A DNA stretch of 62,989 nt, taken from the NCBI GenBank assembly GCA_938017575.1, contig CALIJC010000009.1, forward strand, positions 1-62,989. Reading direction: 5' to 3'. The notes beneath the pieces were generated by a model. The model did not search any database and was not told the origin of the DNA. It worked only from the letters and a program-made list of their open reading frames with translations. The position numbers were made by a program, and so were the translations under genes. Source of the DNA: an uncultured Patescibacteria group bacterium. GTDB lineage: Bacteria; Patescibacteriota; JACMRA01. Each line of letters opens with the position of its first letter. The first letter of the stretch is position 1. Shown piece after piece: positions 1-62,989 of this stretch.

Positions 1-251
1 AGAGATAAGTTGTGTAAACTCAGTCAAAGAAGCTAGTAGGTAACACAAATTTGTGAAACCGTGTTTTCTTAACAAAACAACACACCAAAAAGACAAGTTT
101 TTTGTTAAGATTTTTGCTAATTCCTCTGACTGATAAAAACCAATATAGCATAAAAAAAAGGTAATGTCAAATACTTTTTTCGAGGTATTCTTTTTAATAA
201 AAAAATTTTGATTTGACCTATAATTTTATCTCTGGCATTTTCAACCTTAGT

Positions 252-767
252 ATGAAATCAAAAAAATATATTGCAGCTGTGTTGGTAGTATTGGTAATTA
301 TAATTGGTCTGGGGGTTTTTGTTTGGTATAGAAATACTTTATCAAAAGCTATTACCGAAAGAGAAAATGCAGAAACCAGATTGGTGCAAAATGATGACTT
401 TATAAATTCTGGAGAAACTATAAAATCGGGAAGATTTGTGAATTTAGATCCAATTCATTATGGAAGTGGGGGTGTCAATATTAATAAAACTGGTCAAGAT
501 GTTTTTGTTGAATTTGCAGAAGATTTTGAAACTAATCCTGATGGCCCAGATCTGTATGTCTGGTTAGTAAGTGAGCAAAATATTGGAGGTGCTATTGGAG
601 GGGTTGATACAGACCCAGACACATTCTTAGAATTAGGTCCATTAGATAAATTTGAAGGAAAACAAAGCTACAGAGTTTCACAGGCGGAATTTGAAAAGTT
701 TGATTACGCAGTCGTTATTTGGTGTAAAGCTTTCGGAATCCAATTTACAAATGCAATCTTGGAATAG
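252..767 (+). CDS. DM13 domain-containing protein with N-terminal membrane anchor
   Basis: The track ORF 213..767 starts at TTG. The first ATG (MKSKKYIAAVLVVLVIII) is at 252. The C-terminal region (GSGGVNI...NPDGPDLYVWLV...YAVVIWCKAFGIQF) matches the DM13 domain pattern as I remember it. Confidence 0.7.
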   Translation: MKSKKYIAAVLVVLVIIIGLGVFVWYRNTLSKAITERENAETRLVQNDDFINSGETIKSGRFVNLDPIHYGSGGVNINKTGQDVFVEFAEDFETNPDGPDLYVWLVSEQNIGGAIGGVDTDPDTFLELGPLDKFEGKQSYRVSQAEFEKFDYAVVIWCKAFGIQFTNAILE

Positions 768-776
768 GCAGTCTTA

Positions 777-2408
777 TTATTTTTTAATAGATTTAATTAA
801 TCCAACAAATAGTGGGTGAGGTTTGTGTGGGCGAGACAAAAACTCTGGGTGTGATTGAGTAGCTACAAAGTAAGGGTGTTTTGATTTTTCTAGCTCAATC
901 ATCTCCACCAAATATTCTTTTGATTTTTTATCAAAAAAGAACTTACCACTAATTTTCATTCCATTTTTTTCTAGATCAGGTACGAATTGATTTTGAACTT
1001 CTAATCTGTGTCTATGTCTCTCTCTAATATTGGTAGAGTTTCCAAATAATTTTGCAATTTCTGTTCCTTTTTCCAACTGACAATCATACCCTCCAAGCCT
1101 CATGGTTCCTCCTTTTTTGCGAATATCTTCTTGGCCAATCATATAATCAACAATCATGTCTTTGTTAATTTTCTTAGTTTTCCCATCCTCATCAAACATC
1201 TCTCTAGAATATACATCCAGTCCACACTCATTTCGAGCAAATTCAATAACCGCCATCTGCAGCCCCAAACAAATTCCCAAAAATGGCTTTTTAGTTTCTC
1301 TAACATGTTTAATGGCTTTTATTTTCCCATCCATCCCTCTCCTGCCAAAACCTCCAGGGACAATAATTGCATCAACCTCATCAATCTGATCAATTAAATC
1401 ATCACTGCTGCTATCAATTAATTTTATCTCCAAATTGTATCCAGAATCAACCGAAGCTGCTTTGAGGGCTTCTATCACAGATAAATAGCTATCTTCTAGT
1501 CTGGTATATTTTACAACCAAACCAACTTTGCAGTTTTTATTCTGGTTGAGATGGTCAAATTTTGCATAGAATTTAGGCAAATTAAAGTCGACTTTTTTAC
1601 CAATGAAATTAGAAAGGTTTTGAGCAATAGTTGTGTTTTTCAAAAAAACTGGAACCGAATATATACTATCTAAATCGGGTAGGCTAATTACATTTTCTGG
1701 TTTGAGGTTACTAAATAGGGCGATTTTATCGAGGACTTCTTTGTTCAATGGTCTCTCGCTGGTTGCTTCTGATCGGCAAATTAATAAATCAGGCTGCAAG
1801 CCGCTGCGTAGTAACTCCCGAATTGATCTCTGCATCGGTTTAGATTTGTATTCTCCACTGCAGGCCAAAAAAGGAATGTATCCTAAATGAACATGGTAAA
1901 CGTCGGAGGGATTTTGGGTTTTGAATTGACGGAAACTTTCTAAAAATATCTCTCCTTCCATGTCGCCGCTACTGCCACCAATTTCAATTATTCGGATATC
2001 ATAATCTTTATTGTTCTCTACAAAAGCTTCTTTAATTTGGTTAGTTACGTGGGGAATTAGCTGAACATTTTTACCTAGAAAAGACCCTTCTCGCTCACCT
2101 TTGATAATTTTGTCATATATTTTTCCAGCTGTTACTGAAGAAGATCCAGTCAAATTAACATCCAAATATCTTTCATAGTGGCCTAAATCCAAATCTGTTT
2201 CAGAACCATCATCTAATACATATACTTCACCATGTTCAAAAGGTGACATAGTCCCTGGGTCAATGTTCAAATATGGGTCAAATTTTATAGCGTCAACATT
2301 ATATCCAGCCGATTTCAGTATCAATCCTATGGATGCTGCAGCGATTCCTTTACCAATCCCAGAAACAACTCCACCTGTTACAAAAATATATTTGGTCTGC
2401 TTTTTCAT
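777..2408 (-). CDS. pyrG: CTP synthase
   Basis: 543 aa. The N-terminus is KYIFVTGGVVSGIGKG. The C-terminal class-I glutamine amidotransferase domain carries the GICLGLQ nucleophile elbow. Length is typical. Confidence 0.97.
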   Translation of the reverse strand: MKKQTKYIFVTGGVVSGIGKGIAAASIGLILKSAGYNVDAIKFDPYLNIDPGTMSPFEHGEVYVLDDGSETDLDLGHYERYLDVNLTGSSSVTAGKIYDKIIKGEREGSFLGKNVQLIPHVTNQIKEAFVENNKDYDIRIIEIGGSSGDMEGEIFLESFRQFKTQNPSDVYHVHLGYIPFLACSGEYKSKPMQRSIRELLRSGLQPDLLICRSEATSERPLNKEVLDKIALFSNLKPENVISLPDLDSIYSVPVFLKNTTIAQNLSNFIGKKVDFNLPKFYAKFDHLNQNKNCKVGLVVKYTRLEDSYLSVIEALKAASVDSGYNLEIKLIDSSSDDLIDQIDEVDAIIVPGGFGRRGMDGKIKAIKHVRETKKPFLGICLGLQMAVIEFARNECGLDVYSREMFDEDGKTKKINKDMIVDYMIGQEDIRKKGGTMRLGGYDCQLEKGTEIAKLFGNSTNIRERHRHRLEVQNQFVPDLEKNGMKISGKFFFDKKSKEYLVEMIELEKSKHPYFVATQSHPEFLSRPHKPHPLFVGLIKSIKK

Positions 2409-2416
2409 AATTAGAA

Positions 2417-2445
2417 ATACTATGAGTTTTACAAGGTCTAGTCAA
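2417..2445 (-). promoter_or_regulatory. sigma-70-like promoter for pyrG (TTGACT-N17-TAGTAT), -10 box 8 nt from the ATG
   Basis: The reverse complement reads TTGACT agaccttgtaaaactca TAGTAT ttctaatt ATG. No Shine-Dalgarno sequence lies between the -10 box and the start. Confidence 0.5.
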
Positions 2446-2464
2446 TTATATGGTGTTAGCATGG

Positions 2465-2494
2465 TTGACATAATTATCATTATATGTCTATATT
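2465..2494 (+). promoter_or_regulatory. candidate promoter upstream of miaA (TTGACA-N18-TATATT)
   Basis: TTGACA at 2465-2470 and TATATT at 2489-2494. About 100 nt of leader follows before the SD (aaggggg) and the ATG at 2601. Confidence 0.45.
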
Positions 2495-2600
2495 ATATGA
2501 CCTAGACACATTATTGTCCTGGTTACTCAGTTTGAATTAATTGAAATATATTCAAGCTCCTCAACCTCCCCCAAAAGAAATATTCTAAGGGGGTTTATTT

Positions 2601-3512
2601 ATGCCTCAAACAACATTAATTACTTTGTTAGGTCAAACTAGCAGCGGCAAATCTGAAATGGCAGTTAGCCTAGCCAAAAAACTTGGCGAAGCTTGGGTGG
2701 TTAATTGTGATTCCCGTCAAATCTACAGGGGGCTAAATATTGGTACCGGTAAGGTAGAAGGTAAGTGGGTCTATGGTAAATATATTTATAAAGGTATCCA
2801 GCACCATTTGATTGATTTTGTTGACCCAAAAAAACGCTATTCATTAAAAAACTTTTTATTAGATTTTAACAAGGTTTGTTCTACCCCTAATATTCCAAAA
2901 TATATAATTTTAACAGGAGGTACTGGCATGTACGCAGATAGTATTATTAATAAATATGAATTAGCCAATCTAAGCGAGTCGCAGGAAAAACAGTTTCAAA
3001 AAACCAAAAAAGAATTGGAACAATTAGATCTAGAAACTCTCCAAAATAAATATAATTCATTAAAAAATATAAGGCCCAATTCTGGCAGTCTTAATAACTC
3101 AGATTTTCATAATTTGCGTAGACTGGTAAATTGGTTAATGAGACAGCAAGATGATTTCTGCAATGCGGATATAATCTCAATACCAGAGTTTAGGAAAACA
3201 TATAATTTTGCTATTAAAATTGACCAAGATATATTAAAGAAAAAAATCACCAGCAGGCTAGAAGAAAGGTTTTCCCAAGGGCTGATGGATGAAGTAAATC
3301 AATTAGATTTAAGTAGTGATAGGCTAAATGAATTAGGGCTGGAGTATAAAATAGTTAGCCAGTATCTGTCTGGTGACATAGATAAAGATGGCATTATTCC
3401 AAAATTAAAAACAGCTAATATTTCTTTGGCAAAAAAACAAAAAACCTGGCTCAAAAAAAGAGATTTAATTTGGGTTAAATCAGAAGATGAAATTATGGAT
3501 TATATTAAATAA
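2601..3512 (+). CDS. miaA: tRNA dimethylallyltransferase
   Basis: P-loop GQTSSGKS, DSRQIYRGLNIGTGK motif, 303 aa, SD aaggggg upstream. Confidence 0.9.
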   Translation: MPQTTLITLLGQTSSGKSEMAVSLAKKLGEAWVVNCDSRQIYRGLNIGTGKVEGKWVYGKYIYKGIQHHLIDFVDPKKRYSLKNFLLDFNKVCSTPNIPKYIILTGGTGMYADSIINKYELANLSESQEKQFQKTKKELEQLDLETLQNKYNSLKNIRPNSGSLNNSDFHNLRRLVNWLMRQQDDFCNADIISIPEFRKTYNFAIKIDQDILKKKITSRLEERFSQGLMDEVNQLDLSSDRLNELGLEYKIVSQYLSGDIDKDGIIPKLKTANISLAKKQKTWLKKRDLIWVKSEDEIMDYIK

Positions 3513-3518
3513 GTGCTT

Positions 3519-3660
3519 TGAGAAGATATTAAATAGGCTAACTTACAAATTAAATACTATTTATTAGAACACTTCTACTATAGAAATAGGGATAGGTGAC
3601 AGCAACAATAATATGCCCTCTCCCAAAAATAGTCATGGGCAGAGGGCAGTCTGAGAACAG
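3519..3660. repeat. Fragment of the dispersed intergenic repeat family, ending in two abutting inverted type-1 termini
   Basis: The module agatattaaatagg...aaatact resembles 44885-44930 and 48735-48800. The segments gccctctccc (3615-3624) and gggcagagggc (3637-3647) form a palindrome made of the GCCCTCTGCCC terminus seen at 45697, 61260 and (reverse complement) 48891. Confidence 0.6.
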
Positions 3661-3687
3661 ACATAGTTATACATACTTGCCAATTGG

Positions 3688-4098
3688 GTGAATATATTTT
3701 TTAATTCAAATATGAATCTAAAAGAATTCTTTCGTTTACCAATTGTAATGTTTATGGTGCACGTTTTCTTGTTGCTAGGAATTTTTGTTAATGTTTATCA
3801 ACTATATAGATTAGATGATATCCAGAGAGAGGTGGATAAAAAAGCATTTAATTTAGATACTCTGAGACAACAAAATGAAGATAGCCGCAACAACAAAGAC
3901 TATTACAATAGTGATTTGTTCAAAGAAAAATTTGCCAAAGAAGAGGATTTTAAAAAACGCGGTGAGATAGTAATTGATACCAGTTTGATCGAAGGTGAGG
4001 TTAACAATCCTGATTCAAACTATATTCCAGAAGAAAAAATTGTAGAAAAAAGCAATCCCTTGATGTGGTGGGAATTGATTTTCAATAGAGAGAGGTAA
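3688..4098 (+). CDS. FtsB/DivIC-like septum formation initiator (putative)
   Basis: Single N-terminal TM helix, then a coiled-coil-like segment and a DivIC-like tail (DYYNSDLFKEKFAKEEDFKKRGEIVI). The start is uncertain: GTG at 3688 or ATG at 3712. Confidence 0.5.
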   Translation: MNIFFNSNMNLKEFFRLPIVMFMVHVFLLLGIFVNVYQLYRLDDIQREVDKKAFNLDTLRQQNEDSRNNKDYYNSDLFKEKFAKEEDFKKRGEIVIDTSLIEGEVNNPDSNYIPEEKIVEKSNPLMWWELIFNRER

Positions 4099-4104
4099 AA
4101 AGTA

Positions 4105-4130
4105 CCGCATCTAGATAGATGCGGCTTTGG
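4105..4130. terminator. Bidirectional hairpin between convergent genes
   Basis: ccgcatct (4105-4112) pairs with agatgcgg (4117-4124) around a 4-nt loop. T-rich runs follow on both strands. Confidence 0.55.
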
Positions 4131-4163
4131 CTGTGTGTTCAACTCACTAGTCACAGTTTTAGC

Positions 4164-4727
4164 TTAGTGAATTACATGAGCCCGGTTGTGAGCCCTGAAT
4201 ACGTGATATCGTCCAGCATCATCGATCACGAAATAGCAGTTTTCATCGTATGTACGATTGCTTTCATAGGGTCCGATGTACCTATTCCGAGAATAGAATC
4301 TATTGTACTGCTGGTCTCTACTTACTCGATAGTATCTATCTCTATTTGAAAGTGCGTCAAATAGTGAGCTAAGCAGAATCCTCTTCAGCTTACTAGGTCG
4401 TTTTCTGTGTGAGTGAATCACACGGCGATGCTCAGTTGGGCAATACCTTGTACCATGTCGGTAAAAGCAATCTTTTTGTCTAAAAACTCCTCTTCTTCGA
4501 TTAAAAACTCTCCGGCGAATTCGGCGGCTTTTTTGCTGCCTTCTTTTTAGGTTGTGAGCATAGTTCTCACACCATTGGTGGTTGTTATTCCGATCCATAC
4601 AACTCGAATAAATCGAGAAGTAATTTTCACGTCGTTCGTGAGCATTTACTGAAGTAGTAAGTAGAATGGAAGGTAGTGTGATTCCAGCTGTAAACAAGAG
4701 GGCAAGGATTGATTTTGTAAGTTTCAT
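4164..4727 (-). CDS. Secreted, extremely basic Arg/His/Tyr-rich protein with 6 Cys (hypothetical)
   Basis: Signal peptide MKLTKSILALLFTAGITLPSILLTTSVNA, SD ggag upstream, own promoter. The region is visibly GC-richer than its flanks. Confidence 0.6.
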   Translation of the reverse strand: MKLTKSILALLFTAGITLPSILLTTSVNAHERRENYFSIYSSCMDRNNNHQWCENYAHNLKRRQQKSRRIRRRVFNRRRGVFRQKDCFYRHGTRYCPTEHRRVIHSHRKRPSKLKRILLSSLFDALSNRDRYYRVSRDQQYNRFYSRNRYIGPYESNRTYDENCYFVIDDAGRYHVFRAHNRAHVIH

Positions 4728-4771
4728 CGAAAAGCTCCTAAAATAAAATCAAAATAAAACCTTAGAACTAA

Positions 4772-4800
4772 TATCTATCTGATTTAATCAATTTTGTCAA
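4772..4800 (-). promoter_or_regulatory. Promoter TTGACA-N17-TAGATA for the 4164..4727 gene
   Basis: The reverse complement reads TTGACA aaattgattaaatcaga TAGATA, followed by a leader with an aggag SD. Confidence 0.55.
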
Positions 4801-4868
4801 AAAAACACATAAAATTAATGCTACCTTTATTCAAAGTAGCATATAGGAAAGGGCGGAAGAAGCTAAAT

Positions 4869-5237
4869 TTAGTCAGCTCTTCTGTATTCCTTCCCTTGGA
4901 TAATAATAACATCGGGCGGGGAATCAATATCCCCTTTTGGAAAAAAACGCTCGACAGTTTCTTCCCTTCTTGGCAAAATCCGAATTGTTTTGTTGGAATT
5001 CCGCCCTTCAAAGACGAAGGGGCAGCCTTTGCCGCCATCGGCGCAGTGCCGACCAGCGTTGTCAAATTTTGGCTTTCTCGTTCGCCCTGAATTGCCAAAA
5101 GAAGGCTTCTGCACTCGGCCTGAGTTTCCGAACCCAGAGAAGGGCTTCCCTTTCTGGTTATGCCCAGCAAGTGCTGGAGAAGATACAGAAAAAAGAGCCA
5201 AAAAAACAATAGGTAGAAAAATTTTTACGTTTTTCAT
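4869..5237 (-). CDS. Small secreted basic protein with internal (K)P(S)FG(F)GNSGR repeats (hypothetical)
   Basis: Signal peptide MKNVKIFLPIVFLALFSVSSPALA. Repeats KPFSGFGNSGRV / KPSFGNSGRT / KPKFDNAGR. Chosen over the overlapping ORFs because it has the signal peptide and a matching promoter. Confidence 0.6.
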   Translation of the reverse strand: MKNVKIFLPIVFLALFSVSSPALAGHNQKGKPFSGFGNSGRVQKPSFGNSGRTRKPKFDNAGRHCADGGKGCPFVFEGRNSNKTIRILPRREETVERFFPKGDIDSPPDVIIIQGKEYRRAD

Positions 5238-5275
5238 TATACAATCCCCAATTAAAAATTACGTTTACCTCTTAT

Positions 5276-5304
5276 ATAATAGCCTAAAAAGAGGCTTTTG
5301 TCAA
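5276..5304 (-). promoter_or_regulatory. Promoter TTGACA-N17-TATTAT
   Basis: The reverse complement reads cTTGACAaaagcct...TATTAT. It shares the extended context AGGCTTTTGTCAAG with the promoter at 45384-45412. Confidence 0.6.
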
Positions 5305-5315
5305 GCCCAAAAGAC

Positions 5316-5340
5316 AACAAAAAACCACCCCGAAGGGTGG
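5316..5340 (-). terminator. Rho-independent terminator of the pilin-like gene
   Basis: ccaccc cgaa gggtgg hairpin. On the minus strand it is followed by tttttttgttg. Confidence 0.7.
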
Positions 5341-5362
5341 TTAAATTCTGGTAAAACTAATT

Positions 5363-5797
5363 CTAATTATTACCTCCACCAATATCGACAACACCAGTAG
5401 ATCCTACCAGTCCTCCGATAAGGCTGACGATTGTATAGGCTACGATTGCTAATACTAATCCAATCAAAGCGTTTTTAACAATAGTTTGACCTTTTTTAGC
5501 ATTATCATCATTACCACCTGGGTTAACTACGAATAGGAAACCTCCATATACCAAGAATAACACAGCTAGTGCACCAACGATAAAGGTTACAAAGCTAGCT
5601 ATTCCCAAAATGAAATCAGCAATTGTTCCCTGATCTGCATCTGACAAATCTGAGTCTCCAGTTACTGGACATCCAGTGCTAGGACAAACTTGTGGGATTC
5701 CTTGAGCTGTAGCTCCAACATTACCAAGAGCTGTTACAGCAACGAACATAAATACACCTAAAGCGGCGCCTAAAATAATTTTCTTTAAAGTTGACAT
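5363..5797 (-). CDS. TrbC/VirB2-like 'T4SS pilin' family protein (single domain)
   Basis: Signal/TM segment, then two TM helices flanking YGGFLFVVNPGGNDDNAKKGQTIVKNALIGLVLAIVAY. This is the pattern typical of CPR T4SS_pilin-type proteins. Confidence 0.7.
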   Translation of the reverse strand: MSTLKKIILGAALGVFMFVAVTALGNVGATAQGIPQVCPSTGCPVTGDSDLSDADQGTIADFILGIASFVTFIVGALAVLFLVYGGFLFVVNPGGNDDNAKKGQTIVKNALIGLVLAIVAYTIVSLIGGLVGSTGVVDIGGGNN

Positions 5798-5919
5798 ATA
5801 TAATATATATTATAATTTGAGTTTACCATATTTAACTGTTTTGACGAGCAAAATCTGTTTTATGGATTAGGTGGATTTTAATGAAGATAAATTTAGTTGT
5901 CAACAGAAATGCTTACTGG

Positions 5920-7062
5920 CTACTGGATTTTATGGTTTTGATAATATTTACTCAGACCAGCTAGTCCAATCATAACTGCGTTATCGCCAGTCAAACTCAT
6001 TGGAGGCAATAAAAGTGGTAAATTTGAATCAACGTTTTGAATATATTTTCGTAGCATTGGGTTGGCAGAAACACCACCAGAAAGACCTATAGATTGAATA
6101 TTTCTATCAATAATTGCAGTTGATAATTTGTTTGTCAGTTGTCTGATAATTACAGTTTGGGCCGAGATACAGACTTTTTTAATAAAATCTAATTTTGGAT
6201 TTAGTTTCGAATTTGAATCTACTAGTAATTTTAATTCTGATTCGGTTAATTTTTGTTCAATGTCAAACCCTGGAATTTGAGGTTTTTCTAAATAATTCCT
6301 AACACTAGTTTTTAGCCCTGAAAACGAATAAGCAATGGTTTTATTTTTGCTCATTCCAATTGGAAAATTCATTGGGTTATCATAGTTTTCACCAGCAATT
6401 TTACTAATCCAAACACCTCCTGGGTAAGGAAGCCCTAGCATGCGACCAATTTTATCAAAACTTTCACCAGCTGCGTCATCCAGTGTTGCCCCAATAATTT
6501 CCCACTCGCTTGCAGAATCCAAAACCAAAATCTGAGAGTTTCCGCCGCTAACAATCAAATGCAGGTGAGGGAATATTTCATTATCTTTTTGAAATTTATG
6601 GTTTTTATCAAAAAAACAGCTAATCAAATGACCATTTAAGTGGTTAATATTGTTTATAGGAAATTTTTTTCCAGATTCTTTTTCTAAATAATAACGCAGT
6701 GATTTAGCAAACTCTATCCCAACACGCAGTGCAGATTTCAAACCAGGTTCAGTAGTTACAAAAATCTCTTGTAAATTCTCAGTTAGGTATTTAATTTTTT
6801 CATTAAAATCTCCTGGGATTTCTAGTTTCATAACTAATTCACGAAAAACAAAGTGAATTTGCTTACTATGTTCACGAGCTCCGATTTCTGGCACAACTCC
6901 ACCATATTTTTTGTGAATATTAATTTGCGACGAAATAATGCTAGATTTAACTTCGAAAGAATTTATATAATCGTAAAAACTATTTCCGGAAAAATTCTTA
7001 TCACCCTGGAGAATACAAATCGAAGTCTCATCGCAGCTTGTCTCAATAGCTATGAATAACAT
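5920..7062 (-). CDS. tsaD: tRNA N6-adenosine threonylcarbamoyltransferase
   Basis: IAIETSCDETS N-terminus and GGVSAN motif. I prefer the ATG at 7062 (MLFIAIE) over the TTG at 7098, because a perfect TATAAT sits 6 nt upstream of that ATG. Confidence 0.9.
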   Translation of the reverse strand: MLFIAIETSCDETSICILQGDKNFSGNSFYDYINSFEVKSSIISSQINIHKKYGGVVPEIGAREHSKQIHFVFRELVMKLEIPGDFNEKIKYLTENLQEIFVTTEPGLKSALRVGIEFAKSLRYYLEKESGKKFPINNINHLNGHLISCFFDKNHKFQKDNEIFPHLHLIVSGGNSQILVLDSASEWEIIGATLDDAAGESFDKIGRMLGLPYPGGVWISKIAGENYDNPMNFPIGMSKNKTIAYSFSGLKTSVRNYLEKPQIPGFDIEQKLTESELKLLVDSNSKLNPKLDFIKKVCISAQTVIIRQLTNKLSTAIIDRNIQSIGLSGGVSANPMLRKYIQNVDSNLPLLLPPMSLTGDNAVMIGLAGLSKYYQNHKIQ

Positions 7063-7068
7063 AGGTTT

Positions 7069-7098
7069 ATTATAGGCATGTTTTTTGGTTTTTCGCAA
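7069..7098 (-). promoter_or_regulatory. Promoter TTGCGA-N18-TATAAT, -10 box 6 nt from the tsaD ATG
   Basis: The reverse complement reads TTGCGA aaaaccaaaaaacatgcc TATAAT aaacct ATG. Confidence 0.5.
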
Positions 7099-7138
7099 GC
7101 ATAATATCTTTTATCAAATGTTTTTTACTTTTCTAGAT

Positions 7139-7481
7139 CACCCACCGCTTTTGAATATTTTAGTGAATAATTGAAATCGACCCTGATTTCAATTATTTGC
7201 GTTAAGAAATTTTCATCTAAGTATGGTTTTGTGTAACTTTTTTTAAATTGATGCTACTGTCATCAATTCCTATTTCAATTATAGGAAGTGTTTTTAAAAA
7301 TACACTAAACTATTTAAAATCATAATTAAATCCCATTTCCTAATATACTTTTGGTAAATTGAGGCTACTGCCCTCAATTCCTGTATATGCAAAACTGCTC
7401 TTAAATGAAGTTTTATTAACGCAATTTTCCTAATTCAGGGTCGAATTAGAAAAATCACTAAAACCTTCATGGGTAGAGAGC
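7139..7481. mobile_element. MITE-like element, full copy (about 340 bp) with imperfect terminal inverted repeats of about 85 bp
   Basis: Left arm 7139-7221: cccaccgc...ttttagtgaataattgaaatCGACCCTGatttcaattatttgcgttaagaaattttcat. Right arm 7397-7481 is its inverted counterpart and ends in the reverse complement of gctctctacccatgaagg. Internal twin hairpins are aattgatgctactgtcatcaatt and aattgaggctactgccctcaatt. No ORF. Confidence 0.65.
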
Positions 7482-7515
7482 AATAGAACGAAATCATAAC
7501 CAATATTAATTATAC

Positions 7516-10500
7516 TTAAGTGCTTTTCTCAATCCATTCACGTGCTGCAACAAAAGCCATTGCCCATGGGGTTATTTGGTCTTGGTTGTTAGTCTTTGGA
7601 TAATTTGCCCAGTTCCATGAAAACAGTGACCTCTCTATATGGGGCATCATAGCCAAGTGTCTACCGTCTTTGGAAACCAATCCTGCCGCTGAAAATTCTG
7701 AACCATTTGGATTAGCTGGGTAGTCAGGGTACGAATATTTGATAGCAATATCGTAATCAGATTCATTTGCTAGATTGAATTTACCTTCTCCGTGAGCGAC
7801 CCAAATACCAAGTCGACTACCTGAAAGTGAGGATAGTATTATAGAGTTGGTTTTAGGTATATCAACATTCACAAATCCACATTCAAATTTTTGCGAGTCG
7901 TTATGATCCATCTTTAAATGATTTTCTTTATATTCTGGCTCAATTAACCCCAGCTCCATCATTAACTGACAGCCATTACAAACACCTAGTGACAATGTGT
8001 CTGGTCTGGAGTAGAATTTATCTAGAGCTTTTTTGGCTTTGTCGTTATACAAAAATGAACCGGCCCAACCTTTGGCAGACCCAAGAACATCAGAATTAGA
8101 AAATCCTCCAGTAAACACAATCATATTTAGCTCGCTCAAATCTTCACGTCCTGAAATTAAATCCGTCATGTGAATATCCTTGACATCAAAACCGGCCATA
8201 TATAATCCGTAAGCCATTTCTCTGTCGCCATTTATTCCTTTTTCTCTAATAATTCCAGCTTTTGGTTTGTTTTCAATCTTTGGCAAATCAGCTCTTTTCG
8301 AAATATATTCTTTGGGGAAAGCAAATTTCAGTGGCTGAGTACCAAGGTTTGATTGTCTAATATTGGCCTGCTCCCTATTGGTTTGGAGGGTGTCAAAATT
8401 GTGAGAGGTTTTGTTCCAAATATTTCTATAAAAATCAATATCTAATTTGTGTAATTCTTTACCGCTAGTTATTTGCAATTCTCTGGAATTACTTGTTCCA
8501 CCAATCTCATAAAAATCAATTGAGCTAGTTTTCAAAATATCAGTAAAAGAATTTGTGTGTTTTTTCTCTACCTGCACAACTAGGCCAGGCTTTTCACTAA
8601 AGAGCGTGTTAATTATATCACTATTTATTTCAGTTAAATCAATATCTAAGCCACCATTTTGGTTAGCAAAACACATCTCCAAAAGTGTTGTAATTAAACC
8701 ACCAGCCGAGACATCGTGACCAGCAGCAATCAAATTGTTTTTAATTAATTTTTGAACAGTCTTGAAAGTTTTTGCTACGTACTCTGGATTATCCACAGTG
8801 CAAGATTTACTACCAACACCTCCAAGAACTTGAGCAAAGCTAGATCCTCCCAATTCAAAGTCAGATTTAGTAATATCAATATAATAAATCAATGAATCAA
8901 TACTCGTATCAATACCAGGTTCGATTACTTTTGAAACGTCACTAATTTCACTACATGCAGAAATAATAACACTGCCAGGGGATAGAACAACTTGGCCATC
9001 GTCATAGGTTTGTTTCATAGAAAGTGAATCTTTACCTGTAGGAATATTTACACCTAATTCCACACAAAAATCTCCAAGAGATTCAACAGCTCGATACAAT
9101 CGGGCATTTTGGCTAGGGTTTTTTGCCGGCCACATCCAGTTAGCACTGAGTGAAACAGTACCTAATCCACCAGTTAAGGGTGCCCACACCAAATTAGTTA
9201 GAGATTTTACAACTGAGAGTTTAGATCCATTTGCTGAGTCAATTAAACCAGCAGCAGGTGCGTGGCCGATTGATGTGGCGATTCCTTTTTGGCTAGAATA
9301 ATCAATAGTCATGGCACCTAGGTTATTCAATGGAAGTTGTAGCTCGCCGCAGGTTTGTTGTTTGGCGACTTTTCCAGTGACACATCTGTCGACTTTGTTT
9401 GTAAGCCAGTCTTTGTTTGATACCGCCTCTAGTTGTAGTACTGATTCTAAATATTTTTCCAGGTTTTTTTGGTCGAATTCGAGCTCATCATATTCAGTAG
9501 TTGTTGCATTATCCTCTAATATGGTTTTTGGTGGATTACCAAACATATCACCGAGTTCCCAATCAATTGGCTTATCTCCTGTTTCTCTATCAACAAAAGT
9601 CAGTCTCATATCGCCAGTAACTTGACCACAGACATAAATAGGTGACCGTTCTCGCTGGGCAATCTCAGTCAACATGTTAATGTCTCGAGGATCTACAATC
9701 AAACCCATTCTTTCTTGGGACTCGTTACCAATAATCTCCTTGGCACTGAGTGTCAAATCTCCAATTGGTAGTTTATCAATGTAAACTTCTCCACCAACTT
9801 CCTCCACCAGTTCAGAAAGACAATTTAGGTGTCCTCCAGCGCCGTGATCGTGTAAAGAAATTATAGGGTTTGTAGTCATCTCCACAAAAGCCCTAATCGT
9901 GTTTGAGACTCTTTTTTGCATTTCTGGATTAGCTCGCTGGACTGCATTTAAAACCACGGTATTTTCTAGCTCCCCACCTCCAACAGACGAAACAGCACCT
10001 CCACCTAATCCAATGCGATAGTTGTCTCCACCTAAAACAACAATTAAATCACCTTTTTTTGGTTTTGCTTTGAAAGCCTGATCTTTTTTACCAAATCCAA
10101 TTCCACCGGCTTGCATGATTACTTTATCAAATCCAGTAACATTACCATCTTGTGTATTTTCAAAAGTTAACAGGGAACCGCAAATTAACGGTTGTCCAAA
10201 TTTATTTCCAAAATCACTAGCACCATTAGAGGCTTTTATTAAAATATCTTCTGGAGACTGATAAAGCCAATCTCGAGGTTTAGTTAGGTTTTCAAACGAC
10301 CTGCCAAATCTCGGATAAGAAGTCATATAAACTGCGGTCCCAGCAAGGGGAATGCTACCAATTCCACCAGCCATTCTGTCTCTAATTTCGCCGCCGCTAC
10401 CAGTTGCTGCTCCATTAAAAGGCTCTACAGTGGTAGGAAAATTATGAGTTTCTGCCTTGAGGGAAATTACGGATTCAAAATCTGACTCGCTAAAATATGA

Positions 10501-11190
10501 AGGTTTGGTTGGGTCTTTTGGAGAAAATTGAACCGATTTAGGTCCATCAATAAATGCCACATTGTCTTTATATGCAGACACAACCAGACCTGGAGTTTCT
10601 TTGGTAGTTTTTTTAATATGTTCAAAAAGAGTTTTAGGCTGTTTTACTCCATCAATAATAAAATCTCCATTAAAGATTTTGTGCCTACAATGCTCTGAGT
10701 TTACCTGAGTAAAGCCAAAAATCTCACTGTCTGTTAGGTTTCTGCCTATTTTTTTAGCAACAGATTCTAGATAATCAACCTCATCATCAGTTAGGGCTAG
10801 ACCTTCTTTTTTTCTATAATCAGCAATATTATCAATACTGAGAATGGGTTCTTTTTGAATCTCTAATACGAATATGTTTTGAGTTAGGTTTTCAATAACG
10901 CACTCTGTCATTGGGTCATGTCTTGAGTGGTTTTTAGAATCAATTTTGGTGTATTTTTCAACCCTTTTGATGTCACTCAAATTCATATTGTTAATCACCT
11001 CAACAACATTGGTACTCCATGGAGAAACAGTTTCAATCCTTGGGCCAACAAAAATTCCCTCAATAGTTTCTGTCTCATTTTGCTGGGTTTCAAATAACCA
11101 TTCTAGTTTTTGTAAATCTTTTTGACCTAGTTTTTTTCCTGTCTCTACTACAAAATAATCTTTCCCGCGCGCCCCAAAAAATAATATCAT
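7516..11190 (-). CDS. purL: Phosphoribosylformylglycinamidine synthase, single-chain large type
   Basis: About 1224 aa from the ATG at 11190 (MILFFGARG). Contains the NSEHCRHKIF motif and AIR-synthase-like repeats. The C-terminal GATase carries GVCNGCQLM and HGEG. Confidence 0.95.
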   Translation of the reverse strand: MILFFGARGKDYFVVETGKKLGQKDLQKLEWLFETQQNETETIEGIFVGPRIETVSPWSTNVVEVINNMNLSDIKRVEKYTKIDSKNHSRHDPMTECVIENLTQNIFVLEIQKEPILSIDNIADYRKKEGLALTDDEVDYLESVAKKIGRNLTDSEIFGFTQVNSEHCRHKIFNGDFIIDGVKQPKTLFEHIKKTTKETPGLVVSAYKDNVAFIDGPKSVQFSPKDPTKPSYFSESDFESVISLKAETHNFPTTVEPFNGAATGSGGEIRDRMAGGIGSIPLAGTAVYMTSYPRFGRSFENLTKPRDWLYQSPEDILIKASNGASDFGNKFGQPLICGSLLTFENTQDGNVTGFDKVIMQAGGIGFGKKDQAFKAKPKKGDLIVVLGGDNYRIGLGGGAVSSVGGGELENTVVLNAVQRANPEMQKRVSNTIRAFVEMTTNPIISLHDHGAGGHLNCLSELVEEVGGEVYIDKLPIGDLTLSAKEIIGNESQERMGLIVDPRDINMLTEIAQRERSPIYVCGQVTGDMRLTFVDRETGDKPIDWELGDMFGNPPKTILEDNATTTEYDELEFDQKNLEKYLESVLQLEAVSNKDWLTNKVDRCVTGKVAKQQTCGELQLPLNNLGAMTIDYSSQKGIATSIGHAPAAGLIDSANGSKLSVVKSLTNLVWAPLTGGLGTVSLSANWMWPAKNPSQNARLYRAVESLGDFCVELGVNIPTGKDSLSMKQTYDDGQVVLSPGSVIISACSEISDVSKVIEPGIDTSIDSLIYYIDITKSDFELGGSSFAQVLGGVGSKSCTVDNPEYVAKTFKTVQKLIKNNLIAAGHDVSAGGLITTLLEMCFANQNGGLDIDLTEINSDIINTLFSEKPGLVVQVEKKHTNSFTDILKTSSIDFYEIGGTSNSRELQITSGKELHKLDIDFYRNIWNKTSHNFDTLQTNREQANIRQSNLGTQPLKFAFPKEYISKRADLPKIENKPKAGIIREKGINGDREMAYGLYMAGFDVKDIHMTDLISGREDLSELNMIVFTGGFSNSDVLGSAKGWAGSFLYNDKAKKALDKFYSRPDTLSLGVCNGCQLMMELGLIEPEYKENHLKMDHNDSQKFECGFVNVDIPKTNSIILSSLSGSRLGIWVAHGEGKFNLANESDYDIAIKYSYPDYPANPNGSEFSAAGLVSKDGRHLAMMPHIERSLFSWNWANYPKTNNQDQITPWAMAFVAAREWIEKST

Positions 11191-11268
11191 AAAATTGCTT
11201 ATAGATAGATTAGGGCGAAGCCGCAAATAATTGTCAATATTACCTATACAAGGGTAGGTACTAATAAT

Positions 11269-11598
11269 CTATAGAAAAACTGCAATTATAGTAGTAGTAA
11301 TCACCAAACAACCTAGTATATTCTTTTTTGTTTTTGATAACTCTTTGTTTCTCCAAATGACTCCTAGCAGTAAAATCAGAGCCAGCACTAGTAGTTTCAT
11401 CATTACCTTTAATCCGTTAATCTCATCAATCTTTAGTGATGTTAAAACAATACCAGAAATCAGCTGAATTATAGAAGCTAAATAAAATAGTCGAGGTAAT
11501 TTCATTTTTTGATCTTTTTTAATCATCCCTAGAGATGAAATTACACCAGCAAATCCAAACAGATGAATAAACCTAAATGATAAAATTAATAATTCCAT
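11269..11598 (-). CDS. Small integral membrane protein (hypothetical)
   Basis: 109 aa with about 4 hydrophobic helices. ATG start. Confidence 0.45.
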   Translation of the reverse strand: MELLILSFRFIHLFGFAGVISSLGMIKKDQKMKLPRLFYLASIIQLISGIVLTSLKIDEINGLKVMMKLLVLALILLLGVIWRNKELSKTKKNILGCLVITTTIIAVFL

Positions 11599-11693
11599 AT
11601 TTATGTTATGAGTAAAATATTATTATATTGTCAATTGACCGAAGTTATGCTATATTTATCGAGTTCGTTGTGAATTTCGTTGGAGAAGAAAAC

Positions 11694-11942
11694 GTGAAGA
11701 AGCAATCTATTATTTTATTTTTGCCATTACTTCTAATAACAGCCTTATTTTCTAGCTGTTCAAGTGAGCAGCAGGTGAACCCGCTGAACATAAACAAAGC
11801 AGGGGTGAATTCTGAAGAGCTAAAAAAAGAGAAAGGGACATCCAACTGTCAGTATACCAAGAGACAACTAGATGAAGTTAAAAAATCTGGATATACTAGT
11901 GAATTGAGACAGGCTGAGAAGCTAGTCGAAGAGTCTTGCTAA
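11694..11942 (+). CDS. Small lipoprotein (hypothetical)
   Basis: GTG at 11694 preceded by ggaga. Lipobox LFSSC within KKQSIILFLPLLLITALFSSCSS. The track ORF begins earlier, at 11628. Confidence 0.5.
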   Translation: MKKQSIILFLPLLLITALFSSCSSEQQVNPLNINKAGVNSEELKKEKGTSNCQYTKRQLDEVKKSGYTSELRQAEKLVEESC

Positions 11943-11982
11943 AGTAGCCAAATTCATCAAGTAGATTCATGCGCAGAGTTTA

Positions 11983-12897
11983 TTAACTTTGCGCTTTATG
12001 TTTTTCTATTACTTCTATGATTGGCGTAAATAAATCTGTCTGATAAAGAGTTTCTTTTTGGTTCAAAACAGTCAAAAGCCTTTCATATCCAGCACCCGTA
12101 TCAATGTTTCTCACAGACAAATCAGATAAGTTTTTTGGTTCGCTGTTTTCATCTTTTTCACCCTCATATTGCATGAAAACATTATTCCAGATTTCTACAA
12201 TTTGATTTTCCAAGAAATCCTCAATTTGTTCACCGGACAAATTTCCCAACACCGACTGCTCAAAATCTAATGGGTTTTCATCCATCAAATAATACACTTC
12301 TGAGCATGGCCCACACGGTCCTTTATAAGGGAGACCCCACCAATTATCATTTCCACTTTTTTGAGTTATTCTATAAATATATTTTTGATCTGGTTTGTTG
12401 TTTTCTGGGTTTTTAAAGTCATATTCGACACCTGTTGTTGGCTCCACACCAGATTTATCAAATAAATCCTGCCAAACTTTTATGGCTTCATGATCAGCCT
12501 TAACATCGCCGCAGCCTCTGTAAACTGTAACAAATAATCTACGAGGATCTAATCCTAAATAGTCCGGGCTAGTCAAAAATTCATACGTATATTTGATTGA
12601 ATCTTCTTTGAAATAATCACCTAGTGACCAAACACCCATCATCTCAAAAAAGGTTAGGTGTCGATTGTCGCCAACTTCTTCTATATCTCCAGTTCTAATA
12701 CATTTTTGTAAATTTGCTAAACGATTTCCTGCTGGATGAGTCTGGCCAAGTAAATATGGAATTAGTGGCTGCATTCCAGCAGTTGTAAACAAAACAGTCG
12801 GATCTTCTTTTGGCACTAAAGAGCTTGAAGGAAGTATCGAGTGGTTTTTTGATTCATAAAATTTGATAAATTTCTCTCTGAGTTCTTTGGAGTTCAT
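11983..12897 (-). CDS. Stand-alone alanyl-tRNA synthetase catalytic-core protein (truncated AlaRS homologue)
   Basis: Class II AlaRS N-terminal signature: FIKFYESKNHSILPSSSLVP..DPTVLFTTAGMQ, RHLTFFEMMGVWS and motif-3 region DTGAGYERL. The ORF stops about 40 aa after that. The tRNA-recognition, editing and C-Ala domains are absent. Confidence 0.85.
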   Translation of the reverse strand: MNSKELREKFIKFYESKNHSILPSSSLVPKEDPTVLFTTAGMQPLIPYLLGQTHPAGNRLANLQKCIRTGDIEEVGDNRHLTFFEMMGVWSLGDYFKEDSIKYTYEFLTSPDYLGLDPRRLFVTVYRGCGDVKADHEAIKVWQDLFDKSGVEPTTGVEYDFKNPENNKPDQKYIYRITQKSGNDNWWGLPYKGPCGPCSEVYYLMDENPLDFEQSVLGNLSGEQIEDFLENQIVEIWNNVFMQYEGEKDENSEPKNLSDLSVRNIDTGAGYERLLTVLNQKETLYQTDLFTPIIEVIEKHKAQS

Positions 12898-12899
12898 AA

Positions 12900-13307
12900 T
12901 TATTTAAATAGTTTAGAATGAATATAGATTATTGCACTAGTTATTATTATCCCGAGCGTGGAACTAACCAAGGCGTCTGTTAGTTGAGCCTCTGATTGGA
13001 TTAAACTTTTCTCTTCTTGTTTGTCTTCGCATTCATCTATCTCTTCTTGGGATAGCTTGTCTTCAATAGGACCAAAATCCTGCCTGCCATTGATAATTTT
13101 TGAAGGGTTCTCATCCCAGCCACCAGCTTTTTCTACAATACATTGTTCATAAACAAAAGTCTCTCTACCTGGTTTAAGATCTGTAAAAACAAAGTTAACT
13201 AAAATTGATATTAACAAAGTGTAGATAGAAATCCCCAAGATTAAAATACTCACACCAGTTACAAAATAATAATAGAATTGTTTTGCCCAATGTGAATTTG
13301 ATTTCAT
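12900..13307 (-). CDS. Two-TM membrane protein, paralogue of the 13313..13651 gene
   Basis: N-terminal NSHWAKQFYYYFVTGVSILILGISIYTLL compares with NSHWVKILYYYLVIAGCLLFFSIGLYWLS in its neighbour. C-terminal TM helix. Confidence 0.5.
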   Translation of the reverse strand: MKSNSHWAKQFYYYFVTGVSILILGISIYTLLISILVNFVFTDLKPGRETFVYEQCIVEKAGGWDENPSKIINGRQDFGPIEDKLSQEEIDECEDKQEEKSLIQSEAQLTDALVSSTLGIIITSAIIYIHSKLFK

Positions 13308-13312
13308 AGTTA

Positions 13313-13651
13313 TTAATCTTTAATTTTTATAATTTTGGTGTGTAAGAAATATATTGCAACTGAGACCACCATCATCAGTGTCGAATTAAGAATATCTTCT
13401 TGGTATCTGATACTAATCTCCTTTGATCTGCGAGATTCGTCAACATATGAAAACGTGTTTTCGTTAACAACAGGAAAGAAAGTATTGATAATTACAGCCC
13501 TACTAAGCCAGTATAAGCCAATCGAAAAGAACAAAAGACATCCTGCAATCACTAAATAATAATATAATATCTTTACCCAATGGGAATTATTCTGACTTTC
13601 TTTGACTGGTTTATTAATCTTTTTTGGAGATTTTTTTTTATTTTCAGACAT
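13313..13651 (-). CDS. Two-TM membrane protein, paralogue of the 12900..13307 gene
   Basis: Same architecture and shared N-terminal motif. Tandem arrangement with a 5-nt gap. Confidence 0.5.
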   Translation of the reverse strand: MSENKKKSPKKINKPVKESQNNSHWVKILYYYLVIAGCLLFFSIGLYWLSRAVIINTFFPVVNENTFSYVDESRRSKEISIRYQEDILNSTLMMVVSVAIYFLHTKIIKIKD

Positions 13652-13671
13652 AAGTTAGAAAATGAGAAACT

Positions 13672-14652
13672 TTATAAGATCTCAATTTTTTGGATTTTTA
13701 TTTCCTGATTTGGTCTACCATCTTTTGTATCAGCTTCACTATCATCAACAGGATCAACCTCATCGGTGATTTTATCAAGCACGGCAAAATCTTCGCTGTC
13801 AACAATTCCAAAAACAGTATACTGTGCAGGCAAGGTTGTGTCATTCAAAGTTACAAAGAATTGACTACCAGCAGAGTCAGGAGCTGATGTTTTAGCCATA
13901 ATCAATAATCCTTTTCGGTATTTTACAGTTCCAGTGGTTTTGTCGAAATCTTCATATAGACTAGTGTCACTAAACACAGGGTCGTTTGTAATTGCTAATG
14001 AACCTTCAGATTGATTTGTTTCTGGCTCAACTTCCCAAAGTTCATCTGGAATTGGTGTACCAAATGCACTTGCCCCTCCTGTTCCAGTTCCGTCTGGGTC
14101 TCCACCCTGAATAACGCTAAATGTAGGACCTTCAACCATTCTATGGAAAATCTGGTTGTTATAATATTCTCGATAAGTTAACCTCAGAAAACTCTCTGTT
14201 GTTTTTGGTGCGGCCTGATCTTGGAGGGCAACTTTTATTTCACCATAATTAGTTTCAATAGCTACGTTTTGGTCTTGGAAATTCAAAACCTCATCTTCGG
14301 CAGCTAATTGGTCTTCGTTGGTTTGGTTATCTTCTTGGGCTTGGGCAGTTTGGTTGTCGTCATTAAATTCTTCCTCTCCAGTAATCTTTGGAATATATGT
14401 GTTATTTAACCAAACAAATCCTGCAATTATAGCCACACTAACAATAACTTTGAAAATCTTTGACAAGGCTTTTGTAAAATCCAGATCCTTTTGTTTTTTC
14501 TCAGTTGATGGGTTGTTTATGACTGTTTCTTTGATTTCAGTAGGGTTTTTTTCTACCTTGGTTTTTGTCTCAGCAATTTCTTTTTTGCTTGCTTTAGAAA
14601 CTGTTTTTTTGATAACCTTTTTCTTCTTTTTAGAGGTAACTTTTTTAGCCAT
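13672..14652 (-). CDS. Cyclophilin-type peptidyl-prolyl isomerase with Lys-rich N-terminus and TM anchor
   Basis: FHRMV..VIQGGDPDGTGTGG and GLLIMAKTS..SAGSQFFVT motifs. The N-terminal 60 aa are K-rich and are followed by a TM helix. Confidence 0.85.
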   Translation of the reverse strand: MAKKVTSKKKKKVIKKTVSKASKKEIAETKTKVEKNPTEIKETVINNPSTEKKQKDLDFTKALSKIFKVIVSVAIIAGFVWLNNTYIPKITGEEEFNDDNQTAQAQEDNQTNEDQLAAEDEVLNFQDQNVAIETNYGEIKVALQDQAAPKTTESFLRLTYREYYNNQIFHRMVEGPTFSVIQGGDPDGTGTGGASAFGTPIPDELWEVEPETNQSEGSLAITNDPVFSDTSLYEDFDKTTGTVKYRKGLLIMAKTSAPDSAGSQFFVTLNDTTLPAQYTVFGIVDSEDFAVLDKITDEVDPVDDSEADTKDGRPNQEIKIQKIEIL

Positions 14653-14827
14653 AATTGTATTGTTCTATATACATTTAACTAAAAGAAGTAAAAAAGTCAA
14701 GCTGCTAAATACCCTTAAAACGGTCTGAATAAAACCAAGATGAAGTTAATTATATAATAATATTATTCATGTAAAAACTTATCTTTGAGGCTGCAGCGAC
14801 GAGTATTTGACATTTATATGAAATTAT

Positions 14828-15451
14828 ATGAACATTTTTCTATATATGACCTTTGGAGAATTACGTAAAAAATTAATAAATAGGTGGTTAGTCGTAGCTA
14901 TCTTGATTATAGTGACTAATTTAGTCCTTTTACCTAGAATCAACCAAGAATCATACGTGGCTAGCATTGGTTTTGGTTTGAATCCAAGTACACAAAAAAC
15001 AGACGATTCTCTTTCAGCTGGGAATAATGGGGAGGGTTATGGTCTAGTATTAGAGCAGCTTAGCTTGTATATATCAAATAGGTTTAGCTCAATAGAAATC
15101 CAATCAAAAATTGCCAGCGAGTTAGGTTTTGAATCCAATTACAAAGTCGAGAGTCCTTTCTATGATGTTAATCCGCAGCAAGCCGGTTTTGTTAGTTTGA
15201 CTTATTCTAATCCTAACAAAGAAAATGCTGAAAAGTTTTTCCCAGCAACTAAAACTGTCTACCAACAAATAATTAATGAATGGAACAGTAGTCGCCCTGA
15301 GGTTTATAAAATTAGAGCAATGAAAGACTTTAATCAGTCAGTTAGTGTAAATTCTCCAACCAAGCAATTCCAAATTCTGCCAACTCTAGTTGGTTTGCTA
15401 GTTGGGTTAGCAATTATTCTAACTATACCTTTGAAATCAAATAAAAAATAA
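14828..15451 (+). CDS. Membrane protein with Wzz-like topology (hypothetical)
   Basis: TM helices near both termini flank a soluble domain. The N-terminus ELRKKLINRWLVVAILIIV resembles chain-length-determinant proteins. The call is weak. Confidence 0.4.
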   Translation: MNIFLYMTFGELRKKLINRWLVVAILIIVTNLVLLPRINQESYVASIGFGLNPSTQKTDDSLSAGNNGEGYGLVLEQLSLYISNRFSSIEIQSKIASELGFESNYKVESPFYDVNPQQAGFVSLTYSNPNKENAEKFFPATKTVYQQIINEWNSSRPEVYKIRAMKDFNQSVSVNSPTKQFQILPTLVGLLVGLAIILTIPLKSNKK

Positions 15452-15457
15452 TTTAAT

Positions 15458-16015
15458 ATGGATATTGTTGTAGGAATTATAGCACTAAACGCATTTATAT
15501 TTGTACTGCCTTATATTTACAGTTTTGGGCCAGGCGGGAGTAGTTTTTTGTATTTTATTTCTCAGGGCTGGAAAAGTAATAGTGAAATTAGTGACGGTGA
15601 GTATTTTCGATTATTAACAGCAACATTTCTCCATGGTGGCTTTTTTCATTTGTTTGTGAACATGTACTCACTGTTTCAAATTGGGCCAATAGTTCTAGCA
15701 GCTTTCAAAGGGCCGATTTGGTTTAGTGTAATTTATCTAGGTAGTGGAATTTTTGGCAATCTATTCTCATTCTTTTTCAACCCTTCTCCTAGTGTAGGAG
15801 CCAGCGGTGCAATTATGGGGTTAATGGGCTCGCTGTTTTCTTATGGCGTTTACACTGGAAATTATTCTATCCTTAGCTCAATATTTTTAAACTTGGTAAT
15901 TATTGCACTATATGGTTTATCCACCAGCTACATTGATAACTGGGGTCACTTTGGAGGTTTTATTGGTGGCTTTTTAATAGCAATGATTCTACTATATTCT
16001 GGACTTGTGGCATAG
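15458..16015 (+). CDS. Rhomboid family intramembrane serine protease
   Basis: GASGAIMGLMG (catalytic Ser), HFGGFIGG (catalytic His) and a HGGFFHLFVNM motif. Confidence 0.8.
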   Translation: MDIVVGIIALNAFIFVLPYIYSFGPGGSSFLYFISQGWKSNSEISDGEYFRLLTATFLHGGFFHLFVNMYSLFQIGPIVLAAFKGPIWFSVIYLGSGIFGNLFSFFFNPSPSVGASGAIMGLMGSLFSYGVYTGNYSILSSIFLNLVIIALYGLSTSYIDNWGHFGGFIGGFLIAMILLYSGLVA

Positions 16016-16016
16016 T

Positions 16017-17762
16017 ATGCAAATTCTCACAGTCAAAGACCTAGATTTTCATTTCTCCCCGCAAAAGGTGGTTTTTGATAAGGCTTCTTTTTCCCTAGAT
16101 TCAGATAATATTTGCGGCCTGGTTGGAAAAAACGGAAGTGGTAAATCCACGCTATTTGACATCGTCAGCCAAAAAATAGAAGCCGACAAAGGCGATATTA
16201 TTACACCAAAAAACCTGGTTATTTCTAAAATGCAGCAATCGGTCAAAGCAGCAGGAACAATTGGGCATTTCCTAAACAAAGATTATGATGACTTAACTCA
16301 GGATCACAAAGAATTAATTAGTTTTTTGAAAATTCCCAGTTTTGAAATATTTTTAAAAACTCTTTCTGGAGGTCAGCTACAGAGACTTTCTCTGGCAAAA
16401 ACCTTGATGGATCATGCAGATTTATATTTACTAGACGAACCAACAAATCATCTAGATTTAGAAACTATCCAAAAACTAGAATTGTTTATAAGTAAATCCT
16501 CTTCTTCGTTCATGATAGTTAGTCATGATAGATATTTTCTAGATAGAGTATGCAATAAAATTATTGAAATTGATAAAGCTAAAATCTACGAGTACAGGGG
16601 CGGCTACAAATCTTTTTTGAAATCAAAACAAATTCGAAATTCTGTAGGATTAGAAAAACAAAGAAAAAAAGAAGAGTTTTTAACCAAAGAAAAACATTGG
16701 GTAGATAGTGGCGTAAAGGCTAGAGAAACTAAAAATAGAGCCAGGCTCAAAAGATACTATGAGATTCTCGATAGTGGGGATTTTTCTATCGAAAAACAAC
16801 CAAAATTACAGTTACCGAATATTAAACCTTTTGGTAAAAAAATCCTAAATCTAAAAAACCTTGAGGTTGGTATAGATAATTTAAAATTTATAAAAGATTT
16901 TGATTTCGAGTTCCAAGAAGGTTATAAAATTGGAATAGTTGGTAATAATGGAGCAGGAAAAACCACCATTGTAAAAACACTAATTGGCCAAATTGAACCC
17001 GCTAAAGGGAAGGTAATTCAAGGAATCAATACGGAAATAAATTATATAAGCCAAGAAAAAGATGATTTAAATTACGGCAATACTGTGTTTGATGAAATCA
17101 CAGAAAAAACACCTATGGTAAGCTTTGGGGATAAAAAAATTAACGCCTTTTTTTACCTTTCACAGTATTTATTCGAAAGTGAGAAACTTGACAGTATGGT
17201 TTCTCAACTAAGTGGGGGTGAAAAAGCTCGACTAGCTTTAGCCAAAGAAATAAAAAAAGGTGGAAATTTTTTGGTACTAGATGAGCCTACAAATGATTTA
17301 GATATTGATATGATTGAGGTTCTTGAAAAGGCCTTGATGGATTTCAAAGGGTGTGAACTAATTATTAGTCACGATAGGTTTTTCCTAGATAAAATCTGCA
17401 CTCATATACTATATATTTTTGGCGATGGTAGGTATTTACTCAGCCATGGGAATTGGTCAGATTTTGAAAAAAAATACCAAGACAGTCTAAAACCAACCAA
17501 GGTCCAATCCAAAAAAATTAACAAAAATGACCCCTATCAAAAATTTATTAATCGGCAGATAGAACAAAAAAGGAAAAAATCCAAGGATCTGGAAACACTC
17601 ATTGAAAAATATGAAGCCGAAAAATCCAAAACAGAAATAGCCATTAGCCAGCCAAATTTATATAATTCTGACTTAGAAAAGTTCACAAAGTTAACCAAAA
17701 GACTAGAGTTTTTGAATTCTAAAATAGATGAATTATGGGAAAATCTCTCTAGTCTAATTTGA
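16017..17762 (+). CDS. ABC-F family ATPase (two ABC domains, no TM domain)
   Basis: Two Walker A sites (GKNGSGKST, GNNGAGKTT), two LSGG signatures, a charged linker and a C-terminal coiled coil. I prefer the ATG at 16017 over the TTG at 16005. Confidence 0.9.
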   Translation: MQILTVKDLDFHFSPQKVVFDKASFSLDSDNICGLVGKNGSGKSTLFDIVSQKIEADKGDIITPKNLVISKMQQSVKAAGTIGHFLNKDYDDLTQDHKELISFLKIPSFEIFLKTLSGGQLQRLSLAKTLMDHADLYLLDEPTNHLDLETIQKLELFISKSSSSFMIVSHDRYFLDRVCNKIIEIDKAKIYEYRGGYKSFLKSKQIRNSVGLEKQRKKEEFLTKEKHWVDSGVKARETKNRARLKRYYEILDSGDFSIEKQPKLQLPNIKPFGKKILNLKNLEVGIDNLKFIKDFDFEFQEGYKIGIVGNNGAGKTTIVKTLIGQIEPAKGKVIQGINTEINYISQEKDDLNYGNTVFDEITEKTPMVSFGDKKINAFFYLSQYLFESEKLDSMVSQLSGGEKARLALAKEIKKGGNFLVLDEPTNDLDIDMIEVLEKALMDFKGCELIISHDRFFLDKICTHILYIFGDGRYLLSHGNWSDFEKKYQDSLKPTKVQSKKINKNDPYQKFINRQIEQKRKKSKDLETLIEKYEAEKSKTEIAISQPNLYNSDLEKFTKLTKRLEFLNSKIDELWENLSSLI

Positions 17763-17820
17763 CGTAAAATAAAATACTTTGAATTAATAAAATCGTACTT
17801 TATACTCGCGAAAAAAGGAA

Positions 17821-18036
17821 ATGATACTCTGTCCAAGTCAGTTTCCTGAAATCAATCAAACTCTTTTTGGTGCTGCAACTGTTGTGATAAATATTTATAA
17901 TAAAGTTGATGCGTATCCAGTCACTGGAAATAACCCAGAAGCTAAGTATTTTAAAATTATGGAACCTACAATTGGTGAGTTATTGATTGATTACAACGAT
18001 GATAGGATAATTTCTGTTTATGCTCTTCCAATTTAA
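17821..18036 (+). CDS. Small hypothetical protein
   Basis: 71 aa, ATG preceded by aaaggaa. No recognisable motif. Confidence 0.3.
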   Translation: MILCPSQFPEINQTLFGAATVVINIYNKVDAYPVTGNNPEAKYFKIMEPTIGELLIDYNDDRIISVYALPI

Positions 18037-18115
18037 TAATGCTTGGGTAATTCGGGTCAGATTTTCTCTGGCCTGCTTCTTTGACTAAAAATTGGATTTA
18101 TATCATGGATATAAA

Positions 18116-19600
18116 ATGGAAAAATTTTCTTCTACAAATTTATCAAAAGCCTCCAAACAATTATGGGAGTTTCTTTTGCCAAGTCTAAAATATTTAGAAG
18201 CTGCTGATTTGGCCAAAGTTGAATTGGCATTTTTGCAGATGGTCGAATCTCATAAAGATCAACGTAGAAAAAGTGGAGAATTCTACATAATTCATCCAGT
18301 TCATGCCTGTCAGACGCTAGCCAATATGCAAATGGATAGTGATACGCTTTCTGCCTGTTTAATGCATGATGTTCCAGAAGACACAGAAACAAGCCTGAAA
18401 GATTTGGAAGAAAATTTTAACCGCGAGATTGTTTTTTTGATCTCTGGAATTACCAAACTAGGCAAACTAAAATACAAAGGTGAGGATAGATATGCGGAAA
18501 ATCTACGGAAAATGTTTGTAGCTATGAGTCGAGATCTCAGAGTTATTTTCATAAAACTAGCTGATAGACTGCATAATTTACAGACCCTGGGTCACTTACC
18601 CGCTCATAAAGCTCATCGAATAGCCCTAGAAAGTCTAGAGATTTATGCACCAATTGCTCACAGGCTAGGAATTAACTATTTCAAAGGGGAGATCGAAGAT
18701 GCAGCTTTTCCTTACGTCTACCCAGATGAATACAAGCAGTTTAAATCTATTTCCGAGGTTGAAATTAATAAAAGGAGAAAGCAAGTTGAAAAAATAATTA
18801 AAAGAGTTCATAAAATCTTGACCGAAGAATCAATAGAAAATTTTCGTGTAAAAGGTAGAGCCAAAAGATATTATTCACTGTATCAAAAGTTAAATTCCCA
18901 GAATATTAAAATTAACCAGGTCTATGATTTGGTTGCTGCCAGGATTATTACCAGCAGTGTTGATGAGTGTTATCATGTACTTTCACTAATTCACAAGCAT
19001 TTCACCCCAATTGATAAAAGGCTAAAAGACTATATCCAAAAACCTAAACAAAATGGTTATCAAAGTATTCATACCAGTGTTAAAGATAATCAAAGTGGTG
19101 TAGTTTTTGAGGTTCAAATTAGAACTGATCAGATGGATGAGCAAGCTGAATTTGGAGTCGCCTCGCATTGGTCGTACAAAAATAAAAATAAAAGTAGTTT
19201 TGCCGACCCCAATAATCTCAAATGGATTAGTGAGCTTGTTTCACTTTCTCGCCAGGAAATTTCCAGTGAGGACTACCTAAAACATGTTAGGCTAGATTTG
19301 TTTCAAGATAGGATTTTTGTAATGACACCCAAAGGTGATGTAATTGATCTGCCAGCTGGGGCTACTCCAATTGATTTTGCCTACAGGATTCACCAACAAA
19401 TCGGTAATAAAGCTGTGAGAGCTTTTGTGGGAGGTCAGCCGATTAAATTAACAGATGAATTAAAAAACGGTGACCAAGTTGAAATCCAAACTGACAAAAA
19501 TCAATCGCCCAAACCAGATTGGCTGCGGGTGGTTAAAACTCACCAGGCTACCAGTCAAATCAGAAATAATTTGCGAAAACAAGGAATAAAATTAATATAA
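18116..19600 (+). CDS. RelA/SpoT homologue, (p)ppGpp synthetase/hydrolase (HD + synthetase + TGS only)
   Basis: HD motif MHDVPEDT, synthetase region RAKRYYSLYQKL...YQSIHT, TGS region VMTPKGDVIDLPAGATPIDFAYRIH. The protein ends right after TGS. I prefer the ATG at 18116 (MEKFSS). Confidence 0.9.
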   Translation: MEKFSSTNLSKASKQLWEFLLPSLKYLEAADLAKVELAFLQMVESHKDQRRKSGEFYIIHPVHACQTLANMQMDSDTLSACLMHDVPEDTETSLKDLEENFNREIVFLISGITKLGKLKYKGEDRYAENLRKMFVAMSRDLRVIFIKLADRLHNLQTLGHLPAHKAHRIALESLEIYAPIAHRLGINYFKGEIEDAAFPYVYPDEYKQFKSISEVEINKRRKQVEKIIKRVHKILTEESIENFRVKGRAKRYYSLYQKLNSQNIKINQVYDLVAARIITSSVDECYHVLSLIHKHFTPIDKRLKDYIQKPKQNGYQSIHTSVKDNQSGVVFEVQIRTDQMDEQAEFGVASHWSYKNKNKSSFADPNNLKWISELVSLSRQEISSEDYLKHVRLDLFQDRIFVMTPKGDVIDLPAGATPIDFAYRIHQQIGNKAVRAFVGGQPIKLTDELKNGDQVEIQTDKNQSPKPDWLRVVKTHQATSQIRNNLRKQGIKLI

Positions 19601-19626
19601 AAAAGCCCCCTGCAAAAAAACAGGGG
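19598..19626. terminator. Hairpin between convergent rel and pgi, with a T-tract only on the minus strand
   Basis: cccctg (19607-19612) pairs with cagggg (19621-19626). The minus strand reads cccctgtttttttgcagggggctttttt. Confidence 0.6.
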
Positions 19627-19769
19627 AGAGATGTTGGAGAAAACCTACGTATTGAAAGTATAGATACGTAGAATTGTAATCAGGCAGTTAATCCAAGCGA
19701 AAATGAAGCGAAAGAATATACCGACCTTCTAAAGAATAATATTCCATATTTTTTAGGTTTTGTCAAGTA

Positions 19770-21047
19770 TTAACTCAAAATCTCCTTGGTTAGAGTTTTA
19801 CTTCTCTCAACACCCGGCTGGTTAAATGCGTCAATATCATAGAATTCACCTAAGTATGCTGTGGCAATTTCAAAAATCATAAATAGGCCTCCAATATTCT
19901 TTTCGCTGATACCGTCTATTGTTAAACTACAATTTGCTTTGCCACTTTCAGTAAGAGATTGCTTCGAACCAGCCAACTCAGCTGCCAACAATTTTCCAAA
20001 ACTAACACCTGATAAATAGCTATTTTGCTCATCGTCAACCTGTGGAATACTTATATTCGACTCAAAATTCTCAACCTCTAAAAATATCAATAGCTTATCA
20101 AAAGGACCTTCTTTGAATAACTGCATTTGAGAGTGCTGATCTGTGACACCAATAGCAGGGTGTGGAGTTATCCCTGTGTTAACTACTTGGCCATTTCTAT
20201 CTATTTTCTTACCAATACTTTCAGAAAGTAGCTGGACATACCAATCACCAAATGTTTTCAATCGAGAAGTATACGGCATAATCACATTTATATTGTGACC
20301 CAACTTGGCCAAGGTGTACTGCGTTGCTGCCAGTAAAAAAGCTTTATCATTAGTGCCAGCTTGAGAGTCTTTAAATTCATCAGCTATTTCACTAGCACCT
20401 ATTAATAGCTTTTCTGTGTCTATACCCATGAACTCAGCGATTACCAAGCCGACATTTGATAGAACTGAGAATCTTCCTCCGACGTTTGATGGTATATCAA
20501 ATGCAGTGATTTGCTCTCTTTGACTTACTTCTCTGAGATATCCACTTTCTGGGTCAGTAATAAAAACAAAGTGGTTCTTTGGGTCGAGGTTTGCAGAAAC
20601 AGTTTTCTCTTTAAAAAACAAATACTGTGACATTGTCTCTGGAGTTCTACCAGATTTACTGATTACCAAAAATAGAGTTTTTTCCAGGTCGATATCTCTT
20701 GACCAGCTAGAAAGGTAATCAGGGTCAATGTTATCAAGAATTATAAACCTTTTAGATTTGTCTATTTTGTAGTTATAAAAACAATCTCTCAGGCATTTCG
20801 GTCCTAGACTAGACCCTCCAATCCCTAATAAAACTATATTTTCATATCTACTGCCGGTGGTTTCTACAAATCTTTTAACATCTTGTAGGTTTTCTCTATC
20901 AAAAGGTAACCCCAAAAAACCTAAATTCTGCCTATTCAAACTGTTTTTATATTCGCCGTATTTATCAATCAGTTGATTCATCTGATTAATATACTGAGGA
21001 TTACTCTCAAATATTTGTTGGGTGTTCTCATTATTAAAATTAATCAT
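19770..21047 (-). CDS. pgi: Glucose-6-phosphate isomerase
   Basis: LGIGGSSLGPK and GGRFSVLS motifs. 425 aa. Confidence 0.9.
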   Translation of the reverse strand: MINFNNENTQQIFESNPQYINQMNQLIDKYGEYKNSLNRQNLGFLGLPFDRENLQDVKRFVETTGSRYENIVLLGIGGSSLGPKCLRDCFYNYKIDKSKRFIILDNIDPDYLSSWSRDIDLEKTLFLVISKSGRTPETMSQYLFFKEKTVSANLDPKNHFVFITDPESGYLREVSQREQITAFDIPSNVGGRFSVLSNVGLVIAEFMGIDTEKLLIGASEIADEFKDSQAGTNDKAFLLAATQYTLAKLGHNINVIMPYTSRLKTFGDWYVQLLSESIGKKIDRNGQVVNTGITPHPAIGVTDQHSQMQLFKEGPFDKLLIFLEVENFESNISIPQVDDEQNSYLSGVSFGKLLAAELAGSKQSLTESGKANCSLTIDGISEKNIGGLFMIFEIATAYLGEFYDIDAFNQPGVERSKTLTKEILS

Positions 21048-21053
21048 GTAGAT

Positions 21054-21083
21054 TTAATACATCCTAAACAGTTGTTTGGTCAA
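21054..21083 (-). promoter_or_regulatory. Candidate promoter TTGACC-N18-TATTAA, -10 box 6 nt from the pgi ATG
   Basis: The reverse complement reads TTGACC aaacaactgtttaggatg TATTAA atctac ATG. Confidence 0.4.
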
Positions 21084-21273
21084 GAAAAAACAAGGCTTAG
21101 AAGTTGTTGTATTCTGTAATTTAGTCCCAACAAAGCAAGTTAGTTCAGACTTGTGTAATTATGATTCTATGTGATTACATCATTGCTGGGATAAGAAAAT
21201 TATAGTCTTTTGTTCATTCAGAGACTTGACAAAACAAGCAAAATCATTCACTTTATTATCGAAAGGACTTGCT

Positions 21274-21414
21274 ATGAAAAGAACGTACCAACCAAAGAAA
21301 AAACAGAGAATCAGGAAATGTGGATTTAGAGCTCGTAGCAAAAAATCACCTGATGTTCTTAAAAGAAGAAGAGCCAAAGGAAGAACAAGACTAGCTTTCG
21401 CAGTAAAGGTATAG
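21274..21414 (+). CDS. rpmH: 50S ribosomal protein L34
   Basis: MKRTYQPKKKQRIRKCGFRARS.. is the canonical L34 N-terminus. The track ORF begins upstream at 21226. Confidence 0.95.
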   Translation: MKRTYQPKKKQRIRKCGFRARSKKSPDVLKRRRAKGRTRLAFAVKV

Positions 21415-21427
21415 TTTTTATTGATAA

Positions 21428-21817
21428 TTGATTTGTGTGCTTGCTAAAAAAAATAGACTTGTAACAGATACAGAGATTAAAAAGGCTCTTAAAACTAAGT
21501 TTCAAAAGTTTGCAAAGTTTTATTCAGTTAAAATTTCGCCTAACGAAGAGCAACAATTTAAACTACTGGTTATAGTACCCAAAAAATCTATCAAAAAAGC
21601 CAATAAACGAAATCTTGTTAAACGTAGAATTGTTAGTATTTTTGAGGAACTCCAACATAAGAATCAATTACCGATAGGAGTTAATTTGATTATCCATATT
21701 AAATCCTCTGAAATTATTGATCTTGACTATATTGTGTTAAAAGATAATATTCTATCATCAGTTATTAATCTATATCAAAAATATCTTGATAAGAAGAATA
21801 ATCGACCAAAGCAATAA
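21428..21817 (+). CDS. rnpA: Ribonuclease P protein component
   Basis: Sits immediately downstream of rpmH. Basic protein with an RNR-like motif KKANKRNLVKRRI. The start (TTG 21428 or GTG 21437) is uncertain. Confidence 0.8.
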   Translation: MICVLAKKNRLVTDTEIKKALKTKFQKFAKFYSVKISPNEEQQFKLLVIVPKKSIKKANKRNLVKRRIVSIFEELQHKNQLPIGVNLIIHIKSSEIIDLDYIVLKDNILSSVINLYQKYLDKKNNRPKQ

Positions 21818-21820
21818 ATT

Positions 21821-21895
21821 GCCGAAGTAGCTCAGTGGTAGAGCAGTGGCCTGAAGAGCCTCGTGTCGACAGTTCAATTCTGTCCTTCGGCACCA
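21821..21895 (+). tRNA. tRNA-Phe (anticodon GAA), CCA encoded
   Basis: Manual cloverleaf: acceptor gccgaag/cttcggc, D arm gctc-agtggta-gagc, anticodon arm gtggc-ctGAAga-gcctc (one T-T mismatch), variable loop gtgtc, T arm gacag-ttcaatt-ctgtc, then ACCA. Confidence 0.95.
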
Positions 21896-22232
21896 CAACG
21901 TCTTAACAAATTTCATTAGTTCCGTTTTGCTTTAGCAAAACTTCACTTCTACATTTGTTACTCCTTCTCCCTAAAAATCAAATAGATTTCCAGGGTACCC
22001 AGGTAGATAAAGATGTTTAGAATTATCCAAAGTAGATAATTACCCAACATCTTCCTTAATTCATCCTTATCTTTATAAATAAAACTCGGTTCTTCACTCA
22101 GTGAAACCATTATTTAAAGAGGCTTCCAGGATTTATTTATGATTAGATGTAACTAGTTAGTTTTAATATATTTTTATTTTAATTGTCAGACCGTAAAAGG
22201 TAATTTTAATTTTTTTTAATTTAAATAACAAT

Positions 22233-24287
22233 ATGTTTAATAATAATAGTGGACAGAGTCGTAGCGGCTCTAGACCAAATACAAATAGAAATAGTTCAAA
22301 TAGTACTAATTCTAATAATCGAAATAATAACAGAAACAGAAATAATAATCGCAACAGATCTCGAAACAGAGGACCAAAAAAACCTTTTGATCCAACTGAG
22401 ATGAAAGCGAAAACAGTGCAAAGTGCGCACTATATGGTAAAAAGAGATGATGAAACAGTCAAAAAATCTTTGGCAGGTGCTTTGTCTAATCTTTCAGCCG
22501 TTAAAAGAATGAAAGAGACTAAATTACAAAAAGGTAATCTAGCAATCTCACATTTAAACCCAACATTAGCACATGGTTTAAAAATGCAAACCAACTCTCC
22601 ATTGAGTTTCCCAAGTGATAGCAAACCAGTTAGAATCATTCCAATTGGCGGTGTTAACGAAGTTGGAATGAATATGACGGCTTTAGAATGCGGTGATGAT
22701 ATTGTCATCGTTGATACAGGCTTTGGTTTTGGTGGAGGAGATAGATTCCCCGGTGTAGATTACATCATTCCTGATACTAGCTACTTGGAACGTAACCGAG
22801 AAAAAATCCGTGGTATTATATACACTCACGGTCACTTGGATCACATTGGTGGAGCTCCATATATTTTACCAAAACTGGGAGAAGTACCAATTTATGCAAT
22901 GCCATTGACTCTAGCTCTGCTTAAAAACAGACTGCAAGAATTTGAAATGCAAAATAAATTTGTTGGTAAAATAATCGAAGTAGATAAACCTTTGGTACTT
23001 GGTGCCTTCACATTTAATTTCTTTAGATTGAATCATTCAATTCCAGATGTTTTAGGACTTGGTATTGACACACCAATGGGTAGAATCATGTATTGTACTG
23101 ACTGGAAATTCGACAATACACCTTTCGATGGAATGCTTTCCGACTATGGAAAAATCGCTAAATTAGGTGATGGCGGAGTTAGATTACTACTAACTGACAG
23201 TCTTGGAATTATGAAACCTGGCTACGCAATTAGTGAGGCTGATATTCAAAAAACAATGTTTGGAATTTTCAAACAAGCTCAAGGTCGTGTAATTGTAACT
23301 ACATTCTCTACAACGATTGCCAGAATTCAACACACGATTAATAGCTGTGAGAAATTTAACAGGAAATTAGCTCTAATTGGTCGTTCAATGATAAACAATT
23401 TCAATGTTTGTACCCAGCTCGGCTACATCAAAGTACCACCAGGTTTGCTTATTGATATGAGAGATGCAGACAAGCTACCTCCTGAAAAAGTCTGTGTATT
23501 GTCTACTGGTTCGCAAGGTGAAGACAACGCTGCTTTGAGTAGAATGAGTAGGGATGAGCACCCAATGATTCGATTGCAAGGTGGAGATTCAGTTCTCTTC
23601 TCTAGCAAACCAATTCCTGGAAACGAGGATTCTGTACAAGACCTAATCGCTAAACTTTCTAGAAAAGGTGTTGAGGTATTTATGCATAAAGAATTCGATC
23701 TTCATGTTTCAGGCCATGCTTGTCACGAAGATTTGAAACTGCTATTCTCTTTGGCTAAACCAGAATATTTGATGCCGATTCATGGAGATCACTTCATGCT
23801 GCGTAAGGTATGTGAGTTAGGTGTTAAAATGGGAATCCCATGGGAGAAAAACCTGATTGTTGAAAACAACAGAATAATCGAACTAAGACATAATGGAATC
23901 GAAGTCACCGAAGAATTAGTAGGTGAAGGATTTATATTAGTAGATGGAACTGGAGTTGGGTCTGTTTCAGAAGTAGTTCTAGAAGAGCGAAGGCAAATGG
24001 CTACTCAAGGCTCATTAGTTCTAGTTTTGCTGGTAAACAGATCTAAAAAACTAGTAGGAGGTCCTGAAATTATCAGTAGAGGCTTTGTGTATATGAAATC
24101 GACTAGCGGATTATTTGATGAAATGAAAAAAGTCGTCCGCGATGAGTTTAATAAAATTGATTTAGATCCAAAATCAAAGACTTATTGGTCAGATTTACGG
24201 AATAAGCTACGAAACATTACTAGAGAGTTTGTCTACGACAAAACTGAGAAAGACCCAATCATTGTTCCTGTAGTGATTCAAGTCTAA
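22233..24287 (+). CDS. rnj: Ribonuclease J with Asn/Arg/Ser-rich N-terminal extension
   Basis: Metallo-beta-lactamase motif HGHLDHIGG and beta-CASP architecture. 684 aa. The first 60 or so aa are low-complexity N/R/S. Confidence 0.92.
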   Translation: MFNNNSGQSRSGSRPNTNRNSSNSTNSNNRNNNRNRNNNRNRSRNRGPKKPFDPTEMKAKTVQSAHYMVKRDDETVKKSLAGALSNLSAVKRMKETKLQKGNLAISHLNPTLAHGLKMQTNSPLSFPSDSKPVRIIPIGGVNEVGMNMTALECGDDIVIVDTGFGFGGGDRFPGVDYIIPDTSYLERNREKIRGIIYTHGHLDHIGGAPYILPKLGEVPIYAMPLTLALLKNRLQEFEMQNKFVGKIIEVDKPLVLGAFTFNFFRLNHSIPDVLGLGIDTPMGRIMYCTDWKFDNTPFDGMLSDYGKIAKLGDGGVRLLLTDSLGIMKPGYAISEADIQKTMFGIFKQAQGRVIVTTFSTTIARIQHTINSCEKFNRKLALIGRSMINNFNVCTQLGYIKVPPGLLIDMRDADKLPPEKVCVLSTGSQGEDNAALSRMSRDEHPMIRLQGGDSVLFSSKPIPGNEDSVQDLIAKLSRKGVEVFMHKEFDLHVSGHACHEDLKLLFSLAKPEYLMPIHGDHFMLRKVCELGVKMGIPWEKNLIVENNRIIELRHNGIEVTEELVGEGFILVDGTGVGSVSEVVLEERRQMATQGSLVLVLLVNRSKKLVGGPEIISRGFVYMKSTSGLFDEMKKVVRDEFNKIDLDPKSKTYWSDLRNKLRNITREFVYDKTEKDPIIVPVVIQV

Positions 24288-24305
24288 AAAAAAGTGTAAA
24301 ATATT

Positions 24306-24330
24306 AACCCCGAATTATCGGGGTTTTTTT
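24306..24330 (+). terminator. Rho-independent terminator of rnj
   Basis: aaccccg aattat cggggtt followed by ttttt. Confidence 0.8.
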
Positions 24331-24364
24331 GACGAAAAAATAATCATTAAATATTAATATTGAT

Positions 24365-24853
24365 ATGTTCAATCTGTATCTTCATATAAGTGCTTCAACA
24401 ACAGCGTTTCTTATAGGTATTATAGTATTCTTTTTTAAAATCCAAGGCACTAAAATTGAAAAACATTTATATAATATCCTCAAATTATCTCTTGTCATAA
24501 CTGCAGTAACTGGGGTGTTTCTAAATCTAGTTTATTTTAGCGCATTCCATGCACTCGCGATATTAACAATGGTAAATGTTCCAATATCAATTAAAGAACT
24601 TGCCAAAGGTAATCAATTAAAACATAACCAAAATTTATTTGAAAACTATCTTGGCCTCTTCATTGCTATGATTGGAACTACATTCCCTCTAAGGTTTATC
24701 GGGATTCGAATTTACAATGATCTATTAAACATTGAATACGATAATGCTGTTAAATATTTTTACATATCAATGATAATTGCAGTAATTCTATCAGCCATTC
24801 TATATATTCAGGGTAAAAAGAAAATTCTAGCATATAGTAAATACACAAAATAA
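24365..24853 (+). CDS. Integral membrane protein (hypothetical)
   Basis: 162 aa with 4-5 hydrophobic helices. Confidence 0.5.
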   Translation: MFNLYLHISASTTAFLIGIIVFFFKIQGTKIEKHLYNILKLSLVITAVTGVFLNLVYFSAFHALAILTMVNVPISIKELAKGNQLKHNQNLFENYLGLFIAMIGTTFPLRFIGIRIYNDLLNIEYDNAVKYFYISMIIAVILSAILYIQGKKKILAYSKYTK

Positions 24854-24856
24854 TCT

Positions 24857-25204
24857 TTATCTAAAAGTAGTTTGGTATTTTGCTTCTTCAAATCCGATTA
24901 ATAATTCATCATCAAATTCAATTATTGGTCGTTTGATAGATGTTGGGGTTTCGATCATAAAATCAATTGCAGAATCCATATCTACGACGGCCAATTTACG
25001 ATTTTCTTCCGATTTACGCCACATCATTCCTCGGCGGTTTAAAACAGTCTCCCAGCCTAATTTCTGGCACCATTTTGACAGGTGGGTTTTATCAATACCA
25101 AGTTTTTTGTAATCATGGAATTCATATTCGATATTATTTTCTGCTAGCCAATTTCTAGCTTTTTTTACAGTGTTGCAATTTGTTATTCCGTAAACTTTAG
25201 TCAT
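24857..25204 (-). CDS. ArsC/Spx-family protein, YffB-like
   Basis: VYGITNCNTVKKARNWLAENNIEYEFHDYKK...LNRRGMMWRK closely parallels E. coli YffB as I recall it. Confidence 0.8.
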   Translation of the reverse strand: MTKVYGITNCNTVKKARNWLAENNIEYEFHDYKKLGIDKTHLSKWCQKLGWETVLNRRGMMWRKSEENRKLAVVDMDSAIDFMIETPTSIKRPIIEFDDELLIGFEEAKYQTTFR

Positions 25205-25304
25205 ATTTTATTACTCATTAATTAGTATATTTTGGAAATTGACAAGTTCTTTTGACACAACTTTGATACTATGAAATTGTTATGGTGGTTGTTGAGGTAA
25301 TGAA

Positions 25305-26003
25305 ATGCTTACATCCACTGATTTACCACATGCAATAATATTTAATCAGGTTATTGAATCATTCACTAATACACAGTCAGTTGGAATTGATGTTTTTAAA
25401 AAGGTACGTGATAGTTCCGTAGAAATAATTTGCCAAAAATTAATTGAATGCATTGATCGAGGGTATGTATCTATACTGCCAATTCCATATGTTAAAAATT
25501 TATCCTATTGGGAAAACTTTGATAATCCAAATGGTGATTTTTATAGAAATCTAACCCCTAATATAAATCTAATTAATTTACTAAAAGATCTCTGTTGTTT
25601 AGATGACAGTGATCTGCTAAGTAATTATTATTTCGTTCAAGAAAATATACTATCATTTTCCACAGAAACCATACTCTGTCGCCAGAGAGCAGGAAAGGAA
25701 CAAATAAAGCTTGTTCTAACTATTCCAGCTTGTTTATGCGAGAATGATCCAGTATGGACGCAAGTCATCATGATAACCACAATATATTATATGTTATGGC
25801 ATGCATATGATATCTGGGGAGATGGTCTTGGTCTGTGTGATATGAAAATTGTAGATTTAAAGACAGATTTGTTCACAGGGTGGTTTGTTTTAAATCATGC
25901 TCCAGAAGTATTAAAATATTGCCATTATAAAAACTTGGCAGAAAAATTTACAAATAGTGGCAAAACAGTTGAATCACTATTGCAACACATTAAATTCATA
26001 TAG
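25305..26003 (+). CDS. Hypothetical protein, 232 aa, paralogue A
   Basis: SD gaggtaa. Shares motifs with the 26327..27025 product: W.Q...(I/V)T..Y(Y/F).(L/M)W.A(Y/F)..WG.G and L.D(L/I)FTG.FV. Confidence 0.6.
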   Translation: MLTSTDLPHAIIFNQVIESFTNTQSVGIDVFKKVRDSSVEIICQKLIECIDRGYVSILPIPYVKNLSYWENFDNPNGDFYRNLTPNINLINLLKDLCCLDDSDLLSNYYFVQENILSFSTETILCRQRAGKEQIKLVLTIPACLCENDPVWTQVIMITTIYYMLWHAYDIWGDGLGLCDMKIVDLKTDLFTGWFVLNHAPEVLKYCHYKNLAEKFTNSGKTVESLLQHIKFI

Positions 26004-26031
26004 ATTTATAGAAAAAAGCAAAATATCCGTT

Positions 26032-26057
26032 AGGGCCAAAGTCTGGCTCTATTTTTT
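26032..26057 (+). terminator. Terminator after paralogue A
   Basis: agggcca aagtc tggctct (one G-U pair) followed by atttttt. Confidence 0.5.
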
Positions 26058-26326
26058 AGTAATTTAAAACCGTAGCTGAGTTTATTTCTCAATTATATCT
26101 TTGAATGTGGATAGTGTAATGTCTTTGAAAGAAATTCTAAACGTTAAAAATAGAGGGTTTAGGTTATACCCATTTCTTTATTTTTGGCAGAAAATAAGTA
26201 CCAAATTTTGAAGTTTGCAGTGGTGAGCGAATCAATATTTCTTTGAAATTTAGTTAAAGAACATTTTGACAGTTTCTCAACAGTATGAAAATCTAAATAG
26301 AGACTTTCGAGGAAGGACGTGGCGTT

Positions 26327-27025
26327 ATGAAAAAAAATATCAGCCCACAAGTTAAGTTTCTATATGAGGCTATAATGTCTCTGTCTAGAGCTACTCATCC
26401 TGAGAATTGTTCTGCAGGGTTTGTGTTTCACGATGATTGGATTTTGAAAAAACTATTTAATAAATTCATTAACTTTTTCAAACAAGGTAAAATAAAAATA
26501 TTATTAATGCCCAAGGTTCCCAATATTAAATATTGGATTGAGGTGGAAGGGGAGATACCAGTTGATGGTGACTATTATAGAGAATTAGGTAAATCTAAAG
26601 ATATAATTAAGGTTTTAACAAAACTCGGGTTTTTAACACCTGATGACTATAATAACTCTGCTAAAATGAGTGATATGATTAGTGATTTCTGTTCAGATTT
26701 TATGAGTGGCCGGACTGCTAATGATCAGTTAATCCTATCAGTTCCTAATCGTATTCACCATGAAGAGTGTCTGTGGGTACAAACAAATCTAGTCACATCT
26801 GTCTATTTTATTATGTGGTCTGCTTTCTCAATGTGGGGATCAGGTCAGATGCTGGAAGAATCAGACGTGATGGCACTTACTGATATTTTCACGGGGCGAT
26901 TTGTTTGTTTATATGCAAAGGAATTAATGATATACGAGCATTATTATAGTCTGGTAACTGCTTTTCAAGAATATGGATCTTGTGATGATTATGTTTTAAT
27001 TCAAACCCTTATTGATAATTTATAA
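26327..27025 (+). CDS. Hypothetical protein, 232 aa, paralogue B
   Basis: SD gaggaagga. Same length and same C-terminal motifs as the 25305..26003 product. Confidence 0.6.
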   Translation: MKKNISPQVKFLYEAIMSLSRATHPENCSAGFVFHDDWILKKLFNKFINFFKQGKIKILLMPKVPNIKYWIEVEGEIPVDGDYYRELGKSKDIIKVLTKLGFLTPDDYNNSAKMSDMISDFCSDFMSGRTANDQLILSVPNRIHHEECLWVQTNLVTSVYFIMWSAFSMWGSGQMLEESDVMALTDIFTGRFVCLYAKELMIYEHYYSLVTAFQEYGSCDDYVLIQTLIDNL

Positions 27026-27063
27026 TTAGCATTTTGTTTGTAAATATTCCAATCAGTAGGGTT

Positions 27064-28599
27064 TTATCTAGCCCTACGTTTTTTTATATTTTGAATTGAC
27101 TCTATCCACCAATTTGATCTTTGGATGTAGTTAGTAAAGTCCTTGAATGAAGTTCCACATGGTGAAAATAGTACATTTAAATTATATTCATCTTTATTTA
27201 AAATAGCCTGACTTGATTGGTTATCATTAATTGAATCAAAGTTATTCACGAGCTCTTCTAACCATTTCGTAAATCCAGTGCGGATTTTTGCCAGGGATTC
27301 AAAATTAGCAGTCATTGATTGTTTAAAATCTTCATTGCTAGCTTTTATATCAATACCCATTTTTTGGTAAATACAATTTAGTAAATGCTCACCAACTTCA
27401 CCGCAATAGTTTACTTTATGTAGTTGATTCTTTTTTTGTACATCTAAAATTGCTTCAATCAAATTGCTCAGATCTCCACCTTTATCCAGTCCATCAACAA
27501 TTAACCATAGATAATCGCCTAACTCAGAATAGCTCAAAACGCCGGCTCTAACGGCTTCTGGCTCTGTAGCCGCCCCATCATCGATAAAATTAATATTCAG
27601 TTTTTTTTGAGTATCTTTGAGTAATATTTCAGTTGAAATTGTCTTAACTAATTGCTGTCTATGAGGTAGGTTACTAAAGCTCTTCATTTCTTTTTTAACA
27701 AACTCAGGTTTAGCGTTTATTCCAATTATTTTAATTAATTCCAAAGCAATCGATAAATTTTGGTAATTATGATAACCGCGCAGCTCAGGAATTTTATATT
27801 GCTCTATTATATTTTCGACATTTTCTTTGGTGATAATATTCTGATTGTTTATTGTATTTTCTCCAAGCCTTTCCTGGAAATCCTTTAAAAATACTATCGT
27901 ACCAGTATTATCTTGGTGTATAAAAATATTATCTTTCGAGGCCCAGTATTCTTTTTTGGTCTTATGCTGATCTAAATGGTCTATATAATAGTTAGTAATT
28001 CCAGAAATTTTCGGACTGGTTTTACTATATCCCAAATCCTCTAGCTGGAAAGAAGATAATTCAATTACAAAAAATACATCATCAGAAATATCAGCATCTA
28101 GTATATCCCAAAAAGTATAGGGGGAAATATTTGTTGTATTCCCGCAGTAATATGAAGTGTATTGAGTATCTTTATTAATTAGGTGATTTACAATCCCACA
28201 TGTTGTACTTTTGCCTTTGGTACCAGTAATCCCTATGATTTGATCTTTAAATTTCTCTATAAAAAATACTAAATTTGATAAAACTCTATCATCACCTTTG
28301 AGACTTCGAAAATCTTCTAATTCTTGAATTTTACTCCATATTCCAGGTGATTTGAATACATATTCCAGTTGTGGGTTTTCCAATACTGATAAATAGTTAT
28401 CACCAGCAAAGATATTTTCTGGGTCAAAGCCCATATTAACAAAATCTGCCAAGTCTCTTTGGTCGGCTAATAATATATTTGATTTCTCAAATTTAAAAAC
28501 ATTCACTAACCAATCTAAAAATTGTCTATTTTCCTGACCCAGCCCCAGTAAACAGATTTTATCATTTTGTTGTAAATTTTTCAGTTTCTCTAGATACAT
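27064..28599 (-). CDS. Mur ligase family protein, MurD-like
   Basis: GITGTKGKSTT ATP-binding motif and N-terminal Rossmann-like LLGLGQENRQFLDWL. 511 aa, longer than typical MurD. Confidence 0.7.
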   Translation of the reverse strand: MYLEKLKNLQQNDKICLLGLGQENRQFLDWLVNVFKFEKSNILLADQRDLADFVNMGFDPENIFAGDNYLSVLENPQLEYVFKSPGIWSKIQELEDFRSLKGDDRVLSNLVFFIEKFKDQIIGITGTKGKSTTCGIVNHLINKDTQYTSYYCGNTTNISPYTFWDILDADISDDVFFVIELSSFQLEDLGYSKTSPKISGITNYYIDHLDQHKTKKEYWASKDNIFIHQDNTGTIVFLKDFQERLGENTINNQNIITKENVENIIEQYKIPELRGYHNYQNLSIALELIKIIGINAKPEFVKKEMKSFSNLPHRQQLVKTISTEILLKDTQKKLNINFIDDGAATEPEAVRAGVLSYSELGDYLWLIVDGLDKGGDLSNLIEAILDVQKKNQLHKVNYCGEVGEHLLNCIYQKMGIDIKASNEDFKQSMTANFESLAKIRTGFTKWLEELVNNFDSINDNQSSQAILNKDEYNLNVLFSPCGTSFKDFTNYIQRSNWWIESIQNIKKRRAR

Positions 28600-28649
28600 G
28601 TAATATGTATCACTAAAGGGCTATCCCTTGTCAAGTATCTAATGCTAAA

Positions 28650-29588
28650 TTACCCTCCCAGGTTTGTGTTCTGTACGAAAAATACAATCAATTGAGAAAT
28701 AGTAACTGCTAGTAAAACAACAATTAATCCAATAATTGCATTGTTTAGCTTGTCTTTGGCGCTTTTTACCTTACCTTGGTCTCCTCCAGAGAAAATATAG
28801 TCATATCCTGCCCAAACTAAGAAAAATACAGTCAAAACCGCAGAAACAGGAATCAAAAAATTGTTCACGATAGTTGAGATAATTGAAACAATACTGCCTG
28901 TTTCCAAACTTAGCTGACTTTCTTGTGTACCAAAGGTAGATTCCACCAAATTCCGAATAGGTGTGGCAATTAATACAATCACAAGTCCAATAACACCATT
29001 GGCAATAGTCTGTTTACCATCTTCTTTGGCACCAGGTAGGGTAGATAGGAAAAATTTATAACCACCCCAAATAATTGTCAGCACAGAAACCAGTCCTGCA
29101 ATAGCAGTCAAAAATCCAATCACAGCGTTAATAATATTTTCTGTAGGCTCTGCATTGATTCCTTCGGCTGTAGTGCCCCGAAGTGTATCTTGAATAAACG
29201 TTAAAATAACACCGTCACCGCCACCGCTAACACCATAAGCTAGGAGGATCAAAGCGTAACCTATTACAGCAGAAGAAATTGCTCGCCGGCCACTGGTTTT
29301 TTGATCGAATCCACCCAAAAAATATAAATAACCACCCCAAATCAAAACCAGAGTTGCAAATATCGGTGCCAAACTAAACAAAAAGCTAACAATCGCACTG
29401 GCTAAATCATTTTTGCAAGTAGCGGTTTCAACCAAACAATCAAACGGAAGTAAATTCAATGCACCTGCGTCCTGAGCGTGAGCATCCACACTACCAGAAA
29501 TCATCGGTGCTAAAAGAGCTATTACAACAACAAACAATACCAAGGGTTTGTGTAAAAATTTATTTATTTTGCGAATTATATTAGTCAT
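28650..29588 (-). CDS. Triplicated TrbC/VirB2-like 'T4SS pilin' domain protein
   Basis: Signal-like N-terminus from the ATG at 29588 (MTNIIRKINKF...). Three successive units of [TM - W(G/A)GY.(Y/F)(F/L/I) - loop with K/R - A(V/I)IG..(I/V).L - TM]: LIWGGYLYFLGGFDQKTSGRRAISSAVIGYALILLA, IIWGGYKFFLSTLPGAKEDGKQTIANGVIGLVIVLIA and LVWAGYDYIFSGGDQGKVKSAKDKLNNAIIGLIVVLLA. Confidence 0.7.
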   Translation of the reverse strand: MTNIIRKINKFLHKPLVLFVVVIALLAPMISGSVDAHAQDAGALNLLPFDCLVETATCKNDLASAIVSFLFSLAPIFATLVLIWGGYLYFLGGFDQKTSGRRAISSAVIGYALILLAYGVSGGGDGVILTFIQDTLRGTTAEGINAEPTENIINAVIGFLTAIAGLVSVLTIIWGGYKFFLSTLPGAKEDGKQTIANGVIGLVIVLIATPIRNLVESTFGTQESQLSLETGSIVSIISTIVNNFLIPVSAVLTVFFLVWAGYDYIFSGGDQGKVKSAKDKLNNAIIGLIVVLLAVTISQLIVFFVQNTNLGG

Positions 29589-29592
29589 AAAA

Positions 29593-30117
29593 TTAGAATG
29601 TGAAGAAATCAGAAACATTTGTAGTACCAAGACTTTCAATACCCAGAACCTGTAAAACCGTAAAAACCAACATATAAGAACTGATAACTATTCCAAGAGC
29701 CATAACTGAATTCTGAATATCTCTTCGTGCATCCAAAATCATTCTCTCGGTATTATCACCAATTCCACCATAGATGTATTTTAATCCACTTACAATTAAT
29801 GTGATTCCAAAAACGTAAAAAACCAACGAAGCCATAAACCCATAACCTCTGATCAAAACACTAGGAAGTACTGCCAAAGACAGCGGTTGAGCGCCACCAT
29901 CACCGTCCGATGTACAGGCAGGGTCCAGTAGTGGGGTAAAACTAGTAGTTACAAAAATATCAGTAATTTTAATATCTTTTGTCTCCGTACAAGCTGCTGG
30001 GTCTGAAAATTGAGCATTAGCAGTTAAATTACTAAACAAACCAAAAGCCAAAAACATCAACCCCAAGATTGCCACAAGTTTTTTCGAGGTTAAACGCATT
30101 TTTGAAATGATAGTCAT
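29593..30117 (-). CDS. TrbC/VirB2-like pilin family protein (single, divergent domain)
   Basis: From the ATG at 30117 (MTIISKMRLTSKK). Signal peptide ..LTANA, then GLKYIYGGIGDNTERMILDARRDIQNSVMALGIVISSY. Confidence 0.6.
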   Translation of the reverse strand: MTIISKMRLTSKKLVAILGLMFLAFGLFSNLTANAQFSDPAACTETKDIKITDIFVTTSFTPLLDPACTSDGDGGAQPLSLAVLPSVLIRGYGFMASLVFYVFGITLIVSGLKYIYGGIGDNTERMILDARRDIQNSVMALGIVISSYMLVFTVLQVLGIESLGTTNVSDFFTF

Positions 30118-30127
30118 ACTTTTTTCT

Positions 30128-30156
30128 AATATAAATAAAAATGTCACATAAGTCAA
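30128..30156 (-). promoter_or_regulatory. Promoter TTGACT-N17-TATATT for the pilin gene pair
   Basis: The reverse complement reads TTGACT tatgtgacatttttatt TATATT agaaaaaagt ATG. Confidence 0.5.
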
Positions 30157-30205
30157 TTGACATTATGCTTTTCTTGTCCAAAGCTTGGCCATAAATAAAC
30201 TAATC

Positions 30206-31285
30206 ATGATCTATATCTATATTGTTCTAGGGTTTAGTTTCGCATTATCTTTTCTTGGATCTAGGTTGTCGATTTTACTGGCAAACAAATTGAATATCGT
30301 AGATGATCCAAAGTTCGAACCTACCCGAAAAAAACAAAAAACCCCAATTCCACTTTTGGGAGCTAGCGGTTTTATTATTATCGCTACAATTTTTTCATTA
30401 TTAACTTGGCTAACCTATATATTTGATTGGTTCGGAGTAGGTAGTTCGCTATATACAAACCTAGAAGGTGTAAATTTTGGCTGGATATTGGTTTCCGTAA
30501 TCATATTGCTGATAGGAGGGTTTATTGATGATAAATATAGGCTCAAAGCCAAATGGCTAGCTATTCCAATCACAATTGCCCTGCTAATTACAATATTTTT
30601 AGGAGGGCTGCAAATCGAAGCTCTTTCGTACCCTTTTGATTCATTCCTACCTCAAAATCAGTTTCTACCTCCGCTGCTTAGCTTTTTATGGCTTGGTCTA
30701 TGTGTTTCAGCAACCAAATTCTTAGACGGCCATGATGGGCTAGTCACTAGCATGGGTTTTGTGACTTTTTTGGTTATCGCCTCAGTTAGTCTTTTTGATA
30801 ATGTTTTCCAGCCTTTTACTGCTATTTTATCATTAATCTGGGCATTTTCTTTGCTTGGATTTTTACCTTTCAATTTCCCAGAAGCCAAAAGCTATTTAGG
30901 CGAGGGAGGTTCAGAAATAGTCGGTTTTATGATTGGAGTTTTGTCGATTCTGTCGGGAGCCAAAGTTGCCACCAGCAGTATGGTTATTGGCTGGTTTATA
31001 ATCGATATTATTTTCGTAATCTTGCTGCGAATTTACCAAAAAAAGAACCCCCTAAAAGGGGATAGACTACATTGGCATTTCCGATTGTTAGACATGGGAA
31101 TGAGTAAAATCCAGGTACTTGTATTAACTACAATATTAATTCTAATTACAGCCCATGCTGGTCTAATATTCCCAACAAACTGGAAATTATGGGTCATCAT
31201 CTCACAAATATTTTTCTTGGTTATAGTCTTTACTATTTCAATAGTTCAAACCAAATCAAAGAAATTAACCACGCAGGTTAGATAA
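30206..31285 (+). CDS. Polyprenyl-phosphate sugar-phosphate transferase, MraY-like (glycosyltransferase family 4)
   Basis: GGFIDDKYRLK, KFLDGHDGL, GEGGSEIVGF and C-terminal LHWHFRL (compare MraY HHHFE). Multi-TM. I prefer the ATG at 30206. MraY versus WecA is not fully resolved. Confidence 0.65.
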   Translation: MIYIYIVLGFSFALSFLGSRLSILLANKLNIVDDPKFEPTRKKQKTPIPLLGASGFIIIATIFSLLTWLTYIFDWFGVGSSLYTNLEGVNFGWILVSVIILLIGGFIDDKYRLKAKWLAIPITIALLITIFLGGLQIEALSYPFDSFLPQNQFLPPLLSFLWLGLCVSATKFLDGHDGLVTSMGFVTFLVIASVSLFDNVFQPFTAILSLIWAFSLLGFLPFNFPEAKSYLGEGGSEIVGFMIGVLSILSGAKVATSSMVIGWFIIDIIFVILLRIYQKKNPLKGDRLHWHFRLLDMGMSKIQVLVLTTILILITAHAGLIFPTNWKLWVIISQIFFLVIVFTISIVQTKSKKLTTQVR

Positions 31286-31828
31286 CTCCTTCTCAACAGA
31301 ATCAAGACCTTTAACACCTTGTTTACCACCTGTAACTAGGTTTTTAGAGTCGTCTGGTCTAAAGAATTTAATAATTCCATTTGCAAAACCAGTCTTTTTG
31401 TTAGGCTCTTCGTTTAGTGATTGAGCAATTTCAGAATTAATGTCTGGTTTTTTTGCGTCAACCTGGGGTTTAGTAGGATTCTGGGCTAATACTGGTTTCT
31501 CAGGGGTTTTCTCAGTTTTGATGTTTTTTGCTGAATCATTAGATCCGCCAGATAATGAAATATTTTCAAAAGACTTATCTGCCTGTGGTATTGGAGATTC
31601 CAAAGGTTGTTTAGGTGGCTCAAAAGTGTTAACCGGTTGGTTATTTACCTGAGGTTTATCGAGTTTTGGTGATAATTTTTTTAATGCAGCTAATTTATCA
31701 TGGTGCACAGAACCTGTACCGCTAGCAGCCTCTAGAGACTGATTAATATCGGGTGTATTAGTTTGTTGTGTGTTATTTCCTGGGATTGAAAAACCGTCCT
31801 CTGGGAAATTAAAATTAGAATCTTGCAT
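31265..31828 (-). CDS. Pro/Gln/Asn-rich hypothetical protein
   Basis: From the ATG at 31828 (MQDSNFNF). Low complexity. Its 3' end overlaps the convergent mraY-like gene by about 21 nt. Confidence 0.4.
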   Translation of the reverse strand: MQDSNFNFPEDGFSIPGNNTQQTNTPDINQSLEAASGTGSVHHDKLAALKKLSPKLDKPQVNNQPVNTFEPPKQPLESPIPQADKSFENISLSGGSNDSAKNIKTEKTPEKPVLAQNPTKPQVDAKKPDINSEIAQSLNEEPNKKTGFANGIIKFFRPDDSKNLVTGGKQGVKGLDSVEKELSNLRG

Positions 31829-31969
31829 AAAAATCAAATCTATACATATAATTATAGCATATATTCCCAATACAGTCAACAAAATTTCAATTATTTCTCC
31901 AAAATCTAATTTCTAAGGTGGTCAATTAGTTGAGGTTATGGTAAGATCGTATACAATAATCAATCAAAA

Positions 31970-32296
31970 ATGTTCACTCTCGCAGGAAAAAAAGGAAACT
32001 CAACATACTCCAGCAATCACTCAACAGCCATTGAAGGTAGTAAAGTATTTTTTGAGTCGTTATCCAAACTATCTTTTCCGCATAGAGTAAAATTAGGTAA
32101 AATCAATAACAAAGACAGACCAAAATCATATTTCATTAATTGCACCGTTCACAAAAATTCTTTGGAGTTCAAAATAGGTTTCAAAGGGGTTCAGCTAGTC
32201 ACGGTTACCACTTCGGCAAATCAAGAGGATTTCCTGCAAGAGCTCCAAAAAAACATAAATTCACCCAAGATCAAAGTTAGAAAATCTGGTGCTTAA
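31970..32296 (+). CDS. Small hypothetical protein, paralogue 1 (108 aa)
   Basis: Aligns along its length with the 32430..32789 product (M.TL.G.K.NS....NH.T...GSK.FF.SLSK....H.V.LG.INNK.R....F..C...KN.LEFKIGF.GVQ..TV). Confidence 0.55.
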   Translation: MFTLAGKKGNSTYSSNHSTAIEGSKVFFESLSKLSFPHRVKLGKINNKDRPKSYFINCTVHKNSLEFKIGFKGVQLVTVTTSANQEDFLQELQKNINSPKIKVRKSGA

Positions 32297-32327
32297 TATG
32301 CTAAACTCGTAATTTCTTATTCAAACC

Positions 32328-32356
32328 TTGAAATAATCATAAATATATGCTATACT
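32328..32356 (+). promoter_or_regulatory. Promoter TTGAAA-N17-TATACT for paralogue 2
   Basis: TTGAAA at 32328-32333 and TATACT at 32351-32356. The leader carries an aggag SD before the ATG at 32430. Confidence 0.5.
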
Positions 32357-32429
32357 ATGGGGAAATTGTTATTTGTATTACTATTACTTAACAATTTTAT
32401 TTCCTATATTGTTGTTAGGAGTTAAAAAC

Positions 32430-32789
32430 ATGTATACCCTTACAGGTACCAAAAAAAACTCAATATTTGGTACCAACCACACAACTACTGTAGGAGGCAG
32501 TAAAAAGTTTTTCACGAGTCTTTCAAAAACTCCCGATACACACAAGGTCATGCTGGGTTATATCAATAACAAATCCAGACATCGCAAAAACTTTGTAAAA
32601 TGCTACATATATAAAAACTGTTTGGAGTTCAAAATTGGCTTTAATGGTGTTCAAACTATTACAGTTATGCCAAGCACGATAACCCCTAAAGAGTTTTTAC
32701 TCAAATTCCAGAAAATATATAAGCAATTAAAAGTAAATATCGAAGATTATTCGGATACTGATAAATATATTCTAAATTCTGCCAATTAA
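32430..32789 (+). CDS. Small hypothetical protein, paralogue 2 (119 aa)
   Basis: ATG at 32430 (MYTLTG) with an aggag SD. The track ORF starts at an upstream TTG (32373). Confidence 0.55.
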   Translation: MYTLTGTKKNSIFGTNHTTTVGGSKKFFTSLSKTPDTHKVMLGYINNKSRHRKNFVKCYIYKNCLEFKIGFNGVQTITVMPSTITPKEFLLKFQKIYKQLKVNIEDYSDTDKYILNSAN

Positions 32790-32874
32790 TTATAGATTGG
32801 TTGTTATATTCGAATTCTATTCAGGAATCACCACCGTCACAGTTCTATTTGTGGCGGTTATTGTTATTTATTTG

Positions 32875-33336
32875 TTACAAAACTGAGTGAATTACACTTG
32901 TTACAACTCCCCAGATGCTAAAATCATTCTCACCGGTAACCACAATAGGTTGGTAATCAGGGTTTTGAGGGTGTAAAATAACAGTATGGCCTTTTCTTTG
33001 CATGGTTTTGACTGTAAACTCACCATCGACTACAGCCACCACTACCGAGCCATTTTTGGCATCAATCGATCTATCAACAATCAATATGTCATTATTATTA
33101 ATCCCAGCTCCAATCATAGATTCGCCACTAACTCGAACAAAAAACGTACTAGCTGGGTGGCTAATCAAATATTCGTTGAGGTCCAGTTTTTGATCCAAAT
33201 AATCGTCAGCAGGGGAAGGAAACCCAGCAGATATCATCGCACCAAAAAGAGGTAGCTCAATTTTGCTAAATTTCTCTTTTAGCCCGTAGATTCCGCTAAT
33301 ATTGCTGAGATAGATATTTTTCTGATTTTGCATCAA
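32875..33336 (-). CDS. UmuD-like S24 self-cleaving peptidase (no adjacent umuC)
   Basis: SAGFPSPADDYLDQKLDLNEYL..HPASTFFVRVSGESM...GEFTVK parallels E. coli UmuD. It includes an Ala-Gly cleavage site, the Ser of SGESM and the Lys of TVK. Confidence 0.85.
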   Translation of the reverse strand: MMQNQKNIYLSNISGIYGLKEKFSKIELPLFGAMISAGFPSPADDYLDQKLDLNEYLISHPASTFFVRVSGESMIGAGINNNDILIVDRSIDAKNGSVVVAVVDGEFTVKTMQRKGHTVILHPQNPDYQPIVVTGENDFSIWGVVTSVIHSVL

Positions 33337-33393
33337 CTAAGACAAACACATATACCCAGGTTTTGCAAGGCTGGTTCTTGGTAGAAGCTAATT

Positions 33394-34080
33394 TTAACTA
33401 GACTGCTCTCTCTTTTTTTTGATAAAACTAGGAATTAGTGCGATTAATCCAAGTAATACAAAACTAAAAATCAGCGAAGGAGATAATACATCTCCAATAC
33501 TGGAAATTTTACTGATTTCTGTCCCGGCGTTTACATATGCAAATGATCCAGGAATTATTCCAACAGCTGTTGTCCAGAAAAATGTTCGTAAATTAACTCG
33601 AGATAAACCTGCTAAAATATTAATCAAAAAGAAAGGAAAAATAGGGAGTAGGCGCAGAGTCAGTAAATAGCTAACTTGGTTTTCATCAATTTTCTTGTTA
33701 AATCCTTCCAGCTGTTTACCAAATTTCTTTTCTAGCGAGTCTCTAAACAAAAATCTAGTAAATATAGCTGTTAAAGTCGCTCCAACACTAGCTCCAATTA
33801 AAACATAGACAACACCGAGGAGACCAAATATTAACCCTCCTGATAAAGTCAAAACCGTCGCCCCAGGGACTGAAAAAGCAACAGAAATAATGTAAACAGC
33901 AATATATCCCAGAACAAACAAGATGTAATTATTATCCCGGAGATCAAATAGGTATTCTTGATTGTCTTTGAGGTTCTCTAGAGTAAGCAGGCCGAACCAG
34001 CCCTGCGAATAAGCCACAGCAATTAAGGCGATTATTACTGCTAAAATGATAAATTTCTTGTATTTGTTAATTATTGACAT
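33394..34080 (-). CDS. TVP38/TMEM64 (DedA-related) family membrane protein
   Basis: Multi-TM, 228 aa, with the SVPGATVLTLSGGLIFG and LRLLPIFPFFLINILAG pattern typical of the family. Confidence 0.75.
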   Translation of the reverse strand: MSIINKYKKFIILAVIIALIAVAYSQGWFGLLTLENLKDNQEYLFDLRDNNYILFVLGYIAVYIISVAFSVPGATVLTLSGGLIFGLLGVVYVLIGASVGATLTAIFTRFLFRDSLEKKFGKQLEGFNKKIDENQVSYLLTLRLLPIFPFFLINILAGLSRVNLRTFFWTTAVGIIPGSFAYVNAGTEISKISSIGDVLSPSLIFSFVLLGLIALIPSFIKKKREQSS

Positions 34081-34110
34081 AATGGTTTTTTAAACGTAAT
34101 ATATACATGA

Positions 34111-34139
34111 ATATTACAACCCAAATTGCATAAGGTCAA
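34111..34139 (-). promoter_or_regulatory. Promoter TTGACC-N17-TAATAT
   Basis: The reverse complement reads TTGACC ttatgcaatttgggttg TAATAT. Confidence 0.6.
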
Positions 34140-34174
34140 CATAAATATTATTTTTTATTACCAAACAATTAACC

Positions 34175-34918
34175 ATGGAGTATAAACTCAGAAATATAGT
34201 CACAAATTTCAAACTCAAGTTAGTCACCAAAGTCCTATTGGTCTGTTTTTGGATAGCCTTTTTTGGTCTGTTTGTAGTGGGCTTAATTAGCTGTGGTAGA
34301 GTAATTTTGATGGAGAACCCAGATATCGCCGCGATTAGTTTTACACGTGAAACTCTCTACCAAACAATCAAAAAAACTCAGGAGTTAGTTAGTTCATGGG
34401 GTGTTGCAGCACCAATTTCATTTCTATTTCTATATCTCCTTCGCCCTTTGTTTCTGGTCCCAGGCAGTATCATGGCAGCATTGTCAGGAGCATTTTTCGG
34501 TCCAATCCAAGGTGCTATGCTAACCATGTTAGGTGAGAACATTAGTGCCAACACAGCCTTTTTTACAGCTAGGTATTTTGGCGGCAAGAAAAAAATAATG
34601 GAAAAAACCAAAATAACCAGTAAATTAAATAAAAAACTAGAAGCTGATGGGTTGTTTTATGTGCTACTGCTAAGATTTCTGTGGCTCCCGTTTGATTTAG
34701 TGAATTACACGTGCGGTTTATCCAAAGTGAAATGGAAAAACTATGCTCTAGGAACTTTCTTCGGTATTATACCAGGGATGCTAACCTTTTTATTTCTTGG
34801 AGATACTATAGGGGGTAATAACTCCTCAATTTGGTTAGGTGTCATCTTTGGATTACTCACGACAACTATAGGGTATTTGATGCATCACAGTAAAAAAGGT
34901 CAAGTAGTTGATCTATAA
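34175..34918 (+). CDS. TVP38/TMEM64 (DedA-related) family membrane protein
   Basis: LVPGSIMAALSGAFFG and LLRFLWLPFDLVNYTCG. Divergent from the 33394..34080 paralogue. Confidence 0.75.
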   Translation: MEYKLRNIVTNFKLKLVTKVLLVCFWIAFFGLFVVGLISCGRVILMENPDIAAISFTRETLYQTIKKTQELVSSWGVAAPISFLFLYLLRPLFLVPGSIMAALSGAFFGPIQGAMLTMLGENISANTAFFTARYFGGKKKIMEKTKITSKLNKKLEADGLFYVLLLRFLWLPFDLVNYTCGLSKVKWKNYALGTFFGIIPGMLTFLFLGDTIGGNNSSIWLGVIFGLLTTTIGYLMHHSKKGQVVDL

Positions 34919-34977
34919 AAATATGACCAAAGTCGTAACAACAATGGTCATTATAATACCTCCCAAAGTTTGTCGAT

Positions 34978-35619
34978 TTAATTAAACGTATATATAAACT
35001 TGAAAGAAGTGATACTTTCTATTGGGTTAATGTATTGATATATTTTTGTAAAAAATTCAATTAGATTTAATTGAAGTTTAACTTCACAAAAAATAGTACC
35101 TTGGATTAAAAGCTGCTCATCATCAACCGGCTCACAACATGACACATTAGCAAGGCCAAAGTCGGTACATACCCCAGCTATATCTAATAAAATAGAACTG
35201 TTATCTTTATAACCTAACTCTACTTCATATACGATAGGCGCATATATATTAGGGTCTCGTTTTTTCAAAGCCGGCAAATTAAAAGAGGATTGAACATAAT
35301 TTTCAATAGACATTTGATCAATTGGGACACCAATATCAAAAGGTCTAACATACTCTAATAAATTTACAAAAGGTATCTCTAGCTCGGTTAATAATTCACC
35401 AATAGCCATTTGGTTGCAGACTGGGTCTAGTCCTTTTGAAGTAAATATAAAATCGTATGAATCACGAACTCTAATCAGAGATTGTAAATCAATATTTCTT
35501 TGTTGTATTTTAGAAACTAAACCAATTAGACCATCTAAATTCTCAGGTGTTTGTAATACAAAATAATTCTCCTTTGTAATAAATCTATATCCTGAAGCTG
35601 TATTTATAGAAGAAACCAT
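34978..35619 (-). CDS. Hypothetical cytosolic protein (possibly tandem ACT-like folds)
   Basis: ATG at 35619 preceded by ggaggg. The segments YFVLQTPENLDGLIGLVSKIQQRNIDLQSL and ILLDIAGVCTDFGLANVS look like ACT-type beta-alpha-beta units. This is a weak inference. Confidence 0.5.
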   Translation of the reverse strand: MVSSINTASGYRFITKENYFVLQTPENLDGLIGLVSKIQQRNIDLQSLIRVRDSYDFIFTSKGLDPVCNQMAIGELLTELEIPFVNLLEYVRPFDIGVPIDQMSIENYVQSSFNLPALKKRDPNIYAPIVYEVELGYKDNSSILLDIAGVCTDFGLANVSCCEPVDDEQLLIQGTIFCEVKLQLNLIEFFTKIYQYINPIESITSFKFIYTFN

Positions 35620-35712
35620 GACAACAACCCTCCAAGTCAAATAAAAACAAAGTCCTAAGCAGACGATTATGTGTAAATCAGTCTTTAGTCAAGAGTTGGT
35701 ATGAGAAAATTC

Positions 35713-35741
35713 TTTACAAGACCCTAATCATATGCTATAGT
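35713..35741 (+). promoter_or_regulatory. Promoter TTTACA-N17-TATAGT on the + strand, between two minus-strand genes
   Basis: TTTACA at 35713-35718 and TATAGT at 35736-35741. Confidence 0.55.
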
Positions 35742-35747
35742 AACCAG

Positions 35748-35878
35748 GCAACAACCGTTGAGTTTAGTCGACTCAATCAAAGTTGTGATTTGAATCTGGT
35801 ATCGCTTGTCCATAAATCATACTTTTGTATGGTTTTGGTAAGCAAACACTTCTACTTCCCCAGGGAGGTAGTTTTTTT
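35748..35878 (+). ncRNA. Candidate small RNA of about 130 nt, class unknown
   Basis: Bounded by the promoter at 35713-35741 and a + strand intrinsic terminator at 35852-35878. Internal hairpins: ttgagt/actcaa (35758-35776) and catac/gtatg (35818-35831). The only ORF, 17 codons, runs through the terminator and has no SD. Confidence 0.45.
35852..35878 (+). terminator. Strong + strand rho-independent terminator
   Basis: ctacttcc ccag ggaggtag followed by ttttttt. The reverse orientation has no T-tract, so it does not serve the DUF2207 gene. Confidence 0.75.
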
Positions 35879-35900
35879 GTAGTTAATCAATCTTCAAGGT

Positions 35901-37454
35901 TTACCAGCTTCCGCCGCCTCCTGAGAAACCTCCGCCTCCTCCAGAGTATCCACCACCTCCAGAAGAACTGCTTGGTGGGGTGTAGAATCTGGCAGAATTT
36001 AGATTAGTGGCTAGGAGTCCTGAATTATTCACTTGGTTGTTTTTAGGTAGAATTTTGCCAAAGTATTTATTAAACCCGGCGAGCATCCCGAAACTAGCCG
36101 CGTAGGGAACATTTTTCAAATAATACTGCACACCGTCACGAGGGTTGTTGCTGAAATCTAGCTTATCTTTGAGAACATAATCCAAAAAATACCGATATTC
36201 TTTGATGTGAATTTTGTCCATAATACCTTGCTTGTTCAGATTTCCCCACTTGCGAACAATCACTAATAGAAATGGCAAAAAGAAGAAAATATTAACCATT
36301 CCAAAGCCTATCCAGCTATCTCCCAGCAAAAGGGTTTCTTGGAATACATTAAATAAAATAATTCCGCCAATTACCAATATAAGTGAGATTCCCAGCCACA
36401 CTCCAAAACTAGCCGCTGGTGAAAAAGGTTTTTGGGAGTATTTATCCTGAATTGTTTTATAGACATGGCTGTGTAGTTTCTCGCTGTGCTGACCAGGGTT
36501 GAGTTTGGAGGATAGTAGTCCTTTTTTAATTCCTTTGGATACCATCAAATCAATTGATTTATTAAAAATGCTAGGAAGCAAGCCTGTTGGTAGTTTTTTC
36601 TTTTTTGTTATTTCCATTTTAGGTTTCTTTTGGGAATTATCAGGTTTTATAGAAATATATTTGTTATGGTTTAACCACAGTAGATAGGAAACCAATGTTT
36701 TTTTCAAATCCAGCGAGCCCTCGGATAAAATAAACTGAGATTGCCATGGGTGTAGTCCCTTGGGTGGTTCATATCTAGTACCGTCCTTGGTAATTTTTGG
36801 TAGCTTTGGATCTCTTGCTAGTATAAACCAAAGCAGGTAACTGATTATTGTAATGCTGGTGAAGCTAAATATATATAGTCTATTTAAATTAAAGAATTTG
36901 CCAAATTGACTAATTTTTTCACCCCCAGGGTTAATTGTTTCAGAAACTTTGATTCCTTGGCAGGTTAGATCTCCTGAACAGACTGGTTGACCATTCAATC
37001 TAACTTCTTTCAATGGGTCTAGCCAGTCACGAAGGTAAACAGGTGAGATTTTATAATCAGGATTTATTTGGGTTTCTAATTGAAAATTATATTCATAAGT
37101 TTCAGGTGCTAGAAAGGTATTTTTTTCACCAATGCGAAATCTAAACTGGTCTCTTTCTTTGATAATGGAATATGGCTCCGAGACTGGTTCAGGATTAGTC
37201 AAACTAGATTTAGTAATAGAATTTACTTTGTAATCAAGCCAAACCCCATCAGAAAAAGTAGGAAGACTTAGGAAAATTCCTCTATTTTGGTTAGTTGGAA
37301 ATGTGTGAGAAATTGTATAGTCCAAAATAAGTTTGTCGTCTTCTTGGGTAGTGTTTATTTCTATTAAATTAGTCTGGATAAACTGGGCCTGAGCTGGTAG
37401 ATTAATCAAAAATAGTGAGAAAGATATTATTATCAGAAATAATTTTCGAAACAT
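35901..37454 (-). CDS. DUF2207-family membrane protein
   Basis: Signal peptide, large extracytoplasmic N-domain, several TM helices and the family-typical Gly-rich tail SSSGGGGYSGGGGGFSGGGGSW. Confidence 0.8.
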   Translation of the reverse strand: MFRKLFLIIISFSLFLINLPAQAQFIQTNLIEINTTQEDDKLILDYTISHTFPTNQNRGIFLSLPTFSDGVWLDYKVNSITKSSLTNPEPVSEPYSIIKERDQFRFRIGEKNTFLAPETYEYNFQLETQINPDYKISPVYLRDWLDPLKEVRLNGQPVCSGDLTCQGIKVSETINPGGEKISQFGKFFNLNRLYIFSFTSITIISYLLWFILARDPKLPKITKDGTRYEPPKGLHPWQSQFILSEGSLDLKKTLVSYLLWLNHNKYISIKPDNSQKKPKMEITKKKKLPTGLLPSIFNKSIDLMVSKGIKKGLLSSKLNPGQHSEKLHSHVYKTIQDKYSQKPFSPAASFGVWLGISLILVIGGIILFNVFQETLLLGDSWIGFGMVNIFFFLPFLLVIVRKWGNLNKQGIMDKIHIKEYRYFLDYVLKDKLDFSNNPRDGVQYYLKNVPYAASFGMLAGFNKYFGKILPKNNQVNNSGLLATNLNSARFYTPPSSSSGGGGYSGGGGGFSGGGGSW

Positions 37455-37525
37455 ATGCTGAGCATTATAAACAAATTCTAGCCAGTATGTCCAATAATAA
37501 AAGGGTAGCTGGGATTAACCTGTAG

Positions 37526-37554
37526 TTGACAAATTTTGAGTTTTAATTTAGATA
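37526..37554 (+). promoter_or_regulatory. Promoter TTGACA-N17-TAGATA for tuf
   Basis: TTGACA at 37526-37531 and TAGATA at 37549-37554. Confidence 0.55.
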
Positions 37555-37589
37555 TAAAAAGGTTACAAACAAATTTATATAGTTATTAT

Positions 37590-38777
37590 ATGGCAGATGT
37601 ATTTAATAGAGATAAGGTTCACGTAAATATTGGAACTATTGGTCACGTAGACCACGGAAAAACAACATTAACAGCGGCAATCGTTGATTACGCATCGAAA
37701 GCTGGAAATGCAAAAGCAAGAAAATTTGATGAAATCGATGCTGCTCCTGAGGAGAAAGCTCGTGGAATCACCATTAACACAGCTCACGTTGAGTATGAGA
37801 CTACTCCTCGACACTACGCTCACGTTGACTGTCCTGGACACGCTGATTATGTTAAGAACATGATCACAGGTGCGGCTCAAATGGATGCAGCTATTTTAGT
37901 TGTTGCAGCTACTGACGGTCCTATGCCTCAGACTCGAGAACACATCCTTCTTGCTCGTCAGGTTGGAGTACCAAAGATGGTTGTATTCTTGAACAAATGT
38001 GATATGGTAGATGATGCCGACATGATTGAATTAGTTGAAGAAGAAGTTAGAGATCTATTGACAAAATATGGTTTCGATGGCGCTGCAACTCCAATCATCC
38101 AAGGTTCAGCTTTGAAAGCTCTTGAAGGGGATGCTACATACACAGCTAAAATTGGTGAACTACTAGACACCCTAGATAGTTATATCGAAGAACCAGTTCG
38201 TGAAACAGACAAAGATTTCTTGATGGCTATCGAGGATGTGTTCTCAATCACTGGACGTGGAACAGTATCTACTGGTAGAATCGAAAGAGGAACAGTAAAT
38301 CTAAACGATGCAGTAGAAATTGTCGGATTAGCTGACACACAAAACACTGTTGTTACTGGAATCGAGATGTTCAACAAACAATTAGACAAAGGTATGGCTG
38401 GTGATAACGCTGGATTACTTTTGAGAGGTGTTAACAAAGAACAAATTCAAAGAGGAATGGTACTTGCTAAACCAGGTTCAATCACTCCACACACTGAATT
38501 TGAAGCAACTTTGTATATCCTAACAAAAGAAGAAGGCGGTCGACACACTCCAATCCTACCTGGATACAAACCTCAGTTCTACATAAGAACAACTGACGTT
38601 ACTGGAGCTATGGCTTTCGCTGACGCTGGTAAACAAATGGCTATGCCTGGAGACACAGAAGTACCTGTTAAAGTTACTCTTGAAAAACCAGTAGCTATTG
38701 AAGATGGAATGAAATTCGCTGTACGTGAAGGTGGTCGAACAATCGGTGCCGGAATCGTTACAAAGATTGTAAAGTAA
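37590..38777 (+). CDS. tuf: Elongation factor Tu
   Basis: From the ATG at 37590 ([27 protein letters not shown]). DCPGH and NKCD motifs. 395 aa. Confidence 0.98.
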
Positions 38778-38819
38778 TTAAATATAACTATTTAATTTGA
38801 ATCTATCTAAATACAAGAT

Positions 38820-38842
38820 TACCCCGAAAGGGGTTTCTTTTT
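38820..38842 (+). terminator. Rho-independent terminator of tuf
   Basis: acccc gaaa ggggt followed by ttcttttt. Confidence 0.8.
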
Positions 38843-38942
38843 ATATATTTTTTATTAACATCACCCAGTAATCACTGTAGCCCCTTGACAATCCATAAAA
38901 TTACTAATATAAGGTTCTAATTACTTTGTAGGATGAACTGTT

Positions 38943-39320
38943 GTGAGAAATCTATCACTGATCAAGTATGGGGTATTCTGGGGTGGGTTAGTACTTCTGA
39001 ATTCCTGCTCGCAGGTTGGTTTTAAAGAAAAAGCAACAAAAATTGAGCCAGGAGCAACTGAATTCAGGCTTTCATGTAAAACTAATCCTCCCAAACATGA
39101 GGAAGCTTGGTATATAGTAGGTCTTGGATGCAGCGGTGACCAAAATAATAAGGTTACTATTGCTTTTAAAGAAGGTGATGGTCCAGATAAATGTATCCAG
39201 GCCTCCGATGGAGTAATCTCACTGAAAATTTGTAAAAATCAACTTGCTGGGAGAGTAGCAGTTTTTGAAAAAGTGTTTAACCCTAGCGAACGAATCAGTT
39301 TCAAAATTTTGAAAAGCTAA
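38943..39320 (+). CDS. Lipoprotein (hypothetical), paralogue of the 39427..39810 gene
   Basis: GTG start after agga. Lipobox LLNSC. Shares VGLGCSGD with VSVGCSGP in the neighbour. Confidence 0.55.
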   Translation: MRNLSLIKYGVFWGGLVLLNSCSQVGFKEKATKIEPGATEFRLSCKTNPPKHEEAWYIVGLGCSGDQNNKVTIAFKEGDGPDKCIQASDGVISLKICKNQLAGRVAVFEKVFNPSERISFKILKS

Positions 39321-39426
39321 TATTCGACTTACCAAAAAAAGTTCATATATCTATATGGGCTTTTCTGTTTTCTTGACAATAAAAAAGTAGAAGCGTATAA
39401 AAAACAGATTGTTGTGGGATGGGATT

Positions 39427-39810
39427 ATGATTCCAAAGAAAAGATGTCTCTTACTTAGTTTACTAACAGCCTGGTTAGTTTCAAGCTGTTCTCTTTTTGA
39501 AAAGAAACAATTAAAAACCACTGATCTAAGCACAGCCCTCAACTGCAGTGGGGGACCAAAAATTCTTGAGAATCATGATTTTGTAGTTAGTGTAGGATGT
39601 TCAGGTCCGACTTTGTCTCATGTAAGCACAACCTTCATTGAATCAAAAAATCCAATATCTCCATTAGAAATAGAATTGTTTACAATATTGCCTGGAGATC
39701 GTAAAATGAGCACTAGTCTAAACTCAGACAATTTTAGTTATGGTCAAAACATAACTTTGGCAAATTACTTTCCAAAAAATGCCAACATTGAAATTAGTCT
39801 AGTTAAATAA
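39427..39810 (+). CDS. Lipoprotein (hypothetical), paralogue of the 38943..39320 gene
   Basis: ATG at 39427 (MIPKKRCLLLSLLTAWLVSSCS). Lipobox LVSSC. Confidence 0.55.
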   Translation: MIPKKRCLLLSLLTAWLVSSCSLFEKKQLKTTDLSTALNCSGGPKILENHDFVVSVGCSGPTLSHVSTTFIESKNPISPLEIELFTILPGDRKMSTSLNSDNFSYGQNITLANYFPKNANIEISLVK

Positions 39811-39839
39811 TAAACATTTAATTTCGGTAAATTTGAAAC

Positions 39840-39874
39840 CACCCCCTTGTTTTTATTGGGGGTGTATATTTTTT
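39840..39874 (+). terminator. Rho-independent terminator
   Basis: caccccc ttgtttttatt gggggtg followed by tatatttttt. Confidence 0.75.
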
Positions 39875-39925
39875 AATTAGAATCCAATTGTTGACCACAA
39901 AAAAAGTATATAGTTTATTCAGGGT

Positions 39926-40465
39926 ATGAAATATATAGCGTTGTTGCGTGGAATTAATGTTGGTGGAAATAACAAAATTGATATGAAGGCATTAGTAAAA
40001 ACTTTTGCCAAAGCAGGTTATAAAAACGTATCAACCTATATAAATACAGGCAATATAATTTTTGAAACTAGTGAAACTGATTATAAAAAAATAGCCAGTA
40101 ATATCAATAAATGGATTAGTAATGATTTTCATTTAGATATTCCAGTTCTATTAAAATCAGCCGATGAGTTTATTGCTATTTCTAACCAAGTTCCAGAGAT
40201 CTATCAAAATAACAAAGAACAAAAAACAGATGTAATGTTTCTGTGGGCTGAGACTGATTCCAAAAAAGTTCTAGGTGAATTTAGTACTAATCCGCTAGTT
40301 GATAAAGTCAAATATGTTCCTGGTGCATTAATCTGGCATATAGATAAAAGTTCATATAATCAAAGTAAATTGGGAGATTTAATAAAATTAAAATTGTATA
40401 AACAAATGACAATTAGAAATGTGAACACAGTCAGAAAAATAGCAAAATTACTAACCTCTGATTAA
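39926..40465 (+). CDS. DUF1697 domain-containing protein
   Basis: MKYIALLRGINVGGNNKIDMKAL is the characteristic DUF1697 N-terminus. Confidence 0.8.
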   Translation: MKYIALLRGINVGGNNKIDMKALVKTFAKAGYKNVSTYINTGNIIFETSETDYKKIASNINKWISNDFHLDIPVLLKSADEFIAISNQVPEIYQNNKEQKTDVMFLWAETDSKKVLGEFSTNPLVDKVKYVPGALIWHIDKSSYNQSKLGDLIKLKLYKQMTIRNVNTVRKIAKLLTSD

Positions 40466-40475
40466 ACAATATTTT

Positions 40476-40504
40476 TTGACATAAAACCTATATTTAGCTA
40501 GTAT
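40476..40504 (+). promoter_or_regulatory. Promoter TTGACA-N17-TAGTAT, -10 box 7 nt from the ATG
   Basis: TTGACA at 40476-40481 and TAGTAT at 40499-40504, then catcaat and the ATG at 40512. Confidence 0.5.
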
Positions 40505-40511
40505 CATCAAT

Positions 40512-41180
40512 ATGCAAACAAAAACACGTAATAGCCAATCTTTTCTAGTAAAAGCTTATACTCATACCCTTGGTGGTTTGGTTGTTTTTGCAATATTTCA
40601 ATTTATTATGCAGCTCCTTGGAGTAGGTAGTTTTTTGATTAATTTAATATCAAGTGTGAATTTTTTCTCCTTTATTTATTTTATTCTCTTTGCAGGAATT
40701 ACCAGTTATGCCAGCAGCAATGCCCGAAGAGCTACTACTAAATCTAGTCAATATCTAGCTTTTTCCGGATATTTATTAGTTGAGGCTCTGTTTTTCTCAC
40801 CTCTTATATATGTAGCATATATGGCCGGAATTTTACCAATCGCCATAGCTGCAACGGCTGCGCTGTTTATTATTTTAACAATTACAGTTTTAATAACTGG
40901 AAAAGATTTTTCATTCCTGCGAGGTTTTATCACCTATGCTTCAATTCTCGCCTTTGTAATTTTACTAGCTTCGTTTATTTTCCCAGCCCTAGCCGCAAGT
41001 AGTATTTTCAGCGGGTTCATGATTCTATTGGCAGGTAGCTACATTTTGTTTGATACCTCCAAAATCCTTTATAATTACCGTGAAGATCAGTACATCTCTG
41101 CAGCGGTTGCTCTAACCAGTTCAATCATACTACTGCTATGGTATGTAATACGGTTTTTCCTTCGTTCTAGTAGGAATTAG
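40512..41180 (+). CDS. Bax inhibitor-1/YccA family membrane protein
   Basis: 7-TM protein with a C-terminal LAGSYILFDTSKIL...LLLW pattern. Confidence 0.8.
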   Translation: MQTKTRNSQSFLVKAYTHTLGGLVVFAIFQFIMQLLGVGSFLINLISSVNFFSFIYFILFAGITSYASSNARRATTKSSQYLAFSGYLLVEALFFSPLIYVAYMAGILPIAIAATAALFIILTITVLITGKDFSFLRGFITYASILAFVILLASFIFPALAASSIFSGFMILLAGSYILFDTSKILYNYREDQYISAAVALTSSIILLLWYVIRFFLRSSRN

Positions 41181-41188
41181 TTAGTGTT

Positions 41189-42919
41189 TTAACTATTTAA
41201 CTTACCTCTATTATCGTGGTATTCGCTAGCATTTAAAATCATAATTTGGGGTTTATTATTTTCAACATATACAATCATTCGGTCTCCAGTTGTTATATTT
41301 ATTTTAATTGCATTTTCTAATTTCTTTCCAATTATCATTCTTTTTCTTACCTCATTCTTTTTATATAAAATTTCACTTTGGTATTTCATTTCATACGATA
41401 TTGATTGGGCTAGGGAGCTAACATTATTATCAAAGTTATCCACATAATCAATCACTGAATCTATATAGGCTAAAAGTGTTGGGTTTATTTTTATATTTTT
41501 TAACTCCCCTTTTTCACCGTAATTACTTAACCTATTTGAAACTGATTCTTGAGATGGTTTAGTTTCCATAACCTCAGTCTGCACCTCCTCAGATTGCCCT
41601 TTTTGTTTAAAAGGCTTGTATTCATATTGGTATGCATCATTCTGAATTTTTTCTCCAACAGGCTGACTTCCAAGGCTATCAGAAATTTCCAACTTCAACT
41701 CATCTGCTTGTTCTAAAAGATTATCTGTAACACCTTCGGTTGAGTCTTCTTGTCTCAGTCTACTATTTGGGTTGATATATGTATCAAATAGGTCAGTATA
41801 TATTCTATATGTCTCACTAATTTTTTTTCTAAATTTCCGTAAATCTTTTGGAGGGGTTAATCTTTCTTCTTTTTTTACCTGCTGAGAAACCCATAAAGTT
41901 CTATAAAGTTGATTTAATAACTCTGCAATTGGAGTAGCATATTCATCAAACTCCATTCCGCCCATACCAGGATTATTTAAAATCAAGCTTACGCCATCTT
42001 GGCCACTTGAAAATGTATGCAACCCGATCAAAAGCTTCTCCATCTCAGTAAAATCAATATCCATTTGATCCAAGTCGTCATAGCCTAAATTAAAACTAAT
42101 TAATTGCATATTTTCAACAGGCTCTGAGTGTGAAATACCTTTTGAATTAAGCTTATTGATTATTGATTGAAACTGTTCTGGCTGGTGAGAGATAGAGGCA
42201 AATAATATCTTCAGCAAAGCTGATAACTGGCTAACATTCTTTAATTCAGTCCCTAAAATATTATACCCACCCATGTTGAGTTCTTTAATAGGCTCAACAA
42301 GTTTTATACTAACTTCATCGTCTTTGAAATACTCATTCATCCCATTAACTAAAAACCCAATCATGGAAATTCCTTTAACGTAATCAAAGTCACTATCGTT
42401 TAGCTTTACAATGTTGTTATATGAGTTGTATATTATTCTTCCAGCAATTATCTTGGAAACCATACCATGGTAATCAAATTCAGTAGATTTTTTAAAGCTT
42501 TCAAATTTCCCCCTAAAAACAACATCAAAATCATTTTTTGCTAAATTAACTCCTCTGGCTTTTTCGGTGGTGTAGAGTATTTCTTTAAATTTACCTACCA
42601 TTTTATAAAAAAGACCTTCTTCTAGGTATTCTTTTTTTAGTTCTATAAACAGTTTTAACTCGTCTTCTTTAAAGTTATATTGTTTATATGGAATTATAGT
42701 CTCAAAAAGTTTATCAAACAATTCATCCTGTATATCAACAATATCCTCCTTAATTCCTTCTCCATAAACTTGGGCGATAAAATACAAAGTATCCTTTATT
42801 TCAGTAATTCTTTCTTTGGCAAAATCACTTATAGTTTCAAAATTCTCAATCCTTTTTCCATTTAGAGATCTCTCACTTTTGTTAGGTTTATTTAATTCTG
42901 AATTATTCTCCTGAGCCAT
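41189..42919 (-). CDS. Large hypothetical protein (576 aa) with a RelE/ParE-like C-terminal segment
   Basis: No motif recognised in the first 460 or so aa. The C-terminus KINITTGDRMIVYVENNKPQIMILNASEYHD resembles the RelE/ParE core (K.KLR.GDYRLIY.V.D....V.VL.V.HR). Confidence 0.7.
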   Translation of the reverse strand: MAQENNSELNKPNKSERSLNGKRIENFETISDFAKERITEIKDTLYFIAQVYGEGIKEDIVDIQDELFDKLFETIIPYKQYNFKEDELKLFIELKKEYLEEGLFYKMVGKFKEILYTTEKARGVNLAKNDFDVVFRGKFESFKKSTEFDYHGMVSKIIAGRIIYNSYNNIVKLNDSDFDYVKGISMIGFLVNGMNEYFKDDEVSIKLVEPIKELNMGGYNILGTELKNVSQLSALLKILFASISHQPEQFQSIINKLNSKGISHSEPVENMQLISFNLGYDDLDQMDIDFTEMEKLLIGLHTFSSGQDGVSLILNNPGMGGMEFDEYATPIAELLNQLYRTLWVSQQVKKEERLTPPKDLRKFRKKISETYRIYTDLFDTYINPNSRLRQEDSTEGVTDNLLEQADELKLEISDSLGSQPVGEKIQNDAYQYEYKPFKQKGQSEEVQTEVMETKPSQESVSNRLSNYGEKGELKNIKINPTLLAYIDSVIDYVDNFDNNVSSLAQSISYEMKYQSEILYKKNEVRKRMIIGKKLENAIKINITTGDRMIVYVENNKPQIMILNASEYHDNRGKLNS

Positions 42920-43019
42920 ATATATTATGAATTTAAAAAGAAAAATGTTTTTTTACAAGTTGATTTGACCAAAATCAAATTTACATGGATAAAATGCAAG
43001 GTAGGTTCTCTAGAAAATA

Positions 43020-43700
43020 ATGGAAGTTTCTGGTAAAGTTTCTGAAATAAAGAATTATTCTGATATCATTCTTGAATTACTTAGACTATCAATTATCATA
43101 GCTTTAATGTTTATTGCTATGCCTATCTTAGAGCAAACTATTGGTAGCGAAAAAATCTCTAGAATTATCAACCAAGCTGGGCCAGTAGGGGTGCTGGGCT
43201 ATCTTTTACTAAAAGTACTATCTATAGTGATTCCCCAAATCCCTTTCGAGCCTGTAACTATTATCTTTAATAGGAATGTTGGTTTCTGGGTTGCTTTGTT
43301 TTATTCGATAATTACTATTCTTATCGGTGGGAGTATTAATTTTTTCATCAGTAGAAAATTCGGCCATCAAATAAAAGCATTAGTTGGTAAAAGAATAATT
43401 CAATTTATCAAACTACGAGCAACAAGGCTTTCAGATAAATCTTGGCTATTTGTTGTTTTCCTTTTTTTTGGGTTTAGTTTTAAATACACTAGCTATGTTC
43501 TCGGAATGAGTAATGTTAGTTATAGCGTTTTTATTAAATCAATGCTACCAGGCAGTATTTCAATCACTCTTTTATGCGTGCTTAGAGATATTAATATTGG
43601 TAGCAACAATTCGCTTGCCTTTGCATGTTTAGTTGGGGTTGTGTTAATTAACCTCTTAGGTATGTATGGAGTAAAACTATTATGTAGTATAAATCAGTAA
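43020..43700 (+). CDS. TVP38/TMEM64-like membrane protein (third, divergent copy)
   Basis: Multi-TM with IPQIPFEPVTIIFNRNVGFWVALFYSIITILIGGSINFFISRKFG. Confidence 0.6.
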   Translation: MEVSGKVSEIKNYSDIILELLRLSIIIALMFIAMPILEQTIGSEKISRIINQAGPVGVLGYLLLKVLSIVIPQIPFEPVTIIFNRNVGFWVALFYSIITILIGGSINFFISRKFGHQIKALVGKRIIQFIKLRATRLSDKSWLFVVFLFFGFSFKYTSYVLGMSNVSYSVFIKSMLPGSISITLLCVLRDINIGSNNSLAFACLVGVVLINLLGMYGVKLLCSINQ

Positions 43701-43809
43701 CTTTTAATATTTCATTGCAAGCAAGTTGGGTAGTAACCAGCTTGTTTTTTCTTGACTATATATTAAGTTTATATCTAAACTAAATTAGAGGATAGTTGGA
43801 GATTTATAA

Positions 43810-44070
43810 ATGATAGTACAAATAATCTATCTAATGTGTGGTTTTGGCTGCATATTACTTAGTCTCAATATATTATCTATTTCGATATGTGGATCATTAT
43901 TCTATTTACTAATGTTTAGTGGATTGATAACCCTCAGTATCGATCCCAGTTTATTAGATTATTTCGCTATTCCTTTTGTGATTTTTTCGATTATTTTCAA
44001 AGTGCTGGTTAGTTCTGGGCTAGATGAGCAAATAACTGCCAAAGAGCTTGGTTCATATTTCGACATTTAG
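43810..44070 (+). CDS. Small membrane protein (hypothetical)
   Basis: 86 aa with 3 hydrophobic segments. Confidence 0.35.
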   Translation: MIVQIIYLMCGFGCILLSLNILSISICGSLFYLLMFSGLITLSIDPSLLDYFAIPFVIFSIIFKVLVSSGLDEQITAKELGSYFDI

Positions 44071-44559
44071 TTATTCTAAATTAAAAATAAATTCGCTTCC
44101 AAATCCATCTTTTTTACGGGGTTTGGTCTTTTTTTTGGATAGTTTTTTTGTAATAAATTCAATAAACTCTTCCTTGTCTTCTAGTTCACTAACAGTAGTG
44201 CCATTGTAATAATAGGCAAACCTACCACGGCCCAGGTACATTTTGTAGTCAGGTTTTGGGTATAGCTTCATTATTAACTTATCATTCCAGCCTCTCTCTA
44301 CCATGTCTTGTTTGTTCAAAAAATAAATTTCTTCTTTACCCTCTTCGGCTATTTTGGTTTCTACCCATTCAAATAGTAAGATAAATTTTCCCGGATTCTT
44401 TCTCAGAGAAAGTGGTAAACGTGCACCGTTTTCTTTGTAGTATTCACGGCGAACATGACTCCAAATATGTTTCATCTTGGAAAACTGATCTCCATAAAGA
44501 ACCACCAATCTTTTGTGGATAGCGTTTAGTGATTTTAAATCTTTTTCTGTAGGTTCCAT
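44071..44559 (-). CDS. Hypothetical protein with Lys-rich C-terminus
   Basis: 162 aa, ATG start. Its stop abuts the stop of the convergent 43810..44070 ORF. Confidence 0.55.
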   Translation of the reverse strand: MEPTEKDLKSLNAIHKRLVVLYGDQFSKMKHIWSHVRREYYKENGARLPLSLRKNPGKFILLFEWVETKIAEEGKEEIYFLNKQDMVERGWNDKLIMKLYPKPDYKMYLGRGRFAYYYNGTTVSELEDKEEFIEFITKKLSKKKTKPRKKDGFGSEFIFNLE

Positions 44560-44593
44560 TTAGCTAATAGTTCCAAATAAGCAAAAAAAAGTC

Positions 44594-44621
44594 AAAAAAA
44601 GCTGACTCAGCAAGGGCTGAG
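44594..44621 (-). terminator. Minus-strand terminator
   Basis: ctcagc aagg gctgag. On the minus strand it is followed by tcagcttttttt. Confidence 0.6.
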
Positions 44622-44645
44622 CCAATAATATTTTAGACAATTTAT

Positions 44646-44852
44646 TCACATGGTGGTAATCACCACAGAAAAATGCTCTTTAAATATACTCACAGTTAAA
44701 CTGAATATAATTAAACATGGAAATCTATATTTCAAATTAATAGGCATGGTTAATACTGCGAACATGGCAATTATTACTAATAACTCCAGTGTAACTAAAA
44801 ACAGTAAATAGTTAACATGGATCATAGCAGCCCATGCCACTCCTTTTTTCAC
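44646..44852 (-). CDS. Small membrane protein (hypothetical)
   Basis: 68 aa with 2 hydrophobic helices. Weak call. Confidence 0.3.
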   Translation of the reverse strand: MKKGVAWAAMIHVNYLLFLVTLELLVIIAMFAVLTMPINLKYRFPCLIIFSLTVSIFKEHFSVVITTM

Positions 44853-45000
44853 AAAAAGTAACTTTCAGAAATGTTTTGAAAAAGATATTAAATAGGTAAT
44901 CTATAGATTAAATACTACTTATTTAATACTTTTGATAGCAAAAAGTTACAAAGAGAAACATTAATGAAAAATAGTTCAAAACAATTATGGCTATAAAAAT
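44850..45000. repeat. Fragment of the intergenic repeat family (internal module plus terminator-associated tail)
   Basis: 44855-44960 resembles 48700-48835 (gtaactttcagaa...attaaatag...atttaatacttttgNtaNcaaaag). 44935-45010 resembles 45790-45875 (agagaaacatta..caattat.gctataa.aataaaaaaatcc). Confidence 0.6.
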
Positions 45001-45031
45001 AAAAAAATCCGACTCAGCAGATGCCAAGTCG
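45001..45031 (-). terminator. Minus-strand terminator of the 45056..45355 gene
   Basis: cgact (45010-45014) pairs with agtcg (45027-45031). On the minus strand it is followed by gattttttt. Confidence 0.6.
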
Positions 45032-45055
45032 TGAGTATTGTTGTTGTCCGCCACC

Positions 45056-45355
45056 TCACCAGAGAGCTACTCCTTTAGAGAGAGCCTCCGGAAAGTGGGT
45101 TAGAAATGGAAAGAATAAAAGTCCAGTGCAAACGTAGCATGAGAGTCTAACCCATTTCCCAACAGGGAAAACGGAGAATCCCAAAAAAAACAGCATAATC
45201 CCCAATTCCACGGCTGGGAGGGTGTATATGAAATCCTTCGAAATCATATACCCAGGCAGGAGAGTCATTCCTCCAAAGCAAACAAGCATCAAGGAAATCT
45301 GAAGCTTGGTAGGTGGGGTAGCCTTTTGAAGACGCTGGGACAAGTTTGAGCGCAT
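45056..45355 (-). CDS. Small 3-TM membrane protein (hypothetical), visibly GC-richer than its surroundings
   Basis: Strong SD aaggagga and a consensus promoter upstream. 99 aa. Confidence 0.55.
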   Translation of the reverse strand: MRSNLSQRLQKATPPTKLQISLMLVCFGGMTLLPGYMISKDFIYTLPAVELGIMLFFLGFSVFPVGKWVRLSCYVCTGLLFFPFLTHFPEALSKGVALW

Positions 45356-45383
45356 GGGTAGGATTCCTCCTTACAACCCCTTA

Positions 45384-45412
45384 ATATTAGGCTATTTTAA
45401 GGCTTTTGTCAA
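45384..45412 (-). promoter_or_regulatory. Promoter TTGACA-N17-TAATAT
   Basis: The reverse complement reads cTTGACAaaagccttaaaatagcc TAATAT, then the leader with aaggagga. Confidence 0.65.
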
Positions 45413-45553
45413 GGGTTTATAGCATATCCATATTGTACCACTGCTTGAGAAAATTGAAGTGTTAATACCTTTATAAAAACCCAAGTAAAAAATACAAAGA
45501 TAACCAATATATTAAATCTATTTGTAATATACTTCATTAAATTAACTACTATA

Positions 45554-45620
45554 GTCATCCTGAATTTAGTTCAGGATCCAGTATCGTTAAATTAGATTCC
45601 GGATCAAGTCCGGAATGACG
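45554..45620. repeat. Two GTCAT...GGATYC-type palindromic hairpin units
   Basis: gtcatcctgaatttagttcaggatcc (45554-45579) and gattccggatcaagtccggaatgac (45595-45620). Same family as 52576-52834. Confidence 0.6.
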
Positions 45621-45694
45621 CACATACCTATCTTATCTATTGTATAAAAAATCTAATTTCTCTATTAGTGCTTCAAATCAAATTATTTTACCAA

Positions 45695-45870
45695 TATGCC
45701 CTCTGCCCATGAGAATTTTAGTGAATAATTAAATCGACCCTGATTTAAATTATTTGCGTTAAGAAATTTTCATTTAAGAGTGATTTTGCGTAACTTTTTT
45801 CACAAAAAGCTACTAAGAGAAACATTAAAGAAAAACAATTCAAAGCAATTATAGCTATAAGAATAAAAAA
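45695..45870. repeat. Partial MITE-like copy (type-1 arm only) plus terminator-associated tail module
   Basis: The arm atgccctctgcccatgagaattttagtgaataattaaatCGACCCTGatttaaattatttgcgttaagaaattttcatttaagag is nearly identical to the arm at 61260-61345. No opposing arm is found. Confidence 0.6.
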
Positions 45871-45887
45871 ATCCGGTTTTAACCGGA
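45864..45887 (-). terminator. Rho-independent terminator of gyrA
   Basis: The minus strand reads tccgg ttaaaa ccgga followed by ttttttt. Confidence 0.7.
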
Positions 45888-45911
45888 ATAATTAATTATA
45901 ACTCTAGTGTA

Positions 45912-48485
45912 TTAAACCACACTACCACTGACAACACTATCTGATTTATGTAGTCTAATAACCTTGATTCCTTGTGTATTTCTACCTAATTGACTGATGT
46001 CTTCTGGAGAGATTCTAATAGTAACACCTTTTTTGGTAGTAACAATCAAACTTTCTTCTTGGCCATCTAAAATTTGCACCAATACTGGTTTCCCTGTTTT
46101 CTTGGTCATGTTTAGAGTTTTGACTCCACCAGCAGCTCTCTTGGTTTTCCTGTAGCCATCTAAATATGTTTGTTTTCCAAATCCATTCTCAGTCACAACC
46201 AATAGAGAAGGGTAGGCTTTGTCTCCTGATTTCTCATCCTCAACCAAGGCATTATCTTTTGCATCACCCTCAGCCTCGTCGCCGCTAGCAAAGTTGAAAT
46301 TAGCGATCTGTAAACTAATTATATGATTATCTTTCTTGAGTCTCATTCCTTTGACACCTTGGGCAGTTCTACCAAGCGGGTTTAATTGTGTTCTATCAAA
46401 AATCACAGTCTTACCATTGTCAGCCGATAGAACAATCTTATCCTCATCGCTAGTAGATAAACATACAGCCATTACACGGTCATCGTCTTTTAATCCAATT
46501 GCAATAATTCCAGTTTGTCGCACATTTTTGAAATCGCTCAATTTAGTTCTCTTCACTAATCCATTATTGGTTGCAAAGATAATTGAACCTTGTTGATCTT
46601 CTTCGATTTCTTTGGTTACGGTTAATATTGTGCTAATATTTTCACCTTCACGTAAATTAAAGTAATTAATCAAAGCTTGACCTCTACCAACACGTGAACC
46701 GCTAGGCATTTCAAACACACGAGTTCTAAACACTCTACCCAAATTAGTAAAGGCGTAGATGTAATCATGTGAATTAGCAATCATGCTAGCTTTGACCCAG
46801 TCTTCGTCTTTTGGATTGAAACTAGTAACTCCAACACCGCCTCGACCTTGCTGCCGGAAATTGGTAATAGGGAGTACCTTGATGTATTGTGATTTAGTTA
46901 GTTGAATCAAAACTGTTTCATCCACAACAAAATCTTCTTTATTGTAATCGCCGACTTTGTGCTCAATAATTTCGGTTCGACGTGGAGATTTTAATTTGTC
47001 ACCCATATCAGTTATTTCCTTGGTAATCAAAGCTTTTTTCACTTCTGGGTTTTCCAAAATTTCTTTTAATTCACCGATTAGTTTCAATTTTGCTTCTCGC
47101 TCATCTTCTATCTTGGATTTGTCCAAATTAGTTAGAGTCTGTAGTCTCATTTGCAAAATAGCTTCGGCCTGCCTCTCAGATAATTTAAATCTTTCCTGGA
47201 GTTTTTTGCTAGCTTCTTCTTTGTCGTAAGAACCTCTGATTAGTTTAATTACCTCATCAATGAAATCTAGTGCGATTTTCAAACCATCCAAAATATGCAG
47301 TTCATCTTCAGCCTTTTTAAGGTCATATTTTGTTCTTCTGACTACAACTTCATCTCTATGAGCTAGGTATTCTTTGAGGATTTCAACCAAGGTTAGTAAT
47401 TTTGGCTGGCGACCTCGGTTGACCAAAGCTAACATGTTGAAATGCAAATTGGTCTGTAAATCTGATAGTTTGTACAGCTGATTCAAAATAACCTCAGGGC
47501 TAGCGTCTCGTTTACATTCGATAACAACTCTGATTCCATCTTTGTTAGATTCATCTCGGATATTTCTAATCCCAGTAATTCTCTTGTCATTAACTAATCC
47601 GGCAATTTTAACCAACAAATCAGCTTTGTTAACCTGGTATGGAATTTCGTGAACAATAATTCGGTTTTCAGTTAGTTCAACTTTGGAACGCAAAGCGCAT
47701 TTTCCTCGACCAGTTTTGTAGGCGTTTAAAATATCAGATTTTCCATAAATAATACCTCCTGTAGGCACATCTGGTCCTTTGATAAATTCCATCAAATCTT
47801 CGGCAGTAGCTTCTGGGTTGTTGAGCAAGTGAATTATCGCACCAATAACCTCATTTAGATTGTGTGGTGGAACTTCAGTGGCCATTCCAACAGCGATTCC
47901 AGTTTGACCGTTGACGATTAGGTTAGGGAATAAAGCTGGTAAAACCTGAGGCTCTCTTTGGCTGGCGTCATAGTTATCAACGAGGTCTACTGTGTCTTTC
48001 TCAATATCCTGGACAATAAATGTAGACGGTTTACCCATTCTACACTCGGTGTACCTCATACTCGCTGGGTTATCTCCATCGATTGAACCAAAATTTCCTT
48101 GACCATCAACTAATGTGTATCTGACTGAAAAATCCTGAGCTAAACGAGCTAGCGCGTTGTAAACAGAAGCGTCTCCGTGAGGGTGATATTTACCCAAAAC
48201 ATCTCCAACTACACGGGCACATTTCATGTATTTACTACCTGGAGTTAGGTTTAGTTTGTGCATTGCGTAGATAATTCTACGGTGAACTGGTTTTAGTCCA
48301 TCACGCACATCTGGAAGAGCACGGGAAACAATAACGCTCATAGCATACGATAGGTATGATGTCTTCATTGTTTCTTCAAGCATCTTTGGCTCGACCCGGT
48401 CTTCTAAAGATTGTCCGATAATATCTTCAACTGAATTATCTCCTTCATTTATTTGATTGTTCTCAGTAGTTACCTCGTTTGACAT
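45912..48485 (-). CDS. gyrA: DNA gyrase subunit A
   Basis: AMSVIVSRALPDVRDGLKPVHRR, YHPHGD, active-site region, C-terminal beta-pinwheel repeats. 857 aa. Confidence 0.98.
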   Translation of the reverse strand: MSNEVTTENNQINEGDNSVEDIIGQSLEDRVEPKMLEETMKTSYLSYAMSVIVSRALPDVRDGLKPVHRRIIYAMHKLNLTPGSKYMKCARVVGDVLGKYHPHGDASVYNALARLAQDFSVRYTLVDGQGNFGSIDGDNPASMRYTECRMGKPSTFIVQDIEKDTVDLVDNYDASQREPQVLPALFPNLIVNGQTGIAVGMATEVPPHNLNEVIGAIIHLLNNPEATAEDLMEFIKGPDVPTGGIIYGKSDILNAYKTGRGKCALRSKVELTENRIIVHEIPYQVNKADLLVKIAGLVNDKRITGIRNIRDESNKDGIRVVIECKRDASPEVILNQLYKLSDLQTNLHFNMLALVNRGRQPKLLTLVEILKEYLAHRDEVVVRRTKYDLKKAEDELHILDGLKIALDFIDEVIKLIRGSYDKEEASKKLQERFKLSERQAEAILQMRLQTLTNLDKSKIEDEREAKLKLIGELKEILENPEVKKALITKEITDMGDKLKSPRRTEIIEHKVGDYNKEDFVVDETVLIQLTKSQYIKVLPITNFRQQGRGGVGVTSFNPKDEDWVKASMIANSHDYIYAFTNLGRVFRTRVFEMPSGSRVGRGQALINYFNLREGENISTILTVTKEIEEDQQGSIIFATNNGLVKRTKLSDFKNVRQTGIIAIGLKDDDRVMAVCLSTSDEDKIVLSADNGKTVIFDRTQLNPLGRTAQGVKGMRLKKDNHIISLQIANFNFASGDEAEGDAKDNALVEDEKSGDKAYPSLLVVTENGFGKQTYLDGYRKTKRAAGGVKTLNMTKKTGKPVLVQILDGQEESLIVTTKKGVTIRISPEDISQLGRNTQGIKVIRLHKSDSVVSGSVV

Positions 48486-48491
48486 TCCCTA

Positions 48492-48520
48492 ATCCTGGCA
48501 CCGAGGCTGTTTTTTGTCAA
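48492..48520 (-). promoter_or_regulatory. Candidate promoter TTGACA-N17-CAGGAT, 6 nt from the gyrA ATG (weak -10 box)
   Basis: The geometry matches the other leaderless-type promoters in this window. The -10 hexamer is poor. Confidence 0.35.
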
Positions 48521-48555
48521 TAGGATGAAAAGAAATTTAACGATTTCCTAATTCC

Positions 48556-48903
48556 AAATTGCCCACCGCTTTGTAACTTTTTAGTTATTTTTCAGAGACG
48601 ACCCTGGCTTTGAAAAATAGCGTTAAGAAAAGTTACTCTAGGTCTGGGATCCCAAAAAATCTAAGATTTTTAAGGTGCCCTGGTCTGGTTTTATGTAACT
48701 TTTACCTCCTAAAGTGACTTTCAGAAGTATTTTAAGAAATATATTAAATAGCTTAAGTTATAAACTAAAGATAATTTTATTTAATACTTTTGCTATCAAA
48801 AGTATTACAAAACTACTCTTAATTATAGATTTATTAACGTAATTTCTCTAATCCAGAGTCGAATCAGAGAAACCACTAAAATCTATAAAGGCAGAGGGCA
48901 AGT
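48556..48903. mobile_element. MITE-like element, full copy (about 345 bp)
   Basis: Type-2 arm at 48561: gcccaccgctttgtaactttttagttatttttcagagaCGACCCTGgctttgaaaaatagcgttaag. The inverted type-1 arm ends ..gattcgactctggatt.. / ggcagagggcaag at 48891-48903. The interior contains the perfect hairpin aatacttttg ctat caaaagtatt. Confidence 0.65.
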
Positions 48904-48930
48904 GGAACAAAAAAAGAAAGAATTAAGCTG

Positions 48931-48959
48931 TTGACAAAGTCTGAAAAATAGGGTAAGAT
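48931..48959 (+). promoter_or_regulatory. Promoter TTGACA-N17-TAAGAT
   Basis: TTGACA at 48931-48936 and TAAGAT at 48954-48959. Confidence 0.65.
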
Positions 48960-48965
48960 TTGTAC

Positions 48966-49238
48966 ATGACTTGAGGTGGGTTTACCTTTATCGCAGTCCC
49001 ATTTGTTGGGGATCTTAGGCGAGCCAGTCACAAAACTGGTCACAATACATGTAGCTCATTTTCCGGGAAAGTTATCATGACTAGCTGTCATACGGTAGTG
49101 TGTATTCTACCAGCCCCCGTGCGATAACAAAGGCATAGTCTAATTATGTTGACTAATCAGTCCGGGAACAGTCCAGAAAGTTCCACCCCGTCATACCAAA
49201 TACCCTGTTGCAATCTAGCTCAGGGTATTTATCATTTT
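48966..49238 (+). ncRNA. Candidate structured RNA of about 270 nt, class unknown, upstream of der
   Basis: Visibly GC-richer than its flanks. No credible ORF: the track ORF from 49208 is only the der upstream extension. Closing helix: 48966-48970/49190-49194 plus 48975-48979/49183-49187. Second long-range helix: 48985-48995/49120-49133. Local hairpins: 49024-49039, 49094-49111 and 49136-49155. Terminator hairpin ataccctg/cagggtat (49200-49228) followed by ttatcatttt. Confidence 0.55.
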
Positions 49239-49294
49239 ATATATTTTCTATTCTGTTGACATTTTTGCATATCTATGACAGGTTGATTATTAAT

Positions 49295-51259
49295 ATGACC
49301 CAACCTAAAATCCCAACTGTTGCCTTGTTTGGATTACCTAATTCTGGTAAATCAACACTTCTCAACAGATTAACTGAATCTAAAAAAGCCATTGTTGCTC
49401 GTGAGGCTCACACAACCCGTGATATTAATTATGGTGAGGTTGAGTGGGATGGTTACTATTTCAAATTAGTTGATACAGGTGGTTTGGTGCCGGATCCCAA
49501 AGACAAAATTCAAAAACAAATCCAAATAAAATCTTGGGTGGCTCTGGAGCAAGCTGATATATTAGTATGGGTAATCGATCGCAAACAAAACCCAGAAACT
49601 ATTCATGAATCCATAATCCAAAGAGTTTGGAAAACAGGTAAACCAGTCACAATTTGTATTAACAAAGTAGACGATCCCAATATGGACGCCAGTGTCGGAG
49701 ACTACGCCCACCTCGGAGGTTTTGATTTTGTGAATATTAGTGCTACTACCAGCTATGGTACGGACAAACTACTCGATGGAATTATCAAAAAAATGGGTGA
49801 ATTAGGTTTTGAACCAGTTTCTCACCAAGAACTACCAAGCGATCAAATACTAGATAGTAAATATAAAAAAAAGAAATCCAAAAAGCTAACTCGAGACAAA
49901 GAAGGCAATTTTGTAGTCTTGCGTGAAAATACCGAAGATGGGCCAGGTCTGTTTTATTCCAGCCAAGAATCTCAAATCGTTAACCCAATTGATAACATTA
50001 TTACCGATATTGGTGGGGTAGTGACTGCTGATAATATCATCAACGAAGAGTACGTCGAGCAATTAAAATCCCTCAAAGAAAGCGGAGCTAGTTTATATTA
50101 TTTAACAACCTTCACCCAGGTACAATTAGACCCAATCATCGAAAAACTTCCTGATTTGTTTGATGGAGGTTTATGCAAGGATGATACCAAATGGACAAAA
50201 CCTGATCCGTACGTTTACCGTGAGCTAGCTGAAAAGTACAATTTTGAACCTAGTAAATCTATTTTTATTGACGACAGTCAAACCAATGTTGTGGCAGCTA
50301 GAGAAGTCGGTTTTTTTGGGATCCATTATCTATATGGCAAAACAAATATCTCAGCTATTTACGAAGAAATTATTTCAGGGCAATTAAACAAAATTCCAAA
50401 CCCTCCCAAAGTCCTTTTTATCGGTAAGCCAAATGTAGGAAAATCAAGCCTGTTTAATAGTATGATTGGTGAGGAAATTCAGATTGTAACTGACGTAGCT
50501 GGTACTACAATTAGCGTAAATGATACTCTATTAAACCGTGAGGTGTTTCATAATTTCCGGTCCGAGGATGGGTTTGTTAATATTTCCACTCCAGTTTCCA
50601 AAGACTACGTACTGCTAGATTCTACCGGAGTTCGTAAACCTGGGCAAAGAACCATGGGCGCTGAATCATTTGCCACCTTTAGAACTATTCAAGCAGCTCA
50701 CGAGTCAGACGTAATTTGTCTAATCATGGACGCTACAACACCTTTGACACACCAAGATCAAGTTGTCGCAGGTATTTGCCAAGAAGCAGGTAAGGGTATT
50801 GTTTTGGTAATAAATAAAATGGATATTGTTGATGCCGAGCAAAAACAGGCCTTTTTGAAAAGTTTCCACCATAAATTCGCCTTCTTGAAAATCGATAACA
50901 CAGTATTTGTTTCAGCCAAAGAAAATATTGGCATGAGAGAATTATGGCAATCAATTGATTTGGCACTGGAAGACAGGAAAAAAACCATCTCCAGAGAGCA
51001 GGTTCGAAAACTTTTCAATTACCTGATGAAAAAAAAGAGGCCAAACAAATTACGAAACAAAAAACGACCTGTCATCTACGATTTATTGTACAAACAGTCC
51101 AGCCCGCCAACTTTTGAATTATTAGTCAAAGACAAAGAAGCAATTCACTGGTCATGGGTCAGGTTTCTAGAAAACCAAGTCCGCCGACAATTCCGTTTCA
51201 CAGCCTCTGGAGTCAAAATCAAACTAGTAGAGGTAGACAGAAAAAACGTAGCTAAATAA
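49295..51259 (+). CDS. der: Ribosome-associated GTPase Der/EngA with a roughly 200-aa inter-G-domain insertion carrying a HAD-like domain
   Basis: ATG at 49295 (MTQPKIPTVALFGLPNSGKSTL). GD1 has INKVD. GD2 has GKPNVGKSSL and INKMD. C-terminal KH-like domain. Insert at about 49805-50407 with HAD-IA-like motifs IITDIGGV, LYYLTT, TKPDPYVY and IFIDDS. Confidence 0.9.
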   Translation: MTQPKIPTVALFGLPNSGKSTLLNRLTESKKAIVAREAHTTRDINYGEVEWDGYYFKLVDTGGLVPDPKDKIQKQIQIKSWVALEQADILVWVIDRKQNPETIHESIIQRVWKTGKPVTICINKVDDPNMDASVGDYAHLGGFDFVNISATTSYGTDKLLDGIIKKMGELGFEPVSHQELPSDQILDSKYKKKKSKKLTRDKEGNFVVLRENTEDGPGLFYSSQESQIVNPIDNIITDIGGVVTADNIINEEYVEQLKSLKESGASLYYLTTFTQVQLDPIIEKLPDLFDGGLCKDDTKWTKPDPYVYRELAEKYNFEPSKSIFIDDSQTNVVAAREVGFFGIHYLYGKTNISAIYEEIISGQLNKIPNPPKVLFIGKPNVGKSSLFNSMIGEEIQIVTDVAGTTISVNDTLLNREVFHNFRSEDGFVNISTPVSKDYVLLDSTGVRKPGQRTMGAESFATFRTIQAAHESDVICLIMDATTPLTHQDQVVAGICQEAGKGIVLVINKMDIVDAEQKQAFLKSFHHKFAFLKIDNTVFVSAKENIGMRELWQSIDLALEDRKKTISREQVRKLFNYLMKKKRPNKLRNKKRPVIYDLLYKQSSPPTFELLVKDKEAIHWSWVRFLENQVRRQFRFTASGVKIKLVEVDRKNVAK

Positions 51260-51454
51260 TCACAATCTCCACAAATGGAACCCGAAGATTTTCTTTGAAA
51301 ACTTCACCCTTTGTAGAGGCCTTAGGAATAAGAATAACATTTTAACATAATAAATCTGACCAAAATTTTGTTTAAGCATAGACTCAATTTCATAATTAAT
51401 AAATCCGCAAAATACGCTTTTCATTCCGGACTACGATCGGGAATCCAAAAAAAT

Positions 51455-51491
51455 TATAAAATAAAACCGACCTTTCATTACAAAAAGTCGG
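51455..51491 (-). terminator. Minus-strand terminator after the L,D-transpeptidase-like gene
   Basis: The minus strand reads ccgac tttttgtaatgaaag gtcgg followed by ttttatttt. Confidence 0.55.
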
Positions 51492-51521
51492 CAAGTTGAG
51501 GATTTATAGATTCCTCTAATC

Positions 51522-52307
51522 TTAGTCTAGGACAACCAGCTTGGGGTTTACTCCTCCCAGATGATTTCTCATCAAGAAAGTGTATAATGCCCAAACATCC
51601 CACCAGCCCATTCGGATACATCCGTGAGACTTATAGACTTGAGCAACTGTCTCGGGAGGTCGAGAACAACCAGGCGATTGACCCTGGAGAGGATTGTCCC
51701 CAAAGTAGTCAACTGGATTTGAATTTTGCAAATACTCCGCTTGCCGAGACTTAGAACACAAGCTCACATTGCTGTGGAATGCATTCACAAAGTCTCCCTT
51801 CCGTAAAGGTCTATTATCCCCCTCCGGCTTGAAAAACATCGTACACCATGTGGCGTGCGTCCTGTTCCCCCATGGAACTAGATCTACAAATTGTTCAGGA
51901 ACCTTTTTCTGAGTTCCTTCCAGGAGAGAGTATTTGTATATCTTACAAAACCCCTCCGAATTGACTTCACAGTCCTTACCACCATCGCCAGTAGCAACTG
52001 TTTTTGGAATTGGCATAGTCCGCCAATCGAACTGATACCGACCAGGCTGGATTCGGTAGGTTCTGTTCTGGGTCGGGCCCATGAATGGGTATCTGGTGAT
52101 ACCTCCAGCACCATTGTTAACCCAAATCTCGAGCCGCTTTTGACTGAGAAAGACTGTAGGTTTGTCAACAGAGTACACAACATCTGGAATTCCAGACTGA
52201 GCTGCAGCAGCTCGGGTGAATGAATCAAAGATCTTGGGAGCAGCTGCAGATGCCGCCCCCAATCCTAGAAATTTAAGAAATTTTCTTCTAGAAAGTTGGG
52301 TGGACAT
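51522..52307 (-). CDS. Tat-signal protein with L,D-transpeptidase (YkuD)-like catalytic motif
   Basis: Twin-arginine signal SRRKFLKFLGLGAASAAA. SHGCIRM near the C-terminus. SD caggagga. Visibly GC-rich. Confidence 0.6.
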   Translation of the reverse strand: MSTQLSRRKFLKFLGLGAASAAAPKIFDSFTRAAAAQSGIPDVVYSVDKPTVFLSQKRLEIWVNNGAGGITRYPFMGPTQNRTYRIQPGRYQFDWRTMPIPKTVATGDGGKDCEVNSEGFCKIYKYSLLEGTQKKVPEQFVDLVPWGNRTHATWCTMFFKPEGDNRPLRKGDFVNAFHSNVSLCSKSRQAEYLQNSNPVDYFGDNPLQGQSPGCSRPPETVAQVYKSHGCIRMGWWDVWALYTFLMRNHLGGVNPKLVVLD

Positions 52308-52351
52308 CGTGCTCCTCCTGTATATGGTAATATATCCTCAACTATGCCTAA

Positions 52352-52380
52352 ATTATAGCATAGTTTTAGCCTATTGTAAA
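52352..52380 (-). promoter_or_regulatory. Promoter TTTACA-N17-TATAAT
   Basis: The reverse complement reads TTTACA ataggctaaaactatgc TATAAT. Confidence 0.65.
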
Positions 52381-52575
52381 GAGTAAAAACCCTCAAACCT
52401 CTTTCTTTTTAGCTGATATTTATGCAGAGTCTATCTAAAAATTTTAATTGCTATTAGTAGCTGCGAAATCCATTTTTTTAAATCAAATTTATCTCATTTT
52501 TTCAAGGGATTAACATTAATTTTATAGCTACAATAAGACTTTTACCTAGAAGTCGGTTATTACATTAATTTGCAT

Positions 52576-52834
52576 GGATTCCCAGTCAAGCTGAGAATGA
52601 CTTTATGCTTTGTCACTGCTTATTATAGCTTGTCATTCCAGACTCGACGGGCTTCCAGCAACAACTACGAAGTAGCTTTGTAGGGGTTTAGTCACGATCC
52701 GGAATCCAATATTTAGTTATCTGGCGGATCCTGAATCAAGCTCAGGATGACTTATTTATTAAGCGTTTTCGTGGATTCCCAGTCAAGCTGAGAATGACAT
52801 TGAATTTTGTCATACCAAACTTGATTTGGTATCC
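52576..52834. repeat. Cluster of at least 6 GTCAT...GGATYC palindromic hairpin units
   Basis: ggattcccagtcaagctgagaatgac occurs twice (52576-52601 and 52773-52798). Also present: ggatcctgaatcaagctcaggatgac, gtcattccagactcgacgggcttcc, gtcacgatccggaatcc and gtcataccaaacttgatttggtatcc. A related single unit lies at about 51424-51447. Confidence 0.65.
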
Positions 52835-52930
52835 AGTTTATAAAAAAAGATATAAAAAAAAACGACACATAGATTAACTATATGCCGTCAGTAGGGAACA
52901 CTATTTCAAATTCAGACACATGGTCTAATT

Positions 52931-54172
52931 CTAAAATAAGTTCGCGGGCTTCTCCTGCTTTCGTACAGGGACACTCTGAACAGTTCTGCTAGGTGGGTTT
53001 ACCACCGAGTTGTCCTGTGCTGGAGGCTGGCTCCGAACAGGTTGACGCTGTACAGGTGTTCGTCGAGTTACAGGCTGCCGTTTAATTTGGCGCTGCGGAG
53101 TTCTACGAACCTGAACCGTGCCGTCGACACAGTCTGAGAAGTTGGTGTCGCCTTGCGCCACCATCTCGTCTACAATAGACTTAGCTAATGCTGCTGCATC
53201 AGCCAAAGACTGGCCATCTCGACCCTTGATTCCGCGAGACCTAATGTCTGCGGTTAATAGCCGCTCCATTCTGGTATACATAATCCGTCTTGCGACTGGA
53301 TTATGGGCATGCCTCGAGAGGCGTGCCAAGCCGGATTCGGCCTTGGAGATGATGATCTCAGCAAGGAGTTCCTGCTGTGAAGGGTGGATCATTCCGGCGG
53401 TTGCCCGTCCGAAATTAAACCCTCCCAGAAAACCTGCATCTACACCAACGTTAGTCGAAGTCTTGCCATCGGCAATGTTGTACTTGACATACTTCGGGCC
53501 AGATCCTGGAATACAGATGATATCACCAATGGTGCTACCATTGCTGTCACCGAAGTTGGTGACATTGGTACGGTTACGAGAAAACGATCTAGCGTCAGTT
53601 TCCCGACTGCTAGAATCTGTGACATTCAAGTTCACATCACCGGCGTTAACGTCACCTTGTTTAACACCGACGTTGTTCTCGGAGTTTGTACCAAGGTTAT
53701 TGTCACCAGTCCGGGTAGGCCCGGTTGTAACATCAGTCTTTGAAGACTGGCCAAGTGAGTTATTAATTGGTCCACTACCAGAGTTGATATCTCCGATAGT
53801 TGTACCAGCATTGATGTTGTTTTCATTATGACCATTAAGGCCATTTTTTATGTCAGTAACACTAGCATCATGTTGGTTCAGGGTCGAACTTGCCCCAGAC
53901 TGAGACTTTGGACTAAATGCACCATCTCCACCAACAGAAATGTCATTCTCGTTATTCGAAGACTGACCCTGTTGGGTCTTGATGAACTGCTGGTACTCCA
54001 GCCACTGCTGTGGCGTGAGAGTGTTTGTGTTGCCATTATGATTCTCAGAGTGCTGTCCTTGCTGGACTCCACCTGCATTAGCAGGTAACAATGAAGTGAA
54101 CAGGACTGTTCCTGAGGCAGCAACAGAGCAAAAGGTTACTCCAAGGATAGAAAAAAGACGTGTAGTTTTCAT
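52931..54172 (-). CDS. Secreted Asn/Gly/Ser/Thr-rich protein with Pro/Arg/Gln-rich C-terminus (hypothetical)
   Basis: ATG at 54172 (MKTTRLFSILGVTFCSVAASG...ANA) preceded by ggaga. Degenerate G-D-x-N type repeats (IGDINSGSG, TGDNNLGTN, KQGDVNAGDVNLNV, FGDSNGSTIGD). Chosen over five overlapping ORFs in other frames. Confidence 0.65.
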   Translation of the reverse strand: MKTTRLFSILGVTFCSVAASGTVLFTSLLPANAGGVQQGQHSENHNGNTNTLTPQQWLEYQQFIKTQQGQSSNNENDISVGGDGAFSPKSQSGASSTLNQHDASVTDIKNGLNGHNENNINAGTTIGDINSGSGPINNSLGQSSKTDVTTGPTRTGDNNLGTNSENNVGVKQGDVNAGDVNLNVTDSSSRETDARSFSRNRTNVTNFGDSNGSTIGDIICIPGSGPKYVKYNIADGKTSTNVGVDAGFLGGFNFGRATAGMIHPSQQELLAEIIISKAESGLARLSRHAHNPVARRIMYTRMERLLTADIRSRGIKGRDGQSLADAAALAKSIVDEMVAQGDTNFSDCVDGTVQVRRTPQRQIKRQPVTRRTPVQRQPVRSQPPAQDNSVVNPPSRTVQSVPVRKQEKPANLF

Positions 54173-54292
54173 GATTTTCTCCAACCCCCGTATAGGGGAA
54201 CGTGTATAGTGTGTAAAACAACTCAAAAAAAACTAAACAATCCCAAAGGTTACCCAGTGGCCTGCCTAGTTATGATTTTTCAAGTTACTCTA

Positions 54293-54321
54293 ACTCTACC
54301 ATATATTATACATCATGTCAA
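54293..54321 (-). promoter_or_regulatory. Candidate promoter TTGACA-N17-TAGAGT (divergent from the rpoD promoter)
   Basis: tgtcaa at 54316-54321 and actcta at 54293-54298 on the + strand. Confidence 0.45.
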
Positions 54322-54332
54322 TAGCTATTTTC

Positions 54333-54361
54333 TTGACAAATCTAGGAGATTTATTTAATAT
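54333..54361 (+). promoter_or_regulatory. Promoter TTGACA-N17-TAATAT for the rpoD-tsaE fusion gene
   Basis: TTGACA at 54333-54338 and TAATAT at 54356-54361. The leader is about 230 nt. Confidence 0.6.
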
Positions 54362-54593
54362 TTGTACTCAGAACAATAGATTTTTATGTTAAAACCTTCG
54401 CAAAGGTTAATTAATTTGGAGAGGTGCTAACAAACAAAAATTTCAGCTTGTCATTTTGACAGGTTCATATTTGTTTTATATAGCATTTATATCCTCATTA
54501 TTTCTGATTTCAATAATTAATAGATATTTTTTAAACTCATTTGCTTTCGCTCAAAGGCAAAATAAATCCTCATTTCCAACTCAATAAACAATT

Positions 54594-56735
54594 ATGGCAA
54601 AAAAAACAATCGCAGAAACTCTGAAAAATAGTAATAAAAACGAGCCAGGTGTCAAAAAATCATCTGCAAACAGAAAAAGGCTAACAATTGGTTCAGCCAA
54701 AAAAAATCGTGCCAAAATTCCAAAAATCACCAAGATTTTCAAAAAGAAACCTACCGAAGTTAACAAAGAAAAATCCAAAGAAGCGCTGGAAACAGTAAAA
54801 ACTCGCCGAGCCATTAAAAAAGCTAATCCCAACGAATTAGTTACTCGTAAAGGTATTTTGGGGCTGAATTTGACCAGTACTGCTGATGCTAACAGAAAAA
54901 AAGCCTTGGCTGATGATTCAATCGAACAACGTGGTTCACGTCGTTACCGTGTAACCGAAGATGGTGTCAAAGTAAAGATGAAGAAGATTACCAAAAAAAG
55001 GACTTCTAAATCCAAAAAAAGAACCCTCAAAAAGTTCATTGAAAACGACGACGCTTTATACCCAGAGTTCCAAAAACAACCAGAAAAGTTCAAAAAGAAT
55101 GTTATCGAGGTTATTAAACAAGGTGTAACTCGTGGTTTCGTCACCGAAGATGAGCTATTGTATCTAATCCCAAATCCTGAAAATAATATTGAACTGGTCG
55201 AAGACATTATGGATCTTTGTGAGGACAGCGGTTCTCCAGTCAAATTCGATAGTACTTTGGATACTCTGTGGGATGCTCTGCAAAATGAAGAAGAAGTCAA
55301 AAAACGTGAAATCGAACTAGCTTCCAAATTAAAAAACTCTCTCGCAGGTGATGTTTCTGGGTCAGATCTCAAAGATGATGCTGTTCAAAACTACATTCGT
55401 GATATTTCTAGGTATCCTTTGCTAGCCAAAGAAGAAGAGGTTGAACTAGCCAAAAGGATTGAACAAGGGGATCAAGCAGCTAAATTAACACTTTGTAATT
55501 CCAACCTTCGTTTGATTGTTCACTCCGCTAAAAAATACATGGGTCGAAACCTAGCGTTTTTAGATTTGATTCAAGAAGGTAATATTGGTTTACTCCGTGC
55601 AGTTGAAAAATTCGATTGGAGACGTGGTTATAAATTCTCAACCTACGCCAGCTATTGGATTGACCAAAGTATCCGCCGCGCCTTGGCTGATCAATCTCGT
55701 CCAATTAGACTACCTGTTCACGTTGAAGAAAAACTAAACAGGTTCAAAAAAGAAAAAAGAGCTTTGGTTGATTCACTAGGTAGAGAACCAAGCGACGAAG
55801 AAATAGCAGAGAAATTGGAGGTAGATATTGACACAGTCTATTATTTCAAGAGGATCTCTCAGGATACAGTTTCTATCGATACAATGGTCGGGCACAGCGA
55901 AGATAGTGATACCCAAGTTGTTGAAACTATCGAAGACAACCGAACAGCCCCTCCTATTGATGTAGCAAGTAATAAAATCTTGCGTGATTACATGATGGAG
56001 ATCGTTGATGATTGTCTAGAGCCACGTGAAAAAAAGGTTATCTTGCTTCGTTTTGGTTTGGACGGTACTGGAGTAGCTCATACATTAGAGGAAATTGGAG
56101 AAGTTTTCCAAGTAACACGTGAGCGTGTTAGACAGATTGAAGAGGTTGCCTTGAATAAAATCAGACAACACCCAAGTAGCTATAAATTGGTAGATTTCTT
56201 GGAAGGTATTCATCCACAAACATTTGCACCAAGTAGCTACAAGAAAGAAAACGAGGTTGAGCTGGATATTCAATTCAACAAAAAAATTGACCTGGAAAAA
56301 GTCGTGGCTACTATTGTTGAGCAAATCAATACAAATAAATGTAGTTTGTATTTCCTTCGTGGAGATATGGGGGTAGGTAAAACTACAATCGTTCAAAATG
56401 TCTGCAAAAAAATCAGCACTATCGAAGAAGCAACTAGCCCAACTTATGCGTTAATGCAAAAATATAAACTTAGCAGCGGAAGCAGTGCCAGAAATACTGG
56501 TAATTTCGAAGAAGTTGTTCACATGGATTTACATAGATTGAAACAATTATCTCAAGAAGATCTAGGCTGGATAGAAGAAGAATTAATCAATACAAACAAT
56601 GTGATTTTTGTGGAATGGCCAGAAAAACTACTCAAAAAACAACATTTAATTCAGTTCCTTGGTAGAAAATTCCTAATAATTGAATGTAAGATTGGTAAAA
56701 AAGGAGATCATTATTTCAGAATCAAAGAGAATTAA
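54594..56735 (+). CDS. rpoD: RNA polymerase sigma-70 (RpoD-type) fused in frame to a C-terminal TsaE (YjeE) P-loop ATPase domain
   Basis: Lys-rich N-terminus. Region 2: DLIQEGNIGLLRAVEKFDWRRGYKFSTYASYWIDQSIRRA. Region 4.2: TLEEIGEVFQVTRERVRQIE. From about 56259: LYFLRGDMGVGKTT...ATSPTYALMQKY...HMDLHRL...FVEWPE, which is the TsaE signature. A single uninterrupted 713-codon ORF. Confidence 0.9.
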   Translation: MAKKTIAETLKNSNKNEPGVKKSSANRKRLTIGSAKKNRAKIPKITKIFKKKPTEVNKEKSKEALETVKTRRAIKKANPNELVTRKGILGLNLTSTADANRKKALADDSIEQRGSRRYRVTEDGVKVKMKKITKKRTSKSKKRTLKKFIENDDALYPEFQKQPEKFKKNVIEVIKQGVTRGFVTEDELLYLIPNPENNIELVEDIMDLCEDSGSPVKFDSTLDTLWDALQNEEEVKKREIELASKLKNSLAGDVSGSDLKDDAVQNYIRDISRYPLLAKEEEVELAKRIEQGDQAAKLTLCNSNLRLIVHSAKKYMGRNLAFLDLIQEGNIGLLRAVEKFDWRRGYKFSTYASYWIDQSIRRALADQSRPIRLPVHVEEKLNRFKKEKRALVDSLGREPSDEEIAEKLEVDIDTVYYFKRISQDTVSIDTMVGHSEDSDTQVVETIEDNRTAPPIDVASNKILRDYMMEIVDDCLEPREKKVILLRFGLDGTGVAHTLEEIGEVFQVTRERVRQIEEVALNKIRQHPSSYKLVDFLEGIHPQTFAPSSYKKENEVELDIQFNKKIDLEKVVATIVEQINTNKCSLYFLRGDMGVGKTTIVQNVCKKISTIEEATSPTYALMQKYKLSSGSSARNTGNFEEVVHMDLHRLKQLSQEDLGWIEEELINTNNVIFVEWPEKLLKKQHLIQFLGRKFLIIECKIGKKGDHYFRIKEN

Positions 56736-56757
56736 ATTCAATCATCGCAAAAATATT

Positions 56758-56781
56758 CCCCCAAACAAATGGGGGTTTTAT
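56758..56781. terminator. Hairpin terminator between convergent genes
   Basis: ccccc aaacaaat ggggg followed by tttta. Confidence 0.7.
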
Positions 56782-56801
56782 ATTGTCAGGGTTTGTGTTT
56801 A

Positions 56802-57236
56802 TTAACATTCTTCTGTGGAAACATATGTAGATCTAACCAGTACTGAATAGGCAGTGATTAGACTTTCTTGTAGCCAAGGGCAATAATTTACAAACCTATC
56901 AAACCTTTCAGGGTTCAAAATAGTTTCAATAATAGTTTTGTTGATCTCTACGTTGCCAGAGTTTTTCTTCCAGTGGATAGCCACAGCTAATATATTTATA
57001 TACCACCTGAGAGTTTGTTCAGATTCCAACTGAGTATAAATACTACTAGGTCGAAATACAAAACCATCCAAAAGAATTATATTAAATTCATTCCAAGTGT
57101 CTTCGAGTTCTCTGCGAATTCCAGGGTATTGTTCATCAATTGCTCCAATAAAACAGCCATAAGCCAATCCCAGGCTATTCGTGCTAATTCTGGAATTGGG
57201 TGTAATTACTAGTCGTACAAATGGTCTATTCTCCAC
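56802..57236 (-). CDS. Hypothetical protein (144 aa)
   Basis: GTG start. Candidate promoter TTGACC-N17-TTATAC at 57269-57297. No recognisable motif. Confidence 0.5.
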   Translation of the reverse strand: MENRPFVRLVITPNSRISTNSLGLAYGCFIGAIDEQYPGIRRELEDTWNEFNIILLDGFVFRPSSIYTQLESEQTLRWYINILAVAIHWKKNSGNVEINKTIIETILNPERFDRFVNYCPWLQESLITAYSVLVRSTYVSTEEC

Positions 57237-57506
57237 GTTTTGATAACCTTAAAACAGATTAATAGGGAGTATAAGCAGAAAATATTGCATTGGTCAAGGT
57301 GGTGCTTAATTTGACATAACCTTTTTTATAAGATAGATATGAACCTGTTCAAAATCTTTTTTGTTAAATTTATCCATATCCCTAAACAACCTTTGATTTC
57401 CTAAAAATTTGACATTGTAGCTAATACTACAACTTACAAATTATTTAGAAAATACAGGTATATTTATCAATATGCCTAAAGTTAAAAAAGATTTTGGACA
57501 GGTTCC

Positions 57507-57902
57507 TTGAACAGCAAGACAAAATTAATAGTTGGAGAAATAGGAAAAAAAATTATGTGGGTCTTTTTCACATTTTTAGGTTCATTTATTACTACTTTAA
57601 TGGTAGTTAGAAAGTTCTATATAAAAAGAATTAGACAATTTATAGTCAATAAAATTGATTTGAATAGTCGACATGTAATACTTCAAAGGCATAGCTGGGC
57701 AAATCTTTTTTTTGCCATATGTCTTCTCTCTTTGGTATTCATGCTCTTTACCCTGTTTATACCTGAAGTATTATTAACAATACCAGGTGTGAATTTTCTA
57801 CTCACCCCATATTTAGTCAGTTTCTTTTTAGCGGTTTTTCTGGCAACGATTATTTCTTCTTTTTGCATCAAACCAGGGAGTATCTTCACCTTGGAAGATT
57901 AA
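57507..57902 (+). CDS. Membrane protein (hypothetical)
   Basis: About 3 TM helices. The start is uncertain: TTG at 57507 or ATG at 57555. Confidence 0.4.
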   Translation: MNSKTKLIVGEIGKKIMWVFFTFLGSFITTLMVVRKFYIKRIRQFIVNKIDLNSRHVILQRHSWANLFFAICLLSLVFMLFTLFIPEVLLTIPGVNFLLTPYLVSFFLAVFLATIISSFCIKPGSIFTLED

Positions 57903-58126
57903 AACTAGGCTAGTTAGCCCTTTATTTCCAGTCAAAGTATTATCTTTGGCTGGTTTTCTTGACCAAATTTTCTTTATAGCTATAAAAGAAATAGTTATTC
58001 AACGGGTTCATTAGATTTTGACAAGAATAATATTATTACCAATTGATGAATAGTCTGGTTTATCTAGTTAATTAATAAACTTTCAAGCCGGCAAAAAATG
58101 CAATCAATTAACTCGAGGTAAAGATT

Positions 58127-58528
58127 ATGATTACCTTAGATAGATGGCTTTCAGTTATTTCATTTATTCTTTCGTTTTTAGCTCTCAGTTGTTTCTATAG
58201 TAGGTACCTTTCTCAAACAAATCAGATTCAAAATGACATAGAATCTAGAAAAAATGATATCTGTCTCTTGGATCCTAAACCAATTGAAAGATTGTTGTTC
58301 GTCAAAGACAAATTCAATCGCTTTTTGCCATGGATAGTGAGTCTTGGATTTCTCTTAGCAACAAATATAGACATAAGTATTGAATTACTGATTATCTGTT
58401 CAGGTGTTTACGCTGGTTTGGCCACCAGATACGCTATTTCAGTATTCAAAGTAAAATCATCAGTAAGGTTTTTTGAAAGCCTAGCTAATAACAATATGGT
58501 TACCTTTGTGAATACTTATCATGTTTAG
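58127..58528 (+). CDS. Membrane protein (hypothetical)
   Basis: ATG after gaggt. About 3 TM helices. Confidence 0.45.
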   Translation: MITLDRWLSVISFILSFLALSCFYSRYLSQTNQIQNDIESRKNDICLLDPKPIERLLFVKDKFNRFLPWIVSLGFLLATNIDISIELLIICSGVYAGLATRYAISVFKVKSSVRFFESLANNNMVTFVNTYHV

Positions 58529-58599
58529 GTGAGACAGAGAGTGAAATATGTCTTGGACAGGTGTTTCTATGCTGCAGATCAATATACTGCGGCAATTTT

Positions 58600-59988
58600 T
58601 TAGAATTTTAACCAGTCTGCCAAAGTTTTTCTTTTTGGAAAATGTAAAATATTAAAGTCTTCCATGATAATTTGACTATTTCTGACTCCATGTTTTTTTA
58701 AATCGTTAATTAGCCCATCACACATTACCCTAGGTCCACACATAAAGAACAATTTGTCCTTGGAATTTCCAGTTTTACCAATAATATAATCTGCTGTTAT
58801 ATACCCATTTTTATTGCTCTCGTACAGTTCATAACTACAATCAGAGTGGGTAACATTATTTTCATATTTGTTTTTGATCGCAATTTTTTGCATATCATTA
58901 TCAAAGCTCCCTTCAAGTGATTCTCCTACGACATAAAAAACGTCCACAGCTGGTTTGAAATCGCTATTTGCTAGTTTGTAGTCCCACATTCCCAAAAACG
59001 GTGTAATTCCAATTCCTCCACCAACAAACACACAGTCTTTATTTGAATTAACGAACTTATCTCCAAATTTACCGTAAGGGCCATATAATATAGCTCGGTT
59101 TCCAATTTCTAAATCAACCAAGGTTTCAGTATAATCTCCAAGCTGTTTGATTCCAAATTTTACTTGCCCATCTTTTTGTGGTGAATAGCTAATTGAATAG
59201 GGATGAGCCTCTCTGGAGATTTTTTTGTTGCAAAAGCTAATATAGGCAAACTGACCAGGGTGATAATCCATAATCTTGTTTTCTGGGGTCATTGTTAGTT
59301 CCAAGCTTTTGTCGACAACTTCAATATCACTAATTCGATAGTTAAACCTAGGTCCAAAGAATTTATACAAAATCTGAATATAAATCAGAGAATAAATTGT
59401 AAAAATAAACACGCCATAAATCCAAAAAGATAATAGTGGATAAGTTGCAACGTCTTGGTTTACAATCAAAACATGAAATATTGCCAAAACCAAAACTAGT
59501 CCAAAAAGCTCGTGAGATTTCTTCCAAATATGATAGGGGATCTTTATGTAGACCGATAAAGCTATCAGAATCGTCATCAAAGAAATCGCCAAAATTCCAA
59601 CATTATGACCTAAATTGTATGTGGAGTTTTCGATTGAGAGAAACCAAAAATTCCGTATAAACAGTTCAATGCTGGGTAGTTTATTCACCGCCAAAAATAT
59701 AGGGTGAATCAATATTAATAAAAATGCAGTCTTCCCAATTTTTTTGTGAGCTTGGTATACTCTGTCCAGCCCTCCAAACCAATTCTCGACGAATCGAAAC
59801 CTGGCTGATAAAATCACAGACCAGCACATTAAAATTACAGCAGATAAAGAAGCAGCTTTGGCTATATATTTAGGCCATGTCATTTCAAATACATCTTGAA
59901 AATATATTTTGGAACCGATCCAGATTGCCAGTGTTAGAAATACTGTTGCGGCTACAATTTTGAGGCCTTTATTCATTCTTTTTTCCAT
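58600..59988 (-). CDS. NOX/FRE-like flavocytochrome (ferric-reductase transmembrane domain + FAD/NAD(P)H dehydrogenase domain)
   Basis: Two His pairs in TM helices with NOX-type spacing: AHKKIGKTAFLLILIH, where the partner His is the 14th residue after the first, and SHELFGLVLVLAIFH, where it is the 13th. FAD motif HPYSIS, NAD(P)H motif GGGIGITPF, and MCGP. I prefer the ATG at 59988 (MEKRMNKG), 13 nt after the upstream stop. Confidence 0.8.
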   Translation of the reverse strand: MEKRMNKGLKIVAATVFLTLAIWIGSKIYFQDVFEMTWPKYIAKAASLSAVILMCWSVILSARFRFVENWFGGLDRVYQAHKKIGKTAFLLILIHPIFLAVNKLPSIELFIRNFWFLSIENSTYNLGHNVGILAISLMTILIALSVYIKIPYHIWKKSHELFGLVLVLAIFHVLIVNQDVATYPLLSFWIYGVFIFTIYSLIYIQILYKFFGPRFNYRISDIEVVDKSLELTMTPENKIMDYHPGQFAYISFCNKKISREAHPYSISYSPQKDGQVKFGIKQLGDYTETLVDLEIGNRAILYGPYGKFGDKFVNSNKDCVFVGGGIGITPFLGMWDYKLANSDFKPAVDVFYVVGESLEGSFDNDMQKIAIKNKYENNVTHSDCSYELYESNKNGYITADYIIGKTGNSKDKLFFMCGPRVMCDGLINDLKKHGVRNSQIIMEDFNILHFPKRKTLADWLKF

Positions 59989-60001
59989 AAAACTATTATT
60001 A

Positions 60002-61180
60002 CTAATGATGGTGTGAATGTCCATGGCTATTGTCTACTGCCAGTTCTTTTTCACTAAATTTATGATTTGCAAAAACCATTGCAGCCAAAAAACTACTAAT
60101 TGGAACAGAGATAACTAGAGCTGATGATCCAACCAGAATCTGAATTATTTCCTGGGTCAGAATTTCTGTGTTTAGGGTGAGCCAAAATGGCTGGAAATCA
60201 TTATTCACAAAAGCCAGTAAAAGAGGTAGAGAAGAACCAACATAAGCAAATGCTAGGGTGTTCACCAGAGAGGCAATATGTTCTTTTCCAACCACGATAG
60301 ATCTAGAATAAAGTTCTGTTAATCCAAATTTCTCATTGGCTTTTTTGAGCTGTTCAACCACAGCAGCCTGAGCCGTAGTTATATCATCTAAAACACCTAG
60401 GGCACTAATTAAAATCCCACCCAAAAACAAAGCCTTTAAATTAATCTCTCCTCCTCCGCTAAACTGCAAGGCCTGAGCTTCTTCGGTTCCTCCACCAGAG
60501 ATTTTAGCGACATTTGTAAATATAACTGCGATGATGGCTGCAATAATCAAGGTAATATAACTACTAAGTAAAGCAGTGTGAGTTCGACGATTAAAACCAT
60601 GAGCTAAATAGAATGAAATTATCCCAGCTAGTGCTACAGTAACCACTGCCACAAAAATCGGGTTAACTCCGTTATAAATCTGCGGTACCATGTAAAACAC
60701 AATAACCAAAATACTAGCCATAAGTCCCAGAATCGAGAAAAATCCCTTGCGCCGTGCCAACAAAATAACCATCAATAGAAATACCCCAAAAATAAATATA
60801 ATAGCGTTTAGTCTGTATCTATCTACATAAAAAAATGTATCTTCTTCCGGATAAAACCCGACAACTATTGTCTCTCCTTCTTCTAATTTATTTTGATTTC
60901 CATTCCTAACCAAAGTGTTTACAGCCACATCGACTTCTCGCTCCTTGTTTTCACCCTCTAAAATTTTTACAGTTGCAATCTGGCTCTCACCTCCAAAAAA
61001 CAGTCCATCTGCTATTTCTTCGCTAGCCTTGTCGTCAACTTCGATTACTCTAGCTTTGATATAATCAGCCTTCTGCGGCTCTGTATCTTGGTTTTCTTGG
61101 GCAATTGTAGGAATGACAAAAGAGAAAACCATCGACAATAAAAATAAGCCAAAAAATAATTTGGTAATAATTCTTTTCAT
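60002..61180 (-). CDS. YibE/F-like multi-TM protein with C-terminal His-rich tail
   Basis: Signal peptide, N-terminal extracytoplasmic domain, about 7 TM helices. Ends ..NSHGHSHHH. ATG at 61180 (MKRIITKLFF). Confidence 0.7.
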   Translation of the reverse strand: MKRIITKLFFGLFLLSMVFSFVIPTIAQENQDTEPQKADYIKARVIEVDDKASEEIADGLFFGGESQIATVKILEGENKEREVDVAVNTLVRNGNQNKLEEGETIVVGFYPEEDTFFYVDRYRLNAIIFIFGVFLLMVILLARRKGFFSILGLMASILVIVFYMVPQIYNGVNPIFVAVVTVALAGIISFYLAHGFNRRTHTALLSSYITLIIAAIIAVIFTNVAKISGGGTEEAQALQFSGGGEINLKALFLGGILISALGVLDDITTAQAAVVEQLKKANEKFGLTELYSRSIVVGKEHIASLVNTLAFAYVGSSLPLLLAFVNNDFQPFWLTLNTEILTQEIIQILVGSSALVISVPISSFLAAMVFANHKFSEKELAVDNSHGHSHHH

Positions 61181-61186
61181 AAACAA

Positions 61187-61215
61187 TTTTTATCATGTCT
61201 GGTGTTTTCAGTCAA
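61187..61215 (-). promoter_or_regulatory. Promoter TTGACT-N17-TAAAAA, -10 box 6 nt from the ATG
   Basis: The reverse complement reads TTGACT gaaaacaccagacatga TAAAAA ttgttt ATG. Confidence 0.5.
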
Positions 61216-61254
61216 CAACCATTCTCCTCAAATTTGTAGAATTATCTTCCGTTC

Positions 61255-61562
61255 CAATTGCCCTCTGCCCATGAGAATCTTAGTGATTATTAGAAATCGA
61301 CCCTGATTTCTAATAATTGCGTTAATAGATTTTCATTTAAGAGCAGTTTTACCTATACTTTTGCTGCCAAAAGTATAATGAGGTGGAGCATTAAAATTAT
61401 ATTAAATTGTGAAGGGTATTTTCAGAAAACATCTTCCTTTCATTACTTTTTGTAAAAAAAGTAACACAAAATCACACCTAGAGTAACTTTTCTTAACGCT
61501 ATTTTTCAAAGCCAGAGTCGTCTCTGCAAAATAACTAAAAAGTTACAAAGTGGTGGGCAACT
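61255..61562. mobile_element. MITE-like element, full copy (about 305 bp), opposite orientation to the 7139 and 48556 copies
   Basis: The type-1 arm starts at 61260: gccctctgcccatgagaatcttagtgattattagaaatCGACCCTGatttctaataattgcgttaatag. The inverted type-2 arm ends caaagtggtgggcaa at 61560. Confidence 0.65.
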
Positions 61563-61720
61563 AGCAAAAACTTATCTATCATCAATTCCCAAATTAGAAA
61601 CTTTACGTCAAGAAATTTTCATTTAGTAAATTGATACTCAGGTTATCAATTTACGGTTTTGTAATACTTTTGCTATCAAAAGTATTAAAAGAAATAGTGT
61701 TTATTTAATAGATTCAAACC
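61563..61720. repeat. Additional repeat-family modules adjoining the MITE-like copy
   Basis: Contains aagaaattttcatttag, a hairpin aattgatactcaggttatcaatt, and the perfect palindrome aatacttttgctatcaaaagtatt, identical to the one inside the 48556-48903 copy. Confidence 0.5.
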
Positions 61721-61754
61721 AATAAACTAGACCCACTTTGAAAAAAGTGGGTCT
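61718..61754 (-). terminator. Candidate minus-strand terminator
   Basis: agacccac (61729-61736) pairs with gtgggtct (61747-61754). The trailing sequence on the minus strand is only moderately T-rich. Confidence 0.45.
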
Positions 61755-61761
61755 GTAAGTT

Positions 61762-62094
61762 TCATTCATAATTTTGTTGAGATTCAATCTCAGATTTAGC
61801 TTGATCTGCAGCTCCTTGTTGTTTTTCAAAACTAATCCCATTACCTATTAACAGTAAACTCAATTTTGCATCTAATTGAGCTAGCATGATTTGGTTCTGA
61901 AAAGTTATATTTCTTATTTCAGATCTTTGTAAACCTGCATCTTTTTGAGATTCTCTAAAAATTACCAGCATTATACCTAAAACCGCCACAAAAATGGTCA
62001 ACATACCAATCATTGCTGTTATGAATTCACCAACAGATATATAATTAGTATTGTTATTACCATACAAACTTGCAAAAATGTCAAGATTTGTCAT
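61762..62094 (-). CDS. Single-TM hypothetical protein
   Basis: 110 aa, one central hydrophobic helix, ATG start. Confidence 0.45.
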   Translation of the reverse strand: MTNLDIFASLYGNNNTNYISVGEFITAMIGMLTIFVAVLGIMLVIFRESQKDAGLQRSEIRNITFQNQIMLAQLDAKLSLLLIGNGISFEKQQGAADQAKSEIESQQNYE

Positions 62095-62196
62095 ATTATT
62101 TTACTCTGAAACTTATACTAATCATATCATATAAATATGAAAAAGTCAAAAATATCTACCTGTACAAGAATCTCTATTTGTGCTTGATTTACTATA

Positions 62197-62989
62197 ATGA
62201 AAAATATCTGGCAGGATTTACAAAAACCTTTTTTTATCTTGGCTCCAATGGAGGATGTCACAGATAGTGTTTTTCGCCGTGTTATCGCCAGTGCTGGCAA
62301 ACCAGATTTATTCTTTACGGAATTTACATCAGTTGAAGGTATCCAGTCAGTCGGGCAGGCCAAGGTTATTCACAGACTCAAATACACTGAAAAAGAAAGA
62401 CCTTTGATTGCCCAAATATGGGGGAAAACTCCGCAAAACTACTATGATACTGCCAAGTTAATTACTGAATTAGGATTTGATGGAATTGATATAAATATGG
62501 GCTGTCCTGTTAAGGCTGTTATCAAACAAGGTTGCTGTTCGGCTTTGATTAATAACCATGAATTAGCCAGAGAAGTAATCGAGGCAACCCAAAAAGGTGT
62601 TGCTGGAAAAATCCCAGTTAGTGTAAAAACTCGAATTGGTTTCAATAAAATTCAAACAGAGGAGTGGTTTACATTTTTATTACAAAAAAATTTAGCAGCA
62701 ATTGGAGTTCATGGGAGAACAGTCAAAGAAAAATCCCTGGTTCCTTGTCACTGGGATGAGATTGGCAAGGTGGTGAAACTAAAAAATCAAATCAATCCAG
62801 AAACGATTATTTACGGCAACGGAGACATAAACTCTTTATACGAAGCCCAAAAATATGCAGATAAATACGACCTGGATGGGATAATGATAGGTCGGGGAGT
62901 ATTTCATAATCCTTGGTTGTTTAACCCTAATATTAACATTGAAAATATTACAATCAACCAAAAAATTGATTTATTGAAATACCATCTAC
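62197..62989 (+). CDS. dus: tRNA-dihydrouridine synthase (3' end outside the window)
   Basis: Not in the ORF track because no stop occurs before the window edge. My translation from the ATG at 62197: MKNIWQDLQKPFFILAPMEDVTDSVFRRVIA...FDGIDINMGCPVKAV...VSVKTRIG...IMIGRGVFHNPWLF. Confidence 0.9.
   Translation, partial: MKNIWQDLQKPFFILAPMEDVTDSVFRRVIASAGKPDLFFTEFTSVEGIQSVGQAKVIHRLKYTEKERPLIAQIWGKTPQNYYDTAKLITELGFDGIDINMGCPVKAVIKQGCCSALINNHELAREVIEATQKGVAGKIPVSVKTRIGFNKIQTEEWFTFLLQKNLAAIGVHGRTVKEKSLVPCHWDEIGKVVKLKNQINPETIIYGNGDINSLYEAQKYADKYDLDGIMIGRGVFHNPWLFNPNINIENITINQKIDLLKYHL

Follow-up and report, generated by a model that had tools for sequence, protein, structure and literature searches.

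Between gyrA and der of an uncultured member of the Patescibacteria lies a gene-free stretch of about 270 nt that carries a promoter of its own and a terminator-like hairpin. The locus raises the question of whether this DNA specifies a small RNA, serves as a leader of der or is what remains of something else. We addressed it in a window of 62,989 nt, the whole stretch of DNA analysed (contig CALIJC010000009.1). The stretch, referred to here as the unit, is non-coding DNA with a promoter at one end and a hairpin at the other, and the sequence features that an initial annotation had listed for it are all present in the DNA.

The locus and its host genome

The window has 35% GC, and the host is Patescibacteria-like with a small genome. 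Open reading frames under translation table 11 cover about 82% of the window, and 18% is intergenic. The gene gyrA lies on the − strand (45912-48485) and der on the + strand, with its ATG at 49295, leaving a spacer of 809 nt between them. In the nearest public genome, 'Candidatus Gracilibacteria bacterium RU_4_5', GyrA is 85% and Der 64% identical; GyrA identity does not exceed 79% in any other relative. The gyrA-der interval of RU_4_5 holds four protein genes without counterpart in the window, and the locus is rearranged relative to the relatives examined. Over the unit, the window agrees exactly with ENA ERZ6864144 and Logan ERR9287624; as the three are independent assemblies, its sequence can be taken as reliable.

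Outside the unit, the spacer is pieced together from decayed repeat-module copies. Its gyrA-proximal half (48559-48646 and 48711-48912) is made of intergenic repeat modules that recur in other spacers, with copies at 61473-61560 (95%), 61251-61376, 61656-61714, 44855-44952, 7390-7493 and 3511-3581, and the core of these modules is the hairpin AATACTTTTG-CTAT-CAAAAGTATT. One of these copies, near 44850, has at its end a Shine-Dalgarno sequence together with the start of a 68-aa ORF, and the breakpoints of other samples' assemblies (48597 and 48785) lie within the gyrA-proximal repeats. The motif TGAAAAATAG(C/G)GT, found at 48942-48954 inside the spacer of the candidate promoter described below, recurs about 330 nt away in the gyrA-proximal repeat as a direct and an inverted copy (48586-48596 and 48611-48623); it could be a shared operator, or simply a component of the repeat. 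A second repeat family consists of short hairpins of the type GTCATTCYSAG-CTTGA-CTGGGAATCC, located at 52575-52603, 52769-52797, 52728-52750 and 45570-45625, within the spacers 52308-52930 and 44560-45911. The 232-nt scan window from 52501 folds unusually well on both strands (z about −4). The one from 19601 also folds well (z = −3.8); at 19761-19766 of the − strand, a consensus TTGACA-17-TATGGA box is directed into a spacer of 170 nt that follows the 18092-19600 gene; that strand has no gene downstream of the box, and box and spacer are possibly another small transcription unit.

Some protein genes of the window deserve a separate mention. Der (EngA; 49295-51259, 654 aa) holds a HAD-family hydrolase domain between its two GTPase domains, an architecture seen in many Patescibacteria homologues. 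The ORF 54594-56735 (713 aa) encodes a sigma-70 factor (regions 1.2 to 4) fused to a C-terminal TsaE domain. Pfam has no match for two − strand ORFs at 51522-54226 (261 and 431 aa), whose GC content is 47-49% against 35% for the genome; they may have been acquired from elsewhere.

Signals that delimit the unit

The features of the unit and its right-hand boundary are the following:

48931-48959, + strand: sigma-70-type promoter; −35 box TTGACA at 48931-48936, 17-nt spacer, −10 box TAAGAT at 48954-48959
48966-48974, + strand: AUG ACU UGA at the predicted 5′ end; ATG 35 nt after the start of TTGACA
48966-49197, + strand: body of the putative transcript, non-coding and enriched in GC; 232 nt, 46% GC
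48966-48980, + strand: helix P1, 5′ strand; AUGAC..GGUGGG
48985-48995, + strand: helix P2, 5′ strand; CCUUUAUCGCA, complementary to 49120-49133 with an AAC bulge
49120-49133, + strand: helix P2, 3′ strand; UGCGAUaacAAAGG
49182-49194, + strand: helix P1, 3′ strand; UCCACC.c.GUCAU, followed by ACC and then the hairpin
49198-49248, + strand: terminator-like element; 10-bp stem AAAUACCCUG / CAGGGUAUUU, 13-nt loop, U-rich tail AUCAUUUUAUAUAUUUUC
49256-49297, + strand: der promoter and start codon; TTGACA at 49256-49261, −10-like CAGGTT at 49279-49284, start codon at 49295

The promoter, described in the initial annotation as a near-consensus TTGACA-N17-TAAGAT, matches the consensus at 10 of 12 positions and has its predicted start at about 48966. 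TTGACA is the working −35 box in this genome, because it is enriched in intergenic DNA (28 of its 53 copies in the window, in 18% of the sequence, or about 5-fold) and TTGAC is placed exactly 35-37 nt upstream of 10 of the 55 start codons. Leaderless-type starts are common in the window (among them those at 48485 for gyrA, 49295 for der, 11598, 28599, 40512 and 44559), and a Shine-Dalgarno sequence is missing from most genes. For gyrA, the box is found 35 nt ahead of the ATG. A TTGACA box belonging to der had also been claimed, and it exists: it sits 39 nt before the der ATG and bounds the unit on the right, and in one relative (L003) the corresponding box is 36 nt ahead of the ATG. Tandem TTGACA boxes precede other genes as well (54333/54456 and 57311/57409). 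The candidate promoter and the der promoter share the extended −35 context CTGTTGACA, which makes of it a 9-nt direct repeat flanking the unit, at 48928 and 49253. A mobile insertion with target-site duplication was considered and rejected, since terminal inverted repeats are absent and CTGTTGACA is simply the −35 context that the two promoters share.

On the opposite side, the hairpin (49198-49230) has a stability of −14.8 kcal/mol on its own, and the 61-nt stretch 49190-49250 reaches −15.6 kcal/mol, with z = −5.2. Its pairs form with a probability of 0.8-1.0 within the full transcript. It is as stable as the canonical terminators of the window, but its U-tract, unlike theirs, is interrupted; the terminator scan left it uncalled because of the 13-nt loop. 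No antiterminator was found, the best competing pairing of either arm being −7.0 or −8.1 kcal/mol versus −14.8 for the hairpin.

Between both signals the DNA changes in composition. GC content is 0.43-0.47 over 48950-49200, against 0.19-0.36 upstream (48700-48999) and 0.29 downstream (49200-49299), in agreement with the claim that the unit is visibly GC-richer than the flanking intergenic DNA. Its 200-nt maximum of 0.47 falls between the 95th (0.44) and the 99th (0.49) percentile of the window, and only one spacer, which harbours a small ORF, is not lower in GC than the unit; other spacers have 27-35% GC. The codon-usage score is at most 0.06 in all six frames, compared with 0.27 ± 0.11 for genes, and only 0.007 in the frame starting at 48966. 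None of the six-frame peptides of the region has a match at E ≤ 10 among 5.8 billion proteins, and its small ORFs have no record as called genes; the view that the stretch contains no credible ORF is thereby sustained. Codon usage is nevertheless unable to exclude atypical small genes, because the nearby ORF 45056-45355 (99 aa, 46% GC), arranged as promoter, Shine-Dalgarno sequence and terminator, also scores as non-coding (−0.025).

One point had been overlooked: the predicted transcript would begin with an AUG at leaderless distance, which opens the reading of the unit as a protein-gene relic. The probability of finding an ATG by chance 35 nt past the TTGACA is about 4% (background ATG frequency, 0.013 per position). 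The frame reads ATG ACT TGA, followed by 50 open codons up to a TAA at 49125 and 43 further codons after it. The meaning of TGA is consequential in this context. Gracilibacteria that use code 25 read TGA as Gly, and the nearest named relatives are Gracilibacteria; such decoding would open a 53-codon leaderless ORF. We rejected it, as terminators directly follow the TGA stops of 61762-62094 and 45056-45355, which makes these stops real, and as full-length ORFs free of TGA are found under table 11. TGA is a genuine though rare stop in the host genome, closing 2 of the 56 window ORFs of at least 100 aa (TAA closes 44 and TAG 10). In-frame TGA is absent from the table-11 ORFs of the window, full-length gyrA and der included, a property that ORFs called under table 11 have by construction. 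In the relatives L005, L007 and L009, TGA accounts for 1 of 25 stops, and two called hypothetical genes of L005 have one in-frame TGA each. The host lineage may be one that avoids TGA.

Folding, known RNA families and relatives

The initial annotation had presented the unit as a structured RNA, a description that the folding results do not support for its interior. The + strand of the body (48966-49197) folds at −61.9 kcal/mol with z = −1.00, and 33 of 200 shuffled sequences were equally stable, the background over the window being z = −0.51 ± 1.49. A value of z = −2.27 was obtained for 48960-49232, a stretch that included the terminator hairpin. The minimum free energy and centroid structures of the + strand are multibranched, with short hairpins of 4-6 bp, in a highly diverse ensemble. 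A better fold is predicted for the − strand, with z = −2.79 for the body alone and −3.92 when the hairpin is included; its minimum free energy structure uses both P1 and P2, with extra G-U pairs. On the + strand only P1 is robust. Its pairs, 48966-48970 with 49190-49194 and 48975-48980 with 49182-49187, have probabilities of 0.65-0.97, which supports the proposal that the first transcribed bases pair with the last bases before the hairpin. The P1 duplex amounts to −13.6 kcal/mol, a value reached by 0.2% of equally spaced pairs of the window and by 2.1% of those with similar GC. As for the second long-range helix proposed, the complementarity of P2 is real, but its formation is not supported: on the + strand it would be a minor conformer (pair probability 0.04-0.28), and it enters the minimum free energy structure solely on the − strand. 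According to these predictions, the interior of the unit is probably loosely structured.

The search for known families started from Rfam 15, with which tRNA-Phe was the only family found in the window. Three settings (gathering thresholds for the entire window, and a limit of E ≤ 10 for stretches of 901 nt and of 286 nt) gave nothing relevant in the spacer, riboswitch and leader families included. The scan that had been suggested thus returned no family, and the earlier failure to match the unit to RNase P, SRP, tmRNA or 6S RNA is upheld. Bacterial RNase P RNA contains the conserved region CR-I (GNAANNUCNGNG) and then CR-V (ACNNRANNNNGNNUA), whose pairing constitutes helix P4. The models RF00010 and RF00011 had no match at gathering thresholds nor at E ≤ 10 on 901 or 286 nt, a negative in which scores near bit 5 fall under the level at which the tool lists matches. 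The RNase P RNAs of CPR bacteria are reported to be diverged and under-detected by Rfam models, with bit scores down to 5 (PMC8172020). For this reason CR-I and CR-V were looked for directly. CR-I had no match with one mismatch or less on either strand of 48900-49260, and CR-V-like sites (one mismatch) occur only at 48969, at the 5′ end, and at 49242, on the − strand and outside the unit, in the wrong order for P4.

Other housekeeping RNAs fared no better. A tmRNA combines a tRNA-Ala-like acceptor/T-arm domain with a tag-peptide reading frame; ARAGORN found none with default settings and none in the spacer at the 80% threshold, no Rfam match was obtained, and the third pair of P1 is G-C rather than the tmRNA-like G-U. 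SRP RNA, either 4.5S or the large bacterial form, is recognized by helix 8, with its GNAR tetraloop and conserved symmetric and asymmetric loops. No SRP model of Rfam matched at E ≤ 10, and UCAGUCCGGGAAC, tried as a helix 8 motif, was discarded, the likeness being one by eye and the bases past the would-be tetraloop being unable to pair. 6S RNA is a mostly double-stranded rod of about 180-200 nt with a central bubble. The unit, with its multibranched fold, z = −1.0 and no Rfam match, does not have this shape, single-sequence folding being a weak test of it. Judged by these searches, the unit appears to belong to no known RNA family. Elements of other kinds were likewise set aside: a replication origin, there being no switch in GC skew; a dif or parS site, the resemblance being weak and by eye; and a TIGR or CRISPR-like array, tandem repeats being absent.

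Relatives of the unit were sought around der in four genomes and around gyrA in six relatives, whose GyrA is 73-85% identical. Upstream of der in L001, L002 and L003 there is no similarity to the unit nor any match to a single-sequence covariance model, and the unit is absent from the gyrA loci of the six relatives. Neither blastn nor tblastx against ten relatives' loci detected a homologue, and none was found by the single-sequence model over 240 kb, comprising the window and about 177 kb of relatives' loci. The window contains no second copy. Phage and plasmid collections had no match to the unit. The pattern TCCGGGAAAGTT..TCCGGGAA matched four viral contigs, of which L013 and L015, one from each pair of equal span, look like chance matches; a 19-mer pattern scan of viral DNA gave nothing, and a single 20-mer scan of metagenomes matched only apparent coding sequence in two unrelated contigs. 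Two causes lie behind the lack of homologues: the unit is truly missing from the syntenic site, and the lineage is sparsely sampled.

A small-RNA reading and its rivals

Taking possession of its own promoter and its own terminator as the mark of an independent small-RNA gene, both are present here as signals in the DNA (10 of 12 positions for the promoter; z = −5.2 for the hairpin). We tentatively propose, with doubt still slightly outweighing confidence, that the unit is a lineage-specific, stand-alone small-RNA transcription unit of the + strand, insulated from der. In the model, RNA polymerase would initiate at about 48966 from TTGACA-N17-TAAGAT, transcribe some 232 nt of GC-enriched non-coding sequence and stop at the 49198-49230 hairpin and its U-rich tail; the transcript would measure about 270-285 nt. 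Its first 15 nt would pair with the last 13 nt before the hairpin, so that P1 would clamp the ends and bury the 5′-terminal AUG, and the RNA would not be treated as a leaderless mRNA. The hairpin would insulate der, whose transcription would start from a separate leaderless-type promoter located 25 nt beyond it. The small-RNA reading is favoured because (i) P1 joins the ends set by the promoter and the hairpin, and (ii) GC content is 46% against 35%, with no coding signal and no protein homologue. It is weakened because the + strand of the body folds no better than shuffled sequences and the − strand folds better, because the ensemble is diffuse, the U-tract is interrupted and neither a homologue nor an Rfam family is found, and because an AUG start at leaderless distance is odd for a non-coding RNA in this genome. 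On these signals, the unit is probably transcribed as an independent RNA of about 270 nt with paired ends; we infer its transcription, the stability of the transcript and an action in trans as a regulatory or protein-binding small RNA.

Comparison with known systems places the unit nearest to orphan sRNA genes of the kind obtained by screening AT-rich genomes for GC-rich intergenic regions. Like them it is intergenic and free of protein signal, and it has a sigma-70-type promoter, a short GC-enriched non-coding body and, at its end, a hairpin followed by U-rich sequence. It differs from them in that homologues, an evident seed or target and a significant fold are all missing, and its length of about 270 nt exceeds that of most base-pairing sRNAs. 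Paired 5′ and 3′ ends, as provided by P1, are found in RNase P RNA, 6S RNA, SRP RNA and tmRNA, and in size too, at about 230 nt, the unit is comparable to the smallest RNase P RNAs; unlike these housekeeping RNAs, it shows neither CR-I nor CR-V, and it lacks a P4 pseudoknot, a tRNA-like domain, a tag ORF, the SRP helix 8 motif and the rod-like shape of 6S RNA. With the leaderless small protein genes of the host (TTGAC at −35 to −37) it has in common the 35-nt geometry and a terminator downstream, but not the TGA at codon 3, the non-coding codon usage or the lack of a protein homologue. In terminator-based 5′ leaders, the order promoter, structured region, hairpin and gene on the same strand is that of the unit and der, whereas riboswitches and attenuators differ from it in that the unit has no antiterminator, no conserved aptamer and no conservation before der, and the der promoter is separate.

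A decayed leaderless gene is a serious rival because of the ATG at leaderless distance and the frame that remains open after the TGA. The unit would be in this case the relic, or a crippled copy, of a protein gene of about 53 codons (48966-49127) with a nonsense TGA at codon 3, to which promoter, 5′-terminal ATG and terminator once belonged; its GC enrichment would be a leftover of coding and P1 a coincidence; we consider this somewhat unlikely. The position of the ATG is that of gyrA (35 nt) and of nine other starts (35-37 nt), codons stay open on either side of the TAA (50 before, 43 after), atypical small genes such as ORF 45056-45355 escape codon usage, the rest of the spacer consists of decayed repeat-module copies, and genes occupy the syntenic interval in the closest relative. 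Against this, TGA genuinely works as a stop in this genome, the frame scores 0.007 for codon usage, its peptide has no homologue among 5.8 billion proteins nor a tblastx match to the relatives' genes, and a P1 coincidence at the 0.2-2% level would be needed. The open frame itself is weak evidence, because 53 random codons contain at most one stop with a probability of about 0.2. A more neutral origin, which we regard as rather unlikely, would make of the unit a non-functional spacer left over from the rearrangement that joined gyrA and der, with a fortuitous promoter box and a hairpin acting as insulator between divergent genes. It agrees with the absence of the element from all relatives examined, with a locus rearranged relative to theirs and made up of repeat copies, with a fold no better than chance and with the 9-nt direct repeat CTGTTGACA on both flanks. 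It requires, however, the coincidence of a consensus −35 box, a 17-nt spacing, a −10 box with the key A2 and T6, an end-joining P1 and a hairpin with z = −5, and a GC content of 46% is unexpected for neutral DNA where other spacers have 27-35%.

A role of the unit as a distal promoter and long 5′ leader of der, attenuator or riboswitch, with conditional read-through adding to der expression, is improbable. The unit is directly upstream of der on the same strand, the hairpin lies 65 nt before the ATG, tandem TTGACA boxes also precede other genes, and internal initiation without a Shine-Dalgarno sequence must be possible because most genes here lack one. Against it, no pairing competes with the hairpin, whose formation probability is about 1, no riboswitch or leader family matches, nothing similar precedes der in the three relatives, and the der promoter is at leaderless distance. 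The unit is thus probably not a der leader, and the earlier suggestion of an independent unit is supported by its promoter, its strong hairpin without antiterminator, the promoter proper to der and the absence of the unit before der in those relatives. A functional RNA on the − strand, for instance an upstream element of gyrA, is very improbable. The better fold of that strand (z = −2.79 for the body, −3.92 with the hairpin, P1 and P2 in the minimum free energy structure) speaks for it, but −2.79 is only about 1.5 SD off the window background, the best promoter candidate (ATGTCA-17-TAAAAT, 9 of 12) would start inside the hairpin, a terminator is absent on that strand, and gyrA is already provided with a TTGACA box 35 nt upstream of its start codon.

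The small-RNA reading can be carried further, to a version on which we would place little weight: the unit could be the first representative of a new structured-RNA family, about 230 nt long, in a sparsely sampled lineage of the Patescibacteria, with a terminal clamp helix that shields the 5′-terminal AUG against leaderless-type ribosome loading and with relatives at other genomic positions. The unit is a modest, single-genome and fairly ordinary candidate and, if real, belongs to the broad class of orphan bacterial small RNAs and not to a new type of system. If it is a decayed small gene, it would be an ordinary by-product of genome rearrangement. To our knowledge, Patescibacteria have minimal genomes and an RNA biology that is almost uncharacterised. 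Should the unit prove to be transcribed and functional, it would rank among the very few candidate regulatory RNAs described in Patescibacteria and would raise the question of how a non-coding RNA starting with AUG escapes the ribosome amid many starts at leaderless distance.

Follow-up and report, generated by a model that had tools for sequence, protein, structure and literature searches.

An in-frame fusion between a primary-type sigma-70 factor and a bona fide TsaE domain, the ATPase of the tRNA t6A pathway, is encoded in the window analyzed here, a stretch of 62,989 nucleotides of DNA from an uncultured Patescibacteria group bacterium. Both halves belong to the most conserved and essential of bacterial functions, and as proteins they are normally unconnected. 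The combination of Sigma70 with PF02367 recurs in every one of the 120 best protein clusters, which show 57-100% identity, and in 22 GTDB species-representative genomes, and the fusion has been inherited vertically in one Patescibacteria clade. The TsaE part is probably still a working t6A ATPase that has become tethered to the primary sigma factor, a reading to which we assign a rough probability of 0.6.

A fusion that is stable over a clade suggests, by 'Rosetta stone' reasoning, that the sigma-70 operon and the t6A machinery are functionally related, a link hinted at since 1987 by the proximity of tsaD and rpsU-dnaG-rpoD in E. coli and never explained. The protein is also one of the rare primary sigma factors that end in an enzyme domain, informing what the C-terminus of region 4 can tolerate, and a natural construct for probing roles of TsaE beyond the resetting of TsaD; the kinase, stress and cell-wall phenotypes reported for TsaE remain puzzling. 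For a poorly named CPR lineage it offers a clean synapomorphy and an annotation marker. Since databases give one function per protein, 'tsaE' or 'rpoD' could be recorded as absent by mistake when pathways are reconstructed.

Architecture of the Fusion Protein

The gene is a single unbroken reading frame running from an ATG start to a TAA stop (713 codons), and its features are collected in Table 1. An initial annotation, made from the letters of the DNA, had described this frame as carrying sigma-70 regions 1.2 to 4.2 followed by a complete TsaE domain, and on all of these points it was correct. The Pfam models for regions 1.2, 2, 3 and 4 each score above the gathering cutoff, the TsaE domain is recovered by profile, sequence and fold searches alike, and the motifs had been placed properly, with GDMGVGKTT at 56361-56387 and SPTY, HMDLHR and EW at the positions listed.

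Table 1. Features of the fusion gene, its expected partner and neighboring genes, numbered along the window.
Feature	Position	Strand	Basis
tsaD, catalytic t6A transferase, expected partner of the fused TsaE	5920..7062	-	PF00814, 195.8 bits
alaS-core gene	11983..12897	-	neighborhood comparison
Cyclophilin PPIase gene	13672..14652	-	neighborhood comparison
Complete sigma::TsaE fusion gene	54594..56735	+	ORF call, domain profiles, recurrence in >120 clusters / 22 species
Lys/Arg-rich N-terminal extension, aa 1-160, pI 10.6	54594..55073	+	invariant columns, pLDDT, pI
Helical region-1.1-like domain, aa 161-246	55074..55331	+	weak Sigma70_r1_1 match and modeled helices
Sigma-70 region 1.2, aa 262-295	55377..55478	+	PF00140, 52.4 bits
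Sigma-70 region 2, aa 302-369 (core binding, -10 recognition)	55497..55700	+	PF04542, 68.2 bits
Sigma-70 region 3, aa 379-450	55728..55943	+	PF04539, 51.8 bits
Sigma-70 region 4, aa 473-525	56010..56168	+	PF04545, 56.6 bits
Sigma C-terminal tail, aa 526-538 (H..S.KL.DF..G)	56169..56207	+	invariant columns
Tether, aa 539-565	56208..56288	+	pLDDT, per-region identity, spacing counts
TsaE (YjeE/YdiB/UbK family) P-loop ATPase domain, aa 566-713	56289..56732	+	profiles, fold
Walker A GDMGVGKT, G590-T597	56361..56384	+	120/120 clusters
Switch I SPTY, S615-Y618	56436..56447	+	S615 and P616 invariant
Switch II HMDLHR, H643-R648	56520..56537	+	H643, D645 and R648 kept; canonical Tyr/Phe replaced by His
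EW motif E674-W675	56613..56618	+	invariant; 120/120 clusters
Intrinsic-terminator-like hairpin CCCCCA-loop-TGGGGG with T-run	56758..56784	+	23 nt past the fusion stop codon

Within the sigma half almost all alignment columns of region 2 are invariant across the clade, as is the -35 recognition helix-turn-helix of region 4, TRERVRQIE. The match to region 1.1 (Sigma70_r1_1, PF03979) over aa 165-216 is weak, 17.9 bits and below the 22.5 cutoff, and the AlphaFold2 model has helices at aa 164-246 with pLDDT of ∼80. The 160-residue extension that precedes them is predicted to be largely low-confidence or disordered and contains three clade-invariant stretches, SS..RK.LTIGS, VTRKGILGLNL and GVKVKMKK. 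Beyond region 4 the tail retains H526, S529, K531, L532, D534, F535 and G538 without exception; its end at aa 538 is the point where an ordinary RpoD would stop.

The best NCBIfam models for the sigma half are those of RpoD, all of them under cutoff (354 bits vs 555 and 340.8 vs 572, with TIGR02393 at 283 vs 354). RpoD equivalog status in NCBIfam is thus not reached, and for this reason we refer to the half as RpoD-like and primary-type and not as a certified equivalog. JGI names the fusion protein 'RNA polymerase primary sigma factor', and identity with the anti-phage sigma MzaA of NCBIfam was rejected, its 285 bits vs a cutoff of 800 reflecting generic sigma-70 similarity. With Group 1 RpoD/SigA factors the fusion has in common regions 1.2, 2, 3 and 4, the -35 helix and the typical C-terminal tail, and its helical domain at aa 164-246 may correspond to region 1.1; it differs from them in its appendage of ∼190 C-terminal residues that includes an enzyme domain and in its basic, clade-specific N-terminal extension. 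Region 2.3 reads YASYW, whereas E. coli RpoD has YATWW. A search of 0.4 Mb, a few percent of each genome, turned up no further sigma-70 gene.

The TsaE assignment is secure at the level of both profile and fold. PF02367 matches aa 566-681 with 76.8 bits (gathering cutoff 26.6), the C-terminal 173 residues score 66.0 bits against TIGR00150, the TsaE equivalog of NCBIfam (cutoff 60.1), and a profile made solely from stand-alone TsaEs gives 118.9 bits. When the domain model, with a pTM of 0.77, is compared with the PDB by Foldseek, the six best matches are all TsaE/YdiB/HI0065 structures (5np9, 6n9a_E, 1htw, two chains of 6s84, and 6nak_D; E of 3e-7 to 1.5e-6, probability 1.00, TM of 0.58-0.63 normalized to target length), and the first match after them has E of 8e-3.

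The motifs for catalysis and for contact with TsaD are, as read from the alignments, intact. G590, G593, G595, K596 and T597 of Walker A are invariant and switch I conforms to SP[TS][FY] in 118/120 clusters; in the T. maritima complex the switch I peptide of TsaE enters the active site of TsaD (PMC6009658, PMC6614819). The EW motif in TmTsaE makes contacts to Mg2+ and the γ-phosphate. The helix α-3 sequence WIEEE is (near-)invariant across the fusion clade. The one departure from the canonical pattern is the aromatic position of switch II, which is H in 107, Q in 7, D in 5 and K in 1 of the best 120 fusion clusters and never Y or F, as opposed to Y in 139, H in 2 and F in 1 of 142 stand-alone TsaEs. 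The equivalent residue in TmTsaE is Tyr82, and the Y82A mutation abolishes ATPase activity (PMC6614819). With neither Tyr nor Phe ever found here in the fusion clade, the ATPase/reset mechanism may therefore be altered.

Comparison with stand-alone TsaE (YjeE/YdiB) thus gives a protein that passes the same Pfam and TIGRFAM models, adopts the same predicted fold, has Walker A, SPT(F/Y), HxD..R and EW, and comes from genomes that also have a TsaD with D11 and K166 conserved. What sets it apart, besides switch II, is an N-terminus covalently joined to a sigma factor and, relative to HI0065, an insertion of ∼10 residues in the stretch from switch I to switch II. The nearest stand-alone TsaEs are 32-38% identical to it. 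In the 0.4-0.46 Mb searched, a few percent of each genome, neither a second tsaE nor a tsaC was found.

The two halves are separated by a tether, predicted to be disordered, of ∼20-25 residues between the end of region 4.2 and the TsaE domain. The linker of ∼15 aa in the initial annotation was real but underestimated in length, with pLDDT below 50 over aa 539-556 (32-48 for the tether as modeled by AlphaFold2) and the Pfam TsaE match beginning at aa 566. Flexibility is predicted for the tether, and the full-length AlphaFold2 model, as judged from its pTM of 0.30 and the disordered linker, lacks confident inter-domain packing. The tether sequence is variable, with 35% mean pairwise identity, and the spacing from DFxEG to Walker A lies within 48-53 residues, being exactly 51 in 80/111 clusters; this constancy may reflect a defined geometry and would then suggest more than passive tethering. 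Production of a separate TsaE from within the gene is not supported: the tether has no conserved internal Met that could serve as an internal start (68/111 clusters have none at all), and matches to an internal promoter occur at chance level, 9 found vs 8.0 expected. The terminator-like hairpin downstream is bidirectional and common to the convergent gene at 56802..57236.

TsaD and the Gene Neighborhood

The gene of the expected partner of the fused domain, tsaD, is indeed encoded separately and on the opposite strand, at the place given by the initial annotation; with a TTG start its frame reaches 7098. The protein matches T. maritima TsaD at 1.5e-43 and keeps D11, H109/H113, K166 and the Fe-ligand Asp. 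Across the clade the K166 motif xDK is found in 120/120 and the D11 motif SCDET in 118/120 TsaDs, with metal ligands kept; TsaD is retained together with the residues that contact TsaE. The SGGH turn, against which Phe64 of TsaE stacks, reads SGGN clade-wide, and there are thus lineage-specific changes on both sides of the TsaE-TsaD interface, Tyr to His in switch II and SGGH to SGGN in TsaD. Orthologs of TsaD were located on at least 9 contigs that bear the fusion as well, the contigs being matched by their identical lengths; the 0.46 Mb searched (a few percent of each genome) contained no TsaB-like paralog.

In relatives, tsaD, alaS-core and ppiase lie directly upstream of the fusion gene and divergent from it (L005, L009 and L029-L032). 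In the present window the alaS-core/PPIase block is ∼40 kb from the fusion gene and interrupted by purL. The tsaD gene of E. coli is oriented divergently from rpsU-dnaG-rpoD (Nesin et al. 1987, as cited in PMC7241418), and the likeness to the relatives listed is that a t6A gene is divergently linked to the gene of the housekeeping sigma factor. The difference is that the E. coli arrangement is one of neighborhood only and involves tsaD, whereas here it is tsaE that is translationally fused to sigma.

Function of the Tethered TsaE Domain

The mechanism by which TsaE acts on TsaBD is known (PMC6614819), and from it a role for the fusion can be proposed. In its ATP form the fused TsaE would enter the cleft between TsaB and TsaD, hydrolyze ATP and so reset TsaD, which could then start another cycle of t6A37 synthesis, while the sigma part, on its tether, stays clear of the cleft. 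Sigma itself would act as the housekeeping initiation factor, its C-terminus beyond region 4.2 presumably solvent-exposed and tolerant of the TsaE appendage. Appendages at the N-terminus of TsaE are tolerated elsewhere: His-TEV-TmTsaE was crystallized in the complex (PMC6009658), and GFP-UbK strains behave as their untagged counterparts (PMC6733980). The fusion would then ensure that two functions, both essential and constitutive, are expressed together in a tiny genome, and even if it is a mere convenience of this sort it is a tidy case of genome streamlining. Conserved contact motifs on both proteins, taken with a tether that is predicted to be flexible, favor a TsaE domain that would still be serving TsaD.

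A natural fusion within the t6A system is the archaeal Kae1-Bud32 protein (MJ1130), in which an ATPase/kinase-like accessory subunit is likewise attached; the site of Bud32 on Kae1 corresponds to that of TsaE on TsaD (PMC6009658; reference 99 in PMC9654439). The Kae1-Bud32 protein joins two subunits of one complex, whereas here the ATPase is joined to a protein of a different process.

An alternative, which we regard as unlikely, is that the domain is a built-in regulatory module, TsaE having been co-opted or given a dual purpose as a sensor of ATP/ADP or of TsaBD/tRNA that controls sigma in cis. It could operate by docking on region 4 or on RNAP, or through sequestration of sigma on TsaBD, and would resemble the fused C-terminal domains of ECF41-type factors or partner-switching anti-sigma systems. 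Consistent with such a module are the near-fixed spacing from DFxEG to Walker A in the face of a drifting tether sequence, the clade-wide replacement of the switch II Tyr by a residue seen in only 2/142 stand-alone TsaEs, the WIEEE helix, and the linkage of tsaD to the fusion gene in a subclade and to rpoD in E. coli. The model without confident packing between the domains argues against it, as does the conservation of all TsaD-contact motifs, which is what an ordinary TsaE would show; sensor roles of TsaE are, moreover, nowhere established.

The ECF41 and ECF42 factors belong to group 4, are without regions 1.2 and 3, and have extensions that are non-enzymatic, SnoaL-like or TPR. They resemble the fusion in being sigma-70-family proteins with a conserved extra domain past region 4, whereas here a primary-type sigma with regions 1.2 and 3 present bears a P-loop ATPase; the comparison is therefore one of analogy and not of membership, the fusion not having the group 4 architecture. 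The conserved extra domain after region 4 in ECF41-type sigmas is documented (PMC4598750), and fused C-terminal regulatory domains on sigma factors are in this sense known, which counts in favor of a regulatory module.

Also in its favor is that TsaE and tRNA compete for one TsaBD cavity and that binding of TsaE depends on ATP (PMC6614819, PMC6009658). A tethered TsaE that still serves TsaD, the reading favored above, would have a secondary consequence. Since TsaE docks on TsaBD only with ATP and not alongside tRNA, the fraction of sigma sitting on TsaBD would track the ATP level and the load of unmodified tRNA, and this fraction could couple transcription capacity to tRNA maturation. That coupling is possible, being hinted at by the partial synteny with tsaD and the lineage-specific changes at the interface. 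The initial annotation had offered such a coupling, or else a nucleotide-sensing role for TsaE, as what the fusion might do. In its strongest form, which we consider doubtful, the fusion would be a coupling device in which the sigma factor carries an ATP-dependent TsaE 'plug' and is partitioned between the TsaB-TsaD cleft and a free or RNAP-bound state. The pool of sigma free for initiation, or the activity of sigma at promoters, would then report on ATP and on the backlog of unmodified tRNA; the Tyr-to-His and SGGH-to-SGGN changes and the fixed tether length would have arisen to serve this role. The plug would compete in the cleft with unmodified ANN-decoding tRNA. If this were true, tRNA maturation in a minimal cell would be linked to global transcription directly, at the protein level.

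Quite improbable is a third possibility, that the domain is a Ser/Thr/Tyr P-loop kinase of the UbK type tethered to its substrate, be it sigma, RNAP or transcription regulators nearby. TsaE and UbK are one family with four motifs in common, the Walker A, HxD, SPT and EW motifs of the fusion are all intact, UbK1 of P. gingivalis phosphorylates the response regulators RprY and PorX (PMC13241743), and UbK of S. pneumoniae autophosphorylates (PMC6733980). The Tyr of HxDxYR, however, which is the mapped phosphosite of UbK1, is absent from 120/120 fusion clusters, leaving the other three motifs, and the known UbK kinases are stand-alone proteins. The conservation of R648, of SPT[F/Y] and of D11 and K166 in TsaD is better explained by TsaD binding. 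The physiological relevance of the kinase activity of UbK is debated, and growth of S. pneumoniae depends on ATP hydrolysis and not on autophosphorylation (PMC6733980).

Recurrence, Selection and Origin

The initial annotation had stated that no precedent for such a tethering was known. This holds for the literature searched, in which no description of a sigma-TsaE fusion was found, but the fusion is no rarity: public databases already contain more than 120 clusters, each labeled 'sigma factor' or 'TsaE'. The same annotation had pointed to relatives as the place where the fusion could be confirmed or would fall apart. The best clusters and species representatives carry it, the C-terminal part is assigned to TsaE by profile, and none of the sibling genomes examined has a stop codon or a shift of frame in the stretch from region 4.2 to the P-loop. 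The full-length fusion frame is intact in 20/22 species representatives, while in L008, in L020 and in 3 additional contigs from metagenomes the reading frame continues through the junction. Only the L008 copy is broken, by a 1-nt indel within sigma region 2.4. The frame of L001 is open further upstream. When unfused sister sigmas were sought by means of the clade-specific N-terminal signature, the 3 confirmed loci among the matches listed were all fused.

MAGs of the clade are labeled Gracilibacteria, Peregrinibacteria or SR1. The clade uses the standard code with TGA as stop, and masking of stops by code 25 was rejected: the frames are intact under table 11, the L007 gene ends in TGA, and TGA stops occur in the window.

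In order to gauge selection, differences at 4-fold degenerate sites were compared with those in amino acids in place of a formal dN/dS ω by region, saturation of dS in all pairs ruling that out. Between even the most similar sequences the 4-fold sites differ by 0.50-0.67, the amino acids of the TsaE part by only 0.09-0.29. Saturated synonymous sites in the presence of (near-)invariant motifs show that both halves are under purifying selection.

A neutral or decaying fusion, created by the accidental loss of a stop and leaving the TsaE part a dispensable passenger with its function supplied by another gene, is very improbable and, as judged from conservation, largely refuted. Gene fusions are common in reduced genomes and the TsaE part does evolve faster than the sigma core (mean pairwise identity 0.49 vs 0.81); yet despite synonymous saturation the catalytic motifs do not vary over more than 120 clusters and 22 species, none of the assemblies examined has a truncation or a stop at the junction, and the TsaE fold is predicted with high confidence. 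An assembly or sequencing artefact in the window (a lost stop, frameshift or chimeric join), for which only the general possibility in MAG contigs speaks, is next to impossible, as the junction is in frame in independent NCBI, JGI, ENA and Logan assemblies, with the sigma tail motif and the N-terminal helix of TsaE flanking a tether of conserved length.

A single origin of the fusion is suggested by the isolation of the fusion-type TsaE as a sequence group, whose members score 111-209 bits before stand-alone TsaEs follow at ≤79 bits. Loss of a stop between neighboring genes as the route of origin finds no support in the contexts of the nearest stand-alone tsaE genes, which read RNase H-ComEC-MBL-x-tsaE, with no rpoD. 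The organisms with these stand-alone genes are not close relatives, since one of them uses TGA for Trp.

Architecture of the Fusion Protein

The motifs and coordinates from which the initial annotation described a sigma factor joined to TsaE proved correct, with Pfam recognizing both halves of the reading frame (see table). TIGR00150, the NCBIfam TsaE equivalog, scores 66.0 bits for the C-terminal 173 aa of the fusion (cut-off 60.1), and the C-terminal part matches the sequences of solved TsaEs, among them HI0065 (1htw, 4.5e-10) and the B. subtilis YdiB and T. maritima TsaE proteins. An AlphaFold2 model of aa 527-713 alone is confident from ∼aa 557 on (pTM 0.77, pLDDT >88), and a Foldseek comparison with the PDB ranks six TsaE/YdiB/HI0065 entries first (E 2.9e-7 to 1.5e-6, probability 1.00), followed by a generic AAA+ protein at 8e-3. 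The linker between the halves, earlier put at about 15 aa, is indeed present but somewhat longer, with pLDDT <50 over aa 539-556. Because the full-length model reaches an overall pTM of only 0.30 and the tether is disordered, docking of TsaE on sigma is not confidently predicted.

The N-terminal extension of the sigma part contains the invariant motifs SS..RK.LTIGS, VTRKGILGLNL and RGSRRY...GVKVKMKK. In sigma region 2.3/2.4 the fusions read YASYW(I)(D/E)Q, with residues that are (near-)invariant across the clade, where E. coli sigma-70 has YATWWIRQ; relative to E. coli, the first Trp of the promoter-melting W-dyad is replaced by Tyr and the next Arg by an acidic residue.

Features of the fusion gene and of other genes in the window
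Feature	Position	Strand	Remarks
Fusion ORF	54594-56735	+	Single unbroken ORF, 713 codons, ATG to TAA
N-terminal sigma extension	aa 1-160 (54594-55073)	+	Clade-specific, very basic, pI 10.6
Basic N-terminus	aa 1-84	+	Disordered, full-length model
Small beta-rich segment	aa 82-128	+	Weakly predicted, full-length model
Region-1.1-like domain	aa 164-246	+	Helical, full-length model
Sigma70 region 1.2	aa 262-295	+	Pfam
Sigma70 region 2	aa 302-369	+	Pfam
Region 2.3/2.4 motif	aa 351-355 (55644-55658)	+	
Sigma70 region 3	aa 379-450	+	Pfam
Sigma70 region 4	aa 473-525	+	Pfam
Sigma2, sigma3, sigma4 helices		+	As usual, full-length model
Tether	aa 539-556	+	Disordered, full-length model
TsaE (PF02367)	aa 566-681	+	Pfam, 76.8 bits (gathering cut-off 26.6); well folded in full-length model, pLDDT 80-91
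pyrG-to-PPIase block	777-14652		Syntenic with L031 1329-9661
tsaD	5920-7062	-	PF00814, 195.8 bits
TsaD SGGN turn	aa 172-175 (6538-6549)	-	Glycine-rich, beside TC-AMP pocket, where the TsaE switch I Phe stacks
purL	7516-11226		1236 aa
alaS-core	11983-12897	-	∼300-aa stand-alone protein; PF01411 positions 1-260 of 552
RelA/SpoT-family gene	18092-19600	+	HD, RelA_SpoT synthetase and TGS domains; no ACT domain
Tandem paralogous ORFs	25305-26003, 26327-27025	+	232 aa each, no Pfam match
Der/EngA-type double GTPase	49208-51259	+	Two MMR_HSR1 domains, KH-like C-terminal domain; HAD-family insert at aa ∼263-383
Upstream neighbor of fusion	52931-54226	-	431 aa, signal-peptide-like N-terminus, no Pfam match

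Recurrence and Origin

When the full-length protein is used as query, both Pfam domains are found in every one of the best 120 clusters at 90% identity (57-100% identical to the query, 623-780 aa), drawn from assemblies in NCBI, JGI, ENA and Logan. Scanning a single genome for each GTDB species recovered fusion-type TsaE in 22 species, 20 of which carry an intact fusion ORF of 709-780 aa; at locus L020 the gene is cut off at the contig end, and at L001 the frame stays open farther upstream. Three further metagenome contigs, found through the sigma N-terminal signature, likewise hold single-frame fusions. With the junction in frame across independent assemblies, an assembly artefact is effectively excluded. 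In the closed 1.27 Mb chromosome OY969926.1 (L008) a single-base insertion at 9490-9510 places the gene in two frames; it lies within sigma region 2.4, away from the junction, and its probable cause, given that the affected region is essential, is a consensus error in long reads and not a true mutation.

An exhaustive search of 1.84 billion representatives with the TsaE part alone gave five at 111-209 bits. One is the fusion P0106, of 747 aa, and the others are shorter; among these four, the proteins of 275 and 386 aa have long stretches ahead of the TsaE match, probably as remnants of truncated fusions. Scores then drop across a gap to ordinary stand-alone TsaEs of ∼150 aa, at no more than 79.6 bits and 32-38% identity. 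The fusion clade is narrow and probably of single origin. Labels of the metagenome-assembled genomes (MAGs) carrying the fusion disagree (Gracilibacteria, Peregrinibacteria, SR1, Patescibacteria, Paceibacterota, with some obvious mis-binnings), and GC content is low in all of them (30-44%). Translated with table 11 the fusion genes stay whole, and TGA ends the copy at L007, so that the lineage uses the standard code despite some Gracilibacteria/SR1 labels.

Selection on the Two Halves

Mean pairwise amino-acid identity over 21 species is 0.81 for the sigma core, 0.56 for the N-terminal extension, 0.49 for the TsaE part and 0.35 for the tether. Synonymous sites are saturated in all species pairs, with 0.50-0.67 of 4-fold degenerate sites differing even between L016 and L017, whose proteins are 95% identical, while just 9-29% of TsaE residues differ in the closest pairs; both halves are under purifying selection. 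Walker A and EW are found in 120/120 clusters and SP[TS][FY] in 118/120, and in an alignment of 25 sequences H643 and D645 are invariant and R648 is kept in at least 90%. A decaying passenger domain, with its motifs kept in the face of such synonymous saturation, is effectively excluded.

The tether drifts in sequence and not in length: 48-53 residues separate the sigma tail motif DFxEG from Walker A, exactly 51 of them in 80 of 111 clusters. No conserved Met usable as an internal start occurs in the tether across these 111 clusters, promoter-like matches within the fusion gene stay at chance level, and a terminator-like hairpin lies 3' of the stop codon.

Interface with TsaD and Proposed Function

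In T. maritima TsaB and TsaD clamp TsaE from either side, ATP is enclosed where TsaE meets TsaD, and the SPT(F/Y) peptide of TsaE (switch I) reaches into the TsaD active site; TsaE side chains that contact TsaD include Tyr82 of switch II (stacking on Lys166), Arg83 (salt bridge to Asp11) and Phe64 (stacking on the turn S134GGH137). ATP hydrolysis resets TsaBD for more turnovers, and TsaE and tRNA occupy the same cavity (PMC6009658, PMC6614819). The fusion retains SPT(F/Y), the switch II H, D and R, and EW. The window's TsaD, encoded apart from the fusion as had been noted, retains Asp11 (SCDET), His109/His113 (NHLNGH), Lys166 (FDKIG) and the Fe-ligand Asp (GDNA); xDK is invariant in its best 120 relatives and SCDET is present in 118.

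Two positions have changed in this lineage, and both map to the TsaE-TsaD interface. The aromatic position of switch II is Y in 139, H in 2 and F in 1 of the stand-alone TsaEs; in the fusions neither Tyr nor Phe occurs there (H 107, Q 7, D 5, K 1). The TsaD turn, SGGH in solved TsaDs, is altered clade-wide, reading SGGN[ST] in 119 of the best 120 relatives. These substitutions may mark a pair that still works and has co-adapted, or a mechanism that has been altered.

We favor, at a probability of roughly 60%, a protein that would be these organisms' primary-type sigma factor, to whose C-terminus a flexible tether joins the cell's TsaE, and in which the TsaE domain would still perform the ATP-dependent reset of TsaBD in t6A synthesis. 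The fusion would then lock two essential functions into co-expression in a ∼1.2 Mb genome. TsaE homologs tolerate N-terminal appendages: TmTsaE with an N-terminal His-TEV tag was crystallized in the TsaBDE complex (PMC6009658), and S. pneumoniae with GFP-UbK (UbK being the kinase name for the TsaE/YdiB family) at the chromosomal locus resembled non-fused strains in growth and appearance (PMC6733980). Within the 0.4-0.46 Mb of clade sequence examined a few percent of each genome, we found no separate tsaE, no tsaB, no tsaC and no other sigma factor. Presumably the lineage has no other tsaE and the fusion is its housekeeping sigma.

A regulatory role, in which ATP-dependent, tRNA-competing binding of TsaE to TsaBD would modulate sigma availability or activity, would fit the constant length of the tether, the substitutions at the interface and the linkage to tsaD; we nevertheless regard it as unlikely. 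A UbK-type kinase function, given that the Tyr of the HxDxYR motif is lost in the fusions, is most improbable.

The literature searched, including a 2022 review of t6A enzyme diversity, holds no description of a sigma-TsaE fusion, and public annotations give these proteins one label or the other, 'sigma-70 family / primary sigma factor' or 'TsaE', but not the two together. The novelty lies in the domain architecture, which combines two familiar families, and does not amount to a new type of system; enzymatic domains at the C-terminus of primary sigma factors are nonetheless unusual.

Genomic Context

The fusion gene in the window is monocistronic, with a secreted-protein gene diverging from it on one side and a small gene converging on it from the other; the product of the former has a long Asn/Gly/Ser/Thr-rich region followed by a Pro/Arg/Gln-rich tail. 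ORF clustering shows that in relatives the commonest upstream neighbor is a divergent cyclophilin PPIase gene, directly upstream in 12 loci and often followed by alaS-core, a ∼300-aa gene whose match is restricted to the N-terminal catalytic core of class II AlaRS. Kept beside the PPIase and fusion genes across the clade (L002, L005, L007-L009, L022, L024 and L029-L032), alaS-core may represent a split AlaRS or a paralog derived from AlaRS.

In a subclade (L005, L009, L029/L030, L031/L032) whose fusion proteins share 69-79% identity with that of the window, tsaD too is upstream, in the order pyrG - miaA - ... - pilin - tsaD - alaS-core - ppiase <-> sigma::tsaE, except that in L009 tsaD lies ∼1.7 kb beyond alaS-core. 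The window keeps the pyrG-to-PPIase genes in unchanged order, but purL has been inserted after tsaD, several small membrane-protein ORFs have been added to the block, and the fusion gene now lies ∼40 kb from it. Contigs of equal length place TsaD and the fusion together in at least nine assemblies. In E. coli K-12 tsaD adjoins rpsU-dnaG-rpoD divergently, a linkage that goes back to Nesin et al. 1987 (cited in PMC7241418), and the fusion offers a handle on this old tsaD-rpoD association.

Among stand-alone tsaE genes, the nearest lack rpoD as a neighbor, but their host organisms are unrelated. Two of their loci, L027 and L028, have a common neighborhood, RNase H - ComEC - MBL - x - tsaE; at L028 (5001-5435) the codon for the invariant EW Trp is an in-frame TGA, so that TGA encodes Trp (code 4) in this 775-kb, 26% GC genome.

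Other Genes in the Window

Given the RelA/SpoT-family gene, stringent-type signaling may operate alongside the fusion in this small genome. Elsewhere in the window are the tandem pair of paralogous ORFs and a Der/EngA-type protein with its HAD-family hydrolase domain inserted between the GTPase domains; two other loci have homologs of the latter (family F3) close to the fusion gene.
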